Assembly (NCBI GenBank): GCA_902773055.1
Contig: CACYCZ010000078.1
Location: forward strand, 9,482-73,481
Direction: 5' to 3'
DNA: 64,000 nucleotides
Origin: an uncultured Bacteroidales bacterium
Lineage (GTDB): Bacteria > Bacteroidota > Bacteroidia > Bacteroidales > Bacteroidaceae
Shown here: positions 1-64,000 of the stretch, one piece after another
How positions within the stretch are numbered: position 1 is the first letter of the stretch
Layout of the letters: each line of letters starts with the position of its first letter
The notes under the pieces: model-generated
The model's input: the letters and a program-made list of their open reading frames with translations, nothing else
Databases searched by the model: none
Told to the model about the DNA's origin: nothing
Made by a program: the position numbers and the translations under genes

Positions 1-3000
1 ATTTTACCAAACACGGCACTCTGATAGTAAGCACTGTTTCGGTCAGAAACAAAATATGCCATCAACTGCCTGCGCTTCAATATTATGCGCTCCATCCCAA
101 GTTCTCGTCCCGCACGGCGCAGTCCGTTAACCTTAAGCAAATCCTGAGCTTCGGGAGGAAGTTTGCCGAAACGGTCCTCCAGCTGCAAACGGAATTTTTC
201 TGTCTCCCCTTCACTTGTCAGACTGTTCAAATGCCTGTAGCAATCTATTCTCTCACTGTTACCGGGAATATACTCTTCAGGGAAGAACAGGGGCAGGTCG
301 CTCTCCAAATTGCACTCTGCCACAAAGACATCACCTCCCAGAGAATTATTTTTTTCCTTTTCATCAGCAAAGATATCTGAAAACTCATCATTCTTCAGTT
401 CGGCCACTGCCTCCGACAATACTTTCTGGTAGGTTTCATAGCCCAGGTCTGCGATAAAGCCACTTTGCTCTGCTCCAAGCAAATTGCCGGCACCGCGTAT
501 ATCCAGATCCTGCATAGCTATCTGAAGGCCGCTGCCCAGTTCACGATAGTTTTCTATTGCCTCCAGCCTTCGGCGGGCATCATCGTTCAGCGTGGCAAGC
601 GGTGGAGCAAGCAGGTAGCAAAACGCCTTCTTGTCGCCACGGCCCACACGACCACGCATCTGGTGCAGGTCACTGAGGCCATAATGCTGGGCATCGACGA
701 TGATTATCGTGTTGGCATTCGGGATATCAATACCATTTTCTATAATCGTCGTGCTCAACAGGACATCATACTCGTAATTGATGAAATCGACTACAACCTT
801 TTCCAGATCGGCAGGATTCATCTTTCCGTACCCCACTCCGACGCGGGCATCGGGGACATGCTTCAATATCATTTCCTTCAGTCCCGGCAGTGAGGCTATA
901 CGGTTGCATACGACAAAGACCTGACCTCCCCTGCTCATTTCATAGCCGATGGCATCAGCTATGATCTCGTGGCCGAACAGGTGTATTTCCGTATGTATCG
1001 GCAGGCGGTTGGCAGGCGGTGTCCGCAACACAGACAGGTCTCTCGCCCCCATCAGGCTGAACTGGAGAGTGCGCGGTATCGGTGTTGCCGACATAGCCAG
1101 GGTATCGATGTTTACACGCATCTGCCGCAGACGCTCCTTGGTCGCTACGCCAAATTTCTGCTCCTCGTCAATTATCAGCAATCCGAGGTCCTTGAACGTG
1201 ACGCCTTTGGCCAATAATTTCTGCGTCCCGATAACGATGTCTATCTGCCCTGAGGCCAGTCCCTCTGTAATCTCCCTCACTTTGGCAGCATTTTGCGCCC
1301 GGGTCAGATAAGCTGTTGTCACGCCGAAATCTTTCAGGCGGCTCGAAAAAGTCTGATAGTGCTGGTAGGCCAATACTGTCGTCGGCACCAGCACGGCTAC
1401 CTGTTTGCCGTCGGCTGCCGCCTTATAGGCTGCACGTATTGCTATTTCCGTCTTGCCAAAACCCACGTCACCGCATATCAGGCGATCCATCGGCCTGTCG
1501 CTTTCCATGTCGCGCTTTACGTCTGCCGTAACCTGCGTCTGGTCGGGAGTATCCTCATATTCAAAACTGGCTTCCAACTCATTCTGCAGATAGGAGTCCT
1601 TACTGTAGGCATAACCTTTCTGGCTGTAACGTTCGGAATACAGTTTAATCAGGTCACGGGCTATATCCTTGATACGCTTCTTGGTGCGCTCCTTCATGTT
1701 GTTCCAGGCACCGGTTCCCAGCCGGTTCAGGCGCGGGGCATCCTCGCCCGAGCCTTTGTACTTGCTTACCTTGGACAACTGGTGAATCGAGACATAGACC
1801 ACGTCTCCGCCGCTGTAGACAATCTTCATCATCTCCTGCTCGTTATCTCCTTCCGCTACGCGCACCAGGCCTTCAAAGCGTCCTATGCCATGGTCCATGT
1901 GAACGACATAGTCGCCCGCCCCAAATTCATGCAGTTCCTTAAGGGCCAGCGCCGTCTTGCCGCCTCTGACTCGTTCGCTGCGAAGTACGTAACGGTGTAT
2001 GCGGTCAAATATCTGATGGTCGGTATAGAAACATACTTTCAGCGTATCGTCCGTAAATCCGGCATGAAGGGTCTGGCTTACAGACGTAAATGCTATATCT
2101 TCCTGCATTCCCTCCAGGATATCGGCCATACGCTCATGCTGCGCCTTGTCAGAAGCCATGATATATATGCCGTATCCCCGACCTTGCAGGTCACCCAGAG
2201 CCTGAACCGTGAGGTCCATGTTCTTATGAAACTGAGGTTGCAGATGCGTCTTGAATGTCAGTTTTATGCCTGCATCGCCCTCTTTTTTGTCAGCAAGAAA
2301 GACCTTGCGAAAACGATTTGTCCGCTGTTCCCAGTCAAGTCCGTCATACAGCAGTTGCTCCCTGTCCAAGGGAAGGCTTTCCGTCTCGTCGTCACTGCGC
2401 CCCCTCGCCCGACGCTCCACCTCAGCCTGCGGAGAGAATCCCGTTGCATACACTCCCTTCACGACATCGCTTACATATTGTTCATTGCGCATGACCACAA
2501 CCGCATCATCGGGCAGCAGCGACCAGAACGGACACCCCTTATCCTTAGGAGCTTGTATATCGGCTGCGAGGGAAACGTGTTCACGTTTCTCCCTCGAAAG
2601 TTGCGTGTCAACGTCAAACGTGCGGATGGAATCTATCCTGTCGCCGAAGAAATCAATCCTCACAGGATATTCCGATGCGTAGGAAAACACGTCCAGTATA
2701 CTGCCTCTCACGCTAAACTGTCCGGGTTCATAGACATAGTCGGTACGGCTCATACCCATGTCCAGAAGCTGGCATTCCAGCTGGTACATGTTGATTTCCT
2801 CTCCCACAGCCAGGACTACCGTGGCCTGTTCCACGGCCTGCGCCGGGGCGACCTTCACGCTCAGGGCTTCGGGATAACTCACGACGACCAGTCCCTGAGG
2901 CCTCGCCGTCAGCCTGCCGAGCACCTCCGTGCGCAGGATTCTGCCGGCATCATCGGCCCTGCCGAATTTCACGGCGCGTTTGAAACCGCTGGGCATGAAC

Positions 3001-3245
3001 AACACGTCATCCTCACCTCGCAACTGCAACATGTCATGGTAAAAACAGCCCGCCTCGTCCTCGTCAGCCATGACCACCATCACCGGAACCTCCATAGCGG
3101 GAAGCGCAGCTACGGTCATAGCCGCCGCCGAGCCCTGCAGGTTTTCCAGATAGACATCGTCTTTCCGGCCACTCCGGATAAGGGCAACAAAATCCTTGCA
3201 GAGCGGATGCCCGGCAAAGATTTTTCCCAGTTCAGAAACATTCAT
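1..3245 (-). CDS. mfd: Transcription-repair coupling factor Mfd (partial; C-terminus lies beyond the left edge)
   Basis: The minus-strand frame is open from the window edge to the ATG at 3245. It is absent from the ORF track because it runs off the edge. The N-terminus reads MNVSELGKIFAGHPLCKDF. By-eye translation gives DRLICGDVGFGKTEIAIRAAYKAAADGKQVAVLVPT (about 1390-1500) and LGLLIIDEEQKFGV (about 1141-1190), the Mfd/RecG-type helicase motifs I and II. The listed + ORF 1293..3308 is its antisense shadow. Confidence 0.9.
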   Translation of the reverse strand, partial: MNVSELGKIFAGHPLCKDFVALIRSGRKDDVYLENLQGSAAAMTVAALPAMEVPVMVVMADEDEAGCFYHDMLQLRGEDDVLFMPSGFKRAVKFGRADDAGRILRTEVLGRLTARPQGLVVVSYPEALSVKVAPAQAVEQATVVLAVGEEINMYQLECQLLDMGMSRTDYVYEPGQFSVRGSILDVFSYASEYPVRIDFFGDRIDSIRTFDVDTQLSREKREHVSLAADIQAPKDKGCPFWSLLPDDAVVVMRNEQYVSDVVKGVYATGFSPQAEVERRARGRSDDETESLPLDREQLLYDGLDWEQRTNRFRKVFLADKKEGDAGIKLTFKTHLQPQFHKNMDLTVQALGDLQGRGYGIYIMASDKAQHERMADILEGMQEDIAFTSVSQTLHAGFTDDTLKVCFYTDHQIFDRIHRYVLRSERVRGGKTALALKELHEFGAGDYVVHMDHGIGRFEGLVRVAEGDNEQEMMKIVYSGGDVVYVSIHQLSKVSKYKGSGEDAPRLNRLGTGAWNNMKERTKKRIKDIARDLIKLYSERYSQKGYAYSKDSYLQNELEASFEYEDTPDQTQVTADVKRDMESDRPMDRLICGDVGFGKTEIAIRAAYKAAADGKQVAVLVPTTVLAYQHYQTFSSRLKDFGVTTAYLTRAQNAAKVREITEGLASGQIDIVIGTQKLLAKGVTFKDLGLLIIDEEQKFGVATKERLRQMRVNIDTLAMSATPIPRTLQFSLMGARDLSVLRTPPANRLPIHTEIHLFGHEIIADAIGYEMSRGGQVFVVCNRIASLPGLKEMILKHVPDARVGVGYGKMNPADLEKVVVDFINYEYDVLLSTTIIENGIDIPNANTIIIVDAQHYGLSDLHQMRGRVGRGDKKAFCYLLAPPLATLNDDARRRLEAIENYRELGSGLQIAMQDLDIRGAGNLLGAEQSGFIADLGYETYQKVLSEAVAELKNDEFSDIFADEKEKNNSLGGDVFVAECNLESDLPLFFPEEYIPGNSERIDCYRHLNSLTSEGETEKFRLQLEDRFGKLPPEAQDLLKVNGLRRAGRELGMERIILKRRQLMAYFVSDRNSAYYQSAVFGK

Positions 3246-3369
3246 GATGCGAAGTTACGTTTTTTTTCGTTGCCGTCCGATACAATTGCGCCACAATCTC
3301 CCGCCTGATTCCCCCTAAGGGGGAATGAAAGGAATGGAGAGCCCTGAACCGTTCCGCTTTCACTGCCAT

Positions 3370-3474
3370 AAAATTTATGTTTCCCGATGGTGAATATATG
3401 TTCCGCGATGCTGAACGTATGTTTACCGATGGGAAATGTATATTCAGCATCGGGGAACATAAAAAATATCGGGA
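3370..3474. repeat. Dispersed intergenic element, copy A: five tandem 21-bp units (TGAAYRTATGTTYNCCGATGG-like)
   Basis: The units are aaaatttatgtttcccgatgg / tgaatatatgttccgcgatgc / tgaacgtatgtttaccgatgg / gaaatgtatattcagcatcgg / ggaacataaaaaatatcggga. The same architecture recurs at 24738, 44694 and 57517. Confidence 0.8.
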
Positions 3475-3556
3475 ATGCGTACTCTTTCCGACGCCTGAGG
3501 GCACTTCTGGTATCGGAAAGAAAAGAAATTACTGAAACAGGGGGATGGTTACAACG

Positions 3557-4717
3557 TCAGTCAAAGGATATGATGACCGACTTTTTGGTTATCGTTGACA
3601 GCGCAGGAGTGCCGCTTACGGTGATGTGGTCGCGCGGATCCTCGCTTTCTGACCCGTTGTCGCAGGCCCAACTTTTTCTGACCGTAGCCGTAAGGCTGCC
3701 GCCCCGGATGATAATGCCGGTGTCGCTCTTCAGAGCCTTGGGCTTGGAGTTATTGTTTTCTCCCGTGGTTTTGGCCACAAGGACACCGCCACTGATCTCT
3801 ATATTCTCCTGACAACGGATGCCTTTGCCGCCATCGCCGGAGCTGGTCAGCGTGAGCACGCCGCCGGTCATGGAGAAGAGGCTGTCGCTCTTGATGCATG
3901 CTGCCGACGATGTATCGGCGACGCCATCAACGGTTTCTATCTTGCAGTCGCCTGTGGTATTGACGGTCACGGTGCCGCCACTGATTAACGTGCGTGCCTC
4001 ACTGCGTATGCCTCGTCCGCCGGGCGAAGCGACATCTATGAAAAGAGTCCCGTCGTGGATAAACACGCCGTCGTTGGCTTTCAGGCCGTTGGTTCCGGTA
4101 GGAGAAACGACAATGTCGACATGGGTACTGTCGTCAAAGGTGATGTAATCGTCGCTGGCAATGGCATTCCTGCTGTTGGCATGGACGGTAAGGGTGCCTG
4201 TTCCCCTGAAATAGAGCTGTCCCTCACTGAAGAGCGTTGCCTTTTGGTCATAATCCCTCTGCGCATAGGTGGCGCCGTCGGCAAGGACGCTGGCCGTTCC
4301 CGGCGTGCAGCAGACGATGAGCGACTTGGTACACTGGTTGTTGATAGCTGGGCCGCTGCCGTTGGTGATGCTGACATCGTTGAGGAGAATGCTGTATTTC
4401 CTGCTTCTGAAAACTGTCAGGGAACCGTCTGGCGTACTTCCGCTCAACACCAGCAGCATACCTGATGTTGACTGGGTTGCACTGACGGTAACGTGAGCGC
4501 CGCTGGCAGTGACATAGCCATGAATATCATTGGCAACCGTGGCAACAGTGCCATCATATACTATATATATTGTATCCCAAGGAACATCGTCGTCATCGTC
4601 ATCTGATGAGTCTGTGACCAAGGCATAGTTGCTGAACGAGCTGTCATCGTTCTCACACGAGGGAAACAGCGTCACGGCAAAAAACAGGGATAAAAGGCGT
4701 AGAATTGTTTTTTTCAT
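3557..4717 (-). CDS. Lipoprotein, predicted beta-helix carbohydrate-binding protein (Cthe_2159-like family, from memory)
   Basis: It has an SPII signal (MKKTILRLLSLFFAVTLFPSC) and a poly-Asp tract (SSDDDDDDV). Repetitive GG-x-(V/L)-x-(V/I) turns such as ISGGTVTVNTTGD, MTGGVLTLTSSGDGGKG and ISGGVLVAKTTGE are typical of parallel beta-helix proteins. Confidence 0.55.
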   Translation of the reverse strand: MKKTILRLLSLFFAVTLFPSCENDDSSFSNYALVTDSSDDDDDDVPWDTIYIVYDGTVATVANDIHGYVTASGAHVTVSATQSTSGMLLVLSGSTPDGSLTVFRSRKYSILLNDVSITNGSGPAINNQCTKSLIVCCTPGTASVLADGATYAQRDYDQKATLFSEGQLYFRGTGTLTVHANSRNAIASDDYITFDDSTHVDIVVSPTGTNGLKANDGVFIHDGTLFIDVASPGGRGIRSEARTLISGGTVTVNTTGDCKIETVDGVADTSSAACIKSDSLFSMTGGVLTLTSSGDGGKGIRCQENIEISGGVLVAKTTGENNNSKPKALKSDTGIIIRGGSLTATVRKSWACDNGSESEDPRDHITVSGTPALSTITKKSVIISFD

Positions 4718-4742
4718 AACAGAATGGGCAGTACAAGAGGGA

Positions 4743-5516
4743 TTAAAATTTGAATTTATAGGTCACACCGGCATAATGCATGTCGGGCACATCGTCATCA
4801 TCAGCCTGTCGTATATCCTGCAGACGGTAAAACAGTGTCAGCACATGATGACGCCCGATCTTTACATCAGTACCTGCATTATAACGTATCTTCTCCGTCT
4901 GCCAGCTGTTGTAGAGTTCCATATTGACATAGGGGGTAAAGCGTGAGCGTTTCCTGTCATATTCAATCTGAAAGCGTGAACGCAGTTGGTTCTTGCCTTT
5001 TGCACCACGGACATAGTTGCCGTCGAGTTTCATGGTCTGGGCGGCAACATCCAGCTTATAGCGCTCAGGGGTTGCCAACGGACGATAGGTATACTGCCAA
5101 CGCTCGCGCAAGGACAGGCGTATATTATTGCTGAACTTATGGCTGAGTGTGAACGAGGCATGGAAACGATGGCGGAACCCCCAGTAACTGGGACGCCATT
5201 TTATCTTTGCATTACTGGCTGCAGAGATATAGTCTTCACGTTTCTCGGAGAAATGGTTGTCGAGCAGTACATAGCCGGCACTGGCCTTGACCCACTTAAG
5301 ACATTTGTAATCAGCATACAGTCCTACGCTCCAACGATCCATTGTCTTAAAATCATTGCGGGTACGCATGTCGGCTTCCATACCCACGGTCCATTTCTTG
5401 GTCATCTTCTTTTCAGCCTCAAGCCCGGTTATCAAGCCACCTTCGCTCCGGCCGTAAACCTGGCCCGACAACAGAGAGGCCATGACAAGAAGCAACGTCA
5501 GTTGATATTTTTCCAT
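4743..5516 (-). CDS. DUF2490-like outer-membrane beta-barrel protein
   Basis: It has a signal peptide (MEKYQLTLLLVMASLLSGQVYG), alternating amphipathic strands, and a C-terminal aromatic residue (..GVTYKFKF). It sits in the conserved VTC/DUF4956 neighbourhood. Confidence 0.5.
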   Translation of the reverse strand: MEKYQLTLLLVMASLLSGQVYGRSEGGLITGLEAEKKMTKKWTVGMEADMRTRNDFKTMDRWSVGLYADYKCLKWVKASAGYVLLDNHFSEKREDYISAASNAKIKWRPSYWGFRHRFHASFTLSHKFSNNIRLSLRERWQYTYRPLATPERYKLDVAAQTMKLDGNYVRGAKGKNQLRSRFQIEYDRKRSRFTPYVNMELYNSWQTEKIRYNAGTDVKIGRHHVLTLFYRLQDIRQADDDDVPDMHYAGVTYKFKF

Positions 5517-6184
5517 TGTGATTTCGTGACCTTAAATTGTCTGTCAATATCCTTATGCCCAGCCTCACCGTCAGCATAAGTAATCCTCAGTACAGCCGCA
5601 TCCTTCAGGAAATCGATTCCGCCGACTTCCACCTGTTTGATATCAAGCCCGGTACGTTCTTTCAAATCAGCCACCAATTCATCGTAGCGCTCAGGCTTTA
5701 TCAGCTCAATCCTGTCATACTGCACAAGCTTGGTATGTTGTATCTTCAATTTCTTTTCACACATATAGATAAGCAATATGACTATACAATCCATCGCGGC
5801 GAGCTTGCCGAAATCAGTTACATTGTCGATATACTTATTCTCAACATTCACCATAGCATGCACCACAGAGAGGCATACTATGATAAACAAATAGGTCATC
5901 TCCCTCACCGGCATAGTATCGGTGCGGTAGCGCATTATACTGAAAATACCAAACAGGCCCAAGCCTACGCCCATTGTCGCTTTTCCCCTGTCCATGCCCA
6001 TCATGAAGTAAACCAAGAAGAATATGGCCACGGAAATCAACATAAAGGTAAAATAGAAATCGCGACGCCTGCACTTGCGGTAATAGAGATATTCTATGAT
6101 AAACCCATTTACACAAATGCAGATAATGAATCTCATTATCACGTTGCAGTATTCGCTTGAAAACAGTTTTACAATCAAATCCAT
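5498..6184 (-). CDS. DUF4956-like integral membrane protein
   Basis: I place the start at MDLIVKLF (6184) rather than the track start at 6277. It is a multi-TM protein (FFLVYFMMGMD.., GLGLFGIFSIMRYRT). Its ATG overlaps the stop of the upstream VTC gene within ATGGATTTGA, a 10-nt overlap. Confidence 0.6.
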   Translation of the reverse strand: MDLIVKLFSSEYCNVIMRFIICICVNGFIIEYLYYRKCRRRDFYFTFMLISVAIFFLVYFMMGMDRGKATMGVGLGLFGIFSIMRYRTDTMPVREMTYLFIIVCLSVVHAMVNVENKYIDNVTDFGKLAAMDCIVILLIYMCEKKLKIQHTKLVQYDRIELIKPERYDELVADLKERTGLDIKQVEVGGIDFLKDAAVLRITYADGEAGHKDIDRQFKVTKSQWKNIN

Positions 6185-6936
6185 ATATGTGTGTTTAATA
6201 TCTTTTCTACATCTCTTAATTTCTCCTTGAACCGATTCACAGGCAATGCCCCGTTTGTCATTGCCGCTCCCATACAATATTTGCTGAACCCATGAGGATG
6301 AATGTGCAAACGGCGGAGAATCTCCAATGCAGGCGAGAAAACATGACTGTCACGCTTGAGCTCAACGATAACCAACGGACCCGTCTCAAAATCAGAATCG
6401 GTCCGCAAATTATGAAATTTCAATGATGTGTCTATGGTCAGGCGTTCTGTCATACTTTTATTGACTAACGTCATACGATTAAAAAAATTGTGCATATGAG
6501 GGACCAGACTGTCTGCATCATAGCACAGATAATGAGCTAGAAACTCCCTTTTTTCATTTCCGGCAAGGTTCATGTCTGCTACCGCAATGCGCTTTTTCTT
6601 TGTACGCCCATGGTTGTTCTTGGTCTTTACTTCCAAAAACTGCTGTCCTGATAACACATAGGTACGAAAGCGGATTTTCTGCCGGTTAACATGCCCATGC
6701 TGATGCCGGCAATACATATCGCAGGCCTCCGTGTCATAATAGGTCGTCTCGTATATCATATTACGCTCACCGTCAACATCCTGGATATAGTAATCATTGC
6801 GTGCCATATCCAATAGCGGGACAAGCATGTCTGCCGTTGTGACAAACTTGGTATCTATCCTGTTCATCAACTTTACCCCGTCCATTTGCTGAAGCAAAAT
6901 CGGCAGATAAGAATCCGTGAGCTGCTTTAATGTCAT
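6175..6936 (-). CDS. VTC-domain (polyphosphate polymerase / triphosphate-tunnel) protein
   Basis: MNRIDTKFV, TTYYDT, RQKIRFRTY and FLEVKTKNNHGRTKKKR match the conserved strand pattern of bacterial VTC/CYTH-like domains as I remember it. Confidence 0.6.
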   Translation of the reverse strand: MTLKQLTDSYLPILLQQMDGVKLMNRIDTKFVTTADMLVPLLDMARNDYYIQDVDGERNMIYETTYYDTEACDMYCRHQHGHVNRQKIRFRTYVLSGQQFLEVKTKNNHGRTKKKRIAVADMNLAGNEKREFLAHYLCYDADSLVPHMHNFFNRMTLVNKSMTERLTIDTSLKFHNLRTDSDFETGPLVIVELKRDSHVFSPALEILRRLHIHPHGFSKYCMGAAMTNGALPVNRFKEKLRDVEKILNTHIWI

Positions 6937-7170
6937 ATCAATCCACTATGCATATATCCTCTTTCCAGTGAGTCGGGTGAGCCATGCCGGCAACGGCAAG
7001 CTCATTTTTTGAACTTTTCCGTTCCATCAGCGACTGCACGTAAGTATTATAAACACAAAATTACAAGGTTTATTTAAATCGTAACACACACTATACCAGA
7101 TATATTTTGACAGAAGGTCGTTTTCTTTTGTCAGTTCCTCTGCCCGGACAGTAACTGAAACACATGCACA

Positions 7171-8145
7171 TCATAAGACAGGAACAGGCTTACCCTTTTT
7201 CCAACGTACACGCACCTTGGATAGCATCCACGTTTTACCATGGGTATTGTTACCTTGGAAGAAGAGGTATGTCCTACCATGCCGGTCACGGAAGATACAC
7301 GGATGCCCGGACTCACTTTCGTTCCAATAACCGGCTTTCCCGTTTCGCAAGAAAGGTGTGGTATACAGGCGCTTCCACGATATACCGTCAGTACTCTCCG
7401 CCACACCTATCTGCTGCGGTGCATTATTGTATGCCCCGGCATAAAACATATAAAGGCGCGAACCTTTTCTGATAACTGTCGCTCCTTCTATGCACTTGCC
7501 CTCCCACGGCAAACGAGGGGAAAGTATCGCACTGTCACTCATCTGCGTCCAGGCAGACCGGCTGAAATCGGTCGTCAGCGGCGCTGCAGCAACACCCAAC
7601 TGCTGTATTTCGAATTTCTCATCACGGGTGGCAAAATACAAGAAATAATGTCCCTTGTATTCATATACCTCTGCATCTATGGCCCGTCCACAGGTCCACC
7701 CCTCCCCTTGAGGCCTGAAAATGGGATTGGTAGCATTCCTGGTAAAATGCAGTCCGTCGGTAGTATAGGCATGACAAATGGCATCTTTCCGGCCATTTCC
7801 ATATATCTGGTAGAACAGGTGCAAGGTATCGTTGCGGACGAGTGCGCCGGGAGCACAGAGCCCCTTAGCCTCATAAGATGTTTCGGGCGTTATTTCCCCA
7901 ATCTTGTTCCACTGTATCAAATCCCTGCTTTCAGCTATGCCGATATTCCAACCACCCCCTTTGTCTTTATATGGCGGCAACGAATAATACATCAGGTAGC
8001 GGCCTTTATAGTCTACCACTACAGGATCTTTGGCAAAGGGCACTCCGCATCGTGAAGTATCTCTGTAACACATAAAACGGTGCTTTGCGCTCACCTGTAT
8101 GCAACAGGCGGACAAGGCGACAAGCAGTATAAGTATTTTTTTCAT
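7171..8145 (-). CDS. Secreted five-bladed beta-propeller glycoside-hydrolase-like protein (GH43 clan)
   Basis: It has a signal peptide. Repeated blade motifs are DPVVVDYKGRYLMYYS, IGIAESRDLIQW, HAYTTDGLHF, AIDAEVYEYKGHYFLYFA, IEGATVIRKGSRLYMFYAG and IGVAESTDGISW. Confidence 0.55.
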   Translation of the reverse strand: MKKILILLVALSACCIQVSAKHRFMCYRDTSRCGVPFAKDPVVVDYKGRYLMYYSLPPYKDKGGGWNIGIAESRDLIQWNKIGEITPETSYEAKGLCAPGALVRNDTLHLFYQIYGNGRKDAICHAYTTDGLHFTRNATNPIFRPQGEGWTCGRAIDAEVYEYKGHYFLYFATRDEKFEIQQLGVAAAPLTTDFSRSAWTQMSDSAILSPRLPWEGKCIEGATVIRKGSRLYMFYAGAYNNAPQQIGVAESTDGISWKRLYTTPFLRNGKAGYWNESESGHPCIFRDRHGRTYLFFQGNNTHGKTWMLSKVRVRWKKGKPVPVL

Positions 8146-8876
8146 TGCAGGTGAGTTGGTAAATCGTCATGGATGATCTGCCGCGAGCGCTCCATGAGGT
8201 CATAGATATCATTTCTGCCTTTTTCATGAGGGAAGATAGGCTGGTGAATAATCATGCGCAGTTTGCGGCGACGGATAAAACTGATACCCTTGGCTTTGGG
8301 CAAGACATAAAACGGCCCGTCCAACGTAATGGGCACAATGGGCAACTGGAGATAGTCGGCCAGCAGAAAACCGCCCTTATGGAATTTTCCCATCCGGCCT
8401 GTCTTGGAGCGGGTGCCCTCGGGAAAGACAACAACTGAAATTCCTCCCTGAAGAATCTTGCAGGCATCCTGCATGGTTTCATAAACAGTTGTCGGTGAAG
8501 ATTGGTCCACAAATATGTGACGAGCCTTTTTGCAGGCAAAACCAACAAACGGTATTTTTTCAAGCGATTTCTTCATCATCCATCTGAATTGATGATTGAG
8601 AAATCCGAAAATAAGGAATATATCAAAGGCACCCTGATGGTTGGCTACAAAGACATAAGAAGTATTGGGGTCTATATTGTCCTGACCCTCCACCTCCACA
8701 GGCAAAAGCAGTATGCGACAGAACATCCATGACCAGACAACGGCCGGCCAGTAGCCCCAAAAACGGCCGTTTCCTACCGTACAGCCCACAATAGTGACAA
8801 TCGCCGTTGCCAGCGTGATGATTATCAGCAACGGAGCCGCAATACAGACTTGATATATATTATATAGTATTCTCAT
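8142..8876 (-). CDS. plsC: 1-acyl-sn-glycerol-3-phosphate (lysophospholipid) acyltransferase
   Basis: It carries the HX4D motif (VANHQGAFDIF) and the FPEGTRS motif (VVVFPEGTRSKTG). I prefer the start at MRILYNIYQ (8876). The track start at 8903 would overlap the upstream gene by 44 nt. Confidence 0.8.
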   Translation of the reverse strand: MRILYNIYQVCIAAPLLIIITLATAIVTIVGCTVGNGRFWGYWPAVVWSWMFCRILLLPVEVEGQDNIDPNTSYVFVANHQGAFDIFLIFGFLNHQFRWMMKKSLEKIPFVGFACKKARHIFVDQSSPTTVYETMQDACKILQGGISVVVFPEGTRSKTGRMGKFHKGGFLLADYLQLPIVPITLDGPFYVLPKAKGISFIRRRKLRMIIHQPIFPHEKGRNDIYDLMERSRQIIHDDLPTHLQ

Positions 8877-10053
8877 TTTTCTTACAACGTAAAGTGATGA
8901 CATTTATTTCCGGCCATGCACCGAAGCGGAAATTGAGCAACGCCTCGCCTATACCCTTGCTGACAAACAGACAGCGTTTCTCCTCTCGGTAAAGGCCACC
9001 CCATTCCTTGTAAGCCCATGCCGCGGGAGAATAATGGCCTATCTGCAACTGACATGCATGGCTGTGGCCTGAGAGGGTCAACTGTATGTCGGTATCAGGC
9101 AGGACCCTGCGTTTCCAGTGGGTCGGGTCATGGCTTACCAATATCTTGAAAAAGGACTGATGGTGCAGGCTATCGGGTACTCCTGCCAACGCCTTGCCCA
9201 AATCGCCGAGAGAAGGAAACGGCGGGTTGCCATCGTTTTCCACTCCGACAACGGCGATGCTGTCGGTATCGCGTGCGACAACCGACGAGGCATTCAGCAA
9301 AAGTTTCCAACCAGACTTTTCGATGAGGCCTTCCAACTCCTGTACACTGCGGCGGCATGCCTCAGGTGATGACCATTTGCGGTGTACCTGATAGTCATGA
9401 TTACCCATGACGGCATATACTCCATCAGGAGCATGGAGCCGCTCCATTTCCTTGATAAACGGCTGTAATTCACGGGGGTCATAATTAATAAGGTCGCCGC
9501 CAAACAGGATGATGTCTCCTTGCTCTTTCATCAGGGCTTCGGTCACCTTATGAGGAAATGTCGCATCCGTAGCATATGTCCCAAGATGGAAGTCTGAAAA
9601 AAACACAATACGATAGCCGTCAAAGGAGGCCGGCAAGTCATCAAAGGTAAGTTCCTCCTTCGTTACCCTGAGATGATAGATACCTTTGTTGTAACCATAG
9701 CAGCAGACAACTGCCAGCAGGACACAGCATGCTACAGACAGGACTATGACTGTCTTTTCGGCATAGGCTATCCGCCTGAGCATTCTTCCGACGAGACATC
9801 CGAGAGCCATTATCATTACCATTGCCGCACTGCCCAGAATGACTATCGTAGCAAATCCGACAGCCTTATACTCCTCTGGCGAGAATGTGCGATGGGCAAC
9901 AAGTGACATACCCCATAATGGTAACAGCACACCGGGCAAGAAGGCCACTGCCTTCTTCCAGAAAGGCTTCAGCATGTTCCTGAACCGCCACACCAGAAGG
10001 AGTGTCGACAACAGAAAACAAGGTAGCAATATCGTAAAAATGTGCAGCAGCAT
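8860..10053 (-). CDS. Membrane-anchored calcineurin-like metallophosphoesterase
   Basis: An N-terminal multi-TM region is followed by the motifs FFSDFHLG, FGGDLINY, VMGNHDY and LSGHSHA. Confidence 0.75.
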   Translation of the reverse strand: MLLHIFTILLPCFLLSTLLLVWRFRNMLKPFWKKAVAFLPGVLLPLWGMSLVAHRTFSPEEYKAVGFATIVILGSAAMVMIMALGCLVGRMLRRIAYAEKTVIVLSVACCVLLAVVCCYGYNKGIYHLRVTKEELTFDDLPASFDGYRIVFFSDFHLGTYATDATFPHKVTEALMKEQGDIILFGGDLINYDPRELQPFIKEMERLHAPDGVYAVMGNHDYQVHRKWSSPEACRRSVQELEGLIEKSGWKLLLNASSVVARDTDSIAVVGVENDGNPPFPSLGDLGKALAGVPDSLHHQSFFKILVSHDPTHWKRRVLPDTDIQLTLSGHSHACQLQIGHYSPAAWAYKEWGGLYREEKRCLFVSKGIGEALLNFRFGAWPEINVITLRCKKNENTI

Positions 10054-10080
10054 TGTATTCTATATCTATTTTCGGTTGCC

Positions 10081-10971
10081 TCAGAAACTAATATTGGACG
10101 TCAGGAATTGCTTCATTCTTTTTTCCGGCAAGCCACGCCGACGGCTATAATCCCTGAACTGATCTTCCCCTATTTTGCCTACAGCAAAATAGCGTGCGGC
10201 AGGATGGGCTATCATTAAGCCGCTCACCGCAGCGTGGGGCATCATGGCTCCATTCTCCGTCACCCGGATACCTATCACCCCCATGTCTATCAAGTCATTG
10301 AGGATAAAGTTAACACTCTGGTCAGGCAGCGACGGGTAACCAACGGCCGGTCGGATACCCTGAAATTTTTCAGCCAGCAATGCAACTACGGGCAAGTCCT
10401 CCCCAGGGGCATACCCCCACAGTTCACGTCTCACCTTCAAATGGGCCATTTCTGTTGCCGCCTCTGCCAGACGGTCGCTCACGGCACGAGCCATCAGGCT
10501 AAGATAACTGTCATCTGCATAACTGTCTTCCATCTCCTGAGGTACTGCCGTCGCAAAGACACCTAAGCGGTCCTTGGGACCACTTCCTGCAGGACGGATG
10601 AAATCACTCAGACACAAATCAGGGTTGTCGGCTGTCGCAGGATGCTGTTGGCGCAGACATGGCAATAACATTGTCCGCTCTTCATCAAAAATAAGGATAT
10701 CATCCCCCTCTGAACTGGCATCATACAATCCTACACGGCATCTTATCTCATATTTATCATCAAATTCTCCGACCATGGCTAAAGCCTCCTGATACAATCG
10801 CCGGCCTTCCTGCACCAGCAGTAAATGCCGTCCGTCATGGTCTTCTGTCACGTCGTTGCCATTCACTATGGCAGGAACCAGATTGGCTGGAATCTGCCAA
10901 AGATGGAAGAAATAATGCCAATTGATAAACGGCACTGCCTCCCTTACGTGGTATGTCAGCGTATGAAGCAT
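10081..10971 (-). CDS. Stand-alone methionine synthase (MetH) reactivation / AdoMet-binding domain protein
   Basis: FQGIRPAVGYPSLPDQ resembles the MetH activation-domain motif GIRPAPGYPACPEH. At 296 aa the length fits that domain alone. Confidence 0.65.
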   Translation of the reverse strand: MLHTLTYHVREAVPFINWHYFFHLWQIPANLVPAIVNGNDVTEDHDGRHLLLVQEGRRLYQEALAMVGEFDDKYEIRCRVGLYDASSEGDDILIFDEERTMLLPCLRQQHPATADNPDLCLSDFIRPAGSGPKDRLGVFATAVPQEMEDSYADDSYLSLMARAVSDRLAEAATEMAHLKVRRELWGYAPGEDLPVVALLAEKFQGIRPAVGYPSLPDQSVNFILNDLIDMGVIGIRVTENGAMMPHAAVSGLMIAHPAARYFAVGKIGEDQFRDYSRRRGLPEKRMKQFLTSNISF

Positions 10972-11033
10972 TTGTAAATATCTAATTCATGCTTACCCGT
11001 TGCCTCCTTCACTGAAGGCCAACGGTGCGCATC

Positions 11034-11774
11034 TCATTTTTTCCTGGCCAGTTTTCTTGACAGCCTCAACTGTATGACGCCCCATACAGCCTCACCGAAT
11101 ATACTGCTGCTCATCTTGCTTGTTCCCAACCTGCGGTTGATAAAGATGACAGGGACCTCCTTTATTTTGTATCCCAGTTTATAAGCCGTATATTTCATCT
11201 CAATCTGGAACGCATAACCCTTGAAACGGATGGCATCCAGGTCAATGGCTTCCAACACCCTGCGGTTGTAGCAAACGAAACCTGCCGTAGTATCACGCAC
11301 CGGCAAGCCGGTAACGATACGTACATATTTGGAAGCATAATAACTCATCAGTACGCGCTGCATAGGCCAGTTGACGACATTGACTCCGGTGATATAGCGT
11401 GACCCTATCGCCATGTCGTTCCCTTCATCGCGACATGCTGCCAGCAGACGCGGAACATCATTGGGGTCATGGCTGAAATCGGCATCCATTTCAAATATAT
11501 ATTCATATCCCTGCTCCAAGGCCCATTTGAAACCTGTGATATAGGCTGTACCCAGCCCCAACTTGCCACTGCGCTCTATGATAAACAGGTGGTCCTTGAA
11601 TTGTTCTTCCTGCATCATATCCTTCACGATAGAGGCCGTGCCGTCGGGTGAGTTGTCATCAATAATCAGAATATCAAGTTTCTCATCCAATTTAAAAATT
11701 GCATGGATGATGTTGCTGATATTCTCCATTTCGTTATACGTGGGAATGATGATAACGTTCTTGTCTGTCTGCAT
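11034..11774 (-). CDS. GT2 polyprenol-phosphate mannosyl/glucosyl-transferase (Dpm1-like)
   Basis: Motifs are IIIPTYNEMENI, ILIIDDNSPDGT and EMDADFSHDP. Confidence 0.8.
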   Translation of the reverse strand: MQTDKNVIIIPTYNEMENISNIIHAIFKLDEKLDILIIDDNSPDGTASIVKDMMQEEQFKDHLFIIERSGKLGLGTAYITGFKWALEQGYEYIFEMDADFSHDPNDVPRLLAACRDEGNDMAIGSRYITGVNVVNWPMQRVLMSYYASKYVRIVTGLPVRDTTAGFVCYNRRVLEAIDLDAIRFKGYAFQIEMKYTAYKLGYKIKEVPVIFINRRLGTSKMSSSIFGEAVWGVIQLRLSRKLARKK

Positions 11775-12052
11775 AATCTTCGTTTTTTACGTTCTTGGGA
11801 AAACAAAGATACGTTTTCTTCCTCAGACAACCAAGCCCAAGGCCTGTTTTTTTTCCTTTTTCCTGATATGGAGACAAAATCACCATGCAGTATTCTGAGA
11901 CAGATTTGATTTTGGCAGGACAACCACACCGGCACATAGGTTGCCGACACGTCACTGACACTACAGGAAAAAGCCCGGGAGTCATCATTTTCATTCTACA
12001 GAATTCACAATTAATTATTAACATTATCTTTTACTTCTCTCCACCACCCCTC

Positions 12053-12144
12053 CAGAAGGGCTTACAGAGGGGGTAAATCTGGCAGGCCTGTGCGTTTTCA
12101 CTGGCAGGCCTGCCAGATTCAACGCGCAGGCCTGCCGGTGAAAA
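12053..12144 (+). repeat. ~90-bp intergenic element with three CAGGCCTG palindromes phased at 22 bp (copy 1)
   Basis: GG|CC centres lie at 12086/87, 12108/09 and 12130/31. The middle site is the perfect 16-bp palindrome CTGGCAGGCCTGCCAG. The element aligns by eye at about 70-75% with the reverse complement of 31766..31855. Confidence 0.75.
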
Positions 12145-12343
12145 CGCTCTGGGCAGAGAAAAAAAACTCCTGACCCGGCAGGCCGGGAAATGCCATTTTT
12201 GAGCCATAAGCACAACACTTATTAACATCTGTTAACAGAATTTCAGAAACACAGGCGCCGGCTTCATTCTACGTACAGAAAGGACTGCCGGAGAAAGCAG
12301 AGAAAAGGAAGATGGAAAAAAGAGCAGAAATGATTATTTTTTT

Positions 12344-12351
12344 TATCTTTG
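12344..12351 (+). promoter_or_regulatory. Bacteroidota -7 box TATCTTTG (TAnnTTTG) upstream of the PHP phosphoesterase gene
   Basis: It is an exact TAnnTTTG match about 36 nt upstream of the ATG at 12387. Confidence 0.4.
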
Positions 12352-12386
12352 CATTTTCAGAATATATACCAAAAAAAATAACAACA

Positions 12387-13535
12387 ATGAAAAGATTACT
12401 GCTGACATGGGCAACACTGTGCCTGACAGGACTGCTGGCACTCGCCCAAGTGCCCCATAGGATGGTTATTCCTGACGTAGCGGGCTACAAGACCCTGAAG
12501 GGTGACATGCATATCCACACCGTATTCTCAGACGGCTCTGTATGGCCGACCACACGCATTGACGAAGCCATGATGGAAGGACTTGACTTTATAGCCATTA
12601 CAGACCATATGGACGAACGGCTGCAAAAACAGAAGCAGAAAGGACTGATGAACAACGACAGAAACGACTCCTACAAAATTGCTGCTGCAAGAGGCAAGGA
12701 GAACGATGTCCTGGTAATTCACGGCGGAGAGATTACACGCGGCATGCCTCCCGGTCACTTTAACACAACATTTATCAGCGACGGCAACGCCATAGCAAAA
12801 GCCATTGATGCTGAAACTGACGACTACAAAAGCATGGATGCCGGGCTCCGGGTTGCCCGCGAGCAAGGCGGTTTTCTTGTATGGAACCACCCTCATTGGT
12901 CTCGCCAGGCTCCCAACGGAGCCAAATGGTATGACGAACATACCAAGTTGCTGAAAGCCGGACTGATGCAGGGCATAGAAATATTCAACCAGTTTGAAGG
13001 GGTTTGCAAAGAGGCTTTCCACTGGGCCGTGACCCACGGACTGACCATCGTCTCCGGAACAGATGCCCACCAGCCGCTTTTCAAGTGGATGGACATGACC
13101 ACAGAGTTGCGCCCCGTGACACTGGTATTTGCCAAGGAGAGAACGGAACAGGCCATACACGAGGCCCTGCTGGCTCACCGCACAGCTGTATTTGCCGAGG
13201 GCAAGGTCTACGGCACGAAGGAGAACATACTGCCCCTGAACGAGGCCGTACTGACTGTGAAGAAAGCCAACTTCTCTGAAAAGAAAGTCAAGGTAGTACT
13301 CCATAACAGCAGTTCAATCCCCATCATACTGACCAAGGCTCCCGGAGGAGAAGCCTACATTTACCCAACCTATATATTGCTTCAACCATTTGGAGACTAT
13401 GCCTTTGACCTGAGCATGACGGACAGGGACAAGCCCCTCGACAAAACATCCATAGACATGCCGTTCAGGATAGAAAACTTCTATACCGATGCCGACGTGG
13501 CATTGCTGAGAACCATCAGAGTAAGCAAGAAATAA
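12387..13535 (+). CDS. Secreted PHP-domain phosphoesterase (Sb-PDE-like)
   Basis: I place the start at MKRLLLTWATLCLTGLLALAQ (signal peptide). PHP metal motifs GDMHIHTVFSDGS and IAITDH are present. Confidence 0.65.
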   Translation: MKRLLLTWATLCLTGLLALAQVPHRMVIPDVAGYKTLKGDMHIHTVFSDGSVWPTTRIDEAMMEGLDFIAITDHMDERLQKQKQKGLMNNDRNDSYKIAAARGKENDVLVIHGGEITRGMPPGHFNTTFISDGNAIAKAIDAETDDYKSMDAGLRVAREQGGFLVWNHPHWSRQAPNGAKWYDEHTKLLKAGLMQGIEIFNQFEGVCKEAFHWAVTHGLTIVSGTDAHQPLFKWMDMTTELRPVTLVFAKERTEQAIHEALLAHRTAVFAEGKVYGTKENILPLNEAVLTVKKANFSEKKVKVVLHNSSSIPIILTKAPGGEAYIYPTYILLQPFGDYAFDLSMTDRDKPLDKTSIDMPFRIENFYTDADVALLRTIRVSKK

Positions 13536-13598
13536 CAACGGGAAATACAAAATACCACCGTCCATTAATAAGAAATCCATACACAGAAAGCTGAAAAA

Positions 13599-16500
13599 AT
13601 GAAATCATTATTGGCCACAGCCATCATGCTGGTATCACTGCTGCCGGCAAAATCAACCACACCGATGTGGATGCGCTACGTTTCCATATCACCACAAGGC
13701 GATGCCATTGCCTTTACCTATAAAGGAAGTATCTACCGCACAAGCGTCCAGGGAGGCGAAGCCGTCAGGCTGACCTCAGGACAAAGCTATAACAGAGACC
13801 TGATATGGAGCCCTGACGGCAAGGAAATTGCCTTTGCCAGTGACAGAGGCGGAAGTTTTGATGTCTACGTCATGTCGTCAAACGGCGGCGAGGCACGGCG
13901 TCTGACCACCCTGACAGGCAACGAATTCCCGACGGCATGGACCCCCGACGGCAAAAACGTCCTGTTTCAAGCTGCCATACAAGACCCTGCCAAGAGTGTA
14001 TTGTTTCCAAGGGCCGTATACTCAGAACTATATGCCATTCCAGCCAAGGGAGGTATGATATCTCAGATCCTCGCCGTTCCGGCTGAGAAAGTATGCTATG
14101 ACCCCAAGGGAGAATTTCTTCTCTACCAAGACGTAAAAGGAATGGAGGACAAATTCAGGAAGCATCATACATCCTCAGTCACACGAGACATCTGGAAATA
14201 TGATATCAAGACCAAGAAACATACCAACCTGACCCAGCGCGGCGGTGAAGACAGGAATCCCGTCCTGTCGCCCGACGGCAAGGAAATATATTTCCTCAGC
14301 GAGCGCAACGGGAACAGTTTCAATGTCTATGCCATGGGGACAGAAGCCGGCAGTCAGGCAAAGGCTTTAACCCAGTTCAAGACCCACCCGGTAAGGTTCC
14401 TGACAATCAGCAAGGGGGGAATCCTGTGCTACACCTATGACGGTGAAATATACACACAGGCCGGCGCTTCCGCATCACCACGCAAAATCAGCATCACGGT
14501 AAACGACGACACAGAGCCCCGGCCTTCACTGGTATCGGTAAGCGGCGGGCTGAGCAGTTCTGCCATATCCCCCAATGGGAAGGAAGTAGCCTTTGTGCAC
14601 CGCGGTGAAGTGTTCGTCACCTCCATGGACTACACCACGACGAAACGCATTACCAACACCGTTGCTGCCGAGCGCACCGTGACATGGGCCGACGACAGGA
14701 CACTGGTCTATGCCAGCGAGCGCGATGGACTATGGCAACTCTACAAAGCCACTATTGCCCACAAAGACGACCAGAATTTTGCCAACGCTACCGTAATAAA
14801 GGAAGAACATATCCTGGCATCCAACACAATAGAACGGGCTTATCCCCAGTTCTCGCCCAACGGCAAAGAATTGGCATTTATAGAGAACAGGGACAAACTC
14901 ATGGTAATGGACATGGCTTCTAAGAAAGTACGCCAAGTTACTGACGGAAGCCAGTGGTTCAGCACCTCAGGAGGGTTTTCCTACAGCTGGAGCCCCAATG
15001 GAAAATGGTTTGCCCTGGAAATGATAACCAACGGGCATGATCCCTACAGCGACGTAGCCATAGTAAGTGCACAAGGAGGCAAAGTGACCAACCTGAGCCG
15101 CAGCGGATATTTCAGCGAATCACCCTGCTGGACAGCCGACGGCAATGCCGTTGTATTCCTGACCGACCGCTACGGAATGCGCAGCCATGCATCATGGGGT
15201 TCATTGAGTGATGTCATGATAGCATTTGTCAACCAAGACGCTTATGACAAATTCCAACTGAGCAAGGAAGACTATGAATTGCGTAAGGAACTGGAGAAAC
15301 AGCAGAAAAAAGACAAAGAAGAGGCTGACAAGAAAAAAGCAAAAGACAACAAGGACAAGAAAGAAAAAGACAAGAAAGACAGTATAAAGGCCGAGCCGGA
15401 AGTACAGATAGAGCCTGACGGCATAGAAGACCGCATTGTCAGGATTACACGAAACTCAGACATGGTGGTCAACTGCATCGGAGCAGCCGACAACAAAATA
15501 TACTATTTCGTCAACGAAAGCGGTGGATGCAACGTATACTGCTACAACCTTATTACTAAGGAGCGCAAATCCGTAGGCTCAATCCCTGACGGCAGTGTCA
15601 GCGTATCCAACAGCAAAGATTTCAAGACAATAGCCTGTGTCGGCTATCAGCATATCAGGAAACTTGAAACCGCCGGCGACAAGCTTTCCAATGTCAGCTA
15701 CAGCGGAAGCTATTACCTGGACCACGCAGCCGAGCGTGAGTACATGTTCAACCATGTATGTCTGCAAGAAAAGAAACGTTTCTACAATGTCAACATGCAC
15801 GGTGTAGACTGGGACAAGATGTGCTCTGCCTACCGCAAGTTCCTGCCTCATATAAGCAACAACCGGGATTTTGCCGACCTGCTGGGCGAACTGCTGGGCG
15901 AACTGAATGTATCACATACCGGCGGACGCTATTATCCGGACTCTCCCGCCTTGACGACAGCCAACCTGGGACTGCTGTACGATTGGAACTATACAGGAAA
16001 GGGAATGAAAGTTGACGAAATCGTATGCGGTGGCTCCTTTGACCATAAGAACACCCGGATGAAAGCCGGTTGCATAATTGAGAAAATCAATGACAAGACC
16101 TTTGAAACCAACAGTGAATTCTACAGCATAATGGAAGGACTGTCGGGCCACAAAACCAGCGTAGGTATATACAACCCGGCGACAGGCGAACACTGGACAG
16201 AAGTAACCCTGCCCATCTCCGACAGAAAATTAACTGACCTGCTCTACAAACGCTGGACAAAACACTGTGCTGAAGAGGTTGAGCGCTTGTCAAACGGACG
16301 TCTGGGATATGTACACATCAAATCAATGGACGACGCATCCTACCGCACCGTATACAGTGACATCCTCGGCAAATACAACACCAAGGAAGGCATCGTCATT
16401 GATACACGCAACAACGGAGGCGGCAGACTGCACGAAGACATCGAAGTGCTGTTCAGCGGTGAGAAATACCTGACCCAAGTCGTCCGCGGCAAAGAAGCCT

Positions 16501-16859
16501 GCGACATGCCCAGCCGACGCTGGAACAAGCCCAGTATCATGCTGCAATGCGAGGCAAACTACAGTAATGCCCATGGTACACCCTGGGTATATAAATACAA
16601 GAATATCGGCAAACTGGTTGGAATGCCTGTACCAGGCACCATGACATCTGTATCCTGGGAAACCCTGCAGGATCCATCTCTTATTTTCGGAATACCCATA
16701 ATCGGCTATAAGACGAAAGATGGCTCATATTTGGAGAACTCCCAATTGGAACCCGATTTCAAAGTAAGCAACGCACCTGAAGATATTGTCGAAGGACGAG
16801 ACGCTCAGCTGGAAACAGCAGTAAGAGAATTGCTTAAACAAATAGATAACAAACACTAA
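13599..16859 (+). CDS. Tricorn-protease-like S41 peptidase (TolB/PD40 beta-propellers + PDZ + S41 domain)
   Basis: It has a signal peptide and repeated SPDGKEIAF/SPNGKE PD40 motifs. The C-terminal region contains IDTRNNGGGRLHEDI, an S41-type motif. It is 1086 aa long and has a K/E/D-rich insert at about 15290-15400. Confidence 0.85.
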   Translation: MKSLLATAIMLVSLLPAKSTTPMWMRYVSISPQGDAIAFTYKGSIYRTSVQGGEAVRLTSGQSYNRDLIWSPDGKEIAFASDRGGSFDVYVMSSNGGEARRLTTLTGNEFPTAWTPDGKNVLFQAAIQDPAKSVLFPRAVYSELYAIPAKGGMISQILAVPAEKVCYDPKGEFLLYQDVKGMEDKFRKHHTSSVTRDIWKYDIKTKKHTNLTQRGGEDRNPVLSPDGKEIYFLSERNGNSFNVYAMGTEAGSQAKALTQFKTHPVRFLTISKGGILCYTYDGEIYTQAGASASPRKISITVNDDTEPRPSLVSVSGGLSSSAISPNGKEVAFVHRGEVFVTSMDYTTTKRITNTVAAERTVTWADDRTLVYASERDGLWQLYKATIAHKDDQNFANATVIKEEHILASNTIERAYPQFSPNGKELAFIENRDKLMVMDMASKKVRQVTDGSQWFSTSGGFSYSWSPNGKWFALEMITNGHDPYSDVAIVSAQGGKVTNLSRSGYFSESPCWTADGNAVVFLTDRYGMRSHASWGSLSDVMIAFVNQDAYDKFQLSKEDYELRKELEKQQKKDKEEADKKKAKDNKDKKEKDKKDSIKAEPEVQIEPDGIEDRIVRITRNSDMVVNCIGAADNKIYYFVNESGGCNVYCYNLITKERKSVGSIPDGSVSVSNSKDFKTIACVGYQHIRKLETAGDKLSNVSYSGSYYLDHAAEREYMFNHVCLQEKKRFYNVNMHGVDWDKMCSAYRKFLPHISNNRDFADLLGELLGELNVSHTGGRYYPDSPALTTANLGLLYDWNYTGKGMKVDEIVCGGSFDHKNTRMKAGCIIEKINDKTFETNSEFYSIMEGLSGHKTSVGIYNPATGEHWTEVTLPISDRKLTDLLYKRWTKHCAEEVERLSNGRLGYVHIKSMDDASYRTVYSDILGKYNTKEGIVIDTRNNGGGRLHEDIEVLFSGEKYLTQVVRGKEACDMPSRRWNKPSIMLQCEANYSNAHGTPWVYKYKNIGKLVGMPVPGTMTSVSWETLQDPSLIFGIPIIGYKTKDGSYLENSQLEPDFKVSNAPEDIVEGRDAQLETAVRELLKQIDNKH

Positions 16860-16871
16860 AAGCATCAGCCG

Positions 16872-17756
16872 ATGAAAACTACAATTTTGACAATCTGCAT
16901 GGTATTGACGGCAATATATGCCCATGCTGGAAAAATCGTAACAGACAGTATTGACAGCAAGATCCTCAATACAACAGTAAAATACAACATCTACCTGCCA
17001 GACAGCTACTCTCATAAAAATGCAAAATACCCCATACTATACCTGTTACATGGACTGAAGGGTACATATGAAACTTGGGACAAATATGGCCTTACATGGG
17101 TTGCAGACCTGAAGATGCACAGCCGTGAAGTACGGGAGATGGTCATTGTGATGCCCAATGCCGGCGGGCCGCAGACAGACAAAATACGCAACGGGTATTT
17201 CAATGTCGAGGGCTGGAATTACGAAACTTTCTTCTTTGAAGAATTCATGCCTGAAGTTGAAAAGAAATACAACATTATCGCAGACAAGGGCCATCGCGCC
17301 ATAAGCGGTCTGAGCATGGGTGGCAGTGGTACTGTTACCTATGGACTGCATCATCCGGAACTTTTCTGCGCCTGCTATGACATCAGCGGCTGGGTGGGCA
17401 TGTACGACAAGGAGCACGGAGGTATCTTCAGAACCGACTGTCCGGAACCCCAGCGCAAAGACTACAGAAGCGACATAGAATACGCCACCCATAAATCGGT
17501 ATGGGACAATCGCCCTATACCCTATCTGGAACAAGCCTCGCTGGAGAAACTCGCACAACTGAGGACTGTCAGGTGGTATATCGATGTCGGCGATGACGAC
17601 ATCCTTCTTGAACCTAATGTAGACCTGTTCCTGTCCATGCGCAAACACAAGATAAAATGTGAGTTGCGCGTACAGGATGGCGTACACAATCGCGAATATT
17701 GGTACAAAGCACTCTATACAATGCTGCCCTTCGTAAGCGAGAGCATGGATAAATGA
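16872..17756 (+). CDS. Secreted alpha/beta-hydrolase 'putative esterase' family protein
   Basis: It has a signal peptide. YPILYLLHGLKGTYETW and the nucleophile elbow GLSMGGSG are present. Confidence 0.7.
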   Translation: MKTTILTICMVLTAIYAHAGKIVTDSIDSKILNTTVKYNIYLPDSYSHKNAKYPILYLLHGLKGTYETWDKYGLTWVADLKMHSREVREMVIVMPNAGGPQTDKIRNGYFNVEGWNYETFFFEEFMPEVEKKYNIIADKGHRAISGLSMGGSGTVTYGLHHPELFCACYDISGWVGMYDKEHGGIFRTDCPEPQRKDYRSDIEYATHKSVWDNRPIPYLEQASLEKLAQLRTVRWYIDVGDDDILLEPNVDLFLSMRKHKIKCELRVQDGVHNREYWYKALYTMLPFVSESMDK

Positions 17757-18298
17757 AAACAAGGACAGCAAGACTGATGAAATTAATGATAGAATACGAC
17801 AGAGGAGACAACCTGCGTATTCATCACCTCTTGAAAGTCCACAATCTGGCCGTCACTATAGGACAGTTGGAAGGCGTTGACCAATCAACAATGGATATCA
17901 TAGAAGCAGCAGCTATTGTCCATGATATAGGAATTCATTCGCAAGAACAAAAAAACGGTTCCGCTGAAAGCTGCCTGCAAGATACCGAACGGGCTGCAGA
18001 GGCACGGATGCTGCTGAAACGGGCAGGAGGTTTTTCTGACAATGAAATAGAGCGAGTTGCCTGGCTGACAGGAAACAGCCATGACTATTCAGCCATTGAC
18101 AATATAGATTCTCAAATACTGGCAGAAGCCGATTTCCTTGTCCGCATCAATGAAAACAACATTTCTTCAGACACTATAACAGAGATTGGCCACACCATTT
18201 TCAAGACTAAAACAGGACGTGAACTGATGGATGCCATGTATGGAGGATCACCATGGAGTGCGGCTCCGCAAGATAAAAGATGCCAGTCTTGTTGCTGA
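17753..18298 (+). CDS. HD-domain phosphohydrolase
   Basis: H...HD signature (HHLLKVHN.., AAIVHDIG). Its ATG overlaps the esterase stop (ATGA). Confidence 0.65.
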   Translation: MKTRTARLMKLMIEYDRGDNLRIHHLLKVHNLAVTIGQLEGVDQSTMDIIEAAAIVHDIGIHSQEQKNGSAESCLQDTERAAEARMLLKRAGGFSDNEIERVAWLTGNSHDYSAIDNIDSQILAEADFLVRINENNISSDTITEIGHTIFKTKTGRELMDAMYGGSPWSAAPQDKRCQSCC

Positions 18299-18330
18299 TC
18301 AATAATAAATAAAATTACAAAACATTATCA

Positions 18331-19392
18331 ATGGAGAATAAGACTCTTTCAGGAATGTCGCTAAGTGAACTGCAAAATGTTGCATACAAATTGGGCATGC
18401 CCCAATATGCAGCAAAACAAATTGCAGCATGGTTGTATACCAAGCAGATTTTCAGCATTTCTGAGATGACTAATATTTCAAAAACATTTCGGGACAAATT
18501 GGAAACAGAATATGAACTGGGGCGCAAACATCCCATAAAGAAAATGGTTTCTAAAGATGGAACCGTAAAATATCTGTTTCCAACCCAAAACGGGCATTTC
18601 ATAGAAACAGTATATATCCCGACTGCTGACAGGGCCACACTCTGTGTGTCCTCCCAGGTGGGGTGCAAAATGGGGTGTCAATTCTGCATGACAGGGCGTC
18701 AGGGATTCCAAGCACAACTCACGGCAGCCGACATCCTAAACCAGATATATGCACTACCAGAGTTTCAAAAAGTAACAAACATTGTCTTCATGGGACAAGG
18801 TGAACCTTTGGACAATATTGACAACGTATTAAGAGCATGCGAGATACTGACAGCCCCGTATGGGCTGGCATGGAGTCCGAAGCGCATTACAGTTTCTACT
18901 GTCGGTAATCTGAAGGGACTGAAACGCTTCCTGAACGAATGTCAGTGCAATCTGGCGGTCAGCCTGCATTTCCCAACCTCAGAACAACGACTGGAATTCA
19001 TGCCTGCCGAGAAGGCATGGCCCATTGCGAAAGTCATTGAACAACTGAAAGAATATGAGTTCTGCAACGGAGAACATCAATGGCATGAAGGAGCGAAGCA
19101 GAGACGTCTGTCTTTTGAATATATTATTTTCGCAGGATTAAATGATTCCCATCGCCACCGCAATGCCATTGTTGAATTATTGTCAGGGTTAGATTGCAGA
19201 GTCAACCTGATTCCGTTTCACAGCATCCCGGACTCCCCTTTCAAAGCTGCACCGGAACAACGCATGAAAGAGATACGTGACTATCTGACTTATAAAGGCG
19301 TATTCAGCACGCTGAGGGCTTCGAGGGGAGAAGATATCATGGCAGCCTGCGGATTGCTGACAACCAAAGAAAAACAAAATAAAACAAAATAA
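18331..19392 (+). CDS. rlmN: 23S rRNA/tRNA (adenine-C2)-methyltransferase, radical SAM
   Basis: It has the CX3CX2C cluster (SSQVGCKMGCQFCMTG) and GEPL, and its length and overall layout match RlmN. Confidence 0.9.
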   Translation: MENKTLSGMSLSELQNVAYKLGMPQYAAKQIAAWLYTKQIFSISEMTNISKTFRDKLETEYELGRKHPIKKMVSKDGTVKYLFPTQNGHFIETVYIPTADRATLCVSSQVGCKMGCQFCMTGRQGFQAQLTAADILNQIYALPEFQKVTNIVFMGQGEPLDNIDNVLRACEILTAPYGLAWSPKRITVSTVGNLKGLKRFLNECQCNLAVSLHFPTSEQRLEFMPAEKAWPIAKVIEQLKEYEFCNGEHQWHEGAKQRRLSFEYIIFAGLNDSHRHRNAIVELLSGLDCRVNLIPFHSIPDSPFKAAPEQRMKEIRDYLTYKGVFSTLRASRGEDIMAACGLLTTKEKQNKTK

Positions 19393-19402
19393 TTTATCAA
19401 TT

Positions 19403-20482
19403 ATGGAAAAAAAGAAAATTCGTGTCGGTATCACCCATGGTGACCTCTGCGGTGTAGGTTATGAGATTATTCTCAAGACATTTGCCTACCCAATGATGTG
19501 CGAAACCTGCATTCCCATCGTGTATGGTTCACCCAAGGCAGCAACATATCATCGCAAGATGTTGAATCTGACAACCAATTTCTCAATGGTAAACACTCCC
19601 GCCGAAGCGCAGGAAGGACGCTTGAACATGATATCCTGTTTTGACGAGGAAGTAAAGATAGACTTCGGCATTCCGAGTCCGGAAAGTGGACATGCAGCAT
19701 TGCTGTCGCTACAAAGAGCTATCAAGGATTACAGGAACGGAGACATTGACGTGTTGGTAACTGCTCCTATCAATAAGGCCAGCATCCAGAATAGTGATTT
19801 CCATTTTACCGGGCATACAGAGTATCTTGAACACGAATTGGGAGAAGGGAAGGAATCTCTGATGATACTGATGAGTTCACTGATGAAAGTTGCCCTGGTA
19901 ACAACACATCTTCCCATCAAGGATGTTGCTGCCAATATCACCCAAGAAAAAATAGAAAAGAAGATATCCATTTTCCATTCATCGCTGAAAAACGATTTTA
20001 CCATTTCCATTCCACGCATTGCTGTTTTGGGATTAAATCCCCACTGCGGTGATGATGGTCTCCTCGGCACAGAGGAAAAAGATATCATCAAGCCTGCCAT
20101 CAACGCCATGCGCGAAAAGGGAATACAATGCTTCGGCCCTTACCCTGCTGACGGGTTCTTTGGAGCAAGCATGTATACCCATTTTGACGGCGTTCTCGCC
20201 ATGTATCACGACCAAGGCCTGGCAGCATTCAAGGCTCTGTCTTCGGAAGATGGCGTCAACTTCACAGCCGGGCTGCCTATTGTGCGCACTTCTCCTGACC
20301 ATGGGGTTGCCTACGACATCGCCGGCAAGGGAGAAGCTAATGAGAATTCATTCAGACAGGCTATTTATGTAGCATTGGACGTATGGCGCAACCGACAGAT
20401 AGATAAGGAGGCCTACGCCAATCCTCTGAAAATAATTGTACAGGAAAAGGGGCATAAGGGCAACAGAGAGCAGATAGAATAA
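19403..20482 (+). CDS. pdxA: 4-hydroxythreonine-4-phosphate dehydrogenase
   Basis: Motifs are ITHGDLCGVGYEI, FTGHTEYL, GLNPHCGDDGLLG and SPDHGVAYDIAGKG. Confidence 0.9.
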   Translation: MEKKKIRVGITHGDLCGVGYEIILKTFAYPMMCETCIPIVYGSPKAATYHRKMLNLTTNFSMVNTPAEAQEGRLNMISCFDEEVKIDFGIPSPESGHAALLSLQRAIKDYRNGDIDVLVTAPINKASIQNSDFHFTGHTEYLEHELGEGKESLMILMSSLMKVALVTTHLPIKDVAANITQEKIEKKISIFHSSLKNDFTISIPRIAVLGLNPHCGDDGLLGTEEKDIIKPAINAMREKGIQCFGPYPADGFFGASMYTHFDGVLAMYHDQGLAAFKALSSEDGVNFTAGLPIVRTSPDHGVAYDIAGKGEANENSFRQAIYVALDVWRNRQIDKEAYANPLKIIVQEKGHKGNREQIE

Positions 20483-21195
20483 TGAAATTTGCCATTATCG
20501 CTGCTGGAGAAGGTTTGCGTCTCAGACAGGAAGGTGTCAAGGAAAGTAAACCCTTGGTGTGCATCAATGGTGAACCTTTAATAGACCGTCTGATACGCAT
20601 TTTCAGGAAACAGGATGCGAGTGAGATTGTAGTTATTATCAATGACCACATGCCTGATGTAGCTGAGCATCTGTACCATTTGCAACAGGTACACACAACT
20701 GAGAATCTGTGCCCGCTGACTGTTTTAAGGAAGAATACTCCAAGTTCCATGCACAGTTTCTACGAGACGAGCCGCTACCTGGAGACTGAGCCGTTTTGCC
20801 TGACCACTGTAGACACCGTTTTCCAAGAAGAGGATTTCAGGAAATATATCGCTGCTTTCCTATCTTATACAGGCGACGCCCTCATGGCTGTCACCGACTT
20901 CATTGACGATGAGAAACCGCTCTACGTCGCTACGGCCTCAGACATGACAATCACGGGATTCTACGATGCCCCCAATGGCTGCAACTATATATCCGGAGGC
21001 ATCTATTGCCTGAAACCGAGTGCCATGCCTGCCCTGTATTCCTGCATTTCAGAGGGGCAAAGCCACATGCGCAACTTCCAACGCCGACTGATTGCCGACG
21101 GACTTAAGGTTCATGCCTATTGCTTCCCTAAGATTCTTGATATTGATCATCTTGATGATATTATTAAAGCACAGGATTTTCTTCAAGTTAAATAA
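20482..21195 (+). CDS. NTP-transferase (sugar/alcohol-phosphate nucleotidylyltransferase) family protein
   Basis: It has the N-terminal G-x-G-x-R-L loop (FAIIAAGEGLRLRQEG). Its start overlaps the pdxA stop (TAATG). Confidence 0.7.
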   Translation: MKFAIIAAGEGLRLRQEGVKESKPLVCINGEPLIDRLIRIFRKQDASEIVVIINDHMPDVAEHLYHLQQVHTTENLCPLTVLRKNTPSSMHSFYETSRYLETEPFCLTTVDTVFQEEDFRKYIAAFLSYTGDALMAVTDFIDDEKPLYVATASDMTITGFYDAPNGCNYISGGIYCLKPSAMPALYSCISEGQSHMRNFQRRLIADGLKVHAYCFPKILDIDHLDDIIKAQDFLQVK

Positions 21196-21213
21196 CCCTC
21201 TGGCACAACATTG

Positions 21214-22059
21214 ATGACCATAGCTGGTATCCTCCGTCTCGCAGCATTTTCCCCTCAATCCAATGATTTGCGCATCATGCAACTGACAGCCGAAAGGCTG
21301 GAAGCTGCCGGTAACAAGGTAACCCTTTATCCTGAGGACACATTATGGGAGAAAGACATTGACGAACGGATTATTTTTTCCATGGCAAGGCATGATTCGA
21401 CACTGCTGAAACTGCATCACTATGAAAGCCATGGAGCCATTGTCATTAATCCCGTTGCCGGCATACGCCACTGCAGGCGTGCTGAAATAACACGCCTGAT
21501 GGCCAAGAACCATATTCCCGTCCCTCAAAGCATCGTGTTGGATATTTCCGCCGGCAGCATACTACCTTCCCTTCCCCCCTTCCCCTGCTGGCTGAAACGG
21601 GCTGACTCCTGGACACAGGAAAAGAACGACGTCTGCTTTATTCCTGACAGTGATGAATTGCATCGGTGCCTGTCTGATTTTCAACAAAGAAACATTCGTA
21701 CGGCCATTGTCTGCCGGCATATTGAAGGTGACATCGTCAAATTCTACGGTGTTGCCGACACCCATTTTTTTCATTGGTATCATCCCACACTGAACAACGG
21801 ACTTTCCTTATCCGGTTTAGAGGCCATTAACGGACGAGCACACCTATACGATTTCTCCGTCACAGACTTAGCAGCCGACATGAACCGCCTGGCCCATCTG
21901 GCTCAGGTCCCTGTCTACGGCGGTGACTGCATCGTCAGTCCCGACGGCAATTACCATATCATTGATTTCAACGACTGGCCCAGTTTCTCAACCTGCGCAG
22001 AGGAGGCCGCCGATGCCATAGCCCGTTATATCTTAAAACATACGGAACCTGATGGTTAA
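21214..22059 (+). CDS. Hypothetical protein, possible ATP-grasp fold (inositol-phosphate-kinase-like C-terminus)
   Basis: It is a compact ORF between two lipid-synthesis genes. The C-terminal YHIIDFNDWPSF resembles the (I/V)D(I/V)N.FP(G/S) strand of ATP-grasp ITPK-type kinases. This is a weak similarity recalled from memory. Confidence 0.4.
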   Translation: MTIAGILRLAAFSPQSNDLRIMQLTAERLEAAGNKVTLYPEDTLWEKDIDERIIFSMARHDSTLLKLHHYESHGAIVINPVAGIRHCRRAEITRLMAKNHIPVPQSIVLDISAGSILPSLPPFPCWLKRADSWTQEKNDVCFIPDSDELHRCLSDFQQRNIRTAIVCRHIEGDIVKFYGVADTHFFHWYHPTLNNGLSLSGLEAINGRAHLYDFSVTDLAADMNRLAHLAQVPVYGGDCIVSPDGNYHIIDFNDWPSFSTCAEEAADAIARYILKHTEPDG

Positions 22060-22085
22060 GAACGATATATAGATCACTCACATCC

Positions 22086-23012
22086 ATGCCAAATATTCAA
22101 TCAACATACAAGAGTCCTGATACTGAAGAGTGGCTCGACGTCCACTTCACCCGCCCTATAGGATATATGTGGACTTTGTTTTTCAAGGCGCTGGATATCC
22201 ACCCCAACGTAGTAACCATTCTGTCTGTCATTCTTGGAATTGTCGCAGGAGTCATGTTCATGCACTCCGATTTGTACCATAATATCCTTGGTATCATCTT
22301 TCTCATGTGGGCCAATTTTTACGACAGCTGCGACGGGCAACTGGCGCGCCTTACGGGCAAGAAGACACAATGGGGGCGCATTCTTGACGGCTTTGCCGGC
22401 GACGTTTGGTTCTTTGTCATCTATGGCGCCATCGTTGTCCGGCTGTTTCATCGCCCCATGCCCGCTACTGCCACAGAGTGGCAATGGACAGGATTTGTGC
22501 TCTGTCTCATCTCCGGCACTCTGTTTCACGCACGCCAGTGCCAGCTGGCCGACTATTACCGCAACATCCACCTCTATTTCCTGCCGGGAGCGACAAGCGA
22601 GTTGCATTCTTCCGTCGCCCTGCGGAAACAACTTGACGCAACGCCCTGCAAGGGGAATTTCTGGTGGCGCATCTTCCTGAGAGCTTATGCAGGTTACACC
22701 CGTGCCCAGGAACGACTCACTCCCCACTTCCAACAGCTGATGAACCTCATCCATACCACGCGGAACGGAGAGGTAACCGAAACATTCAGGCGCGACTTCA
22801 GGCGCCAAAGTCTCCCCCTGATGAAATATGCCAACATCATTACTTTCAACTGCCGCGCCCTCACCCTCTACATAACCTGCCTTATTGACGAGCCTTGGCT
22901 CTACCCCGTTGCGGAGATGACCCTCTTTGCAGCCATAGCAGCCTACCTAAAGCACCGGCACGAACGCATGTGCGCCCATTTTACGGAAGAACTCAACAAG
23001 GGAAACTACTGA
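22086..23012 (+). CDS. CDP-alcohol phosphatidyltransferase family membrane protein
   Basis: YDSCDGQLARLTGKKTQWGRILDGFAGD matches D-x2-D-G-x2-A-R-x8-G-x3-D, with the last Asp one residue later than canonical. It is a multi-TM protein. Confidence 0.8.
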   Translation: MPNIQSTYKSPDTEEWLDVHFTRPIGYMWTLFFKALDIHPNVVTILSVILGIVAGVMFMHSDLYHNILGIIFLMWANFYDSCDGQLARLTGKKTQWGRILDGFAGDVWFFVIYGAIVVRLFHRPMPATATEWQWTGFVLCLISGTLFHARQCQLADYYRNIHLYFLPGATSELHSSVALRKQLDATPCKGNFWWRIFLRAYAGYTRAQERLTPHFQQLMNLIHTTRNGEVTETFRRDFRRQSLPLMKYANIITFNCRALTLYITCLIDEPWLYPVAEMTLFAAIAAYLKHRHERMCAHFTEELNKGNY

Positions 23013-23015
23013 ATC

Positions 23016-24701
23016 ATGAAAACCTTATACCGCAACCTGTTCCTGCTTTTCGGCCTTGCCGCCATCATCATCATGCTCCTCACCTTCGACATGGACTATC
23101 GAGAACTGTGGCTCAACGTGCGCCGTGCCGGTTATTGGTTTTTTGCCGTCGTAGGAATATGGGGGGTCATCTACTTCTTCAATGCACTCTCCTGGTTCTG
23201 CATTATCCGGGGCGATGACCGCCCCTCCCCCGTCCCCTTCCGGAGGGTCTTCAAACTGACCGTCTCCGGTTTCGCGCTCAACTATGCCACCCCCTTCGGT
23301 CTGATGGGCGGTGAGCCCTACCGCATCATGGAGCTTTCTCCCGTCCTCGGCACTCCCCGCGCCACGTCGTGCGTCATTCTCTATGTCATGATGCACATCT
23401 TCTCTCACCTGTGCTTCTGGCTTCTCTCCATTATCCTTTACCTGTTGATGTATACGCCGTCGCTTTTCATGGCATTATTCCTGGCGCTGACAGGGTCGTT
23501 GCTCCTGGCGGCTGCCGGTCTCTTCATTGCAGGCTACCGCTACGGCATGGTCGTCAAGACGTTCGATCTGCTCGGCCGGCTGCCCCTTGTCGGCTCATGG
23601 GCGCGCCGTTTCCTCGACAAACGCAGCGACGCCCTCACCCAGATCGACCTCCAGATAGCCGGGCTCCACCGCCAGCGCCGTTCCACCTTCTACGCATCCT
23701 TCATCAGCGAGTTTACGGCACGTTTTCTTACCAGTGCCGAGATATTCTTCATCCTCAAGATACTCACCCCCCATGTCAATCCGCTCGACTGCATACTCAT
23801 CATGGCCTTCACCTCGCTGTTTGCCAACATCTTCTTCTTCTCCCCCATGCAGCTCGGTGCGCGCGAGGGAGGCTTTGCCATCGCCGTGAGCGGCCTGTGC
23901 CTCTCGGGAGCCTTCGGCATCTATGCCGGCCTCATCACGCGCGTCAGGGAAATCATCTGGATCATCATCGGCGTGGCTCTCATGAAGGTGGGCAACCACA
24001 ATCCTCCCGCCCGGCGGCAGACAGCCGTCAGGGGACTGCTCTTCGACTACGGCGGCACGCTCGACACTGGCGGACGCCACTGGGCTGACGTCATCTGGGA
24101 AGCTTACCGCCGCTACCATGTCCCCGTCACCTCCGCATCGTTCCATGAAGCCTACATCCATGCTGAGCGCACCCTCGGAGACCACGACATCGTCCGTCCC
24201 GACGACACCTTCCTGGAACTCATGAGGAAAAAGATACACCTCCAGATACAGTACCTCCGGCTCGACAATGCCTACGAGGAACCCGTGGCCCGCTATTGCT
24301 ACCAATACGCCCGGCAGGCCACCGCCACGGCGCTCCCCGTCCTCCGCGAGCTGCACCGCCGTTACCCTATGGCCCTCGTCAGCAATTTCTACGGCAACCT
24401 CCCCGCCGTCCTCCGCGACTTCGACCTGCTTCCCCTCTTCGATGCCGTCATCGACAGCACCTCGGCAGGCCTGCGCAAACCCTCCGCCGGACTCTGGCAG
24501 CTCGGCCTCGATGCCCTGCACCTCACACCCTCCGAAGCCTGCGTCATAGGCGACTCCGAGGAAAACGACATACAGCCCGCCCTCCGCCTGGGATGCCGTG
24601 CCATCCAACTCAAGGCCGGGCCACCGTCCCGTGAAGGCGCTGCCGGCCATACCGTCAGCCGGCTCGGCGACCTCCCCGCTGCCATCGACGCCATGGACTG
24701 A
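23016..24701 (+). CDS. Fusion: LPG-synthase-TM / flippase-like membrane domain + HAD-IA hydrolase domain
   Basis: The N-terminal ~330 aa are polytopic (UPF0104-like). The C-terminal domain has HAD motifs LLFDYGGTLD (I, DxYG-type), LVSNFYGN (II), GLRKPS (III) and VIGDSEENDI (IV). Only 3 nt separate it from the upstream gene. Confidence 0.65.
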   Translation: MKTLYRNLFLLFGLAAIIIMLLTFDMDYRELWLNVRRAGYWFFAVVGIWGVIYFFNALSWFCIIRGDDRPSPVPFRRVFKLTVSGFALNYATPFGLMGGEPYRIMELSPVLGTPRATSCVILYVMMHIFSHLCFWLLSIILYLLMYTPSLFMALFLALTGSLLLAAAGLFIAGYRYGMVVKTFDLLGRLPLVGSWARRFLDKRSDALTQIDLQIAGLHRQRRSTFYASFISEFTARFLTSAEIFFILKILTPHVNPLDCILIMAFTSLFANIFFFSPMQLGAREGGFAIAVSGLCLSGAFGIYAGLITRVREIIWIIIGVALMKVGNHNPPARRQTAVRGLLFDYGGTLDTGGRHWADVIWEAYRRYHVPVTSASFHEAYIHAERTLGDHDIVRPDDTFLELMRKKIHLQIQYLRLDNAYEEPVARYCYQYARQATATALPVLRELHRRYPMALVSNFYGNLPAVLRDFDLLPLFDAVIDSTSAGLRKPSAGLWQLGLDALHLTPSEACVIGDSEENDIQPALRLGCRAIQLKAGPPSREGAAGHTVSRLGDLPAAIDAMD

Positions 24702-24737
24702 GAGTCTCCCACAAGGCGCTACAAACGACACCGATAC

Positions 24738-24841
24738 CCGATACTTTCTATATTCACCGACCGCAAACATACATTCAGCAACGCGAAACATAAGTTCCCC
24801 TACGGTAAACATACGTTCACCATCGGGAAACATAGGCCCCA
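24738..24841. repeat. Dispersed 5 x 21-bp element, copy B (opposite orientation to copy A)
   Basis: The units are cccgatactttctatattcac / cgaccgcaaacatacattcag / caacgcgaaacataagttccc / ctacggtaaacatacgttcac / catcgggaaacataggcccc. Confidence 0.8.
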
Positions 24842-24990
24842 ACGTCTTGGACCCGTCCCCCTGTCGCCCTGCGGCAGACCGTTTCTCACGGAACTGTCAG
24901 CTACAGGCAGAACACGAAAAAAAAATTCATATCTGCTCTTTTTTTCAAAGGTTTTTCAAGAAAAACTGGAGGGGCTTGTCTTTTGTTTTG

Positions 24991-24998
24991 TAATTTTG
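24991..24998 (+). promoter_or_regulatory. -7 box TAATTTTG upstream of the C69 dipeptidase gene
   Basis: It is an exact TAnnTTTG match about 64 nt upstream of the ATG at 25062. Confidence 0.4.
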
Positions 24999-25061
24999 CA
25001 TTGATCTGCACAACGGTCCCCGACACGGGGCGACAGGTCTGGTCAACTCAAAAAAAATCGA

Positions 25062-26720
25062 ATGAAACGGATATTACTTTTGTTATCAGACGGTATCAGG
25101 CACGCCAACGGCATGGCGTACTGGTGTCTGCTGGCGGCATGGTGCTGCCAGGTAGCAACGGGAACGGCCCGGGAGACAGAGGCCGTGGACAGGCTGGCAT
25201 GTACGAGCATCATGGTGGGCAGGAATGCCAGCGCAGACGGTTCGGTCATGACGAGCCACACGTGTGACTCTTGGTACAGGACGTGGATGCAGTGGGTACC
25301 AGCTGCCGACTACGCCAAGGACACCACAATGGCCATATACGACGGACTTATGCATACGGAGAATCCCCAAAGCATGCAGAATGTCAAAGTCAGGGGCACT
25401 ATCCCGCAGGCGGCCCATACATACCGTTTCCTGAACACGTCGTACCCTTGCCTGAACGAGAAGCAGCTGGGCATAGGCGAGACGACCATCGGCGGAAGGG
25501 AGATACTACGCAACAAGGAGGGCATGTTCATGATTGAAGAACTGGAACGGGTAGCCCTGCAACGCTGCACAACGGCGCGCGAAGCCATCACACTGATGGG
25601 GGCCCTCATCAAGAAATACGGTTACGGCGATGACGGGGAATGTCTGACCATAGCCGACACGAGGGAGGTATGGATATTTGAGGTGTTCGGCGAAGGCCCT
25701 GGGAAGAAAGGGGGCGTATGGGCTGCCGTGCGCATTCCCGACGACGAGATTGCCGTATCGGCCAACGTGACGCGCATAGGCAGGCTAGACCTGCTGGACA
25801 AGGACAGCTACATGGCCTCGGACAATGTGAAGGAGGTGGCACGAAGACTGAAGCTGTGGGACGGCAAGGAACCGTTCTGCTTCTGGAAAGCCTACAGCGG
25901 TAAGAACTACATCGGCGAGAAAAAGAACTACAGCGTCAGGGAATGGTTCATCATGGACCAGCTGGCGCCGTCGAGACATTTCAGCGAGGATGCCGAGGAA
26001 CTGCCACTGAGCGTCAAACCTGACAGGAAGGTGTCGGTGACCGACATCGCCCACCTGTTCAACTCATACTATGAGGGCACGGACAAGGACTACACGCAAC
26101 GGCTTTATGTGCCGAACAAGAAAAAGGAGAAGGTGGGCGACAGTATACCCGACAGAATCGTATCGCCCCGTGCCAACCCGTGGATGAAGACCGACGAGCA
26201 GGCGATATATTATGCCCTGGGGGACAGCACCTTCAAGAACTGGATGCGCTATATCGCCGTGCCACAATGTGCCTACAGCACTATCATACAGCTTCGGGGA
26301 GGCATGCCCGACGAGATTGGCGGGGTGGCATGGATAGCCTTGGACAATCCGGGAGAGAGCCCGCGGTTTCCCGTGTTCTGCGGCACGACGCAGCTGCCCA
26401 AGATGCTGGAGATATGCGGCAACCATACATACAGGGATGATGCCGCCATGTGGCATTTCCGCCAGACCAACAAGCTGGCTACCGTGAGATGGGGCACCTG
26501 CCGCAAGACACTGGAACCCGCACGAGAGTATTTCCTGAAAAAAGGACTGCGCGAACTGCCCTACGTGGAGAGTACCTACAGGACCATTCTGGCAGAAGAA
26601 GGCCCTGAGGCCGCAACAGAATACCTGAACGGGTATACAGCAGACTTTATCGGCGCAGAAATCATGAAATGGGATGAACTGTACCGCACGTATTGGAGAC
26701 AATTCTGGTCGGGATTCTGA
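25062..26720 (+). CDS. Peptidase family C69 dipeptidase
   Basis: LACTSIMVGRNASADGSVMTSHTCD has the N-terminal nucleophile Cys context of C69/Ntn dipeptidases. The 552-aa length fits. Confidence 0.85.
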   Translation: MKRILLLLSDGIRHANGMAYWCLLAAWCCQVATGTARETEAVDRLACTSIMVGRNASADGSVMTSHTCDSWYRTWMQWVPAADYAKDTTMAIYDGLMHTENPQSMQNVKVRGTIPQAAHTYRFLNTSYPCLNEKQLGIGETTIGGREILRNKEGMFMIEELERVALQRCTTAREAITLMGALIKKYGYGDDGECLTIADTREVWIFEVFGEGPGKKGGVWAAVRIPDDEIAVSANVTRIGRLDLLDKDSYMASDNVKEVARRLKLWDGKEPFCFWKAYSGKNYIGEKKNYSVREWFIMDQLAPSRHFSEDAEELPLSVKPDRKVSVTDIAHLFNSYYEGTDKDYTQRLYVPNKKKEKVGDSIPDRIVSPRANPWMKTDEQAIYYALGDSTFKNWMRYIAVPQCAYSTIIQLRGGMPDEIGGVAWIALDNPGESPRFPVFCGTTQLPKMLEICGNHTYRDDAAMWHFRQTNKLATVRWGTCRKTLEPAREYFLKKGLRELPYVESTYRTILAEEGPEAATEYLNGYTADFIGAEIMKWDELYRTYWRQFWSGF

Positions 26721-26759
26721 TTTATTCCACCGACAATACAGACTGAGACCCAGAACAAA

Positions 26760-28085
26760 ATGGAGACGAATTATTGGAAAAAGCACCCCTACATCAACGT
26801 AGGCATACTGGAGGCGGGCGAGATAGCCTTCGTCCTCAACGGCACATTCTGCCACGACGGCCAGACCGTTGCCGGAGAGCAGACGGTAAAGTGCCGGAAC
26901 GGCCGGATAGACTGGCAGGGGCAGAGCTACGAGGAACTGACCTTTGCCCCCATGGAGAATGAGGACAGTTTCACGCTCAAGGATGTCGTCATAGGCATTG
27001 ACTTCCACTGGGAGCGCAGGGAACAGCAACGCTTTGCCGGCAGCCTGATGATTATCGTTGACAAAGACCGTCTTGTCGCCATCAACAGGGTACACATAGA
27101 AGACTATCTGCTCAGCGTCATCAGCAGCGAGATGAATGCCTCGTCGAGCCTTGAATTTCTCAAGGCCGCCGCTGTCATCAGCAGAAGCTGGCTGCTGAAA
27201 CAAATAGAAAACCGGCATCGCCACCACGACGGCAACATCGGCAACGACCGTAAGGATACTCCGCAAGAACTGGTCAGCTGGAACGACAGGGAAGACCACC
27301 TGTTGTTTGACGTCTGCGCCGACGATCACTGCCAACGCTATCAAGGCATACAAAAGGCATCGAGTCCCACCGTGGGACAAGCCATAAGGGAAACCACGGG
27401 AATGGTATTGACAAGTGACGGAGAAATATGCGATGCCCGTTTCTACAAATGTTGCGGAGGCGTTACAGAAGAATACAAAACCTGCTGGGAGAACCTGCGC
27501 TATACCTATCTCTCCCCCGTGAGGGACAATGCCCCGGCAACCGACATACCCGACCTGAAGACAGAAAGCGAAGCACGAAAATGGATTTGTTCATCCCCCG
27601 AGGCTTTCTGCAACACACAGGACAAAGCCATACTCCGCCAGGTACTGAATGACTACGACATGGAAACGTCGGATTTCTACCGTTGGAAACAAGTATACAG
27701 CCAAGCCGAGATAAAGGCACTCATCGAAGCAGGAACAGACAGAGACCTGGGCGACATTCTCGACCTCGTCCCCTTGGAACGCGGCAGGAGCGGCAGGATA
27801 TACCGCCTGCGCATCGTGGGCTCCCGAAACACCTACACCATCGGGAAGGAACTGGTCATCCGCAGGGTGCTGTCCACATCCCACCTGTACAGTTCCGCCT
27901 TTGTCGTCGACAAGGAGGACATACAGGACGGCATCCCCGGAAAATTCATCCTTCACGGTGCCGGCTGGGGCCACGGGGCAGGCCTGTGCCAAATAGGCGC
28001 CGCCGTCATGGGAGCCAGAGGATACTCGTATCAGCAGATATTGCTCCACTATTACAACGGTGCAGAGATAGAAAAAGCATATTAA
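26760..28085 (+). CDS. SpoIID/LytB-domain protein (peptidoglycan lytic transglycosylase / amidase enhancer family)
   Basis: Signatures DDHCQRYQG and GHGAGLCQIGA are present. Confidence 0.8.
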   Translation: METNYWKKHPYINVGILEAGEIAFVLNGTFCHDGQTVAGEQTVKCRNGRIDWQGQSYEELTFAPMENEDSFTLKDVVIGIDFHWERREQQRFAGSLMIIVDKDRLVAINRVHIEDYLLSVISSEMNASSSLEFLKAAAVISRSWLLKQIENRHRHHDGNIGNDRKDTPQELVSWNDREDHLLFDVCADDHCQRYQGIQKASSPTVGQAIRETTGMVLTSDGEICDARFYKCCGGVTEEYKTCWENLRYTYLSPVRDNAPATDIPDLKTESEARKWICSSPEAFCNTQDKAILRQVLNDYDMETSDFYRWKQVYSQAEIKALIEAGTDRDLGDILDLVPLERGRSGRIYRLRIVGSRNTYTIGKELVIRRVLSTSHLYSSAFVVDKEDIQDGIPGKFILHGAGWGHGAGLCQIGAAVMGARGYSYQQILLHYYNGAEIEKAY

Positions 28086-28113
28086 TCATTAGAAAGAAAT
28101 TAAGGATAAAAAC

Positions 28114-29403
28114 ATGAAACACATCAAAGAACTTAGTCCATGGTCATGGGTCCCCACCCTTTATTTTGCCGAAGGACTGCCCAACGTGCTGGTAACGGCA
28201 GTGGCTGTCGTTGTATACCTGCAAATGGAAATGAGTGACACCGAGATAGGTCTCTACACGGCATGGTTAGGACTTCCCTGGGTCATCAAGCCCCTGTGGA
28301 GTCCCTTCGTGGACTTGTACAAGACCAAGCGCTGGTGGGTACTGACCATGCAAGTATTATTAGGGTCATCACTGGCGGGTGTGGCATTTACGCTGAATAC
28401 TTCTTTCTGGTTTCAAGGCACAATGTTCTTCTTCTTCCTCATGGCCTTTACCAGTGCCACCCACGACATTGCCGCCGACGGCTTCTACATGCTTGCCCTT
28501 GATGACCACCAGCAGGCATGGTTCGTAGGCATACGCAACACATTCTACCGCCTGGCAGTCATCTTTGGCAACGGTGTCCTCGTACCCATAGCCGGCTGGA
28601 TTGCCACATCGTCAGGATACAGCGCAGCCTTTTCATGGAGTCTGGTATTCTACGGGCTTGCAGCCCTGTTTATCGCCTTGTGGCTGCTACACGGAACAGT
28701 CATGCCCCGTACAGCAATAGACAAGATGAGACCGACATCTGCCAAGGCCGTAGCACAAGGCATCAAGGATATGTTCACCTCGTTTTTCACAAAATTTCCT
28801 TTGGCCCCGACGGTATTCGCCATGCTCTTCATTCTTTTCTACCGTCTGCCTGAAGCCATGCTCAATGCCATGACCAAGACATTCCTGCTGAGACCCGGCG
28901 AAGAAGGCGGGCTCGGATTATCGACAATAGAATATGGCATAGCAAGCGGCACGGTAGGCATGATCGGGCTGACCCTGGGCGGCATACTTGGCGGCATCCT
29001 CGCCTCGCGCGACGGACTGAAGAAATGGCTTTGGCCAATGGTGTGCGCCATCTCGTTGCCCGATATCGTCTATGTCTGGCTCAGCTACGAAATGACATCC
29101 AATATCTATATTGTCAGCACCTGCCTCTTTATTGAGCAGTTTGGCTACGGAATGGGGTTCACAGCCCTCACGCTGTATATGCTTTACTATTGCAAGGGCG
29201 AATTCAAGACATCCCACTATGCCATTTGCACCGGCATCTCTTATCTGGGCCTCATGCTGCCTGGCATGATTGCCGGATATCTGAAAGACAAAGTGGGATA
29301 CAACACATTCTTCAGCATTGTCATGGTAATGTGTCTCGTAACCTTTGCCGTAGCCGCCTTTATCAAGATTGACCCGGAATTTGGGAAAAAGGCAAGAGAA
29401 TAA
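28114..29403 (+). CDS. AmpG-family MFS permease (muropeptide transporter-like), paralog 1
   Basis: It is 12-TM-like, with the N-terminus WVPTLYFAEGLP, LGLPWVIKPLWSPFVD, and the C-terminal IEQFGYGMGF..LPGMIAGYL. Confidence 0.7.
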   Translation: MKHIKELSPWSWVPTLYFAEGLPNVLVTAVAVVVYLQMEMSDTEIGLYTAWLGLPWVIKPLWSPFVDLYKTKRWWVLTMQVLLGSSLAGVAFTLNTSFWFQGTMFFFFLMAFTSATHDIAADGFYMLALDDHQQAWFVGIRNTFYRLAVIFGNGVLVPIAGWIATSSGYSAAFSWSLVFYGLAALFIALWLLHGTVMPRTAIDKMRPTSAKAVAQGIKDMFTSFFTKFPLAPTVFAMLFILFYRLPEAMLNAMTKTFLLRPGEEGGLGLSTIEYGIASGTVGMIGLTLGGILGGILASRDGLKKWLWPMVCAISLPDIVYVWLSYEMTSNIYIVSTCLFIEQFGYGMGFTALTLYMLYYCKGEFKTSHYAICTGISYLGLMLPGMIAGYLKDKVGYNTFFSIVMVMCLVTFAVAAFIKIDPEFGKKARE

Positions 29404-29427
29404 CCCCCAGCCCTGGCACTATAGCTG

Positions 29428-30657
29428 ATGAACGCACCTAAAAGCATCTGGACCTGGATTCCTTCCCTCTATTTCATTGAGGGAATCCCTTATGTCATCG
29501 TCATGACCATTTCGGTCATGCTTTTCAAACGCCTGGGAGACAACAATGCCAGCATAGCGCTATACACCAGCATGCTGTATCTGCCCTGGGTTGCCCAGCC
29601 CCTGTGGATGCATCCCGTTGAGCGGCTGACATCTGCACGCTGGCGCATATGTGCCATGCAACTGGCCATCAGTTTCACGCTTGCAGCCATGGCATGGACT
29701 GTCAGGGACGGAGGAACCACGGCGGGGCTCATGGTATGCTTCGGGGTTGTCGCCTTTGCGTGTGCCGTTCATGAGAATGCATCCGACAACCTCTATGCCC
29801 AGGTTCTGACGCCCCGTGAACAAGGCCTGTTTGCGGGTACCCGAAGCAAACTCTACTATATTGCCCTCATCGTCGGCCAAGGCATCACGCTCATGGCTGC
29901 CGGCGGACTGGAAACCTATTTCAGGAATATCCGGCAGGCATGGTATATTGTCTTTGCCATCATGGCTTTCTCCATCATGGCATGTGCCATGTATCATCTG
30001 TTGACGCTTCCCAGACAACAGCCTGCCGAAAGTCCCGTCAGCAACATACCTCCCCTTCCGCTCAGGAAAAAAGGCATGATCTGTGCTTTCCTGTTCATTA
30101 TTTTATTCGTACTGCCCAAGGCCCTTACAGCCCGGCTCAATCTGCTTTTCTTCATTGACCATTCATCTCAAGGCGGCCTGGGACTCAGCCTGACACAGAT
30201 AGGATTCGCCCATGGCACAATAGGCATCATCGGACTATCGGTGGGAAGCATCATCGCCAACAACCTTGTGGGGCGCGACGGACTGCGCAAATGGTTGTGG
30301 CCATGCGCTTTGGTCTTCACTCTGCCCCAGTTGCTCTATGTCTATATTTGCTGGATGCACATCACTCACTTTGGGCTGATATGCACTTTCATCTTCATTG
30401 AGCAGTTTGGCTACGGTTTCGGCCTGAGTGCCTACATGTACTTCATGCTCCGCTTCTCACAGGGCAGGCATGAGCGTTATCACTACACCATATGTGCTGC
30501 CCTCATGGCTCTGGGCATGATGCTGCCAGGCATGCTGTCCGGTTGGCTTCAGACCCAGCTCGGCTACCCCACCTTCTACATGGTGGCTGCTGCCAGCGGA
30601 GTCGTCACACTTGCCGTGACATTCATACTATACAGACAAATCAAACAATTCAACTAA
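29428..30657 (+). CDS. AmpG-family MFS permease, divergent paralog 2
   Basis: It is collinear with paralog 1 (WIPSLYFIEGIP, LYLPWVAQPLWMHPVE, IEQFGYGFGL..LPGMLSGWL). Confidence 0.7.
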   Translation: MNAPKSIWTWIPSLYFIEGIPYVIVMTISVMLFKRLGDNNASIALYTSMLYLPWVAQPLWMHPVERLTSARWRICAMQLAISFTLAAMAWTVRDGGTTAGLMVCFGVVAFACAVHENASDNLYAQVLTPREQGLFAGTRSKLYYIALIVGQGITLMAAGGLETYFRNIRQAWYIVFAIMAFSIMACAMYHLLTLPRQQPAESPVSNIPPLPLRKKGMICAFLFIILFVLPKALTARLNLLFFIDHSSQGGLGLSLTQIGFAHGTIGIIGLSVGSIIANNLVGRDGLRKWLWPCALVFTLPQLLYVYICWMHITHFGLICTFIFIEQFGYGFGLSAYMYFMLRFSQGRHERYHYTICAALMALGMMLPGMLSGWLQTQLGYPTFYMVAAASGVVTLAVTFILYRQIKQFN

Positions 30658-30674
30658 ATAACAACAAGAACATC

Positions 30675-31520
30675 ATGTATCTCATAGCAGACGGAGGAGC
30701 CACCAAGACAGACTGGACCCTCATAGACAACAAACAACTTACAGCACGCATCTACACCCTCGGAATGAATCCTTTTCAGGCCAGCGAAGATATCATTGAA
30801 AAGATTGTACGCGAAGAGCTTATTCCACAGCTACCGGCTGAGGCAACCTGTCCCGACATCTACTTCTACGGTGCAGGCTGCACCCCCGAGAAGTGCATCG
30901 TCATGAAAGACATCCTGCAAGCAGCATTCCCCGGCAGCAAGCATATCTTTGTCAGCACCGACCTCCTCGGTTCAGCCCGCGGTCTCTGCGGCCATCGTCC
31001 CGGCATAGCCTGCATACTGGGTACAGGCTCCAACAGCTGTTACTACGACGGTGAAAACATTGCCGAGAATACCCCTTCGCTGGGCTATATACTAGGCGAC
31101 GAAGGCAGTGGGGCCGTCATCGGCAAGACCCTCGTGGCTGATATACTGAAGGGCATCATGCCCGAGCACATCACCAAGATGTTCTACGACGAAGTAGGTC
31201 TGACCAAGGCCGATTTCCTTGACAAAGTCTACCGGCAACCCATGCCCAGCCGTTTTCTGGCCAGCATGGCACCCTTCGTAACACGCCACAAGGATGAAGA
31301 GCCCTTGCTGAAAGAACTGGCTGTCAAAAACTTCAGACTGTTCTTCTCACGCTGCATCGCTCCCTACAAGCGTCCGGAACTGAAGGTTAACTTTGTCGGC
31401 GGACTGGCCTTCTCCTATGAGCAGGAACTCAAAGAGGCTGCCCGCATGGAAGGATTTGAAGTTGGAGATATCGTCAAGGAGCCCATGGAAGGTCTCATCA
31501 GATACCACAACGATGCATAA
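30675..31520 (+). CDS. BadF/BadG/BcrA/BcrD-type ATPase; GlcNAc/MurNAc-kinase-like
   Basis: I place the start at MYLIADGGATKTDW (30675). The phosphate-2 motif CILGTGSNS is present. The 281-aa length fits the family. Confidence 0.7.
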   Translation: MYLIADGGATKTDWTLIDNKQLTARIYTLGMNPFQASEDIIEKIVREELIPQLPAEATCPDIYFYGAGCTPEKCIVMKDILQAAFPGSKHIFVSTDLLGSARGLCGHRPGIACILGTGSNSCYYDGENIAENTPSLGYILGDEGSGAVIGKTLVADILKGIMPEHITKMFYDEVGLTKADFLDKVYRQPMPSRFLASMAPFVTRHKDEEPLLKELAVKNFRLFFSRCIAPYKRPELKVNFVGGLAFSYEQELKEAARMEGFEVGDIVKEPMEGLIRYHNDA

Positions 31521-31574
31521 GCCCTGTCCCCCCTGTTCCGCACCATACCCTGATACCCCCATCTATCTGACACA

Positions 31575-31646
31575 TATCCCTTGGCAGAATTAAGCATGTC
31601 CAGACTGGCACAGACCATCCGGACCATTACATTCTGCCAAGGGATA
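31575..31646 (+). other. 16-bp perfect inverted repeat (TATCCCTTGGCAGAAT / ATTCTGCCAAGGGATA) with a 40-nt spacer, followed by a T-run
   Basis: The arms are 31575..31590 and 31631..31646, and TTTTT follows at 31651-55. It lies 55 nt downstream of the kinase-like gene. Confidence 0.35.
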
Positions 31647-31765
31647 AATATTTTTCTCCAGCTGTCGTTTCAATACGGTTGTCGTTTTTAATAAAATTTA
31701 ACACATCTGGACTGTTTCGCACCACCCTCAGCCTACGCCGGAATTTTTCCCAAGCCACACAGTAT

Positions 31766-31855
31766 TTACTGGCAGGCCTGTGCGTCAAAACTGACAGGCC
31801 TGCCAGTGAAATCCAGCAGGCCTACAAAATTCACCCCCCTCTACAGCAACTTCTG
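31766..31855 (-). repeat. CAGGCCTG x3 (22-bp phased) element, copy 2, inverted relative to copy 1
   Basis: GG|CC centres lie at 31776/77, 31798/99 and 31820/21. It shares the 17-mer TTTCACTGGCAGGCCTG (as reverse complement) with copy 1. Confidence 0.75.
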
Positions 31856-32124
31856 AACGGGGGCAAGATGCACATAATCTGCGCCTCTTTGTGATGTTAA
31901 CAGATGTTAACATATAACGCCCGTTCCATACTGAAGAGCAGAGCCAGCGATGCTTTCTGAAAAACCGGCCAAAGAAGATTCAGGAATTATTCAATGACAT
32001 AAAAAAACATCGTATAACACACCAAACCGGACCAGCAGAAAGACGTTTCCAGTTTTACATATCTCCCCAAGCCAACGACTTGGAAAAGCAATGAAATAAA
32101 AATACTTAACAAACTCCTGTCACC

Positions 32125-32640
32125 TCAGCGGAGCCTTGGCAAACCGCGCTCCCCGTGGATATCACTGACAACAAGCGTATCGGCAGTCAGCCTGACAATG
32201 CGGACGGTATCGCCCTTCTCTGGATTGGCACCCTGTAGAATCAGACGTCCGTTAATAACCTTATAGTCCTTAACAAAATTTTCCAACTGACTGAGGTTTA
32301 CAGCAAGCACCAAGGATTGGTTGCTGTCAGCCGTTATCATGCAGAAACGGTCATCCAAAATCAGGTCACCGTAAATCGTCCCGTCAACACCAGCCTCTGA
32401 AGTACGGTCCACATACATGGTGTCACCGTTGTCACAGACCAGACAGAACGTGCTCATGCCACAATCGCCAGCCCTGCCATACAAGGTGCTGTCCTTAATC
32501 TGCATAATCACTGTAGGGGTATCAGCCTGATTCTCCACTGAAGACTGGCCAGGGCCGGCAGCCGGCCTGTTCTGACATGCAGCAGCCAACACTGCCACGA
32601 GCACTGCAAAAAACAACAAACGAACAGAATCCATATACAT
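32125..32640 (-). CDS. Hypothetical lipoprotein
   Basis: I chose the internal start MYMDSVRLLFFAVLVAVLAAAC (SPII lipobox). The longer track ORF would run across the rpsA promoter. Confidence 0.5.
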   Translation of the reverse strand: MYMDSVRLLFFAVLVAVLAAACQNRPAAGPGQSSVENQADTPTVIMQIKDSTLYGRAGDCGMSTFCLVCDNGDTMYVDRTSEAGVDGTIYGDLILDDRFCMITADSNQSLVLAVNLSQLENFVKDYKVINGRLILQGANPEKGDTVRIVRLTADTLVVSDIHGERGLPRLR

Positions 32641-32744
32641 AATAGTCCATGTTAAACAGACTGCGAAGATAAGCATTTCCGGCAGAACAAAGATTGTATC
32701 TAAAAGAAATTCAGTAAAAAAATGTGTAATAAAATAATTATTTG

Positions 32745-32752
32745 TAACTTTG
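32745..32752 (+). promoter_or_regulatory. -7 box TAACTTTG upstream of rpsA
   Basis: It is an exact TAnnTTTG match about 61 nt upstream of the ATG at 32813. Confidence 0.45.
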
Positions 32753-32812
32753 CACCTGCGCAAGCAAAACAACATAAAGTCTAACTTATCAATTAACTTA
32801 ATTAAATTATTA

Positions 32813-34585
32813 ATGAACGATTTAAAGAACATCACTCCTCAGGAAGACTTCGACTGGGAAGCATACGAAGGTTCAGCCCTTGTATCTGAGGAGAAAAAAA
32901 AGATTGAAGAAGCCTACGGCGAATCTTTCAAACAGGTTGCAGAGCACGAAGTAGTAAAAGGTACCGTAATCGCTATCAACAAGCGCGAAGTACTTGTTGA
33001 TATAGGCTACAAATCGGATGGCGTTATCAGCGCCAACGAATTCCGCTACAACCCCGACCTGAAAGTCGGCGACGAAGTAGAGGTATACATCGAAAAAGAA
33101 GAAGACAAGAAAGGCCAGCTTCTCCTGTCCCACAAGAAGGCCCGCGCAAAAGAAGGTTGGGACAAAGTCAACAAGGCTCTTGAAAGCAAAGAAACTGTCA
33201 AAGGCTTTGTCAAGGCTCGCACTAAAGGCGGTATGATTGTTGACGTCTTCGGCATCGAGGCATTCCTGCCCGGCTCACAGATCGACGTCAAGCCCATCCG
33301 CGACTACGACATCTTTGTAGGTAAGACAATGGAATTCCAGGTTGTCAAGATCAATCAGGAATACAAGAACGTTGTCGTATCCCACAAGGCCCTCATCGAA
33401 GCAGAAATCGAAGCCCAGAAGAAAGAAATCATCGGCAAACTGCAGAAAGGTCAGATTCTTGAAGGCGTCATCAAGAACATCACATCATACGGTGTATTCA
33501 TTGACCTCGGTGGCGTAGACGGTCTGATTCATATTACCGACCTCTCCTGGGGCCGCGTAAACGATCCTCACGAAATTGTACAGCTTGACCAGAAGATCAA
33601 AGTAGTCATCATTGACTTCGACGATGACAAAAAACGCATCCAGCTTGGTCTGAAGCAACTGACTCCCCACCCATGGGATGCATTGGATCCCGACCTCAAG
33701 GTTGGCGACAAGATTCATGGCAAAGTAGTTGTCATGACCGATTACGGTGCATTCATAGAGGTTGCTCCCGGCGTAGAAGGATTGATTCACGTATCAGAGA
33801 TGAGCTGGAGCTCACACCTGAGAAGCGCTCAAGACTTCATGAAAGTCGGCGACGAAGTAGATGCCGTTATCCTGACCTTGGACCGCGAGCAGCGCAAGAT
33901 GTCCTTAGGCATCAAGCAGCTCACAGAAGACCCCTGGCAGAATATCGACGAGACCTATCCTGTTGGCAGCAAGCACACAGCAAAAGTCCGCAACTTCACA
34001 AACTTCGGCGTATTTGTTGAACTCAAAGAAGGCGTAGACGGCTTGATCCACATCTCTGACCTCAGCTGGACAAAGAAAATCAAGCACCCGTCAGAAATCA
34101 CACAAATCGGTGCCGAAATTGAAGTTGTCGTTTTGGAAATCGACAAGGAGAACCGCCGCCTCAGCCTGGGTCACAAGCAGACCGAGGAGAACCCATGGGA
34201 TGTATTTGAAACCATCTTCACCGTAGGTTCAATCCATGAAGGTACCATCGTTGAAGAACACGAGAACGGTGACGTTATCCAGTTGGAATACGGTATCGAC
34301 GGCTTCGCCACACCGAAGCATCTTATCAAGAAGGACAAGACAAAGGCACAGGTTAACGAGAAACTGCCATTCAAGGTTCTTGAGTTTAACAAAGTGACAC
34401 GTCGCATCATCCTTTCCCACAGCCGTACATTCGAAGATGAAGAGCGCGCAGAGCGCAAGGCTCAAGCTCCGAAAAAGCAGCAAAACGAAATACCTGAGAT
34501 TCAGAATCAGGCCGCTGCAACAACACTCGGAGATATTGATGCACTGGCAGCCCTGAAAGCACAGATGGAAAGTGAGAAGAAATAA
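32813..34585 (+). CDS. rpsA: 30S ribosomal protein S1
   Basis: The start is at MNDLKNITPQ. It has six S1 OB-fold repeats, for example GVIKNITSYGVFIDLGGVDGLIHITDLSW, GKVVVMTDYGAFIEVAPGVEGLIHVSEMSW and AKVRNFTNFGVFVELKEGVDGLIHISDLSW. Confidence 0.92.
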   Translation: MNDLKNITPQEDFDWEAYEGSALVSEEKKKIEEAYGESFKQVAEHEVVKGTVIAINKREVLVDIGYKSDGVISANEFRYNPDLKVGDEVEVYIEKEEDKKGQLLLSHKKARAKEGWDKVNKALESKETVKGFVKARTKGGMIVDVFGIEAFLPGSQIDVKPIRDYDIFVGKTMEFQVVKINQEYKNVVVSHKALIEAEIEAQKKEIIGKLQKGQILEGVIKNITSYGVFIDLGGVDGLIHITDLSWGRVNDPHEIVQLDQKIKVVIIDFDDDKKRIQLGLKQLTPHPWDALDPDLKVGDKIHGKVVVMTDYGAFIEVAPGVEGLIHVSEMSWSSHLRSAQDFMKVGDEVDAVILTLDREQRKMSLGIKQLTEDPWQNIDETYPVGSKHTAKVRNFTNFGVFVELKEGVDGLIHISDLSWTKKIKHPSEITQIGAEIEVVVLEIDKENRRLSLGHKQTEENPWDVFETIFTVGSIHEGTIVEEHENGDVIQLEYGIDGFATPKHLIKKDKTKAQVNEKLPFKVLEFNKVTRRIILSHSRTFEDEERAERKAQAPKKQQNEIPEIQNQAAATTLGDIDALAALKAQMESEKK

Positions 34586-34614
34586 TCTCTCTCAATTCTC
34601 CAAACAATAACAAC

Positions 34615-34650
34615 AGAGGGGAAGTTCAATAATGGAGCTTCCCCTCTTTG
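34615..34650 (+). terminator. Hairpin terminator after rpsA
   Basis: AGAGGGGAAG (34615-24) pairs with CTTCCCCTCT (34638-47), followed by TTT(G). Confidence 0.55.
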
Positions 34651-34665
34651 ATTAATCACAACGAC

Positions 34666-35580
34666 ATGGAAAAATTCGAAGTCACCATCTTAGGCTGCGG
34701 CAGCGCCTCACCCACCGCCATCCGCCATCCTGCAGCCCAGATTATCAACCTGCGCGACAAAATCTCCATGATAGACTGCGGAGAAGGCACCCAGATGCAG
34801 ATGCGCACATACAAAATAAGCTTTCAGAAACTACGGAACATCTTCATATCCCATATGCACGGTGACCACTGTTTCGGACTGATAGGCCTCATTTCATCGT
34901 TAGGCCTGTTGGGGCGCACAGCCTCGCTCCACGTCTACGGACCGGCAGACTTCGAAGACATTCTGCAAAGACAGCTGAAAGCCTTCTGCGACAATATGGA
35001 ATACGAAGTCATCTTCCACCCCCTGCAAACAGATACATACAAACTCGTCTATGAAGACCGGTCCATGGAAGTCTATACCCTCCCCCTTCAGCACAGGGTA
35101 CCCTGCTGCGGATTTATCTTCAGGGAAAAACCGACCCTGCCCCATATACGCAGGGAGATGATAGACTACTACGGCATCCCCAACAACTACATCAACCACA
35201 TCAAAAATGGAGCCGACTGGATTTTACCCGATGGCAGCATCATAAGAAACGATGTGCTGACCCTTCCGCCAGCCCCCACACGAAGCTATGCCTACTGCTC
35301 CGACACAGCATATAAACCCGACATCCAACCCTATCTCATGGACACAGACGTACTGTATCACGAAGCAACCTTCAGTACAGAACACACAGAAATAGCAAAA
35401 CAAACATATCACTCAACAGCCGCCCAAGCCGCAAGCATAGCCCTGAACAGCCACGTCGGAAAACTGATAATAGGTCACTACTCAGCCCGCTACACCGACA
35501 CAGCCCCTCTGCTCGAAGAAGCACAGAAGATTTTCCCTGCCACCATTGCAGCTCAGGAAGGAATGACCATACAGATATAA
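34666..35580 (+). CDS. rnz: Ribonuclease Z (metallo-beta-lactamase tRNA 3' endonuclease)
   Basis: The start is at MEKFEVTILGCGSASPT, and the HxHxDH motif ISHMHGDHCFGL is present. Confidence 0.88.
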   Translation: MEKFEVTILGCGSASPTAIRHPAAQIINLRDKISMIDCGEGTQMQMRTYKISFQKLRNIFISHMHGDHCFGLIGLISSLGLLGRTASLHVYGPADFEDILQRQLKAFCDNMEYEVIFHPLQTDTYKLVYEDRSMEVYTLPLQHRVPCCGFIFREKPTLPHIRREMIDYYGIPNNYINHIKNGADWILPDGSIIRNDVLTLPPAPTRSYAYCSDTAYKPDIQPYLMDTDVLYHEATFSTEHTEIAKQTYHSTAAQAASIALNSHVGKLIIGHYSARYTDTAPLLEEAQKIFPATIAAQEGMTIQI

Positions 35581-35646
35581 TTTTTTTCAAATAAAATTTG
35601 GTAGTTTAAATTATTGTTTTTATTTTTGTGCCAAATATATTGACTC

Positions 35647-35961
35647 ATGACATTCAGAGGTACTATATCAGCATGTCTGCTCCTATTGGCAACGGCCATC
35701 CCCACGATGGGCGAAAGCGCATGGGCAGCATCGGAGGCAGCTTTGGAACAGATTGAAACCGAGACCAAATGCTATGTCAACGGCTCTAATGTCCGTATTC
35801 AAAATGGTAGCGGCCAAATGTTGGAAGTTTACAATGTTACCGGCATCCGTATCCTCACTTTCCGTATTGACAGCGAGGACAAGACTGTTAACCTGAATCT
35901 TCCGAAAGGCATCTACCTGTTGAAAGTTGGCAAATTTGTCCGCAAGATTTCTTTACGTTAA
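35647..35961 (+). CDS. Small secreted protein consisting almost only of a T9SS C-terminal sorting domain
   Basis: It has a signal peptide (..LLLATAIPTMGESAWA). The C-terminal ~70 aa (VRIQNGSGQMLEVYNVTGIRILTFRIDSEDKTVNLNLPKGIYLLKVGKFVRKISL) look like a Por_Secre_tail / type A CTD. Confidence 0.55.
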   Translation: MTFRGTISACLLLLATAIPTMGESAWAASEAALEQIETETKCYVNGSNVRIQNGSGQMLEVYNVTGIRILTFRIDSEDKTVNLNLPKGIYLLKVGKFVRKISLR

Positions 35962-35970
35962 ATCTGAAGG

Positions 35971-37518
35971 GTGAATCATTTTCTGCCGTTAACTGTAAGC
36001 ACTAAAAGAATTCGTGGAATTCTTTTATTTTTTTTATTATCCACACTCTTACCCCTTAGCTGCAGGCACGATGACATCCGGAAACACCCTTACAAGAACA
36101 TTTCCTTTGAAAGCATACAACCCCTTCAGGACGAAGCCTATACCTTCAGCAGCAAGAAACTGAAATATTTCATTGACTCACTCCGATTATGCAGGCATGA
36201 CACAGACTATGTTGACCTTGCCTGCAACAACTACTACGCAGAGAACAATCCTTACCTCTGGATAGACCGTTACGGAGCAAGTCAGACCTGCGACACCGTG
36301 CTGGCATGGCTCAAAGGCATAGATACCACAGGTATTCCTGCAAGCCGCGTCTTCGTTTCAGAAATACACGACAACCTCTTGCGAATCAGAAATATGAACT
36401 TTGACAAAGTACATACCATCAGCAAGACATGTGCAACATTGGAATACTACCTGACAAAAGGATTCCTCCGCTACAGCTGCGGTCAACGGTTCGGATTCAT
36501 CAATCCACACCAACGCTTCAACAAAATTGAACACACAGAAGACAACGACGTCAAATCACCCTTCAAACTGCTATACGACATCCCTTCAGGAACCCCTGAC
36601 AAAAATTTCATCCACAAGGCATTAAGCAGTGTCACAATAGGCAATACAAACGCTTTTCTTGCCAGCATACAGCCAACAAGCGAGATTTATCACAAACTCG
36701 TGAACAGACTCAACACTCAGGACAACACACCGGCTCAAATCCGTACACTTGCCGTCAACATAGAACGGGCCCGCTGGCGCATACCCCAAACAGAGAAAGA
36801 AGATGTCAGAATCATCATAAACATTCCGTCACAACAACTGTATGCCTATGACATCAAGGGAGACTCTTCGTGCAAGATGAAAATCTGCTTCGGAAGCAGA
36901 AAGCACAAGACGCCCCTTTTGACAAGCAAACTGAGCCATCTGGAACTAAACCCATACTGGATAATCCCACAAAGTATTATTCGCAAGGAAATTGTTCCAC
37001 TTCACATGAAAGACTCCGATTACTTCAACAGAAACCGATACAAAATCATTGACAAGGAAACAGGAGATTTCATATCCCCAATGGACGTTGACGATGCAAT
37101 GATGCTCACTGGCAGGTATCGCATCAGACAAGACAAAGGCAGTGACAACTCCCTCGGCAGGATGATATTCAGATTTCCCAACAACTTTGCCATCTATCTG
37201 CATGACACAAACAACAAAGGAGCATTCCTGCGCAGTTATCGCGGAGTAAGCCACGGATGTGTCAGGCTGGAAAAGCCATTCCAGCTGGCACGCTTTCTGT
37301 TTGGCGGCAAAGATGAGGCTTACATAGACAGAATAAAAAAATCCGTTGAGTATACAGACGAAGAATTGCTGGAGAACAAGCACTTTGTTCCACTAAAAAC
37401 CTGCTTTTTTGAAAAGAGTATTCATCTCTACATCATATATTTTACCTGCTATCCACAACCTGAAACAGGAGATATTGCTTTCTATTCGGACATATACGGG
37501 TACGATTCCATTTTTTAA
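35971..37518 (+). CDS. L,D-transpeptidase (YkuD/ErfK family) lipoprotein
   Basis: The catalytic motif SHGCVRLEKP and a lipobox (LLPLSC) are present. The start is a GTG from the track, because no upstream in-frame ATG exists. Confidence 0.8.
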   Translation: MNHFLPLTVSTKRIRGILLFFLLSTLLPLSCRHDDIRKHPYKNISFESIQPLQDEAYTFSSKKLKYFIDSLRLCRHDTDYVDLACNNYYAENNPYLWIDRYGASQTCDTVLAWLKGIDTTGIPASRVFVSEIHDNLLRIRNMNFDKVHTISKTCATLEYYLTKGFLRYSCGQRFGFINPHQRFNKIEHTEDNDVKSPFKLLYDIPSGTPDKNFIHKALSSVTIGNTNAFLASIQPTSEIYHKLVNRLNTQDNTPAQIRTLAVNIERARWRIPQTEKEDVRIIINIPSQQLYAYDIKGDSSCKMKICFGSRKHKTPLLTSKLSHLELNPYWIIPQSIIRKEIVPLHMKDSDYFNRNRYKIIDKETGDFISPMDVDDAMMLTGRYRIRQDKGSDNSLGRMIFRFPNNFAIYLHDTNNKGAFLRSYRGVSHGCVRLEKPFQLARFLFGGKDEAYIDRIKKSVEYTDEELLENKHFVPLKTCFFEKSIHLYIIYFTCYPQPETGDIAFYSDIYGYDSIF

Positions 37519-37574
37519 CAAATTTTATCATAATTTCTTTTAAACTTTATCGCATTTTTATTATCTAATAGAAA

Positions 37575-38120
37575 ATGCGACATAGGGACGACAAGGTTTT
37601 AATACCATTATTAAAAGATCCTGCCACTCGGCGGGAAGCATTTGAGGAATTGGTAGAGATGTATAGCTCTAGGCTATACTGGCTTATCAGGCGCATGGTC
37701 ATATCGCATGAAGACACAAACGACATTCTTCAAGATACATTTGTCCAGGCATGGATGAACCTGCATCAGTTCAGGGCAGACTCAAAGTTGTCGACATGGC
37801 TCTTCAAGATTGCAATCAACGGAGCTTTAAACCTCCTAAACCATCGGCAGGAACTCATCACTATTGACCATTTAGACATGGACTTCACCAATTATCTGGA
37901 AAGCGATCCCTACTTTGACGGCGAAGGCACTGCCATCGTATTGCAAAAAGCCATCCTGTCGCTTCCTGAGAAACAACGTCTGATTTTTAACATGAGGTAT
38001 TTTGAAGACATGAAATATGAAGATATCAGCGAAATATTGAACATTTCTGTCGGAGCGGTAAAATCCTCCTTCCATATTGCCACAGAAAAAATTAAAGCCT
38101 ATATTCAGATAAAATATTAA
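37575..38120 (+). CDS. ECF-type RNA polymerase sigma-70 family factor
   Basis: Region 2 is DILQDTFVQAW and region 4 is the HTH YEDISEILNISVGAVKSSFHIA. The 181-aa length fits. Confidence 0.85.
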   Translation: MRHRDDKVLIPLLKDPATRREAFEELVEMYSSRLYWLIRRMVISHEDTNDILQDTFVQAWMNLHQFRADSKLSTWLFKIAINGALNLLNHRQELITIDHLDMDFTNYLESDPYFDGEGTAIVLQKAILSLPEKQRLIFNMRYFEDMKYEDISEILNISVGAVKSSFHIATEKIKAYIQIKY

Positions 38121-38164
38121 CCTCCACTGTCTGCTTTGACACGGCACCATAAAAATGTAACACG

Positions 38165-38533
38165 ATGAACCTAGAAGAAAACACAGACCTTAAAAAGAAT
38201 CCATTCAAACTGCCAGACGGCTACTGGGATGACCTAAAAAAAGAAATTATGGCCTCCCTGCCCGATATTGATTACCAAGCCAATTTAACCACACCCAGAC
38301 ATAGTTTTCTTTACAACAAGCACATTCGACCGGCACTCTATTTGGCCGCAGCATTCTGCGGAATACTTTTTACCATCGGCATATATCAAAGACAACAGCA
38401 TTTAAACAAGGCACAACAACTGCAGGCACGCAACATCAGCGTCCTGGAGTCAGACAAAATGCTCAACGACTTCTGCGACTATGCACGCATAGACCAGAAT
38501 GACATCTATACATATCTGTCAGAAAACAAATAA
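38165..38533 (+). CDS. Single-pass membrane protein, anti-sigma-factor-like (module 1, gene a)
   Basis: It lies immediately downstream of the ECF sigma gene and has one TM (ALYLAAAFCGILFTIGIY). It is a paralog of 39288..39662. Confidence 0.5.
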   Translation: MNLEENTDLKKNPFKLPDGYWDDLKKEIMASLPDIDYQANLTTPRHSFLYNKHIRPALYLAAAFCGILFTIGIYQRQQHLNKAQQLQARNISVLESDKMLNDFCDYARIDQNDIYTYLSENK

Positions 38534-38551
38534 TCCCCTCCCAGAACCAAT

Positions 38552-39067
38552 ATGACACATAAATTAAGATTACTTTTCCTCGCTTTCACCCTTTCTGTGG
38601 CATATGCATTCGGGCAGACCGATGCCAACGGCAATAATGCACAGAACTGCCAAGACCACAAGGATAAATTTCACGGACTGCACAAGAATTTTTCACCTCA
38701 GAAATATGAACAGCAGAAACAGGAATTTCTCATCAAAGAAGTACAGCTCACTCCAGCTGAAGCCAATACCATCCTGCCCCTATTAATGGAACAGAAAAAG
38801 CTGCAACGCGAAAACGATAAAAAAATCAGAGAGTTGCGCCAATTGCCTACAGAAAACTTAGACAACAATCAGGTCATGAAAATCATTAAGGATATCTCCA
38901 ATCTGAAAAACAACAACCTGAAAATCGAGCAAGATTACCAAACCAAGATGCTGAAGACAATCTCTTCTAGTAAATATTTGCACCTGATCCGAGCTGATTT
39001 CCAATTTGACAGAGAAATGCTGCATAAAATCATGGTACATCCAAACAAGAAAGACAACCCAACATAA
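38552..39067 (+). CDS. Periplasmic alpha-helical K/Q/E-rich protein (Spy/CpxP-like by composition; module 1, gene b)
   Basis: It has a signal peptide (MTHKLRLLFLAFTLSVAYAFGQ). It is a paralog of 39675..40190 (FSPQKYEQQKQEF.., IRADFQFDREML). Confidence 0.45.
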   Translation: MTHKLRLLFLAFTLSVAYAFGQTDANGNNAQNCQDHKDKFHGLHKNFSPQKYEQQKQEFLIKEVQLTPAEANTILPLLMEQKKLQRENDKKIRELRQLPTENLDNNQVMKIIKDISNLKNNNLKIEQDYQTKMLKTISSSKYLHLIRADFQFDREMLHKIMVHPNKKDNPT

Positions 39068-39133
39068 CAGCCATGGCAGTAAGACTGCCACTATGACATA
39101 AAGTCATTACATACATCCCTACTTATTACAACG

Positions 39134-39163
39134 GAGTCGCTTTGAAAAACGACTCTTTTTTTT
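39134..39163 (+). terminator. Rho-independent terminator between module 1 and module 2
   Basis: GAGTCG (39134-39) pairs with CGACTC (39150-55), followed by T8 (39156-63). Confidence 0.6.
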
Positions 39164-39257
39164 ATATAAGGACAGTATCCTGTCAAAATTTCAATCACAG
39201 CAACCTTCCCCAATATTGTTTTCTATATCAAATTTCCTTTCTATCAATATATTTTTG

Positions 39258-39265
39258 TAACTTTG
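39258..39265 (+). promoter_or_regulatory. -7 box TAACTTTG upstream of module 2
   Basis: It is an exact TAnnTTTG match 23 nt upstream of the ATG at 39288. Confidence 0.45.
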
Positions 39266-39287
39266 CTACAGAGAGATATCAAATACA

Positions 39288-39662
39288 ATGAAACATCCGG
39301 ATTTGGCTAAAATCAACGCATCCACAAAAAACCCTTTCAAAGTACCTGATGGATATTTTGACAACTTAACAGCCAATATCATGTCCTCCATACCAGAGAT
39401 ACACGAAAAAACTGCTAAGACTCCTGCCATACAGAACCGTTTTTACACCACATATCTCCGTCCTATCATTTCTATTGCAGCCGTTTTTTCGGGCTTGATC
39501 TTAGGTGTTGGCATCTACCATAGCCATTCCCGACATCCAGCCAACAACATATCCGCATCGAACTCCGAAGCAGTATCGAACGAAACCTTGGAGGCCTTTT
39601 GCGACTATGCCCGCATTGAGTCCAACGACATCTACACTTATCTTTCAGAAAACAAACAATAG
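39288..39662 (+). CDS. Anti-sigma-like single-pass membrane protein (module 2, gene a)
   Basis: NPFKVPDGYFDNLTANIMSSIPEI and the C-terminal FCDYARIESNDIYTYLSENKQ parallel module 1 (NPFKLPDGYWDDLKKEIMASLPDI ... FCDYARIDQNDIYTYLSENK). Confidence 0.5.
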   Translation: MKHPDLAKINASTKNPFKVPDGYFDNLTANIMSSIPEIHEKTAKTPAIQNRFYTTYLRPIISIAAVFSGLILGVGIYHSHSRHPANNISASNSEAVSNETLEAFCDYARIESNDIYTYLSENKQ

Positions 39663-39674
39663 CATAATATTCCC

Positions 39675-40190
39675 ATGAAAACCCGTCTCTTTTCTATTCT
39701 GCTTGTCCTCATAATCAGTACCGTATATTCTTACGGCCAAACCTCATTGAGAATGAGACATCAGTCCGAAAACGGAGTACGCAATATGCATACCCATGAC
39801 CCTTTCAACAAGTTCTCGCCTGAAAAATACGAACAGCAGAAAAAAGAATTCATCATCCAAAAGACTCAACTCAGTCAGGAAAAAGCAGAAAAAGTCATCG
39901 CACTGCTTCAAACTCAGCGGAGGCTTCAGCGTACCAATGACAGAAAGATCAAAGAACTCCGTTGCAATGAAAACTACAAGTCAAACATTGCCTTGGCCAA
40001 TTCTATCATCAAACAGATTAACGAATTGAAAGAAGATAATCTGAAGATTGAACTGCAATACCAAAAGAAAATCCTGAAGATCATCTCCGCTTCACAATAT
40101 CTGGAAGTCATTCAAGCAGACTTCCGCTTTGACAGAGAAATGCTGTCCAAACTTACCTCTACGCACCGAAAGTCTCATACCCCCAATTAA
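39675..40190 (+). CDS. Periplasmic alpha-helical protein (module 2, gene b)
   Basis: It has a signal peptide. FSPEKYEQQKKEFIIQKTQLS, RLQRTNDRKIKELR and IQADFRFDREML parallel 38552..39067. Confidence 0.45.
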   Translation: MKTRLFSILLVLIISTVYSYGQTSLRMRHQSENGVRNMHTHDPFNKFSPEKYEQQKKEFIIQKTQLSQEKAEKVIALLQTQRRLQRTNDRKIKELRCNENYKSNIALANSIIKQINELKEDNLKIELQYQKKILKIISASQYLEVIQADFRFDREMLSKLTSTHRKSHTPN

Positions 40191-40239
40191 ATAAGCACAT
40201 CTTTTCCCGCTTTCATCTTCAGCATTAGTGATTTTTTAC

Positions 40240-40247
40240 TACCTTTG
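40240..40247 (+). promoter_or_regulatory. -7 box TACCTTTG upstream of the RIC-LuxR regulator
   Basis: It is an exact TAnnTTTG match 23 nt upstream of the ATG at 40270. Confidence 0.45.
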
Positions 40248-40269
40248 CATAACTATATAATTATCAGTA

Positions 40270-41229
40270 ATGCCTATATTATATCATACAACCGACAAGA
40301 TGTATGATGTCATTCAGGATGACAACCGCATTCTCCAAATCATGAGCCGCATGGGCCTTCCCTTAGGATTTGGCGAAAAAACCGTCCAAGAAGTCTGTGC
40401 CAGCAACAAAGTTGACCCTGTCACTTTTTTGGCTTTGGCCAACTACACCAAACAGGGCAAGGATATTGTCGGCTATTATATCGATAAGGTTTCTGTAGAA
40501 GCACTGATGGACTACCTTATCCGTTGCCACCATTACTTCCACAATTTTCTTCTTCCTTATGTACGGCGCTTGCTTATTGAAGCCATCAACTGCTCTGAGA
40601 CCAATAAGGTTGCCTTCCTCATCATTAAATTCTATGACGAATATACTGATGCCGTAAAGCACCATACCAAGTTGGAAAACACTAAAGTATTTCCCTATGT
40701 CGGCCAACTTCTCAATGGTCAGCACAACCCCTTATTCAGGATTTCCGATTTTACAAAGAGCCACGAGGGCATGGACCAGAAACTGACCGAACTCCGAAAT
40801 ATTGTCATAAAATACTACACATCACCCGAGCCAACCCATCAGGAACACATCTACAGTGTTCTTGAACAGATATTCCGGTTAGGCGACACTATGAAGGCCC
40901 ATTGTGAGCTGGAAGACGTATTGTTCGTCCCTGCTGTACAGCTGTTGGAAAAGAAAATTGCTGTCATTGACAATAATGCCAGCGTAAAGAAGAAAGTTCC
41001 CGAAGCCGAGGAACTTTCCGACAGGGAAAAAGAACTGGTATGCTGCATCGTGCAGGGGTTGACGAACAAGGAGATTGCAGGTAAGCTCTATATTTCGGTC
41101 AATACGGTCATTACACACCGCAAGAATATTTGCCGAAAACTCAACATCCATTCTACGGCAGGGCTCACCATCTATGCCATCGTAAACAGAATAGTCAGCC
41201 TTGATGACATCAGGCAAAACTATATCTGA
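40270..41229 (+). CDS. Fusion regulator: RIC/ScdA-type hemerythrin-like di-iron domain + LuxR-type HTH
   Basis: The C-terminus LSDREKELVCCIVQGLTNKEIAGKLYISVNTVITHRKNICRKL is a LuxR/GerE HTH. The N-terminal ~240 aa is collinear with E. coli YtfE-type motifs: LMDYLIRCHHYFHNFLLPYV, AVKHHTKLENTKVFPYV, SHEGMDQKL and MKAHCELEDVLFVPAV (His/Glu ligand pattern). Confidence 0.7.
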   Translation: MPILYHTTDKMYDVIQDDNRILQIMSRMGLPLGFGEKTVQEVCASNKVDPVTFLALANYTKQGKDIVGYYIDKVSVEALMDYLIRCHHYFHNFLLPYVRRLLIEAINCSETNKVAFLIIKFYDEYTDAVKHHTKLENTKVFPYVGQLLNGQHNPLFRISDFTKSHEGMDQKLTELRNIVIKYYTSPEPTHQEHIYSVLEQIFRLGDTMKAHCELEDVLFVPAVQLLEKKIAVIDNNASVKKKVPEAEELSDREKELVCCIVQGLTNKEIAGKLYISVNTVITHRKNICRKLNIHSTAGLTIYAIVNRIVSLDDIRQNYI

Positions 41230-41270
41230 TTCCCTTTTTAGAACAAAAAAATAAAAGTATTGTACATATT

Positions 41271-42740
41271 ATGAAACGTATCACCTGTTTTATTCCTTTT
41301 CAGAATTTCACTCAGGCCAAAGTCACCGTTGAGAATTTGCAAAGAGAGGACGAGGTCGCCGAAATCTATCTTCTGAAGACGCCCGATTCCCCAGACGGAG
41401 ACATCCTCGGCTGCAAGACCATTGAAACTCCATCACCCAAAAGCACAGACTGTATACGCCAGATTGCCTCTGCAAGCCATACAGACTTTACCCTGATATA
41501 TACTAAATCATCCCAGCTCAGTTTTGTCCTGTTTGCCGTAGAGCGTATGCTCGCTATTGCCGACGACACGCACGCTTCACTCGTCTATGCGGACCATTTC
41601 AACCAAACCGACGGTTCCCTGACGGAGGCTCCCGTCATCGACTACCAGTTGGGAGCACTCCGCGACGACTTTGACTTCGGCTCCGTATTGCTCTACAGGA
41701 CTGACGCCGTCAAGCAGGCTGCCGGACGAATGGACGTTGACTATCAGTTTGGCGCGCTCTACGACCTGCGTCTGAAAGTTTCCCAACAGGGTTCCCTGGA
41801 GCATATCAACGAATACCTCTATTATGAGATAGAGACTGACACACGCAAGTCGGGTGAAAAAATCTTTGACTACGTTGACCCCAAGAACAGGGCCGTACAG
41901 ATTGAAATGGAACAAATCTGTACCCGTCATCTTCAAGACATCGGCGGCTACTTGAAACCCTCTTTCAAGCACATTGAATTCAGCAATGGCGACTTTGAAT
42001 ATGAAGCCTCCGTCATTATTCCCTGCAAGAACCGCGTCAAGACTATCGGCGATGCCATTCAATCGGCCCTCAACCAGAAGACAAGCTTCAGATACAACGT
42101 CATTGTCGTAGACGACAATTCCACTGACGGTACCGTTGAGGTCATCAAGCGCTTTACCGACAATCCCAAATTACTATACATTGCCCAGGACAAGAGCTAC
42201 CACGCCATCGGAGGCAACTGGAATGTTGCCATACACCATCCCCAATGCGGCAAATTTGCCCTTCAACTGGACTCCGACGATGTTTATTCTGACGAAAACA
42301 CCATACAGAAATTCGTTGAAGCCTTCTATGAGCAGAACTGCGCCATGGTTGTCGGTACATACCGTATGACTAACTTCCACATGGAGACTATTCCTCCTGG
42401 TATCATTGACCATAAGGAATGGACTCCTGATAACGGACGCAACAATGCCCTCAGGGTCAATGGTCTCGGTGCACCGCGCGGTTTTTATGTCCCTCTGTTG
42501 CGCACTTTTAATTTTCCGACCACCAAATATGGTGAAGACTATGCCGTAGGGCTCCGTATCAGCCGTGAATATCAGATAGGGCGCATCTATGACGTCATCT
42601 ACAACTGCCGCCGCTGGGATGACAACTCTGACGCCAACTGCGACATTGTCAAGATGAATGCCAACAATCTCTACAAGGACCGCATCCGCACCTGGGAACT
42701 CAAGGCACGCATAGCCTTCAACAAACAGAGCTGCAAGTAG
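41271..42740 (+). CDS. Glycosyltransferase family 2 with an extra N-terminal degenerate GT-A-like domain
   Basis: The C-terminal half has SVIIPCKNRVKTIGDAIQSALNQ, NVIVVDDNSTDGT and LQLDSDDVY. The N-terminal ~240 aa is unassigned (DFDFGSVLLYR). Confidence 0.7.
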   Translation: MKRITCFIPFQNFTQAKVTVENLQREDEVAEIYLLKTPDSPDGDILGCKTIETPSPKSTDCIRQIASASHTDFTLIYTKSSQLSFVLFAVERMLAIADDTHASLVYADHFNQTDGSLTEAPVIDYQLGALRDDFDFGSVLLYRTDAVKQAAGRMDVDYQFGALYDLRLKVSQQGSLEHINEYLYYEIETDTRKSGEKIFDYVDPKNRAVQIEMEQICTRHLQDIGGYLKPSFKHIEFSNGDFEYEASVIIPCKNRVKTIGDAIQSALNQKTSFRYNVIVVDDNSTDGTVEVIKRFTDNPKLLYIAQDKSYHAIGGNWNVAIHHPQCGKFALQLDSDDVYSDENTIQKFVEAFYEQNCAMVVGTYRMTNFHMETIPPGIIDHKEWTPDNGRNNALRVNGLGAPRGFYVPLLRTFNFPTTKYGEDYAVGLRISREYQIGRIYDVIYNCRRWDDNSDANCDIVKMNANNLYKDRIRTWELKARIAFNKQSCK

Positions 42741-42765
42741 GGCAACTGCTACCTTCATATTATAA

Positions 42766-42815
42766 AAGGAGTCTTCTCCGCGATGTCACACACATCCGAG
42801 AAGACTCCTTTTCTT
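42766..42815. terminator. Bidirectional hairpin terminator between convergent genes
   Basis: It has a 13-bp stem in which AAGGAGTCTTCTC (42766-78) pairs with GAGAAGACTCCTT (42798-810). T-rich sequence follows it and A-rich sequence precedes it. Confidence 0.65.
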
Positions 42816-42842
42816 CGTTTCAGGCCTTTATCCCGCAACGGC

Positions 42843-43232
42843 TCAATCCCACATGAGTTCTTTGACTTTTGCCTCTATCTCCTGCAGGCGGCTCCACTGG
42901 GCAGGGGTATAGTCCTGCTCCTTGAGTTTCTTGTACTTCTTGTTCCAGTCGTTGCTCATTTCTATCAGGTCAGACAAAGCCCTGGTTCTTTCCTCGTCGC
43001 TCAGCTTCCCTGCCTTGAATTTCTCGTTGAGATCACCCAACCATTTACACATAGCTTCGGCATCAGCCAACGCCGCACGGCTGTCGGGCGTGCCCTCTTC
43101 TTCAACAACTTCTTCTGTCACGGCAGGCTGTCCTGCTTCCTTCTGCGCTTCTGATGAATCTTTGCTGCCACACGACATCATACATCCCATGACGAACATG
43201 GCACAGGTAATAGTTAAAAAACATTTTTTCAT
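42843..43232 (-). CDS. Small hypothetical lipoprotein (E/K-rich)
   Basis: It has an SPII signal (MKKCFLTITCAMFVMGCMMSC). The opposite-strand ORFs lack any such signal. Confidence 0.55.
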   Translation of the reverse strand: MKKCFLTITCAMFVMGCMMSCGSKDSSEAQKEAGQPAVTEEVVEEEGTPDSRAALADAEAMCKWLGDLNEKFKAGKLSDEERTRALSDLIEMSNDWNKKYKKLKEQDYTPAQWSRLQEIEAKVKELMWD

Positions 43233-43343
43233 AAATCACTTATTTTTAAAGGTTAATAATACGGATACAAATTTATGAATTGTTCTTATATCTGCAACTA
43301 ATTTATTAATTATTTTCAGTTTACCATATCTTCTTCACTCTAC

Positions 43344-43400
43344 CAAAAAACAAAAAGAATCCCGAAAGGCCCCCTGATTATTGCGCGCCTTTCGGGATTC
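43344..43400 (-). terminator. Rho-independent terminator of the SGNH hydrolase gene
   Basis: It has a 14-bp stem between GAATCCCGAAAGGC (43357-70) and GCCTTTCGGGATTC (43387-400). On the minus strand it is followed by TTTTTGTTTTTTG. Confidence 0.7.
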
Positions 43401-43424
43401 CACGGATTGTAAATACCCGCACGG

Positions 43425-44546
43425 TTACTGTATGCCGTACTTTCTCAGTATCTGGACGATGTCGTTCTCCACACTCTTCTCCCACATGGTATAGCCGTAA
43501 TTGTCTGGATGAACACCGTCGACAGACAACTCATTGGTGATACCCGTAGCATTGGGACGAATGAAATATACATCCTTATATTTCTTTACAGCCTCATACA
43601 TCATCTTCTCGGCCATATCCTGCTTAGCCTGCTCATACGCCTCCCTGCTTAAACTGAAATTACGGCTTTCGCGGCGTATTGTCTGCTGGAAGATGAGCGG
43701 TTTTCCGGGATGGGCTTTCTGCAGTTTTTCAATGAAGGGGAACAGACGTTCCTTGATCATCTCTGCCGGCGGATTGGAGAAGGAGTCAAATATGAACGCC
43801 TCGGCATCTACGTCGCACAACACATCGCAGAAATACTGCTGCAGCTTGCAGTTGCCGCTACAACCCAGACTCAGCAACTGGATACCCGTACTGCGGGTAA
43901 ACTGGGCGGGATAGGCCATGCCGCAGCGTGAGGTGCTGGAACCGTGCGTATAGCTGGAGCCAAAGATTGCCACCCTGTGGCGGAAAGGTGTGGGGATAGC
44001 TTGAATCTGGGCACCTTCTTCTACGCCCACCTTAACCGACTTGACTTCGCTGTAAAGCGGGAAATACAACAGACATTCCTTCTCTGACTTATCCATATCA
44101 GTTATCAATACACAGTTGGAACTCAGTTTGTTGTCTGTACGGCTCTGGGCTGAAACCACTCCAGAGGCAGCAAACAGCCATTTGCCGTCCTTCTTGATAT
44201 AGAGGTCATATCCACGGGCTGACTGTCCGTTGGTATTGGTCGGAAATTCCGGATAGCCATATTCTGTCTTTACTGAAACCGTCGTGGAGTTTGTCTTGAA
44301 CACACAGGCCATACCGCTTGACTCTCTCACCTGAAGGTTCTCCTTCGGGGTAAAGCCCTTATACTTTACTGTGTCAACACGGTGGTAAGGACAAGGATTG
44401 TTGTTGAACAAACGGCCTATCATGGTCAGGTCGTTAGCCTCCGTAAACTTATACTTAACATTCTTAGGAGTCTGTGCTCCCGCTCCGGCTACCATGGCCG
44501 TCATCATTAGTGCAAGAAATAACTTTTTCATATCGTTAAAACTCAT
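43425..44546 (-). CDS. Secreted SGNH/GDSL-type hydrolase with an N-terminal beta-sandwich domain
   Basis: It has a signal peptide. Block I-like VAIFGSSYTHGSS and block V DGVHPDNYG are present. Confidence 0.6.
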   Translation of the reverse strand: MSFNDMKKLFLALMMTAMVAGAGAQTPKNVKYKFTEANDLTMIGRLFNNNPCPYHRVDTVKYKGFTPKENLQVRESSGMACVFKTNSTTVSVKTEYGYPEFPTNTNGQSARGYDLYIKKDGKWLFAASGVVSAQSRTDNKLSSNCVLITDMDKSEKECLLYFPLYSEVKSVKVGVEEGAQIQAIPTPFRHRVAIFGSSYTHGSSTSRCGMAYPAQFTRSTGIQLLSLGCSGNCKLQQYFCDVLCDVDAEAFIFDSFSNPPAEMIKERLFPFIEKLQKAHPGKPLIFQQTIRRESRNFSLSREAYEQAKQDMAEKMMYEAVKKYKDVYFIRPNATGITNELSVDGVHPDNYGYTMWEKSVENDIVQILRKYGIQ

Positions 44547-44693
44547 TTACATATCTGACTACAAAGATACTATTATTTGACAAAAAGATGCGTATGGGGA
44601 GAAATCATTTTTTATTTAACACGAAACCAGCAAGGCGGAACCAAGATGCACCGAGGGAATTGGCATACTACAGGGACAGAAATGATACAATAT

Positions 44694-44798
44694 GGCGATA
44701 TTGTTTATGTTTCACGATGATGAACATACATTCCGCATCGCCAAACATACGTTCACCGACGGGAAACATACGTTCCCCGATACTAAACATAAACTCTC
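44694..44798. repeat. Dispersed 5 x 21-bp element, copy C (in a divergent promoter region)
   Basis: The units are ggcgatattgtttatgtttca / cgatgatgaacatacattccg / catcgccaaacatacgttcac / cgacgggaaacatacgttccc / cgatactaaacataaactctc. Confidence 0.8.
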
Positions 44799-44916
44799 TG
44801 CCTGCGGGCAACAATTTAAGTCCGCTTGCCTGATGTTTTTTATGGTTTTCCCATTCAACCAAAGGGTTTAATTTGTACTTTTGTACTCCAAGTCCCAAAT
44901 ACAACAGAACAATCAC

Positions 44917-45651
44917 ATGAACAAACTGCTCTTATTTACTTTCGCCATGCTCTGCATGGCAGGTAGTGCAAAAACAAAACTGACGACCCCCTCCCTATGT
45001 CCCTGGCTTGAGGGGAAAAACATTTCCATCCTCGGCGACTCCTACTCCACCTTTATCGGCTGGATACCAGAGGGCTATGCCGTATGGTACAATCCCACCT
45101 CTGCCAAGACCGATGTCCATCAGGTAGAAGATACCTGGTGGTGGAAACTGTGCGACAAGACCGGCTGCACGCTGCTGACCAACAGCAGCTACAGCGGCTC
45201 CACCATCTGCAACACAGGGTACAATGGTGCCGACGCCACCCACAGTTCCTTCATCACACGCATGAAGAAGGATATGGGGCAACAGACAGTGCTGCGCACC
45301 AAGCCTCAGGTCATCTTCGTCTTCGGCGGCACCAACGACAGTTGGGCAAACTCCCCTCTGGGAGAACCCAAATATGAAGCATGGACTACCACTGACCTCT
45401 ACCAGACGTTTCCCGCTGCATGCCATATGTTTGACTACCTGAAGAAGTGGAATCCGGGAACAAAGATTATCTTTCTGTCCAACAGCGAGCTGAAAAAAGA
45501 ATTCTATGTCGGCATGCAGGAAATATGCCGCCACTACGACATCTATTTCCTGCAGTTGAAAAAGATAGGCAAACAGTCAGGCCACCCCAACATTGAAGGC
45601 ATGGAGGCCATTGCCGAACAAATCATACAATTTATCAATCAGAGCCACTGA
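44917..45651 (+). CDS. Secreted SGNH/GDSL hydrolase
   Basis: The start is at MNKLLLFTFAMLCMAGSA. Block I is ISILGDSYSTF, block III is FGGTNDS, and the C-terminal GHPN is present. A -7 box TACTTTTG lies at 44875-82. Confidence 0.7.
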   Translation: MNKLLLFTFAMLCMAGSAKTKLTTPSLCPWLEGKNISILGDSYSTFIGWIPEGYAVWYNPTSAKTDVHQVEDTWWWKLCDKTGCTLLTNSSYSGSTICNTGYNGADATHSSFITRMKKDMGQQTVLRTKPQVIFVFGGTNDSWANSPLGEPKYEAWTTTDLYQTFPAACHMFDYLKKWNPGTKIIFLSNSELKKEFYVGMQEICRHYDIYFLQLKKIGKQSGHPNIEGMEAIAEQIIQFINQSH

Positions 45652-45674
45652 CACATTCATCCCCTATTCCGCCC

Positions 45675-45974
45675 ATGATTACAATGTACGTCATGAAAAC
45701 TTGTCCGTATTGCGAATACGTTGAGCAACAAGTTAAAGACAATTCCCGTTTCCACGTCATCGACATATCTGCCCATGTAATGAATCTCAAGAAGTTCCTT
45801 GACCTGCGCGACAGCCACCCTGCTTTTGTCGAGGCGAAGAAAGAAGGCGACATCGGCGTTCCATGCTACATCCTTGAAGACGGCACCGTAACCCTCTCGT
45901 CAAAGGATGCCGGACTGGAACCGATGCCCGAAACAGGTGCGCCCTCGTGTAATATCGACGGCAGCGGCTGCTAA
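45675..45974 (+). CDS. Glutaredoxin-like (thioredoxin-fold) protein
   Basis: The CPYC active site is near the N-terminus (MKTCPYCEYV). The C-terminal tail carries two more Cys (SCNIDGSGC). Confidence 0.65.
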   Translation: MITMYVMKTCPYCEYVEQQVKDNSRFHVIDISAHVMNLKKFLDLRDSHPAFVEAKKEGDIGVPCYILEDGTVTLSSKDAGLEPMPETGAPSCNIDGSGC

Positions 45975-46003
45975 GACATAGGACAGAGGAAATAAGAAAC
46001 AAC

Positions 46004-46834
46004 ATGAAAGCAGTCATCTCCTTTTTCCTGCTTCTGTTTTTTGCAGGTTCATGCAAGCTGTTCAACAAAAACAGCCCTGCTTCTCAAGAAAAAAAACAGA
46101 ATACCCTTGCGGCATCCTGGAACAGCGGCAACCGCAAAGCAGACACTCGCCAGATAGAGATTCCCGCCACTGCCCCTCAGGAGCTGCTGATAGCCCACGC
46201 AGGCCACACTCTGTCCTACGACATCAGCAAGCATAACCCCAGATGGGTGGCATGGACACTGACACCCGACAAACTTATCAAGCGCTATCCACGGCGCAAC
46301 GATTTCCGCAGTGACGAGAATATCCCCTCCAAAGACAGAATAGACAAATATGCCTATGACAACCCTGTCTACGACAGAGGCCACATGTGTCCATCGGGTG
46401 ATGTCAGATATGACCGTCAGGCACAATCAGACTGTTTCTACATGACCAACATCTGTCCGCAAATCAAGGAATTGAACCAAACATGGTGGGAACATGTTGA
46501 AAGCGCCACGAGGCGATGGGCACAGCGTGAAGGCATGGTATATATCTGCTGCGGGCCGGTCTATCATGAGAACCTGCCTCCAAAGACTTTAGGACGAAAT
46601 ATCAAGGTACGCATTCCCGATGCCTTCTTCAAGGTCATCCTGTCACTGAGAAAAGGACATGAAAAAGCAATTGGCTTCTACTACACCAACAACAGAGACC
46701 GTCAGACCATGGAATATGCAAAACGCACAGTGGACGAGATTGAAGACATCACGGGCATGGACTTCTTCTATAACCTTCCCGATGAACTGGAAGAACGTGT
46801 AGAATCCCGATGCAACCTCAGAGAGTGGAATTAA
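46004..46834 (+). CDS. Secreted DNA/RNA non-specific endonuclease (NucA/EndoG family)
   Basis: It has a signal peptide. The beta-beta-alpha-Me motif YDRGHMCPSGD and the downstream NICPQ are present. Confidence 0.85.
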   Translation: MKAVISFFLLLFFAGSCKLFNKNSPASQEKKQNTLAASWNSGNRKADTRQIEIPATAPQELLIAHAGHTLSYDISKHNPRWVAWTLTPDKLIKRYPRRNDFRSDENIPSKDRIDKYAYDNPVYDRGHMCPSGDVRYDRQAQSDCFYMTNICPQIKELNQTWWEHVESATRRWAQREGMVYICCGPVYHENLPPKTLGRNIKVRIPDAFFKVILSLRKGHEKAIGFYYTNNRDRQTMEYAKRTVDEIEDITGMDFFYNLPDELEERVESRCNLREWN

Positions 46835-46870
46835 TTTGGTATTAATTCTTACCTTGCCCGTGCACCGAGG

Positions 46871-47725
46871 CTATTCCAGACTATATTTTATCTGCCACGA
46901 CTTTGTTTCTCCCCGATTCAGTTCAATGGGGATATAGGGTTCCGCACATGCCACATGAGGGTTAGCCCAAAAGACATAATGAGACAGACTGGCATCGCTT
47001 ACAGCTCTCACCCTGCGGGTTCCCTCCCGCAGGGTTACATCGTAGGAGGTAGCATCACCTTCATGGTGAACATCACCACAGTAGACGCTCCTGCCCTCAC
47101 TTATCGGAGCCCTGAAACGTATGCCACGTCCTTCAAAGCCCACGTTTTCATACTGTTCCCGCCAATGACCTGACGGAGAAAAGAGGAAGTCTATCTGTCG
47201 GCCCTGTCCGACAGGAGTACCGTTAAAGGTGAAGAAATTGTGGTTATAATTGTATCCCCGGAGGGGCGTTTCATGAAGCCATTTCAACCGATGGCCTATA
47301 GTGAATGCCGAAGAATCTGTCAGGGTTATCTGCTTTTCATACTCATACCAGCCTTGCAGTTCCTGACGGAAAACAACTTGGCTCGGAGTAGCCTTGACCG
47401 ACCATTTCCCCATGTCAGCAATCTCATACAGCCGGAACCAGTCGTAAGGAGCATCATCGGGACGACGCAGCAGTCCCACACCGGGCTTGACAAACAGGCT
47501 ACCCACTCCGACATGTTCAAAATCCACCGTCACGAACTCTTCCGACGGTCCGCAGACCGCATCATGGGTCAAGGGGTTGTAGGCAGCAAACCATTCATCG
47601 GCATAGACATATCCTGCCTTTTCAATACGGCGGAATACTCCTGCCCAGTCAAAACGGGTCGCCCTGTAGTATTCCCCCGGATGGCTGACGAGTACTGTAA
47701 GACTACCGTTTTGCAATGATATCAT
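46871..47725 (-). CDS. Hypothetical protein (possibly mutarotase-like beta-sandwich), last gene of the sugar operon
   Basis: The ORF has clean coding character and overlaps the upstream ROK gene by 23 nt. I recognise no diagnostic motif. Confidence 0.4.
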   Translation of the reverse strand: MISLQNGSLTVLVSHPGEYYRATRFDWAGVFRRIEKAGYVYADEWFAAYNPLTHDAVCGPSEEFVTVDFEHVGVGSLFVKPGVGLLRRPDDAPYDWFRLYEIADMGKWSVKATPSQVVFRQELQGWYEYEKQITLTDSSAFTIGHRLKWLHETPLRGYNYNHNFFTFNGTPVGQGRQIDFLFSPSGHWREQYENVGFEGRGIRFRAPISEGRSVYCGDVHHEGDATSYDVTLREGTRRVRAVSDASLSHYVFWANPHVACAEPYIPIELNRGETKSWQIKYSLE

Positions 47726-48515
47726 CAGCCAGATGTTTTAATCCTTTGAACGTAGCGTTGTCGATATCACTGACAGGCCCCACAAACTTCAGCGAAGAAA
47801 TGTTTTTCAGGCCGCACTCCACGGACTCGGCCATCAAGGCAAAAGAGCGCGATATCTGTCCGCCAAAGAGCAAGGCCTCTATGGCATACTCCTCCAGTAT
47901 CGGAGCTATCGCTCCGGCAATGAGCCGCCCCACGTCGTCAAAAGTCTTGCGGGCTTGGCAGTCACCATTGAGCGCCCTCCCGGCTATTTCCTTCACGGTA
48001 ATATCGCTGCAGCCATAGGCACGGAGGAACCCGCGCTTGGAGGCATAATCCTCCAGCACACCGTCACGGTAAGGCAGGCTGTAGATTGACACCAACGGGG
48101 ACCCGGCCGGCGACTTGAGAATCCTGCCCTCGATACTCATGGAGAAGCCCAGTCCTGTGCCCAGCGTCACCAGAGCCACACGGCTGTAGCCCCTGCCGTT
48201 TCCCTCCGCCGTCTCACCGAGGAGCATACAATTGACATCATGGATAAAACGCATGGGCGTATCGGGCTTGCCACACAGGTCGGCAAACCGCTCGCCATAG
48301 ACGGCACTGAATTTATGCTTCATCAAGAAGACGCCGTGCTCATAGTCAAAGGGGCCCGGAACAGCTGCAGCAACGGCATCGGCTTCACCGACGGCAAGTC
48401 GCAGGGAGGAAGCAATTTCCTCCCTGGAGCCGTTGGAGTTGACGGAGATGCTGCGACCATCGGCGCACTTGATAAACGTTCCGCCTACATCAAGCAGGGT
48501 CGTTCTGATAGCCAT
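47703..48515 (-). CDS. ROK-family sugar kinase
   Basis: I prefer the start MAIRTTLLDVGGTFIKCA (48515). ATP-binding motifs DVGGT and LVTLGTGLGFS are present. Confidence 0.7.
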   Translation of the reverse strand: MAIRTTLLDVGGTFIKCADGRSISVNSNGSREEIASSLRLAVGEADAVAAAVPGPFDYEHGVFLMKHKFSAVYGERFADLCGKPDTPMRFIHDVNCMLLGETAEGNGRGYSRVALVTLGTGLGFSMSIEGRILKSPAGSPLVSIYSLPYRDGVLEDYASKRGFLRAYGCSDITVKEIAGRALNGDCQARKTFDDVGRLIAGAIAPILEEYAIEALLFGGQISRSFALMAESVECGLKNISSLKFVGPVSDIDNATFKGLKHLADDIIAKR

Positions 48516-50364
48516 CGCGAAGCATCGTCTTGTGGACACGTATGGGTTCCACACCCAGATTCTCTATCACATAGCGCCCCATATCGGCAGGCACACAGAC
48601 TATATCCAGATATTCCATGTCAAAATAGCGCTCCGGATGCTCCTCGCTACGCACTCTCACGGCCTCACCATCTACGAGCGCCAGCACGTGGAACCGCTCA
48701 CCGCAGGTATCCTGGCGACACTGTTTCTCAAATTCAAGCCTCCTCAGAGAGAAATACAGCAGCGGACTTTCACCCAGGATATATTCCTCCCAGCCGTCGC
48801 CTTTGTCAGCCAGACGAGGCTGCTGAACAATATAGTTCTTGTCTTTGGGGTCATGGATAGCCGAAGTGCGGCGCTCCTGATTGACAGTCAGTTCACCCAG
48901 TTGGGTGTGAATGGGCCGTTGCTTGCCGTCAAAGTCCAACCTCAGATAGTCATACATCTTATAAGTATACGACCCCACCGTCAGCGAGCCGATCTCCAAT
49001 ATCACCTGATTACGTCCGCTGGAGTGAATAGTGCCTGCAGGCAACATGACTTGCAGCCCCGGCTTCGACTCCTCGTAACTGACATATTTCATATAGTCGA
49101 CCGGTTGTTTCTGCGTGTCGGCAGCCTCAATATCCTTGAAGAATTGGGGAATATCGGCATCGTCGCGAAATCCGATGAACGTCTTGGCCTCGTGTCCGGT
49201 CACACAGACATAGTAACTTTCATCCTGCCGGCCGAACTCGTTGTAATGTTCAATGTTGTATTGAGCCCCCGAGTGACACTGTATACTCATGTTGCCTGTA
49301 GAGTGATAGCTGTCGTCATAGTTGAAACGGATAGGGAAATACCCGTGGAATTTGTTCACGCAGTCCTTGCTCATCAGGTTGTCGCCCTCGGTGTGCACAA
49401 AGGTGCAGAAGTTGATGTCGAGTTTCTTGTCACCGGCTTCCACCACCACACTCACCTCCATAGGAATAAAGTCAAATACCCATGCGGCATTTCTCATCTC
49501 CTTGGGCAGTCGACGGTGTTTCTTCATATAGGTACCGCCCCATACTCCTTCTATATAACACGGTTTGGCGCGGAAGGGATATTTCACCAGTTGGGCACAG
49601 ATATCCCTGAAAGCACTGAAAGGCATCATCTGGAGCCCATAGGGGTCATCCGAGAGGAAAAAATAATCCAGGACATCGCTCTGCAGCAGTTCCCTGCGGT
49701 TCTGCACAGCCATCTCGAAGTCACAGTAGTAGCAGCGCCTGATGATACGGTTAATCATTCCCGGACGCTCCTTGCCGATGTTGGCATACTCACCCCTGCG
49801 GATGCGCAGGATAGAAGTCTTTGGCGTCACGTCAAAGAAGCATTTCACATCGTACAAGTCACGCAATTCGGGTATCAGAGTGCCGTACCCATACACCAGT
49901 GTCACCTTGCCGGCCATCTTTCTGGCATTTTCAACATACGTCCTGAAGCCGACAGTCTTTGCGCTGTCAAGCATACCCTGATAGCCGCCCTTGTATATCT
50001 TGCCAAACAGCAGCGTGGGGTCTTTGCGAGTGTCCCATTCCAGCATAGGGTCAATCATGGCATCAATCTCAGCACCGTCTTTGAAGGTCATTCTGTTACC
50101 ATCAATAATTTCATAGGGGATGCCCCTTGTTTCCAGTTCACGGGCTACCAAGTTTAGAAATCCCGTCCAGCTGACAGTAGTATAGCCGTCCAGACCGACG
50201 GTCAGTCCCTTGCCGCCGGCCAATGGGGCGATATTGTTAACAAATCTTTTAGCCACGGCAGGCGTTCCGCCGCCGACAATGGCTTCAACAGTCTTTTCAC
50301 ACAGTTCCGGACGATTCACAGGACGTGGGTCGTCAAACGGAAACGGATTATACATAAAACTCAT
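48490..50364 (-). CDS. Long-form class I mannose-6-phosphate-isomerase-like cupin protein with an unassigned ~300-aa N-terminal domain
   Basis: The C-terminal half has Bacillus-type PMI signatures: SIQCHS (cf. SIQVHP), GRQDESYYV (cf. GKTE.WY), LPAGTIHSSG and YTYKMYDYLR (cf. TYR.YDY.R). Confidence 0.6.
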   Translation of the reverse strand: MSFMYNPFPFDDPRPVNRPELCEKTVEAIVGGGTPAVAKRFVNNIAPLAGGKGLTVGLDGYTTVSWTGFLNLVARELETRGIPYEIIDGNRMTFKDGAEIDAMIDPMLEWDTRKDPTLLFGKIYKGGYQGMLDSAKTVGFRTYVENARKMAGKVTLVYGYGTLIPELRDLYDVKCFFDVTPKTSILRIRRGEYANIGKERPGMINRIIRRCYYCDFEMAVQNRRELLQSDVLDYFFLSDDPYGLQMMPFSAFRDICAQLVKYPFRAKPCYIEGVWGGTYMKKHRRLPKEMRNAAWVFDFIPMEVSVVVEAGDKKLDINFCTFVHTEGDNLMSKDCVNKFHGYFPIRFNYDDSYHSTGNMSIQCHSGAQYNIEHYNEFGRQDESYYVCVTGHEAKTFIGFRDDADIPQFFKDIEAADTQKQPVDYMKYVSYEESKPGLQVMLPAGTIHSSGRNQVILEIGSLTVGSYTYKMYDYLRLDFDGKQRPIHTQLGELTVNQERRTSAIHDPKDKNYIVQQPRLADKGDGWEEYILGESPLLYFSLRRLEFEKQCRQDTCGERFHVLALVDGEAVRVRSEEHPERYFDMEYLDIVCVPADMGRYVIENLGVEPIRVHKTMLRDGYQNDPA

Positions 50365-50373
50365 AATGTCAAA

Positions 50374-51816
50374 CTATTTTTCAATGTTATAGAAATCAAA
50401 ATCCATCATCCCAGCCAGCATTTCCAACTCGGCACGATAATCACCGTCCACGATAGCATAATGCTGAGTAGCGCCGATGTTCAGAATCTGCTCAAACAGA
50501 CTCTTGACAGGAACTACAGGTCTGAATATCGTATGGCTGTAAGTTGCCAGCAAGTGCTTACCCGGAAGGCTTTCCGCCATAAACGTAATCAGCTTATATC
50601 TGCCAGCCTCTTCATACAATCCGGCCACGGTCTTCATACCCGGGCTGAAGCGGTACCACGCAAACGGTGCACCGGCATACTTCCAATTGGTCTTGGCAAA
50701 GCGCACGTCGCGCGCTATGATGACATTCTGCTGCCAGTTTTCGTCATTATGGTCGTTAGGTCCGGCATGACCTCCGGCAAACGTGCCGAAGTCATCCTCT
50801 ATATGGAACGGCTCAACGAAATTAACGTGTCTGCCACTCAACAGTTTGAGCATATAGGTTATCAGGCCGGCACCGATATCGGCCTCCGGCACCAGTACCG
50901 ACACGTTGTCGTTAAACCACTGAGGATAGAATCCTGCACGGCAACCGGCAATGCGAAAGGTAGCCTGGTCAATGTCGTTATAGACATAGCAGTCAATATC
51001 ATTTTTTTCAGCCAGTTTCCTGATGCCCAATGTTGCCTTGACACATCCTATGAATTTAGCCTCATCTACATCATCGGCCATCCTGTATCTGGCGGTAAGG
51101 CTGTCAGCATAGTCTTTCACCTCGCCGTCGGTCAGGTTTTCTATTTCCGTCCCGTAGTCGCTGTAGGGCAGGTAGTGAATCTCGGGACCAATCTTGGTAA
51201 ACAGATCATAGTTGTCAATATAAGTACTCCACATGGCTTCGTTCATATTAGCCATAAGCCCTACGTTGGATGAGCGCAATATTGCCCTCGTCCTGGCAGC
51301 AGCAGCAAAGATCCTGACCTTCTCTGTTATCTGCTCACGCGTACCCATAACGGTGGTGACAAGCCTGCGCCCCGTTCTCTTCACCGAGCCTGAGCCCTCC
51401 AGTGACCCTACCAGGGTACCAGCACAGAGATAGTCAATGAAGTCATCGTCATCAAGCGTAGTCTCGAAAGACATCTTTGGCTTAGCCACATTGCAGAACA
51501 AGACAGGCATCTCCGGACAGTCGCGCAGGAAACGTATCCATGCAAAGTCTTCACTCCAAGACAGGAATTCGGCATAGACAAAATCCACCTTTTCGGCATA
51601 GAAGAGCCTCATGGCCTGTTCGGCATCCTCTCTTTCATAAACGATACCAGGCCATACGATATCCATAAAATCCATTGAAGCCTTGATGTCCTCAACGGCC
51701 TTCAGTTTGCGTTCGTGGTAGCTGCCGCGAAGCGGAGCTGTCAGGTTCTTGAATCTCGGCGAGGCAATCAGCAGCAATCCTACCCTCGCCTTTCTTTTTT
51801 TATCGGTTGTTTTCAT
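50374..51816 (-). CDS. L-fucose/L-arabinose-isomerase-family sugar isomerase
   Basis: The assignment rests on its 480-aa length and N-terminal pattern (RVGLLLIASPRFKNL ...), recalled from family members. Its start shares one nucleotide with the MFS gene stop (TAATG). Confidence 0.5.
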   Translation of the reverse strand: MKTTDKKRKARVGLLLIASPRFKNLTAPLRGSYHERKLKAVEDIKASMDFMDIVWPGIVYEREDAEQAMRLFYAEKVDFVYAEFLSWSEDFAWIRFLRDCPEMPVLFCNVAKPKMSFETTLDDDDFIDYLCAGTLVGSLEGSGSVKRTGRRLVTTVMGTREQITEKVRIFAAAARTRAILRSSNVGLMANMNEAMWSTYIDNYDLFTKIGPEIHYLPYSDYGTEIENLTDGEVKDYADSLTARYRMADDVDEAKFIGCVKATLGIRKLAEKNDIDCYVYNDIDQATFRIAGCRAGFYPQWFNDNVSVLVPEADIGAGLITYMLKLLSGRHVNFVEPFHIEDDFGTFAGGHAGPNDHNDENWQQNVIIARDVRFAKTNWKYAGAPFAWYRFSPGMKTVAGLYEEAGRYKLITFMAESLPGKHLLATYSHTIFRPVVPVKSLFEQILNIGATQHYAIVDGDYRAELEMLAGMMDFDFYNIEK

Positions 51817-53054
51817 TATTTATGAATTTTGTTGCAATCATTTTTATAACAGGTCAAAGCTACTATCAGCACCATCCCACCTGCGACTGCCCATATCAAG
51901 GCCAGTACGGGGAATGCGGCTGACAACGACCCCATAGTCTGCTTCAATGCGCCGAGCACGACGGGAGCCAGGGCCCCGACGGCAAAACCCGTCGTTATCA
52001 TCGCACTGGAACAGGATGCGTGAAGGCGCGAAGGTGTCACGTCGTAGAGCACGGCATAGGTATTGGCGTCAAAGAATGCCCGGAAGAAACCCCATCCGGC
52101 GAACATGACATACAGCCATCCCAGCGAAGACTTACCGCCCATAAAGAACAGGAACACCGCTCCGCCTAGAAGACCTGCACCCTGAAGCACCATACGCGAG
52201 CCCCGGAACCGCAGGGCCAGCCTGTCGGACAGGCTCCCAGCTATAAGGACGCCTATAAATGCCGCCACATAGGTATAAAACATCGAACTGAAACCGGCTG
52301 CCGCCTGACTTTGGCCGAACTCCTCCTGCAGATAGGCCGGCACCCAGGTCATATAACCGGTTATCACGAATATGAGCGCACTGAATCCCAGCGTCATCAC
52401 CAATGCCGTAGGTGTCGTGAAGACGGTCTTGAAACCGTCAAAGAAGCCTATACCCTCTCTCTCTCTCCGAGGCTGGGCTGTACCCTCTTCTTTCTTGTCC
52501 TTAAGGCGTATGGCCATGACTGCTCCCCAGACGATGCCGGCTCCGCCGAAAATGATAAACGAATACTGCCATCCCAACCTGTCGGCTATCCATCCTGCAA
52601 GCCATCCAGCCAGGATGACTCCGATGTAATAGGCCGTCTGGTGGATAGACATTGCACGGGCACGCGTATCGGTATGATACTGTCCCAGCAAGGAGTAATT
52701 GGCGGGACCGAAAAAGGCCTCTCCACCGCCCGTAGCCACCGAACGCAGGATAATGAGCCATACAAAACTGGTGGCCAGTCCGGTGAACATCGTCGCCACG
52801 CTCCAGAAAATGATACTGACGGTAGTCACCCACTTACGGCTGAACCTGTCGCCGGCCCATCCCCCTACAGGCACCATCAGGGCGTAGAACAGGTTAAACA
52901 CCGTAGCTATCAGCCCAACGGACGTATCCGTCAGGTTCAAGGCATCCCTTATGGCGGGCAGCACGGTGTTGAACACCTGTCTGTCTCCTTGGTTGAGCAG
53001 GTAGGCCATCCACAGCAAGCCCAGCACTTCCCATTTGTAAAAACGCTTTTCCAT
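51816..53054 (-). CDS. MFS transporter (sugar/sugar-acid type)
   Basis: It is 12-TM-like, with MFS motif A GGWAGDRFSRKW. Confidence 0.8.
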   Translation of the reverse strand: MEKRFYKWEVLGLLWMAYLLNQGDRQVFNTVLPAIRDALNLTDTSVGLIATVFNLFYALMVPVGGWAGDRFSRKWVTTVSIIFWSVATMFTGLATSFVWLIILRSVATGGGEAFFGPANYSLLGQYHTDTRARAMSIHQTAYYIGVILAGWLAGWIADRLGWQYSFIIFGGAGIVWGAVMAIRLKDKKEEGTAQPRREREGIGFFDGFKTVFTTPTALVMTLGFSALIFVITGYMTWVPAYLQEEFGQSQAAAGFSSMFYTYVAAFIGVLIAGSLSDRLALRFRGSRMVLQGAGLLGGAVFLFFMGGKSSLGWLYVMFAGWGFFRAFFDANTYAVLYDVTPSRLHASCSSAMITTGFAVGALAPVVLGALKQTMGSLSAAFPVLALIWAVAGGMVLIVALTCYKNDCNKIHK

Positions 53055-53073
53055 TGTCTTGTTTTTTTCGTTG

Positions 53074-54105
53074 TCAGAACGACGCCCTGCGCGTCATCTT
53101 GAAATCACACCTGATTTTCTCCATCTTCTTGTCCAGTATCATACGGGCGACGAGCCTGCCCATCTGGGCAAAGTCGGTGGATATGGTCGTCAGTCCCCCC
53201 AGCACGATCTCGCTCATGGGCGACTCGTTGTAGGAGATGATGCCGATGTCCCTGCCTATCTTCATCCGCTTCTCGCGCGCCATGCGCGCCAGGGTGATGA
53301 GGCCGTCGTCGAGCGAGCTGTTCAGCATGAGGTAGACAGCACCCTTGACCATCATCGCGGGGGTAATCTTTTTGTGAAACCGCGTATCAATACCATATTT
53401 ACGACAGTAGCTGCCTATCACCTTCTCGATAAGCCCGCCGTAAAGGCTGTTTTCGAGCGTTATGACGTGGAGTATCCCCCTGCGTGCTATCTTCCTGACG
53501 GCACTGGCGAGCCCGCGGGGCGCATCGCTGGCGAAGTCCTGATATACGACGCCGTAGTTTCCCTTCACGCTCTTCATCCAGTGGTCAGCCATGATGAGCT
53601 GCCGGTTGGGTATCCTGGCGATGATGCGGGCCACACGCCGCTGGGTCGGGTCGTCGAGGGCAAAATGGGGCGTAATGACATAATAGTCGTACTTGCCGAC
53701 ATATTCGTCGACATAATATTCCAGCAGGTCCACGTTCTGGTTGTGGAGCAGGATGGTCACCTCGGCCTTGTCTCCTATGACCGAGGCAAAGGCGTCAAAC
53801 AGTGTCTGCTTGTAGGCGCTCAGCTTGTCGAAGATAACCAGCACCGACGGCTTGACGCCCCCTGCCGGAATGCTGACGTAAAACCCTTTGCCCTGACGGG
53901 CCTCCAGCAGGCCTTTGTCGCGCAGGACGGAGTATACTTTCTTCACCGTTTCCTTGGAGATGCCCAGCGACGCCGACAGGTTGTTCATCGACGTCACCTG
54001 CTCGCCGTCCTTGAGTTTCCCTGTGCGCATTGCCGTCTCAAACTGCCTGACGAGCTGTTTGTAGACGGGTATCTTGCCCGATGTATTGATTGTAAGACTT
54101 ATCAT
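53074..54105 (-). CDS. GntR-type HTH regulator with a C-terminal periplasmic-binding-protein-like sugar-binding domain
   Basis: The N-terminal winged helix is SMNNLSASLGISKETVKKVYSVLRDKGLLEARQGKGFYV, followed by a ~270-aa LacI/PBP1-like domain. Its start overlaps the upstream gene stop (ATGA). Confidence 0.75.
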   Translation of the reverse strand: MISLTINTSGKIPVYKQLVRQFETAMRTGKLKDGEQVTSMNNLSASLGISKETVKKVYSVLRDKGLLEARQGKGFYVSIPAGGVKPSVLVIFDKLSAYKQTLFDAFASVIGDKAEVTILLHNQNVDLLEYYVDEYVGKYDYYVITPHFALDDPTQRRVARIIARIPNRQLIMADHWMKSVKGNYGVVYQDFASDAPRGLASAVRKIARRGILHVITLENSLYGGLIEKVIGSYCRKYGIDTRFHKKITPAMMVKGAVYLMLNSSLDDGLITLARMAREKRMKIGRDIGIISYNESPMSEIVLGGLTTISTDFAQMGRLVARMILDKKMEKIRCDFKMTRRASF

Positions 54106-56201
54106 TTTCCAAACAGTAATACAGCTATGTCATACTGGCCGAGGGTCAGCTCCGTACCATTGAGACGGGCCTTGCCGAGACAGGTGGCATCCAGCAGTTT
54201 GCAGCCGGGCACGCTTATCCTGGTCGTCAGCACACGGGCCGTGCGGTGCTGGTTGGCTGCCACAATGGCCGTCCTGCTGCCGTCCTCGGAGACGTAGGCG
54301 CGCGCATCCACCTCGCCGTTGCTGTTGCTGAAGCCCAGCTCGTCCTTGTAGATACCCGTCAGCAATTCCTCCTTGTATTTGGTCTTCACGGCATTGACTT
54401 GTGCCAAATAGGCCTGATACACGGGACACTTGTCTATCAGGTCGCGACAGCGGTATATCTCAATGTCCACACGCTCACCGTCGAGGAGCGTGTTGTTGAC
54501 ATGCCACTGCACATCAGTGTCGTCCCTTTGGCCGCGGTCGGTAAACACCACCTCAGGGAAAGTGTATTTGTAGAACCTCATAAACCTCTCGGGAACACTG
54601 TTGGCAGGATATCCGTGACAGTAGTCACAGTACTGTGCCAAAGCGTCCACGTAGCCCTCGGCACCCAGTGCGAAGTCGGGGGCCTTCCGGGCATAACGGT
54701 CGCGCAGCATCTTGAGGCACTGCACCCTCTTGCGTATGCCGTAGACATCGGGGACAGGATATTCCCGGCTCGTATCCCAGTTGGTACTTTCCTGCTCAAT
54801 GTATGCCAGCTGGTCATAGAACACGCTGTGGGCACCCAAGGCATAGGCCCTGTCCTGCAGCTGCATCAACACCTTGTTCCAGTCGGGGTCCATCATAGTG
54901 GCAATGGCAAAGGTGCGCTGGTCGTACTCGCCGAGCCAGGTGCCCTGCCCCGTAAACTTGTAACGCTCCAATATCTCAGAACCGGTATTGTCGTGACGAC
55001 ACACCTTGGGCCCCATACCGCTCTTGTAGAAACGGCTCTCGCGGTCAATGAGCTTGCCGTTATAGTAGAGCAGCAGGTGGCTGCCGTCGGCCTGATATTT
55101 CGCTATGGCATCCTTCAGGGCAGCATCGCCGCCCTGAGTCTCATCAGGTGAATAGTCTGGATTGCCGTGGTCCATACCCTCGGCCCACCAGCCAAACAAG
55201 AAGACGGCATTGCTGTTTACCGATTTGTCCACGTCCTTCAGACGGCCGAAGAGGTCGGGATACTTGAAGAAATATTCGCCATACTGGTGCTTGAAGATAA
55301 CCCTCTGCCAGCTGTTCATCTCGCGCACCCACTGAGGGGCAGGCCGGTGGTCCCACCATGTGTCCACCCACTTGCGGTAGATACCCGACGCCACGTGCCA
55401 GCTGCCGCTGTAGGGCGCTATGACGTTAGCCTTGCACTGCCAGTTTTCGCCGCAGAAACAATGGGGATATTTGAAAAATCCGCATTCCAGAATACTGTAC
55501 TCGCCGTTGCCGTCCCGATAGACACGCAACCCGTGCCAGGTATCCTGAAAGGTTTCATCGTGTGAGCCGAAATACAATCCCTGCTCCTTGCCAAAGAGGC
55601 CGAAACAGTTGACATACACCTTTGCACCATACTTCACATCCTTCTGGCGGAAAAACTGCTCAGGCTTCTTGTAGGGCGACTCTGCCAGTCGGTTGACAGC
55701 CTTCAGCGGGTCGTCGTAACGCCGCCCCCCAGCCTCGCCGGTATAGAGGAAATGGTCTTCGGGCAGGTTGATGCCGTGGACAAGAGGATAATGGAGTTCA
55801 CGTATCACCGTATGGGGCTCATTGTTAGCCACCGAAGACTCAAACCTCACCTTGTCATCCTCAAGCACAACGCTGAGCGTCAGGTTGAAGTCCTTCTTCC
55901 TGCCACGCACGTTCAGCCCGGCATACTTGATTACAATGCGCCCGTCCCGGCTTGAGACGACAGGCTTCTGTCCTGAACCCAGAATCTGGATTTCCTTCTC
56001 CTCGGGACTGTCGTAATACATACGCCACAGATAGCTGCCTTGGGCATAATCATGACCCGTACGGACATTGCGCAGATGAAGCAATGAGCCGTCTTCACCA
56101 ATAGTGACAGCCACCTTCTTGTTACTCAAGGTGTAGGGCGCCGCCATGACAACGGCATTGATCAGGAAACCCGTTGCAATGACTAATAAATATTTCTGCA
56201 T
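54102..56201 (-). CDS. Secreted ~700-aa uncharacterised protein, putative glycoside hydrolase (DUF6259-like, from memory)
   Basis: It has a signal peptide (MQKYLLVIATGFLINAVVMAAP) and is the first gene of the sugar operon. It is Trp/Tyr-rich, as TIM-barrel hydrolases often are. I did not recognise a catalytic motif. Confidence 0.4.
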   Translation of the reverse strand: MQKYLLVIATGFLINAVVMAAPYTLSNKKVAVTIGEDGSLLHLRNVRTGHDYAQGSYLWRMYYDSPEEKEIQILGSGQKPVVSSRDGRIVIKYAGLNVRGRKKDFNLTLSVVLEDDKVRFESSVANNEPHTVIRELHYPLVHGINLPEDHFLYTGEAGGRRYDDPLKAVNRLAESPYKKPEQFFRQKDVKYGAKVYVNCFGLFGKEQGLYFGSHDETFQDTWHGLRVYRDGNGEYSILECGFFKYPHCFCGENWQCKANVIAPYSGSWHVASGIYRKWVDTWWDHRPAPQWVREMNSWQRVIFKHQYGEYFFKYPDLFGRLKDVDKSVNSNAVFLFGWWAEGMDHGNPDYSPDETQGGDAALKDAIAKYQADGSHLLLYYNGKLIDRESRFYKSGMGPKVCRHDNTGSEILERYKFTGQGTWLGEYDQRTFAIATMMDPDWNKVLMQLQDRAYALGAHSVFYDQLAYIEQESTNWDTSREYPVPDVYGIRKRVQCLKMLRDRYARKAPDFALGAEGYVDALAQYCDYCHGYPANSVPERFMRFYKYTFPEVVFTDRGQRDDTDVQWHVNNTLLDGERVDIEIYRCRDLIDKCPVYQAYLAQVNAVKTKYKEELLTGIYKDELGFSNSNGEVDARAYVSEDGSRTAIVAANQHRTARVLTTRISVPGCKLLDATCLGKARLNGTELTLGQYDIAVLLFGK

Positions 56202-56401
56202 ACTGACTCGTTATTTAAGTGTTGTGTAGTGTGGTGCAAAAATAATACATTTTATATACGGTGCAAAATATTTCAGCACTTTTTTCAAAAAATCCCGCTC
56301 CTGCCCCAAAAGGGAACCCGGCAAATAAAAAAATCATAAAAAAATGCACATTATTCGGCAACAGGCCTGCCGGAAGGGGGATTTATTTGACTATCTTTGC
56401 A

Positions 56402-56409
56402 TACAGATT
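56402..56409 (+). promoter_or_regulatory. -7 box TATCTTTG upstream of 56435
   Basis: It is an exact TAnnTTTG match 26 nt upstream of the ATG at 56435. Confidence 0.4.
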
Positions 56410-56434
56410 CATTAACCCTATCATCATAAACACA

Positions 56435-57382
56435 ATGACTACCGCAAACATGAAACTCGCCCTCCTGCTGGCAGGACTGCTGCCGCTGACGCTGCCGGCA
56501 CAGAAAACCTACTCCTACAACGGAACACCCGTCGACTTCTCTGATAACAGAGTGAAGGTCACCCCCATAGGGTCCCTTCAGCCTGAGGCCGTAACAGGCT
56601 TTCAGGGCATGGCCCTCTACGAGGACTGGCTCATCAGCCTTGAGCACTCCGGCGTGGCTACCGTCTACTCGCTCAAGGGCGAAAAGATGCAGCGCAAAGG
56701 CGCCCTGAAACTGGGTTCGTACAGCATGAGCAATCATTGCAACTCGGCTAATTTCGGCTACGCCAAGGCCCGGCAGGAGGACAAGCTGCCGCTGCTCTAT
56801 GTTTCGCGCACCAATACCGCAAGAACAGCCGACGGCCTGGACCGCATCGCCTATGTGGAACGGCTGGACCCTGTAGCCATGAAATCCGAACTGGTACAGC
56901 GCATATACCTCAACACTTCGCCTCAGACCATCACAGGCAACAGCACCTGGGCTATTGACAAGGAAAACGGACTGCTGGTATGCCTGACCAACACGGTACG
57001 CAACAAGGGGGTCGGCAACAGACACTGGATGCTGACTTTCCGCCTTCCCGAATATCGCGGACCGCAGGACAGCCTCGTCATCCTGACCCAGGCTGATGCC
57101 CTGGAGAACTACTGTCTGGAGGACTACTACAACAAACCCTTCTCGCCCATCATGCAGGGACTGAACGTCAAGGACGGCCTCCTGTTCATCCCCGTCGGTG
57201 TAGGCACCCCCAAGGAGCCCTCCATACTTTATGTCTGGAACATGGGCACCCACCGCATGCAGAACGAAATCAACCTGCAGGAAGCCATACCCTCTGAACT
57301 GGAGGACAGCGACTACCGTAACGGCAGCATATACCTGCAGACACAGAACATGGGCATACTGCGACTGGACTTCCTGAAATAA
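56435..57382 (+). CDS. Hypothetical secreted protein
   Basis: I chose the internal start MTTANMKLALLLAGLLPLTLPAQ (signal peptide) rather than the GTG start at 56261, which would cross the divergent promoter region. Confidence 0.5.
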   Translation: MTTANMKLALLLAGLLPLTLPAQKTYSYNGTPVDFSDNRVKVTPIGSLQPEAVTGFQGMALYEDWLISLEHSGVATVYSLKGEKMQRKGALKLGSYSMSNHCNSANFGYAKARQEDKLPLLYVSRTNTARTADGLDRIAYVERLDPVAMKSELVQRIYLNTSPQTITGNSTWAIDKENGLLVCLTNTVRNKGVGNRHWMLTFRLPEYRGPQDSLVILTQADALENYCLEDYYNKPFSPIMQGLNVKDGLLFIPVGVGTPKEPSILYVWNMGTHRMQNEINLQEAIPSELEDSDYRNGSIYLQTQNMGILRLDFLK

Positions 57383-57516
57383 AGGGTATATATCTGAAAA
57401 AAGCCGGTCTCACGACCGGGAGAAGGCCTCACAGCCACCCCCCTACTGAATAATACGGTATCCCCTGCGCAGCAGGGATACAGGTTGCCCAGCATGGCGA
57501 CACAAGACTATCGGTG

Positions 57517-57621
57517 TGCCCGATGCAACTATGTTCCGCATCGGTGAATGTATGTTCAGCAACGGCGAACGTATGTTTCACGATGCGGAATATACATCCT
57601 TCATCGGTGAACATAACATCT
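57517..57621. repeat. Dispersed 5 x 21-bp element, copy D
   Basis: The units are gcccgatgcaactatgttccg / catcggtgaatgtatgttcag / caacggcgaacgtatgtttca / cgatgcggaatatacatcctt / catcggtgaacataacatctc. Confidence 0.8.
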
Positions 57622-57719
57622 CCCGGGGAGAAATTTAATCTGCATCCCTGTCCTATATCTCCTCCAACGGGCTACGGCATTTTTAGGCCGCCCCCGCAAT
57701 GACAAAGAAAAAAAATCTG

Positions 57720-57727
57720 TATCTTTG
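57720..57727 (+). promoter_or_regulatory. -7 box TATCTTTG upstream of the SBP lipoprotein gene
   Basis: It is an exact TAnnTTTG match about 76 nt upstream of the ATG at 57803. Confidence 0.4.
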
Positions 57728-57802
57728 CCTGTTGATAACCACCGCTGTGGAACAACGGCAAACAGCCTCCACCCACGACAAAAAAACATTCAACCCGGAA
57801 AC

Positions 57803-58990
57803 ATGAAACTGAAAATAACCACGCCCCTGCTGCTCACTGTCGCCCTCGTCATACACGGGACAGTGGGTCTCACCTCATGCTCTTCAACCAAGGAGAAGTC
57901 TGCCGAGCAGGAACAGACAGCGGCCATTGCCGACAAGGTATGGACCTACAGCCTGAGCCACCCCGAAGGGTTTACCCTCGACATCCGCACCATGACAGAG
58001 CCGACAAACGGCATTGCCGCCAGCTATGCTGCCACACAAGACTGCCACGGACGTGACCAGCTCGGCAAGGTGGTCAGCCATGCCCTGAAAAACGACGGAT
58101 ATGTGGGCGGCTGGTATAACGGCAAGGACGGGCGCTATTATTTTGACAGTTCCAGGCTGTTTGCAGAAACCGACATAAGGAACGCCATACTGTTTGGAAG
58201 GCAAAACGGCCAGCGGTCGGTGTATATCCTTTCATCCCACACCGATGTTCCGCTGGACGGAACCGCCTGGAGGATTATCGACAGAGACACCCTGATTATC
58301 GGCACGACGGGCGACTACAGACCGCTGTCGTTCCGCGAACCGGAGGGTGACTACTGGGGATTTGGCATTGAGGTGGCACGCGAAATCGCTGCACGGCTCG
58401 GCGTGAAGACGAAGTTTGTCGGAACATCATGGCCGACACTGACCGCCGACGTCCTGGCAGAGCCTCAGAGGTTTGACCTCGCCATCGGAGGGATAACCAT
58501 CACCGATGCCCGCCGCGAGACGATGCTCATGAGCGAAGGCTATCTGGCCAACGGGAAAACCATCCTGTGCCGGGCCGAAGACGCCGGCCGCTATAAATCA
58601 CTGGCCGACGTCGACAAGCCGGGAGTGCGCATAATGGTGAATCCGGGAGGGCTGAACGAGAAGTTTGCCAACGACAACCTGACCCATGCCACCGTCACTG
58701 TCCACCCGAAAAACGAGGAAATCCCCTCACTCATTGCCGAAGGAGCAGCCGACATCATGATAACAGAAATAACAGAAGCACCATATTATGTGCAGACTGA
58801 CACCCGGCTCGCAGCACCCCTGCTAAAAGAACCATTTACACGGGGAGAAATCGGCATACTGATGCGAAAAGGACAGGAAGACCTGTTGCAGCTGGTAAAC
58901 AGCATCATCCGGCAGATGAAGCACAACGGCTCCCTGCAGCGACTGCATGAAAAATACGGACTCGTATACGCCTACGGAGAAACACCGTGA
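57803..58990 (+). CDS. Lipoprotein with an N-terminal unknown domain + family-3 solute-binding (amino-acid ABC / PBP2) domain
   Basis: The start is at MKLKITTPLLLTVALVIHGTVGLTSC (lipobox). The SBP_bac_3-like core is LIIGTTGDYRPLSF..GFGIEVAREIAARLGVK..WPTLTADV..FDLAIGGITIT..R. Confidence 0.65.
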   Translation: MKLKITTPLLLTVALVIHGTVGLTSCSSTKEKSAEQEQTAAIADKVWTYSLSHPEGFTLDIRTMTEPTNGIAASYAATQDCHGRDQLGKVVSHALKNDGYVGGWYNGKDGRYYFDSSRLFAETDIRNAILFGRQNGQRSVYILSSHTDVPLDGTAWRIIDRDTLIIGTTGDYRPLSFREPEGDYWGFGIEVAREIAARLGVKTKFVGTSWPTLTADVLAEPQRFDLAIGGITITDARRETMLMSEGYLANGKTILCRAEDAGRYKSLADVDKPGVRIMVNPGGLNEKFANDNLTHATVTVHPKNEEIPSLIAEGAADIMITEITEAPYYVQTDTRLAAPLLKEPFTRGEIGILMRKGQEDLLQLVNSIIRQMKHNGSLQRLHEKYGLVYAYGETP

Positions 58991-59015
58991 GGAAAACAAG
59001 AAAAACAAGACATTG

Positions 59016-59354
59016 ATGAACATCGAGGAATATCGCGAATATTGCCTCTCGCTGGGTGCCGACGTGGAAGAGAAACTGCCATTTACCGCCTTCAAGTATG
59101 CCAGCGGGGTACTGGTATTCTATGTCCACGGCCATATGTTCTCGTTCTTTGACTGCGACAAATTCTGTGTCATCACACTCAAATGTCAGGCAGACCGCAT
59201 CGAAGAACTGAAAGCGCAATACGACTGCATCGTAAAGCCTTTCAACATGTCGCCCAAGTACTGGATCGGCATTGATGTCCAAACCGCCCCCGACGACCTG
59301 CTGCGCCGACTGACCAGCAATTCCTACGAGATCGTAAAAGCACAATATCAGTGA
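59016..59354 (+). CDS. MmcQ/YjbR-family protein
   Basis: The start at MNIEEYREYCLSLGADVEEKLPF follows the family N-terminal pattern as I remember it. The 112-aa length fits. Confidence 0.65.
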   Translation: MNIEEYREYCLSLGADVEEKLPFTAFKYASGVLVFYVHGHMFSFFDCDKFCVITLKCQADRIEELKAQYDCIVKPFNMSPKYWIGIDVQTAPDDLLRRLTSNSYEIVKAQYQ

Positions 59355-59362
59355 GATGTGGG

Positions 59363-59417
59363 AAAAAATGCAAGACACTACCGAATGAAATCAGGAACAG
59401 GCAGTTTGCATTTTTTT
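59363..59417 (+). terminator. A/T-rich hairpin + T-run after the MmcQ-like gene
   Basis: AAAAAATGCAA (59363-73) pairs with TTGCATTTTTT (59405-15), with a 31-nt loop. Confidence 0.35.
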
Positions 59418-59427
59418 TGATATTCAA

Positions 59428-59587
59428 GATGCGTTACACCGTTACAGTGTTACAGTTAGAAAACAGGTAACCCCAAAATGTCAAAAGTGAATTCTATATA
59501 TTATAAATACGTATATTTATATATATAGGCCTTTTAGGGTACGCGAAAGACTTTGCAGGAACTGTAACACTGTAACGGTGTAACGCA
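59428..59587. repeat. 29-bp perfect inverted repeat flanking a 102-bp AT-rich spacer
   Basis: The left arm ATGCGTTACACCGTTACAGTGTTACAGTT (59428-56) is the exact reverse complement of 59559-87. Each arm holds three GTTACA hexamers at 8-bp spacing. Confidence 0.9.
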
Positions 59588-60082
59588 TGAAAAATTTTTG
59601 TTTCAAAAGAAAAAAGTTGCTCCGAAATTGAAAACCGCAACAAGGTCGCCCCTGTCTCCCATCGTCAATAAGAGAGGCTGATTTTGCGACGAAGCCATGT
59701 AACAATTGCGCCACCGCATCGTAGCAAAGTTTCCAAAGCCATGGAGCAATTTGCGAACTTCTATACAAACAGAAAAAGCACAGCATCAAACGGCGTGGAT
59801 GCCAAAGGCGACACGGACTTACCGCACACTCGAATGATGTAAGTGCTTCTTCGTCTGCAAAATTACAGAAAGTATCAGGGAAAGACAAGGATGAGACGAA
59901 GAAAATTATTAGCATGAGATGAAAATATAACTCCCGAACAGGAGGCACTTCTGCGCGGACACAATTTCCGCGAATATCCTACCATTCAGGAGTTATCTGC
60001 GGACAAAGTTAGTGAAACTTCCGCAAGTGAGCAAGAAAACACAGGGGAAAATGGCGGAAGTACGGATTTAGGGAATCACGGA

Positions 60083-63000
60083 ATGACGGAGTTACGGAAG
60101 CTGAAGGAACTCAAGGGCAAACAGACAGGCCGGACGGACCTGCTGCGGAGAATGGGACTGATAACCGTGCAGACGGACAAGGCCGTGAACGGCAAGATGG
60201 TGCAGCAGTTTACCCGTAAGCAGTTGGACGGGATGACGGAATCAGGGAAGGATGGATCTACGGAATCAGGGAAGGAAGGATCTACGGAATTAGGAAACGG
60301 CGAAAATAATACTGAGGCTGACGCTATGCCTATGGTGAAGGTGAACGGTAAGATGAAGCCTGACTACATGGCAGCTCCCGTGGAGCGGACACGCAGACAT
60401 ATCTATGAGGAGAAAGGTCTGAGCCGCGAGGAAGGCGATGCTTTCGTGCAAGCCAACATCGACGCTGCAAGCAAAGAACTGGAGAAGCGTGAGAAGAAGG
60501 CTCCGGTGATGGGAACAGACATTGACGACTATCTGGAAAAGAAACAGGCATGGCAGGCAGAAATGGATGGTCTGCAACGTCAGAAAGAATACTGGGAGAG
60601 CGTCAAGAAAGAACAGGACAAGACAACCGGCATGAACTTCTTTGCCGGCCAGGACAAAGTGTCTGCTGAAATGCAGGAAGCACAGAGGGATCTTGCCGGT
60701 GACACGGCTGCCATGGAGTTGCTGTCAGACACAGCTCCTCACACACTTGAGGAACTGGCGTCGGTGATGCTGAGTCAAGGCAAGAAGGGTGTCAAGCTGA
60801 TGCTCAACGATGAGACAGAGGATGGCAAGATAGTGAAGGGTGTCAGTTCGCATACAGGCTACTCCCGTGCTGATTTGGAGAAGATGCCATTCCTGTTTGC
60901 CACTCGTGCCAAAGGTGGCATGAGTCCTGAGGAGTTTGCTCACGAACTGCTGACGGCAGCCCGTGAAGAGGGTATTCCTTTTGACGAGTCGGATGCGAAT
61001 GCCGGTTTGACTGCAGTGCTTAACCTGCTGGGTGACGTCAGGAGTCAGAGTGACATCAACAACTACATCCAAAGCCACCGTATAGCAGAGGCGCGCAACA
61101 TACACGAAGCCAACCTGCGACAGGAAGCGGAATGGCAGGAACAGCAGCGGCTGGCAAAACAGGTTGCATCACGTCTCGGCATGAGCGAGGAGGAATGGGA
61201 TGCTTACATCAGTAGCATAGAGGCAGAACTGGCTGCACAGGATGCTTACTACGCCTCTGACGATTACAGGAACAACATAACACAAACAGATACAAATGAC
61301 AACGGAACAACAGGAACAGGCCCAGCTGCTGAAGGAGCAGGTGTTGAGGGAACTCAAGGGCAAGCAGACAGGCCGGACGGACCTGCTGCGCAGAATGGCA
61401 CAGAAGAAGGAAAAGAAATACCAGCCGATGACAGACGAGGAAGTGATGGAAGCTCTGCAGGACGAGAGCAGAGTGGTTTGGCGCAAGCCGAAGAAGTAGA
61501 CGAGAACGGACATCCATTCATTAAATCATCTGACGGAACAATTAATTTCGGTTACATTGGTGAGGACAGTGGACTGCAACCCGCTCCTATTAGATTAAGC
61601 GAGGGATTCCAAGACGCAGAAGGTAAAGGATATGGTCTTGCTCACATTGAAGCAAATCACGGCAAGCAAATAAGAGATGCTGGATTTGCTTCAGTAAAGG
61701 ACTTTGTCGCGTTTGTTGCACAAAACTATGACGAAGATAATATACGCGTCGGTAAACGTCGTGAAAATGGAAATACGACTTATCTGCTACAAGTTCAGGA
61801 TGAACATGATAACACCCTTTTTGTTGAGATGTCGCGTGATGGTTCATATTGGAATGTAAACAGTGCCGGTATCTTCAGAAAAGGCTATTCTAACAAAAAA
61901 GAAACGGTCACCAAGACCGAACCTCAGCAACCGAACAATGCCGTTCCGACAGACTCTTCGCTTTCTGTGAATGGGGAGAGCGGCATTACATCCACAGAAC
62001 CCAACGGTGAGTCAACCGTTTCCACTGGCAAAGTTAGTGAAACTTCTGAAACTGCGCAAGAAAACGCCGGGGAAAATAACGGATCTACGGAATCACGGAA
62101 GGATGGATCTACGGAATCAGGGAATGACGGAGCTACGGAGGCTGAGTTTGCCGGCAATCTTTTTGATGAGGTAAATGCTGCCATTGCCAAGGCGGAGTCG
62201 GAAGTGGACACCTCTCCTACCGACGCTCAGAAGGAAGCGGGCAACTACAGGAAAGGACACGTCAGGATAGACGGCTACGACATCACCATAGAGAACCCGA
62301 AGGGCAGCGAGCGCAGCGGCACCGATGCCAAGGGTAACAGATGGACGTCAAAGATGAACAACACCTACGGATACATCAGAGGCACCGAGGGCGTGGACGG
62401 CGACCATATAGACGTGTTCCTCTCGGATGATCCGACGACAGGTGACGTGTTTGTCGTTGACCAGGTGAATCCTGAGAACGGTGAGTTTGACGAGCATAAG
62501 GTGATGTACGGCTTCCCCGACATGGAGAGTGCGCGAAAAGCCTATCTGTCGAACTACTCCAAAGGATGGAAAGGCCTCGGAAACATCACTCCGGTAAGCA
62601 AGGAGGAGTTCAGGAAATGGATAGAGAGCAGTCACCGCAAGACGAAGCCGTTTGCCGAGTATAGCAGTGTGAAGCCGCTGGAAGAAGCTGCGGAGTCAGG
62701 GAATCACGCAACTACGGAGGCTGAGGATATTGTCAAGCTGTCGGACGAGGTGAAGGATGCTATGCGTGAATATTCTCAGGATATGTCCACAGAGAAATAT
62801 GTGGCATGGAAGGAGAAGGAGAGCCGTCTGCTGGCTGCTCTGGGCAGTCTGACGGATGATGAGTTGGACGGCTATGTAAAGAGCGAGAACGGCACGCTGC
62901 GCGATGCTGCACGCAAGGAGCAGGGCCGACGGATGACCATCCGCAACATAGACACGATGTTCAATGACGGCATCAAGGCGCAAGGCGACATCTCAGTGGA

Positions 63001-64000
63001 GAGCAAGCCGGGCAAGTTCAACGTGGACGTGTTCGCATCAAAGGATGAGAGAAGGGAGTCGATGAACGGCGTGTACCATGACGAGAGCGGCTACGGTGTG
63101 GCATCGGACGGTGTGGTGCTGATATACGACAAGAACCTCTATGACAAGAGCAAGAATGGCAAGAGTGTCGCCACGCACAAGATTAAAGGCCGCTATGAGA
63201 AAGGCGACGTACTGCAGGAGGACAGGTATCCGTCATGGCAGAAGGTGATACCTCACTACGGCAGGAAAGCCAGGGTGGACATGAAAGGTCTGCGCGACTT
63301 CCTCGCCGGTGTGGCAGAGAAGCAGAAAGAGAGATGGGATGCCTATAAGGCTGACGGCGGCAAGTCGAGTATGAAGAACTATACGGAAAATAACGAAGTG
63401 ATACTGCGCCTGCCTGACGGCTCTTACATCGGCATGAGGGTGAACGCTCTCAACGCGCTGGTCAGCGGAGCCACGGAGATGGGTCTTGACGAGTTGCAGT
63501 GGGAAGGCACGGACATGTCGAGGGCTTTGTTCTTCGAGGGCGAGCGAGGCGGCGTGATGGCTATGCCTGTGGTTATCGACGGGTCATTCGTGGAGGGGAA
63601 CGATTACTTCTATGACATGAGCGCCGGAGCTTCAACCGGTTACAAAAAGGCACCGGTTGACAGCGACATGCAGCCATCTGCAGAGGCGGAGGCTGAAGTA
63701 GAATCTACGGAATCAGGGAAGGATGGAACTACGGAATTAGGGAATGACGGAATTACGGAGGCTGACATGGGAAGTGAGCCACTGATAAAGGGCGACAAAT
63801 GGGAACGCACGCCGGCTCCGGAGAAAAACACCGTCAATGGCAAGAGAGGGCAGACACGCTATGATGTCACCTATACGATAGGAGAAGGCAAGACGAAGTA
63901 TGGCATGACTAAGGCCGACTCCGACATGCTGCATTATATTTTGGAAGATTATAATGACGACTTGAGGGCGATATGGAATACTTACGAGCGTGGAGGCATC
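60083..64000 (+). CDS. Giant modular 'polyvalent-protein'-like ORF (partial; continues past the right edge; start uncertain)
   Basis: The frame with codon starts at positions = 2 mod 3 is open from 59918 to the window end. It is not in the ORF track because it has no stop. The first ATG is at 60083. Globular modules are separated by recurring GSTESGKDG-type linkers. One module has an inorganic-pyrophosphatase-like motif (GNYRKGHVRIDGYDITIENPKGSER..VDGDHIDVFLSDDP). Confidence 0.7.
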   Translation, partial: MTELRKLKELKGKQTGRTDLLRRMGLITVQTDKAVNGKMVQQFTRKQLDGMTESGKDGSTESGKEGSTELGNGENNTEADAMPMVKVNGKMKPDYMAAPVERTRRHIYEEKGLSREEGDAFVQANIDAASKELEKREKKAPVMGTDIDDYLEKKQAWQAEMDGLQRQKEYWESVKKEQDKTTGMNFFAGQDKVSAEMQEAQRDLAGDTAAMELLSDTAPHTLEELASVMLSQGKKGVKLMLNDETEDGKIVKGVSSHTGYSRADLEKMPFLFATRAKGGMSPEEFAHELLTAAREEGIPFDESDANAGLTAVLNLLGDVRSQSDINNYIQSHRIAEARNIHEANLRQEAEWQEQQRLAKQVASRLGMSEEEWDAYISSIEAELAAQDAYYASDDYRNNITQTDTNDNGTTGTGPAAEGAGVEGTQGQADRPDGPAAQNGTEEGKEIPADDRRGSDGSSAGREQSGLAQAEEVDENGHPFIKSSDGTINFGYIGEDSGLQPAPIRLSEGFQDAEGKGYGLAHIEANHGKQIRDAGFASVKDFVAFVAQNYDEDNIRVGKRRENGNTTYLLQVQDEHDNTLFVEMSRDGSYWNVNSAGIFRKGYSNKKETVTKTEPQQPNNAVPTDSSLSVNGESGITSTEPNGESTVSTGKVSETSETAQENAGENNGSTESRKDGSTESGNDGATEAEFAGNLFDEVNAAIAKAESEVDTSPTDAQKEAGNYRKGHVRIDGYDITIENPKGSERSGTDAKGNRWTSKMNNTYGYIRGTEGVDGDHIDVFLSDDPTTGDVFVVDQVNPENGEFDEHKVMYGFPDMESARKAYLSNYSKGWKGLGNITPVSKEEFRKWIESSHRKTKPFAEYSSVKPLEEAAESGNHATTEAEDIVKLSDEVKDAMREYSQDMSTEKYVAWKEKESRLLAALGSLTDDELDGYVKSENGTLRDAARKEQGRRMTIRNIDTMFNDGIKAQGDISVESKPGKFNVDVFASKDERRESMNGVYHDESGYGVASDGVVLIYDKNLYDKSKNGKSVATHKIKGRYEKGDVLQEDRYPSWQKVIPHYGRKARVDMKGLRDFLAGVAEKQKERWDAYKADGGKSSMKNYTENNEVILRLPDGSYIGMRVNALNALVSGATEMGLDELQWEGTDMSRALFFEGERGGVMAMPVVIDGSFVEGNDYFYDMSAGASTGYKKAPVDSDMQPSAEAEAEVESTESGKDGTTELGNDGITEADMGSEPLIKGDKWERTPAPEKNTVNGKRGQTRYDVTYTIGEGKTKYGMTKADSDMLHYILEDYNDDLRAIWNTYERGGI
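60230..60300 (+). repeat. Coding tandem repeat (about 21-24 bp units, GGATCTACGGAATCAGGGAAG-like) encoding the (G)STESGKDG linker
   Basis: Related copies lie at about 60046-60100, 62078-62145, 62691-62724 and 63698-63766. All are read in the same frame of the long ORF. Confidence 0.8.

Follow-up and report, generated by a model that had tools for sequence, protein, structure and literature searches.

A compact four-gene cluster behind rlmN and pdxA in Bacteroidales, related to the putative alternative inositol-lipid cluster of Phocaeicola and Prevotella

Described and proposed routes to inositol lipids and comparable head groups

Clusters of the kind analysed here are already known from a 2022 proposal for attaching inositol phosphate to membrane lipids in Phocaeicola vulgatus and Prevotella (Heaver et al, 2022; PMC9246714). 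Species carrying only this cluster produce PI-dihydroceramide (PI-DHC), and the published description names three of its genes, leaving the ATP-grasp gene unmentioned (PMC9246714). A gene of the BT_1521 type, encoding an LPG_synthase_TM protein, neighbours both this cluster and the one of Bacteroides thetaiotaomicron (PMC9246714). The latter, BT_1522-BT_1526, encodes MIPS, a PIP synthase, a PgpA-type PIP phosphatase and a PAP2-type PI-DHC synthase, and PI-DHC is the expected end product of both. The di-myo-inositol-phosphate (DIP) pathway of archaea and Thermotoga (IPCT, DIPPS and DIPP phosphatase) shares with the present cluster a cytidylyltransferase, a CDP-alcohol phosphotransferase and a phosphatase acting after MIPS. 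Kennedy-type activation combines a kinase, a cytidylyltransferase and a CDP-alcohol phosphotransferase (for example LicA/LicC, CK/CCT/CPT and, with ceramide as the acceptor, insect CPE synthase), and fusions of kinase and nucleotidyltransferase are typical of such activation pairs. In Caulobacter, the soluble IPCT-like enzyme CpgD (CTP:phosphoglycerate cytidylyltransferase) activates the head-group precursor of a bacterial anionic sphingolipid; the head group is a different one, and partners of the CDP-OH_P_transf, ATP-grasp and HAD families are not described there (PMC12275187).

Layout and conservation of the locus

Four plus-strand genes, g1 to g4, were found directly 3′ of rlmN and pdxA in the ORF list of the window, that is, the whole 64-kb stretch of DNA analysed (Table 1). 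The tight packing described in the first-pass annotation was reproduced when the spacers were re-measured (18, 26 and 3 nt), as was the overlap of the g1 start with the pdxA stop (1 nt shared, TAATG). An in-frame TTG at 21211 precedes the ATG of g2. The domains assigned earlier to g1, g3 and g4 were upheld by Pfam profile search. MIPS, already noted as missing next to the cluster, was not found anywhere in the 64-kb window. The 3′ part of the cluster is compositionally deviant (GC3 0.79 versus 0.51), and the flank of the cluster is rearranged. The upstream rlmN is a housekeeping gene and a conserved neighbour outside the pathway.

Table 1. Positions in the window of the cluster genes, their domains and the two upstream genes.
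Feature	Positions	Strand	Size and profile or fold evidence
rlmN	18331-19392	+	TIGR00048, 338 bits (cutoff 290); Pfam RlmN_N and Radical_SAM
pdxA (4-hydroxythreonine-4-phosphate dehydrogenase)	19403-20482	+	TIGR00557, 373 bits (cutoff 290)
g1, NTP-transferase	20482-21195	+	237 aa; Pfam NTP_transf_3 / NTP_transferase
g2, ATP-grasp fold	21214-22059	+	281 aa from ATG; Foldseek fold match
g3, CDP-alcohol phosphotransferase	22086-23012	+	308 aa; Pfam CDP-OH_P_transf
g4, LPG_synthase_TM-HAD fusion	23016-24701	+	561 aa; two Pfam domains
g4 N-terminal domain, LPG_synthase_TM	23016-24005	+	Pfam
g4 C-terminal domain, HAD-IA	24006-24701	+	Pfam Hydrolase

Among 80 related genome loci, which were seeded with g2, g3 was present in 77 and g1 and the HAD in 72 each. 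The compact order g1-g2-g3-HAD recurred in 58, and the grouping is therefore more than chance. pdxA lay directly upstream of g1 in 61 loci and rlmN upstream in 32. A locus seeded instead with a g3 homologue had the identical order, including a 279-aa gene without Pfam match. The synteny across Bacteroidales that the first-pass annotation had proposed to analyse was observed, upstream pdxA included. Co-occurrence with MIPS was checked as well: it was encoded within 10 kb in 48 of the 80 loci, directly after the HAD gene in a near relative (L002), and was not nearby in 11 of the 59 fully covered loci.

The locus of P. vulgatus ATCC 8482 (L031) reads rlmN-DUF4837-pdxA-NTP-g2like-CDPOH-LPG_TM-HAD-MFS-x-MIPS, and five consecutive genes of it fit the locus tags BVU_RS13095, 13105 and 13115 (PMC9246714). 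The window shares with it the genes, their order after rlmN/pdxA and the position of LPG_synthase_TM, with 38-61% identity between the proteins (58% for g1), and the link made earlier to the Prevotella-type route that Heaver et al (2022) put forward is correct. The window cluster is very probably an ortholog of this published putative alternative inositol-lipid cluster. It differs from that of P. vulgatus in that LPG_TM and HAD form a single polypeptide, and in that MIPS, a FucP-like MFS transporter, a PfkB kinase and a DUF5686/CarboxypepD_reg gene were not found linked to it.

None of the four window proteins reached the models for PIP synthase or PI-DHC synthase. Relative to the B. thetaiotaomicron pathway, the cluster would rely on a non-homologous enzyme, or on none, for the PI-DHC synthase and PIP phosphatase steps, and it has two further enzymes, a soluble nucleotidyltransferase and one with an ATP-grasp fold. 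Both gene sets coexist in a single operon in some MAGs, where the cluster encloses genes for PIP synthase of the BT_1523 type and for PI-DHC synthase. No candidate ORF for a PgpA-type phosphatase was found in these hybrid operons, in which the HAD is the only phosphatase. Coexistence of the PIP-synthase route with g1-g3 suggests that the characterised set and the g1-g3 set may have different products.

The four proteins

g1 matched Pfam NTP_transf_3/NTP_transferase (E ∼1e-13), and no TM segment was found in it. The profile of its family matched RmlA (1e-10), HddC (4e-9) and, over the full length, 4JD0 (3e-8), the inositol-1-phosphate cytidylyltransferase (IPCT) of T. maritima (PMC12275187), with the GxGxR, PK and TxD residues aligned. 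Inositol-phosphate cytidylyltransferases scored no better against g1 than RmlA or HddC did. From its sequence, g1 is predicted to be a soluble sugar/alcohol-phosphate nucleotidyltransferase, and we infer it to be a CTP:inositol-phosphate cytidylyltransferase.

No Pfam family matched g2 (none of 41 family members). Its AlphaFold2 model (pLDDT 91) has an ATP-grasp fold according to Foldseek (TM ∼0.7 to ArgX/LysX, RimK and Ddl), which bears out its designation as ATP-grasp-like. The C-terminal motif quoted for a likeness to ITPK is present and conserved across the family, but the likeness itself is weak: the structural neighbours are mostly ligases, the nearest being carboxylate-amine ligases, and the first ITPK ranks 32nd. 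At the sequence level, PDB relatives are inositol-phosphate kinases only, and weakly so, the best profile match being Entamoeba ITPK1 (E = 0.004, marginal). This match spans stretches with the invariant D238 and D251-x-N253, and we take D238, D251 and N253, by general ATP-grasp knowledge, to be Mg2+ ligands. No TM segment was found in g2.

g2 was joined to the C-terminus of an NTP_transferase in 8 independent clusters among the 150 best representative ones and at 3 of the 80 genome loci; because the two genes are adjacent anyway, these fusions are weaker evidence of consecutive steps than joined genes from separate places would give. g2 would be a kinase supplying the substrate of g1, and it is fairly likely to act immediately before it, although, going by its nearest structures, it may be a ligase instead. 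In Phocaeicola loci, MIPS has beside it the genes for an MFS transporter of the FucP type and for a sugar kinase of the PfkB family; given these separate salvage genes, g2 is probably more than a kinase for salvage of free inositol.

g3 (CDP-OH_P_transf, E 1.5e-12) is, by its sequence, assigned as a divergent CDP-alcohol phosphotransferase with the motif D80xxDGxxAR(x8)GxxxD101(x4)D106. The one-residue-longer spacer before the last Asp, pointed out earlier as unusual, is indeed there and is no local quirk, as the four residues were kept in all 73 homologues with a readable motif. The best PDB relatives were the archaeal, CDP-inositol-related AF2299 (4e-7) and IPCT/DIPPS 4MND (1.6e-4), both above the PIP synthases, which use CDP-DAG, and the fold was likewise nearer to AF2299 and DIPPS (identity 13-15%, TM ∼0.48). 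Compared with these two, g3 has the longer D3-D4 spacer and a large extra C-terminal half (∼135-308), which is strongly conserved and lies outside the Pfam model. Among NCBIfam models, those for archaetidylinositol-phosphate synthase and PIP synthase matched best, though neither reached its cutoff.

For g4, Pfam matched both parts of the proposed fusion: an MprF-flippase-like LPG_synthase_TM domain (residues 13-315, E 3e-21; ∼8 hydrophobic segments) and a HAD-IA hydrolase (residues 339-536, E 3e-14). A linker of ∼12 residues separates the last TM helix from the HAD, and the separate genes that relatives have for TM and HAD line up with the fusion seamlessly at the junction. The fusion is common only to the window and two related loci (L004 and L038). 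LPG_synthase_TM also occurs joined to the CDP-OH transferase (P0211), but is an accessory part, as it lies in the cluster at only 23 of the 80 loci. The HAD is joined to the CDP-OH transferase at one locus (L029), a fusion that also occurs in P. veroralis (PMC9246714).

The missing second Asp of HAD motif I is a family-wide trait (FDYGGT in 67 of 67 homologues). In the family alignment (residues numbered from the start of the domain, 330 lower than in g4), the nucleophile D14 and likewise K158, D183 and D188 do not vary, S126 is conserved in at least 90%, and Gly takes the Asp+2 position throughout. Apart from this position, the scaffold for catalysis is intact. HADs that lack Asp+2 often prove to be poor or unusual phosphatases. 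The earlier comparison with the dehalogenase-type subfamily was not supported; the HAD comes closest to IA enzymes of the REG-2/HDHD3-like kind (TIGR02252, E 3e-15, a sub-cutoff match).

Head group, proposed route and alternatives

As MIPS lies near the cluster in so many loci, L002 included, inositol is the most likely head group; judging from orthologs only, it is probably that of the window cluster too, although the window lacks MIPS. In P. vulgatus, Cer-PI is present and diacyl-PI was undetected (PMC10056535), which favours direct transfer to ceramide. In the route we propose, inositol phosphate would come from MIPS encoded elsewhere in the genome, or from salvage. g2, as a kinase, would phosphorylate it (most economically Ins-3-P to an inositol bisphosphate), g1 would cytidylylate the product to a CDP-inositol(-phosphate) donor, and g3 would move phospho-inositol(-phosphate) from CMP onto a ceramide or DAG hydroxyl. 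The HAD would strip the extra phosphate at the membrane surface, as a functional analogue of the PgpA-type phosphatase BT_1525, whose role it would mirror, and flipping of the finished lipid may fall to the LPG_synthase_TM domain. What we observed are the genes present, their orthology and conservation, the fusions and the folds; all substrates and the step order are our reading of these.

This route has the same logic as Kennedy-type activation, from kinase via cytidylyltransferase to phospho-alcohol transfer onto a lipid hydroxyl, but its kinase candidate has an ATP-grasp rather than a choline-kinase/APH fold, and the conserved phosphatase after the transferase is unneeded in the Kennedy route. 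Unlike in the DIP pathway, a lipid and not Ins-P is the expected acceptor, a HAD takes the place of an IMPase as phosphatase, and the ATP-grasp enzyme is added. While the logic of activation, transfer, dephosphorylation and flipping is plausible for the cluster, the five steps taken as a whole, including a phosphorylated lipid intermediate, are tentative and rather doubtful; we know of no precedent for a CDP-inositol-phosphate donor, and no biochemical test of the cluster logic was found in the literature searched.

The published scheme (Heaver et al, 2022; PMC9246714) runs from MIPS (Ins-P) via the NTP transferase (CDP-inositol) and the CDP-alcohol transferase with DAG (PI-DAG) to an AUR1-like HAD placing phosphoinositol onto dihydroceramide, with the ATP-grasp and LPG_TM proteins as bystanders. 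The gene content agrees with it, and the CDP-OH-HAD fusions would fit consecutive steps. We nevertheless consider it unlikely: diacyl-PI is not detected in P. vulgatus, the universally conserved and g1-fused g2 is left unexplained, and a genuine PAP2-type PI-DHC synthase adjoins the HAD in the hybrid loci. Moreover, known inositol-phosphoceramide synthases are PAP2-type, HADs act through an aspartyl-phosphate on phosphomonoesters, and we know of no HAD that transfers phosphodiester head groups. Quite unlikely, too, is that g3 follows PIP-synthase logic and joins a CDP-lipid with Ins-3-P to a lipid-inositol-3-phosphate, to be dephosphorylated by the HAD. This would account for its sub-cutoff NCBIfam matches and for the conserved partner phosphatase, sometimes joined to g3; all five genes would be used and the canonical D-1 linkage would result. 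Yet if the donor were CDP-ceramide, made by g2 as ceramide kinase and g1 as ceramide-1-phosphate cytidylyltransferase, two soluble proteins from families with soluble substrates would act on lipids, and no RmlA-like transferase or ATP-grasp enzyme working on a lipid phosphate is known to us. With CDP-DAG (CdsA) as the donor, both would be unexplained and the missing diacyl-PI hard to explain. The closeness of g3 to AF2299/DIPPS in sequence and fold speaks against either version.

The unlinked MIPS, the generic sugar-1-phosphate nucleotidyltransferase sequence of g1, and the deviant composition and rearranged flank would also fit activation of another alcohol phosphate in this lineage (glycerol-P, a sugar-P or another cyclitol) and thus a head group other than myo-inositol. 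This is very unlikely, as all four proteins are clear orthologs, with identical hallmark motifs, of those in MIPS-linked clusters, and MIPS is known to be unlinked in a minority of cases, P. copri among them (PMC9246714). That the product is no membrane lipid at all is highly unlikely. For a soluble di-inositol-phosphate-like solute, it counts that MIPS, a cytidylyltransferase, a DIPPS-like transferase and a phosphatase make up exactly the DIP pathway complement. To our knowledge, however, DIP itself is restricted to (hyper)thermophiles, a flippase-like membrane domain is associated and fused with the cluster, and BT-type lipid genes are nested in it in hybrid loci. For phosphoinositol on a capsule or LOS glycan, it counts that the B. 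thetaiotaomicron capsule has MIPS-dependent inositol independent of the lipid genes; however, cluster-only species make PI-DHC without other candidate genes (PMC9246714).

On balance, the four genes are very probably the ortholog, in an uncultured, gut-type Bacteroidales lineage, of the B. vulgatus/Prevotella-type cluster, and we lean towards phosphoinositol head groups on membrane lipids, chiefly dihydroceramide, as what it builds. Relative to the literature searched, two observations are new: the ATP-grasp gene belongs to the core of the cluster and is repeatedly joined to the cytidylyltransferase, and in some MAGs the characterised BT-type genes for PIP synthase and PI-ceramide synthase are nested within it.

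[quoted passage not shown]

The cluster comprises an NTP-transferase (g1), an ATP-grasp-fold protein (g2), a CDP-alcohol phosphotransferase (g3), and a fusion of an LPG_synthase_TM domain with a HAD hydrolase (g4). The tight packing described in the first-pass annotation was confirmed: the gaps between the four genes are 18, 26, and 3 nt, and the TAA of pdxA shares one base with the ATG of g1. The ATG start of g2 is consistent with the N-termini of its family members. Upstream, rlmN and pdxA are genuine, both scoring above their NCBIfam equivalog cutoffs. Participation of pdxA in the pathway, considered in view of its frequent adjacency (see the table), was set aside; since its product scores above the cutoff of the PdxA equivalog model, the simplest view is that of a neighbouring housekeeping gene. 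Searching Pfam supported the domains predicted earlier for g1 (NTP_transferase/NTP_transf_3), g3 (PF01066; 48.6 bits, cutoff 22), and g4, but returned no family for g2. Hydrophobic segments are absent from g1 and g2; g3 is a membrane protein, as is g4 in its N-terminal half. Scans for promoters and terminators gave nothing above shuffled expectation, the promoter model used not covering Bacteroidetes.

Coordinates of the cluster and of neighbouring or related features, with occurrence among the 80 related loci (all retrieved through g2)
Feature	Stretch	Position	Orientation	Content	Loci
g1	window	20482-21195	co-directional	237 aa ORF	72/80
g2	window	21214-22059	co-directional	281 aa from ATG
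g3	window	22086-23012	co-directional	308 aa ORF	77/80
g4	window	23016-24701	co-directional	561 aa ORF
HAD					72/80
LPG_TM					23/80
pdxA immediately upstream					61/80
MIPS within 10 kb					48/80
Compact g1-g2-g3-HAD order					58/80
GC3 gradient	window	20482-26720
Antisense ORF opposite g4	window	23595-24842	minus	415 aa
Tricorn-like protease	window	13599-16859		1086 aa
SpoIID-domain gene and two AmpG-like MFS genes	window	26760-30657
FucP-type symporter and PfkB-family kinase	L031	13533-15682		kinase on minus strand
Hybrid locus	L033	11160-14466
HAD and downstream genes	L081-L084	8775-12640

GC3 climbs steeply along the cluster, from 0.51 (g1) through 0.65 (g3) to about 0.79 (g4), and the GC content of the HAD domain is 65.5%, while that of the window overall is 49.8%; the 3′ part might have been recombined or transferred. 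The ORF antisense to g4, located where GC content is highest, is probably a spurious one caused by composition. Upstream of the cluster, after the large tricorn-like protease (PD40 repeats, Tricorn_C1, Peptidase_S41), come a putative esterase and a protein of 181 aa without family match.

A genome scan with the g2 family, one genome per species, yielded at least 598 loci, 80 of which were kept. One of them (L031) stems from Phocaeicola vulgatus ATCC 8482 and reads rlmN, DUF4837, pdxA, NTP_transferase, g2-like gene, CDP-OH_P_transf, LPG_synthase_TM, HAD, MFS, a minus-strand kinase, and MIPS (myo-inositol-phosphate synthase), its domains being confirmed by Pfam. The window proteins match this locus by tblastn in the same order (58%, 55%, and 38% identity). 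The putative alternative inositol lipid cluster of Heaver et al. 2022 (PMC9246714) was defined from the same organism, the genes named being BVU_RS13095 (NTP), BVU_RS13105 (phosphatidyltransferase), and BVU_RS13115 (HAD); a lysyl-PG-synthase-like gene is close by. The published tags match five consecutive L031 genes in the same organism; therefore, the window cluster is, judged by gene order and sequence similarity, an ortholog of the published one, and the link to that route drawn in the first-pass annotation was right.

Clusters of this type were found in Bacteroidaceae, Prevotellaceae, Muribaculaceae, Dysgonomonadaceae, and Tannerellaceae. The same arrangement was seen in a locus reached by way of a g3 homologue instead of g2, where a 279-aa gene that matches nothing in Pfam again separates the genes for the NTP and CDP-OH transferases. 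The window lineage is divergent: its closest non-identical g2 is 58% identical. Among genome loci, the closest reach no more than about 49-70% identity; g2 has a single exact public match (P0001), recorded on a 4.6-kb contig. Two contigs carrying a cluster of Bacteroidales type (L021 and L045) are labelled [Ruminococcus] lactaris and Lachnospiraceae and were probably mis-binned in those assemblies.

Conserved deviations in the cluster enzymes

The g1 protein aligns over its full length with an inositol-1-phosphate cytidylyltransferase (IPCT, 4JD0; E = 3e-8), including the catalytic Arg, Lys, and Asp; RmlA (1e-10) and HddC (4e-9) are stronger matches, and the score against NF041135 is 30.8 bits (cutoff 580). 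Its neighbour g2 has no name in Pfam, NCBIfam, or PDB sequence searches, matches to RimK/LysX and ITPK being marginal, and the g2 family (n = 41) has no Pfam match even at E ≤ 10, Ins134_P3_kin (PF05770) included. Its AlphaFold2 model (pLDDT 91) was assigned to the ATP-grasp fold by Foldseek (E about 1e-13; TM about 0.7 to ArgX, RimK, and Ddl), which has three domains and acidic/Asn Mg2+ ligands. D238, D251, and N253, the putative ligands in g2, are invariant and lie in stretches aligning with the C-terminal region of ITPK1. The ITPK likeness proposed earlier for g2 is weak: inositol-phosphate kinases lead its weak PDB sequence relatives, with a marginal profile match to ITPK1 (1Z2N; E = 0.004) ahead of the ATP-grasp ligase PsnB (0.012), ArgX (0.041), ITPK4 (0.12), and human ITPK1 (about 0.7). 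By fold, however, StITPK1 ranked only 32nd, and g2 is no closer to ITPKs than to LysX, RimK, and Ddl ligases, so that the fold search does not separate kinase from ligase.

g2 is a core member of the cluster, yet it is mentioned neither in PMC9246714 nor in the other literature searched; no functional work on the alternative cluster or on BVU_RS13100 was found there either. It forms the C-terminal part of a fusion with the NTP transferase in 8 of the top 150 representative clusters (<50% mutual identity; for example, P0243) and in 3/80 genome loci. One 691-aa representative (P0346) combines a PAS-HisKA-HATPase_c sensor kinase with a full g2-type ATP-grasp domain, a combination that may be real or an artefact of gene calling.

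The longer spacer before the last Asp of g3, and the absence of the second Asp from HAD motif I, had both been pointed out as unusual; they are real and turned out to be hallmarks of their families. In g3, the PF01066 signature (D1xxD2GxxAR...GxxxD3xxxD4) is present except that four residues separate D3 and D4 (LDGFAGD). This motif (D..DG..AR-x8-G...D-x4-D) occurs in 73/73 homologues in which it could be read; the spacing in the family signature is x3, and in the gapless alignment with AF2299 the last Asp of that protein falls on Gly105 of g3. Against the PIP/archaetidylinositol-phosphate synthase models NF045883, NF040950, and NF052561, g3 scored 47, 34.5, and 22 bits, reaching none of the cutoffs (180, 170, 350). 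Fold searches gave moderate matches only (TM ≤ 0.48), which do not tell a lipid from a soluble acceptor.

In g4, a flippase-like LPG_synthase_TM domain (residues 13-315; 76 bits, cutoff 33.4) precedes the HAD hydrolase (residues 339-536; Pfam Hydrolase, 54 bits, cutoff 26.4). An MprF/lysyl-PG synthase was rejected, the C-terminal aminoacyl-PG synthase domain being absent and the HAD hydrolase taking its place. HAD motif I reads FDYGGT[IL]D in 67/67 homologues with Gly invariant at +2, instead of the DxDx(T/V) of HAD-IA, in which Asp+2 is the general acid/base. All else in the catalytic set is kept (nucleophile Asp, motif II Ser, motif III Lys, motif IV acidics): among 31 sequences, no variation was seen at D14, K158, D183, and D188 (domain numbering), and conservation of S126 was ≥90%. 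The best PDB sequence relative, 3CNH, also has D-I-G-G. The comparison with dehalogenase-type HADs did not stand, the closest curated subfamily being REG-2/HDHD3-like IA.

Besides the window, the LPG_TM-HAD fusion occurs in L004 and L038, a CDP-OH-HAD fusion in L029 and in P. veroralis (PMC9246714), and a CDP-OH-LPG_TM fusion in P0211. Only about 12 residues separate the last TM helix of g4 from the HAD core, so that the HAD active site must lie at the membrane surface. That the LPG_TM-HAD fusion stems from a sequencing frameshift was considered and rejected, this being the simplest reading of two domains in one frame with a seamless junction and of the same fusion in two unrelated MAGs, although one assembly is no proof.

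MIPS linkage and hybrid loci

The lack of an adjacent MIPS gene was borne out for the entire 64-kb window by tblastn with P. vulgatus MIPS (E ≤ 1e-3). MIPS is missing from 32 related loci, 21 of them truncated contigs and 11 with full flanks; unlinked MIPS is, therefore, a known minority state, and P. copri has been described as an exception in which MIPS is not near the cluster (PMC9246714). In a near relative (L002), MIPS follows directly after the HAD gene. Downstream of the cluster, the window has a SpoIID-domain gene and a tandem pair of AmpG-like MFS genes, whose homologues in L002 and the Phocaeicola loci are instead found upstream of rlmN. This shift points to a local rearrangement of the flank, which may have unlinked MIPS. 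Given MIPS in relatives, the minority state, and the rearranged flank, inositol is the most likely head group in the window organism.

Four Phocaeicola loci (L031, L008, L017, L056) contain a FucP-type MFS sugar symporter and a PfkB-family sugar kinase between the HAD gene and MIPS, which could together serve as a module for taking up and salvaging inositol; the window has neither. In a lineage retrieved via a g3 homologue (L081-L084), HAD is followed by CarboxypepD_reg/Plug, a GDPD glycerophosphodiester phosphodiesterase, and a His_Phos_1 phosphatase, with no MIPS nearby.

Seven MAG loci (L014, L027, L033, L052, L060, L077, L078) are hybrids with the pathway known from B. thetaiotaomicron (BT_1522-BT_1526; BT-type). 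Nested between g2 and g3 are four genes, for a GtrA-like protein, a BT_1523-type PIP synthase (287 bits with the PIP-synthase model), a PAP2-type PI-dihydroceramide synthase (473 bits, just below the cutoff of 480), and a GlsA/OlsF-like acyltransferase, the latter lacking in L078; HAD and MIPS come after. Thus, two gene sets published as "either/or" can share one operon. No ORF in the hybrid operon is fit to be a PgpA-type phosphatase, and the loci fit the HAD acting as a PIP-type phosphatase. The nesting could also mean that the head group differs from plain PI-dihydroceramide in stereochemistry or substitution.

A possible route to inositol phosphoceramide

P. vulgatus and P. veroralis make PI-dihydroceramide despite lacking BT-type genes, a correlation with the cluster only (PMC9246714), and P. 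vulgatus ATCC 8482 contains Cer-PI without detectable diacyl-PI (PMC10056535). Because of these lipid data, a route using g2, g1, g3, and HAD is favoured. The soluble pair, as kinase and then cytidylyltransferase, would provide a CDP-activated inositol donor, from which g3 would transfer directly to ceramide (perhaps DAG); HAD would take off the remaining phosphate, and the LPG_TM domain may translocate the lipid. What the data show is gene content, orthology, folds, motifs, and fusions; every substrate here is one that we infer. The most economical use of the conserved genes would run from MIPS (Ins-3-P) via g2 (inositol bisphosphate), g1 (CDP-inositol-phosphate), and g3 (lipid-phospho-inositol-phosphate) to the final lipid made by HAD. 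Judged by pathway stereochemistry, the bisphosphate should give the canonical D-1 linkage, whereas a direct CDP-(Ins-3-P) route should not. We tentatively suggest that g2 might be the first of a new bacterial inositol(-phosphate) kinase family, forming with g1 the CDP-inositol-phosphate donor, and that inositol phosphoceramide might arise via a phosphorylated lipid intermediate trimmed by a membrane-tethered HAD phosphatase without Asp+2. The fusions join genes that adjoin anyway, and there is real uncertainty in that g2 has ligase-like structural neighbours and that the HAD lacks Asp+2.

The published scheme, in which HAD is a PI-DAG:ceramide transferase, appears unlikely: diacyl-PI is not detectable in P. 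vulgatus, g2 is ignored, and the scheme clashes with known HAD chemistry. To our knowledge, the HAD family is not known for the reaction so assigned. A PIP-synthase-like scheme with CDP-DAG or CDP-ceramide as donor seems slightly less probable still, as soluble RmlA-like and ATP-grasp enzymes must then act on lipids or stay unexplained. A non-inositol head group in the window lineage is improbable too, considering the MIPS linkage in related loci. The gene complement does match the archaeal pathway to a soluble DIP-like product, but such a product, or a glycan decoration, does not match the lipid phenotype or the membrane fusions and is the least probable of these alternatives.

The window thus holds a somewhat rearranged further copy of the published cluster, with an LPG_TM-HAD fusion and unlinked MIPS; the new points are that the ATP-grasp gene belongs to the core, that g1 and g2 occur fused, that hybrid loci exist, and that the motif deviations are conserved. 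NCBIfam release 20 has curated models for BT-type enzymes, but g1-g4 reach none of its models, and reviews from 2023 and 2025 still call the alternative cluster predicted. In Prevotella, Phocaeicola and, on present evidence, Muribaculaceae and many uncultured Bacteroidales, the route is still an in-silico proposal, and one that leaves out g2, a gene present throughout and in some cases fused to the cytidylyltransferase. The revision offered here is a kinase, then a cytidylyltransferase, then transfer to ceramide, then a phosphatase, for which the hybrid loci and fusion proteins would be good experimental material. In gut Bacteroidales, inositol sphingolipids influence the expression of capsules, antimicrobial-peptide resistance, and fitness in mice (PMC9246714); if true, the revised scheme would be a third inositol-lipid route, distinct from the eukaryotic PI-synthase and the PIP-synthase routes.

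Follow-up and report, generated by a model that had tools for sequence, protein, structure and literature searches.

A stretch of 64,000 nucleotides from an uncultured Bacteroidales bacterium (hereafter the window) ends in a giant modular reading frame, which raises the question of whether this copy encodes a polyvalent protein delivered to new hosts, as a sequence-only reading had proposed, or the remains of one. On the plus strand the frame has no stop from 59918 to 64000, where it runs off the window end. It comprises 1,360 full codons, in agreement with the at least 1,300 counted earlier, and the last stop before it is an in-frame TGA at 59915-59917. By an arithmetic estimate, the chance of 1,360 stop-free codons at about 50% GC is about (61/64)^1360, or about 1e-28, and at the window end the competing frames of both strands stay open for at most about 260 nt. 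GC and AT skew change at about 60 kb. The first in-frame start codon is the ATG at 60083, as had been read, also when GTG and TTG are considered. The open frame is a genuine coding sequence of a giant multi-domain polyvalent gene of phage type.

The modules that had been delimited by eye correspond to units with relatives of their own. Module i (60326-61290) has no family in Pfam or PHROG, and its homologues lie in phage giant proteins only: the giant of locus L003 (aa 1317-1432), P0006 (aa 1287-1626, 44% identity) and gp68 of Bacteroides phage BF1-TP2 (aa 835-1014, E = 1.9e-11). Module ii (GYGLAHIEANHG, 61487-61891), which had been placed at about 61500-61900, forms a conserved alpha+beta domain in which two histidines are invariant. 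A protein search returned 66 matches, and 17 IMG/VR loci carry the domain, 14 of them at 71-79% identity. Its alignment (A2) contains an invariant API, H68, H73 and YW, and its AF2 model (pLDDT 85) consists of two helices and a four-stranded sheet, with no fold match in the PDB. Among 29 relatives, sub-threshold matches were obtained to PBECR3 (seven) and PBECR1 (five). Module ii is probably a divergent PBECR-type enzyme, a putative His-His RNase.

The third module, read earlier as pyrophosphatase-like, is the polyvalent-protein clade's type I inorganic pyrophosphatase domain (InPase, 62222-62626), identified by Pfam PF18823 over the whole profile (positions 1-135 of 135) with E = 3.7e-61 and 205 bits, the cut-off being 26.8; the acidic motif DGDHID is seen in its sequence. 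Module iv (62741-63640) comprises an N-terminal helical part (about 62741-63060) and a short domain resembling DnaN, the beta sliding clamp (about 63068-63616, by profile and AF2/Foldseek). None of its 85 representative relatives at E <= 1e-3 is in Pfam. Its profile (alignment A1) matches PDB chains of DnaN (best E = 2.6e-4), and the best 50 Foldseek matches of its AF2 model (pLDDT 91.4, pTM 0.88) in the PDB are all DnaN (E 1e-6 to 6e-5, TM 0.36-0.45). The clamp-like part suspected earlier is thus borne out by a high-confidence model that matches DnaN clamps alone. The best matches in BFVD are a polyvalent-domain protein and phage 'PolIII beta-like' proteins of 160-250 aa. Phage 'PolIII beta-like processivity factor' or DnaN-like proteins share the fold of module iv at about equal size, as illustrated by a 217-aa protein of Bacillus phage vB_BcM_Sam46 (Foldseek E = 2.4e-7, TM 0.50/0.58, rmsd 4.6), and module iv retains the DnaN motifs R..LNGV and G.(F/Y)P.(Y/W)..V.P. 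Unlike those stand-alone factors it forms part of a multi-effector protein, and unlike the three-domain, ring-forming DnaN, to which it aligns at the low TM values given above, its clamp part is predicted to be a short, partial version.

Module v (63770-64000), cut by the window end, likewise recurs in other giant proteins, with 45-56% identity to segments of P0029, P0033, P0035, P0037, P0042 and P0046. LPD3 lies about 110-120 aa past this segment in P0029 and P0033, followed in P0029 by ART-PolyVal, and in P0037 ART-PolyVal lies about 260 aa past it. Between the modules, a GSTESGKDG-type motif occurs five times and a KVSETS..EQEN motif twice in the open frame. These linkers, whose recurrence had been noticed in protein, are also repeated as DNA: a unit of 24-33 nt returns at 60058-60312, 62075-62139, 62686-62718 and 63703-63767, the last two being additional linker repeats found by DNA repeat comparison and motif count. 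The internal linker 3' of module ii (62029-62139) is a type-A repeat followed by 24-nt GSTESGKD units; its part 62029-62124 matches 60004-60099 at 77% in DNA and in frame, extending a likeness seen earlier between 62030-62090 and 60005-60065.

The frame has complete counterparts among phage genes. The block of module ii and InPase is 51-66% identical in protein to aa ~1,200-2,700 of giant ORFs on 14 IMG/VR contigs, and module ii alone reaches 71-79% against 14 IMG/VR giant ORFs. The giant genes of Bacteroidales phage contigs range in length from 4,400 to over 5,600 aa, and their mid-region is 60-79% identical to the segment of module ii and InPase; the order i-iii-iv is collinear with P0006 (5,688 aa) and P0017, and the order ii-iii-iv with P0034. 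InPase occurs in 472 phage records, several features being annotated as virion, tail or minor-head proteins. On phage contig L028 the order is RecT, integrase, ORFs of 164 and 297 aa, the giant gene, P22 portal and SU10 capsid, and on L014 the P22 portal is directly 3' of the giant gene. In the cultured temperate phage BF1-TP2 (GenBank PQ571263), gp68 (3,633 aa) has an integrase, a repressor and a portal nearby, is preceded by ORFs of 182 and 441 aa as in the IMG/VR relatives, and carries an InPase 68% identical to that of the window with the module-i homologue upstream of it. A 'DarB-like antirestriction' protein of BKO1-TP3 was grouped with gp68 as a close system. Unlike the window copy, gp68 is complete and in a complete phage genome; local searches found no match in it to module ii or the DnaN-like module.

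Virion-packaged giant proteins that are ejected into the host include the T7 internal core (gp14/gp15/gp16), P1 DarB and the N4 virion RNA polymerase. The relatives' giant gene resembles these in adjoining the portal, 3' of two small conserved genes, a position that fits packaging followed by ejection; gp15, gp16, DarB and vRNAP gave no significant sequence match to it. The first small upstream gene in the relatives gives a weak, full-length match to T7_gp14 (E = 1.3e-3, below the Pfam cut-off), and PHROGs lend this link no support.

The polyvalent-type assignment is upheld by PF18823 together with relatives that carry LPD14, LPD38, ART-PolyVal, PBECR2 and ddrB-ParB, alongside SNF2, in their giant ORFs. 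Like the proteins described by Iyer et al. (2017; PMC5512222), the frame joins many unrelated effector-type domains on one polypeptide, includes the clade-specific InPase, and has relatives with LPD3, LPD13, LPD14, LPD38, ART-PolyVal, PBECR, ddrB-ParB, SNF2 and MuF_C in a phage context with a portal gene. The window copy differs from that class in being 5'-truncated, startless and chromosomal, in a module ii and a DnaN-like module that are not in Pfam, and in linkers conserved as DNA repeats; the text of that paper contains neither 'clamp' nor 'DnaN', and neither 'linker' nor 'low-complexity'. The same authors describe many polyvalent proteins as residing in conjugative elements, and the earlier assignment had named phages and conjugative elements. 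The phage part stands. That the frame is cargo passed on through type IV secretion by a conjugative or integrative-mobilizable element, as for ~40% of described polyvalent proteins, is very improbable here: the argument in its favor is that general statement (Iyer et al., 2017, PMC5512222), but tra, mob and relaxase genes are absent from the 20 kb annotated upstream and from the related loci examined, all relatives with a readable mobile-element context are phage (integrase, RecT, P22-type portal, SU10-type capsid), all 37 plasmid matches were typed as non-mobilizable, and polyvalent proteins of InPase type are described as mainly from (pro)phages, with packaging inferred (Iyer et al., 2017, PMC5512222).

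How this phage-type gene joins the chromosome is recorded at its 5' end. A perfect 29-nt inverted repeat (59429-59457 and 59560-59588, with a 102-nt AT-rich spacer) separates the yjbR terminator from the polyvalent-gene material. It occurs once in the window, against a chance expectation of 0, and is kept in the same orientation in the near-identical strain L030 and in L032-L041; six short contigs stop at 59587/59588 and L033 departs at 59570. Rfam returned a hairpin match alone, far below threshold. The repeat is a boundary feature and at most a candidate part of the gene. It is followed on the plus strand by a frameshifted relic outside the open frame (59640-59917), which consists of a module-ii-like C-terminal part, with the motifs ..SIREADFA.. 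and ..EQFANFYTNRK.. in three-frame translation and comparison with L021, and then a 'type-B' linker (SSAKLQKVSGKDKDETKK). The relic region is 99.3% identical to the short-allele contig L030 as far as 59893, and a 1-nt deletion near 59822 distinguishes the window and contig L036 from L030; segment 59850-59906 is found twice in L021 at 93%. The allele junction (59893/59894) falls within the type-B linker repeat: sequence to its left is common with the short allele and sequence to its right is specific to the long allele. L030, which holds the short relic alone at the corresponding site, continues past the junction with a 60-codon PBECR-like stub, tRNA-Ser(tga), HSP20 and GH28; its junction site is ~270 nt from the tRNA gene, and its short relic lies ~90 nt from the tRNA-Ser(tga) 3' end.

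Linker repeats break assemblies, and many contigs end at 59587 or 60000, as would be expected if chromosomal and phage reads had been chimerically joined through repeats. We regard such an artefact as scarcely credible, since L036, an independent metagenome contig that covers 58538-60000 at 99.66%, has this junction too, along with the 1-nt deletion and the TGA.

To the right of the junction, all three plus frames carry stops within 59894-59930, those of the two other frames falling in 59900-59930, and the frame begins with a patchwork of linker copies and fragments over ~400 nt (59918-60325). It comprises a 25-aa tail of another module, matched by P0018; a type-A linker copy (60004-60099); a 60-nt copy (60102-60161) of linker 61345-61404, out of frame, 92% identical and offset by 1243 nt, whose 60-mer reads in L021 as the linker ADRPDGP..NGTEEGK; a brief echo of the start of module i; and GSTESGKDG repeats (60224-60312). 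The Bacteroidetes-type -7 box TAnnTTTG is absent from 59300-60400 in a one-motif search, and the two upstream genes conserved in phage relatives are absent upstream of the frame. The 5' end of the window copy is degraded, with its start lost and recombination scars in its place, and the earlier suspicion of a truncated or recombined 5' end is vindicated by the linker-internal junction, the frameshift, the all-frame stops and the out-of-frame linker copy. The proposed delivery to new hosts is doubtful for a copy without start, -7 box and the two upstream genes. The frame could in principle be the 3' half of an intact phage giant gene, split by a single crossover between a linker of a circular genome and the relic and restored on excision. 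A junction in a common linker repeat next to a tRNA, the RecT and integrase encoded by relatives, and 3.7 kb of intact, collinear sequence past the scars agree with such a split. However, the 'incoming' side (59894-59930) has stops in three frames, the further scars over the next 400 nt, out-of-frame copy included, are impossible in an intact phage gene, and no other phage genes accompany the short islands of the closest relatives, L021 and L022, making this reading rather improbable.

The chromosomal setting bears on whether such copies can live without a phage. Genes upstream in the window are housekeeping genes of an ordinary chromosome. Six chromosomal loci hold polyvalent-gene material alone, a pattern that random prophage decay does not predict and that sits uneasily with a remnant. 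Chromosomal relatives with scars and deletions are L021, L022-24 and L025. P0034 (3,293 aa) and P0007 (3,136 aa), by comparison, are intact solo genes with their own N-termini among housekeeping genes. No phage genes lie up to 10 kb to their left or, for P0034, to its right; the P0007 contig stops 467 nt past the gene. Both neighbor DUF5063, a 3'-5' exonuclease and an RlmI-like methylase, on contigs whose flanks are only ~68-74% identical, and P0034 has the ii-InPase-iv order and GKVSE-type linker of the window copy. Chromosomal copies are therefore not always debris. The earlier reading had named a lack of downstream mobile-element genes as evidence against itself; several close relatives lie in chromosomes where such genes are wholly missing, which by that standard would speak against the mobile-element reading.

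A functional host-resident gene, 'domesticated' or autonomous, starting internally and selected for cell use or as a single-gene island, is suggested by these intact relatives with their conserved neighbors, order and linker kind, by the 1,360-codon open frame and by the low dN/dS of its InPase (0.013 at dS 0.36 against L021; 17 synonymous and 1 non-synonymous differences). Against it, the native N-terminus is absent, with a frameshift, all-frame stops and then the scar patchwork in its place, and the -7 box is missing. The low dN/dS is moreover common to L021, where a deletion has halved the InPase, and so reflects history before capture, not present selection. We consider this explanation unlikely for the window copy. 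The divergence from L021 built up while the genes were functional, and decay set in recently; most likely strong purifying selection had acted on the modules until then.

We favor, with moderate confidence, a recently acquired, recombinationally truncated phage remnant, alone or within a defective prophage and probably not expressed as a delivered protein. Its intact relatives, 4,400 to over 5,600 codons long, are carried by temperate Bacteroidales phages that have a P22-type portal and an SU10-type capsid; there the gene lies 3' of two small conserved genes and, in two relatives, directly before the portal gene. The giant protein may travel inside the capsid and leave it together with the DNA, presenting a string of effectors: module i, the His-His PBECR-like putative RNase, the pyrophosphatase and a short DnaN-like clamp mimic, probably followed by LPD3 and an ADP-ribosyltransferase. 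The long allele meets the chromosomal relic inside the DNA-conserved linker repeat and was perhaps acquired when it integrated or recombined at the tRNA site. The window copy lacks ~1,300 N-terminal codons as well as the two upstream genes, an integrase and any recognisable start or promoter, and would presently be inactive.

Some observations run against a remnant: 60326-64000 (3.7 kb) has no scars and is collinear with intact relatives, the frame could be translated from ATG 60083 or from 60326, and the sequence past 64000, where the window ends, may hold a complete prophage or the gene's normal end. The most interesting lead is the chromosomal islands, with their intact solo genes of 3,100-3,300 aa.

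The final in-frame stop is the TGA at 59915-59917, and from 59918 to the end of the window the plus-strand frame is open over 1,360 full codons. At the window end, the competing frames of both strands extend over about 260 nt at most. We calculate the chance of such a stop-free run at about 50% GC as (61/64)^1360, near 1e-28, and therefore consider 59918-64000 a real coding sequence, in agreement with the sequence-only reading from which this analysis started. Its earliest in-frame ATG, GTG or TTG is the ATG at 60083, the position given in that reading. Recoding of stop codons was considered and rejected, as the 1,360 codons contain no stop of any type and a frameshift forms part of the break upstream. 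The GC and AT skews shift at about 60 kb, by a change of sign or a jump.

The recurring linkers of the GSTESGKDG type are real and are repeated also as DNA: a unit of 24-33 nt encoding GSTESGKD is repeated at 60058-60312, 62075-62139, 62686-62718 and 63703-63767. The resemblance seen earlier between the 5' linker and an internal linker also holds, with 77% identity, in frame, between 60004-60099 and 62029-62124. At 60102-60161, a 60-nt stretch repeats 61345-61404 with 92% identity, and because the offset is 1,243 nt this copy is out of frame. It is translated as LKELKGKQTGRTDLLRRMGL near the 5' end and as the linker EGTQGQADRPDGPAAQNGT both internally and in L021, the contig that is the closest relative at the DNA level. 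One 60-nt sequence is here read in two frames inside a single open frame, as an out-of-frame linker copy that by chance is still open. A full-length protein query was dominated by linker words and gave 1 match, so searches were done module by module.

The open frame contains one Pfam family, the inorganic pyrophosphatase InPase (PF18823), at nt 62222-62626 with an E-value of 3.7e-61. The match scores 205 bits against a cut-off of 26.8 and spans profile positions 1-135 of 135, which bears out the earlier description of module iii as pyrophosphatase-like. The InPase translation contains DGDHID and DEHK, which we take to be active-site, metal-binding residues. With a full-length match above threshold and these acidic residues, the domain is a predicted type I inorganic pyrophosphatase of the polyvalent clade. 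A Pfam search of each module at E-values up to 10 found InPase alone, an NCBIfam search gave no matches, and a PHROGs search returned nothing useful.

Polyvalent proteins carry several unrelated globular domains per polypeptide (Iyer et al., 2017). The window polypeptide has at least five modules split by linkers, with independent domain evidence for three of them (InPase, a DnaN-like fold and the module ii family). It also shows the polyvalent-specific domain repertoire (Iyer et al., 2017), through PF18823 and through collinear relatives that add LPD1, LPD3, LPD5, LPD13, LPD14, LPD38, ART-PolyVal, PBECR1, PBECR2, PBECR5 and MuF_C. The proposed assignment to the polyvalent-protein family is thereby upheld. 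Fourteen IMG/VR contigs carry the module ii and InPase block mid-frame (aa ~1,200-2,700) in ORFs of 4,400 to >5,600 codons, and Pfam finds LPD14, ddrB-ParB, InPase, PBECR2, SNF2/helicase, LPD38 and ART-PolyVal in two of these. Judged by their predicted domains, these giant ORFs are bona fide polyvalent proteins sensu Iyer et al., 2017.

InPase-type polyvalent proteins have been found mainly in phages and prophages and inferred to be packaged in the virion (Iyer et al., 2017; PMC5512222). The relatives of the window gene have such a setting. In L028, a related phage locus, the order is RecT, integrase, ORFs of 164 aa and 297 aa, a 5,688-aa gene (P0006), a P22-type portal and an SU10-type capsid; in L014 a P22-type portal directly follows the giant gene. 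Integrase, repressor and portal genes accompany the 3,633-aa gp68 in the genome of BF1-TP2, a cultured temperate Bacteroides phage. Two ORFs, of about 165-180 aa and about 300-470 aa, come before the giant gene in nearly all relatives; neither is present in the window. The 165-aa ORF matches PF24072 (T7_gp14) over its full length but weakly (E 1.3e-3; 19 bits, where the cut-off is 27), and PHROGs gave no support for this match. The arrangement may resemble that of T7 gp14, gp15 and gp16, three consecutive genes whose proteins lie inside the capsid, the first small gene of the relatives being weakly gp14-like below threshold. In the intact phages the giant protein would be packaged and ejected with the DNA, bearing independent effectors. 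A further IMG/VR contig of 8,992 nt, L013, holds a 1,162-aa polyvalent fragment (module ii and InPase) at 13-3498, followed at 4378-7779 by microvirus-type replication (PF23343) and capsid F (PF02305) genes; it is either a microvirus prophage beside a polyvalent relic or a chimeric contig.

The phage or conjugative setting envisaged for the open frame is supported in its phage half by relatives with portal, integrase and capsid, and in its conjugative half finds no support for this lineage. That the frame is conjugative cargo has a very remote chance of being right: neither the window at 39-59 kb nor any related locus examined has a relaxase, T4SS or coupling-protein gene, and all 37 plasmid matches (37/37) are typed as non-mobilizable. 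The portal-terminase context belongs to the relatives, and the upstream side of the window copy is chromosome, its downstream side lying past the window end.

Two of the modules define recurrent families outside Pfam. Module ii (GYGLAHIEANHG; plus strand, 61487-61891) belongs to a conserved family widespread in Bacteroidales, with 66 relatives in the protein collection and 17 in IMG/VR, 14 of the latter at 71-79% identity. API, two histidines and YW are invariant in its alignment. Its AlphaFold model (pLDDT 85) has two helices followed by a four-stranded sheet, with no significant match among PDB folds (BrnT at E 0.62). Against PBECR3 the window's module ii reaches a sub-threshold E-value of 0.2; among 29 relatives, seven match PBECR3 and five PBECR1, all below threshold, with a best E-value of 0.0053. 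Module ii is a probable divergent PBECR-type putative RNase. A more distant giant protein of 2,373 aa (L019:5528-12646) has a tandem pair of module ii at aa 1264-1408 and 1492-1636, showing module duplication inside a phage gene. Stand-alone versions of 188-202 aa (P0122 at L043:8001-8567 and its relatives P0110-P0130) occur in Bacteroidales chromosomes and terminate in the same S/T/N-rich linker, and one such gene sits between a toxin-antitoxin/defence-like cluster (HigB, WYL, ParE/YoeB, radical SAM) and recA.

The second family is module iv (62741-63640), for which 85 representative relatives were found at E<=1e-3 among 1.84 billion proteins. Many lie at aa ~1,300-3,100 of proteins of 4,000-6,755 aa, and many more stand alone, at about 220 aa. 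None of the relatives scanned has a Pfam family, and ten of the stand-alone homologues gave none above threshold; these short homologues include P0032, P0036, P0049, P0052, P0057 and about 30 more. Against the PDB, phmmer found no matches for module iv and only the profile of its alignment reached DnaN chains (best E 2.6e-4), aligning the motifs R..LNGV and G.(F/Y)P.(Y/W)..V.P with DnaN. The structure model (pLDDT 91.4, pTM 0.88) has DnaN for all of its best 50 PDB matches, with E-values of 1e-6 to 6e-5, TM scores of 0.36-0.45 and rmsd of 7-13 Å. Because the TM scores are just 0.36-0.45, we read module iv as a predicted DnaN fold but no full three-domain clamp; the structured DnaN-like part is about 190 aa. 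Canonical DnaN has three similar domains per chain, a dimeric ring and Pfam DNA_pol3_beta, and module iv has no Pfam match even at E 10. It shares the fold and two motifs with the beta clamp, so that the clamp-like part noticed earlier is supported by profile and by predicted fold, though not as a canonical clamp. A search of BFVD ranks highest a protein labelled 'large polyvalent protein-associated domain', together with short 'PolIII beta-like' proteins from phages, 160-250 aa long. The text of the 2017 paper describing the polyvalent class contains neither 'clamp' nor 'DnaN' (PMC5512222). The window gene adds these two recurrent modules to the class, a short DnaN-like clamp mimic and the His-His module ii.

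Homologues of module i (60326-61290) were found solely within phage giant proteins: in L003, in BF1-TP2 gp68 and in P0006 (44%). Module v (63770-64000) recurs in other giant proteins, followed after about 110-120 aa by LPD3 in P0029 and P0033, in P0029 then by ART-PolyVal, and in P0037 by ART-PolyVal after about 260 aa. Judging by these homologues, the unseen 3' part of the window gene probably continues in the same way. Neither modules iv-v nor module i had any match in scans of viral and metagenome sequences, and a scan of genome contigs with modules iv-v gave one weak match of 36% identity on a 1.5-kb contig.

The genes upstream of the open frame are ordinary (GDSL lipases, MFS, GntR, ROK, a solute-binding protein and YjbR). 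With the window's YjbR as query we found L030, a contig 99.3% identical to window 56451-59893 and divergent thereafter. Past the divergence, L030 carries the first part of a PBECR-like module, a 60-codon stub with 44-46% identity to phage giant proteins, which ends at a stop. The 3' end of a tRNA-Ser(tga) (minus strand, 3722-3807) lies about 90 nt after this relic, and HSP20 and GH28 genes come next. The comparison shows that the window's site has a short and a long allele and adjoins a tRNA. Transfer RNA genes are classic targets of phage integration. JGI metagenomes had no match to an exact 23-mer taken from L030 on the tRNA side.

The segment common to both alleles, 59640-59893, is itself a relic, made of the C-terminal end of a module-ii-like domain and a type-B linker found twice in L021. 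The allele junction at 59893 lies inside this linker. Near 59822 the window has a deletion of 1 nt when compared with L030, and all three of its plus-strand frames contain stops within 59900-59930. After the junction comes a plus-strand mosaic of about 400 nt. It opens with 25 aa that end another module and have a match in P0018, passes through a type-A linker and the linker copy in the wrong frame to an echo of how module i begins, and closes with GSTESGKDG repeats. From 60326 on, the frame is scar-free: modules ii-iv align with P0034, an intact chromosomal protein, in one alignment of 748 columns, and P0006 is collinear over modules i, iii and iv. The suspicion that the 5' end had been recombined is confirmed by these features. 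That they arose in assembly is barely credible, since L036, an independent metagenome contig 99.66% identical to 58538-60000, reproduces the deletion, the junction and the TGA. Sequencing error as the source of the frameshift and stop was rejected on the same grounds, both being present in L036.

Immediately before the polyvalent material lies a 102-nt AT-rich spacer enclosed by a perfect 29-nt inverted repeat (59429-59588). The right arm's last base (59587/59588) is exactly where six short metagenome contigs, taken from different samples, break off, and L033 diverges within the arm at 59570; this suggests population-level variation that begins at the repeat. An invertible promoter between the repeats was considered and found no support, the spacer having the same orientation in 11 of the 11 contigs seen. 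Rfam gave only a spurious hairpin match on 58.9-64 kb, and a scan for sigma-70 promoters and terminators was uninformative.

We propose that the frame is the middle-to-3' remainder of a giant polyvalent gene of phage origin, and that recombination in a repeated linker may have joined this long-allele part to an older relic at the site next to tRNA-Ser. The window copy would then lack about 1,300 N-terminal codons, a start, the integrase and both upstream genes. We consider it somewhat probable that it is either a remnant that is not expressed or a piece of a defective prophage. Alternatively, an intact phage gene could have been split when the phage integrated by homology into the relic, leaving its 3' half in the window; this is distinctly improbable, as stops and scars lie on the side of the junction that the phage would have brought in. 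That the gene is a functional solo one in the chromosome, expressed from an internal start, is unlikely; a single motif search for the Bacteroidetes-type -7 box (TAnnTTTG) found none on the plus strand at 59300-60400. Taken together, the family, the domain calls and the recombined 5' end of the original reading stand, its conjugative context does not, and the copy in the window is degraded. The window gene is one more, broken, member of the class described in 2017.

L021 is 89-93% identical to the window in patches and is scrambled and deleted, with the first half of InPase fused in frame to mid-module iv at a shared GDV. In the part of InPase that both copies retain, they differ by 17 synonymous and 1 non-synonymous changes (dS 0.36, dN/dS 0.013), which implies that they diverged as functional genes and were broken recently. 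The pattern fits repeated recent phage capture followed by fast deletion, not an ancient fossil. The window gene also illustrates a route by which polyvalent genes are rearranged: its linkers are conserved at the DNA level, and it is in them that the allele junction and some of the scars are found.

Polyvalent-gene material alone lies between housekeeping genes at six chromosomal loci (the window, L021, L022-24, L025, L026/27 and L029). The L022-24 island (6.6 kb; L022:9782-16600), between acyltransferase and phosphofructokinase genes, contains only polyvalent fragments: in L022 these include a truncated module ii, an ORF with LPD3 and ART, and a 1,491-aa ORF with LPD13, InPase, LPD3 and ART. 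The four ORFs are broken at largely the same points in L022, L023 and L024, one being 288 aa instead of 316 in L024, and five further contigs are similar. An AT-rich stretch rich in inverted repeats lies upstream of the L022 island. Two other islands hold intact genes with their own N-termini, P0034 (3,293 aa; L026:6787-16668 and L027:2764-12645) and P0007 (3,136 aa; L029:10001-19411). Their neighbors are housekeeping genes (Lon, TGT, LptFG, SerRS, PutA), and no phage or conjugative genes occur in the readable flanks of up to 10 kb, L029 ending 467 nt past the gene. Both are near DUF5063, a 3'-5' exonuclease and an RlmI-like methylase, in flanks just about 68-74% identical. The P0007 stop overlaps the 3' end of a minus-strand tRNA-Pro(tgg) (L029:19402-19477) by 10 nt, so that L029 and L030 are two independent loci where the 3' ends of a tRNA gene and of a polyvalent gene or relic adjoin. 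A third class of polyvalent proteins, outside phage-packaging and conjugative contexts, has been listed (Iyer et al., 2017; PMC5512222).

Islands of polyvalent-gene material only, two of them beside tRNA 3' ends and some intact, form an unexplained pattern. Random prophage decay does not predict islands of one gene only, and on this ground they can be read as a maintained class. The chromosomal copies would then be tRNA-adjacent, phage-gene-free islands of polyvalent modules instead of debris, with some intact genes kept in the same neighborhood across distant Bacteroidales and DNA-conserved linkers permitting swaps of effector modules with infecting phages; we regard this as quite unlikely. 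For the phages, a giant protein that would enter with the DNA and carries a clamp mimic suggests possible direct interference with, or recruitment of, host replisome partners. If the islands are a real class, module exchange could run in either direction, making them a reservoir for phages or a counter-weapon held by the host, and if they are maintained they would represent a new type of host-phage exchange locus.
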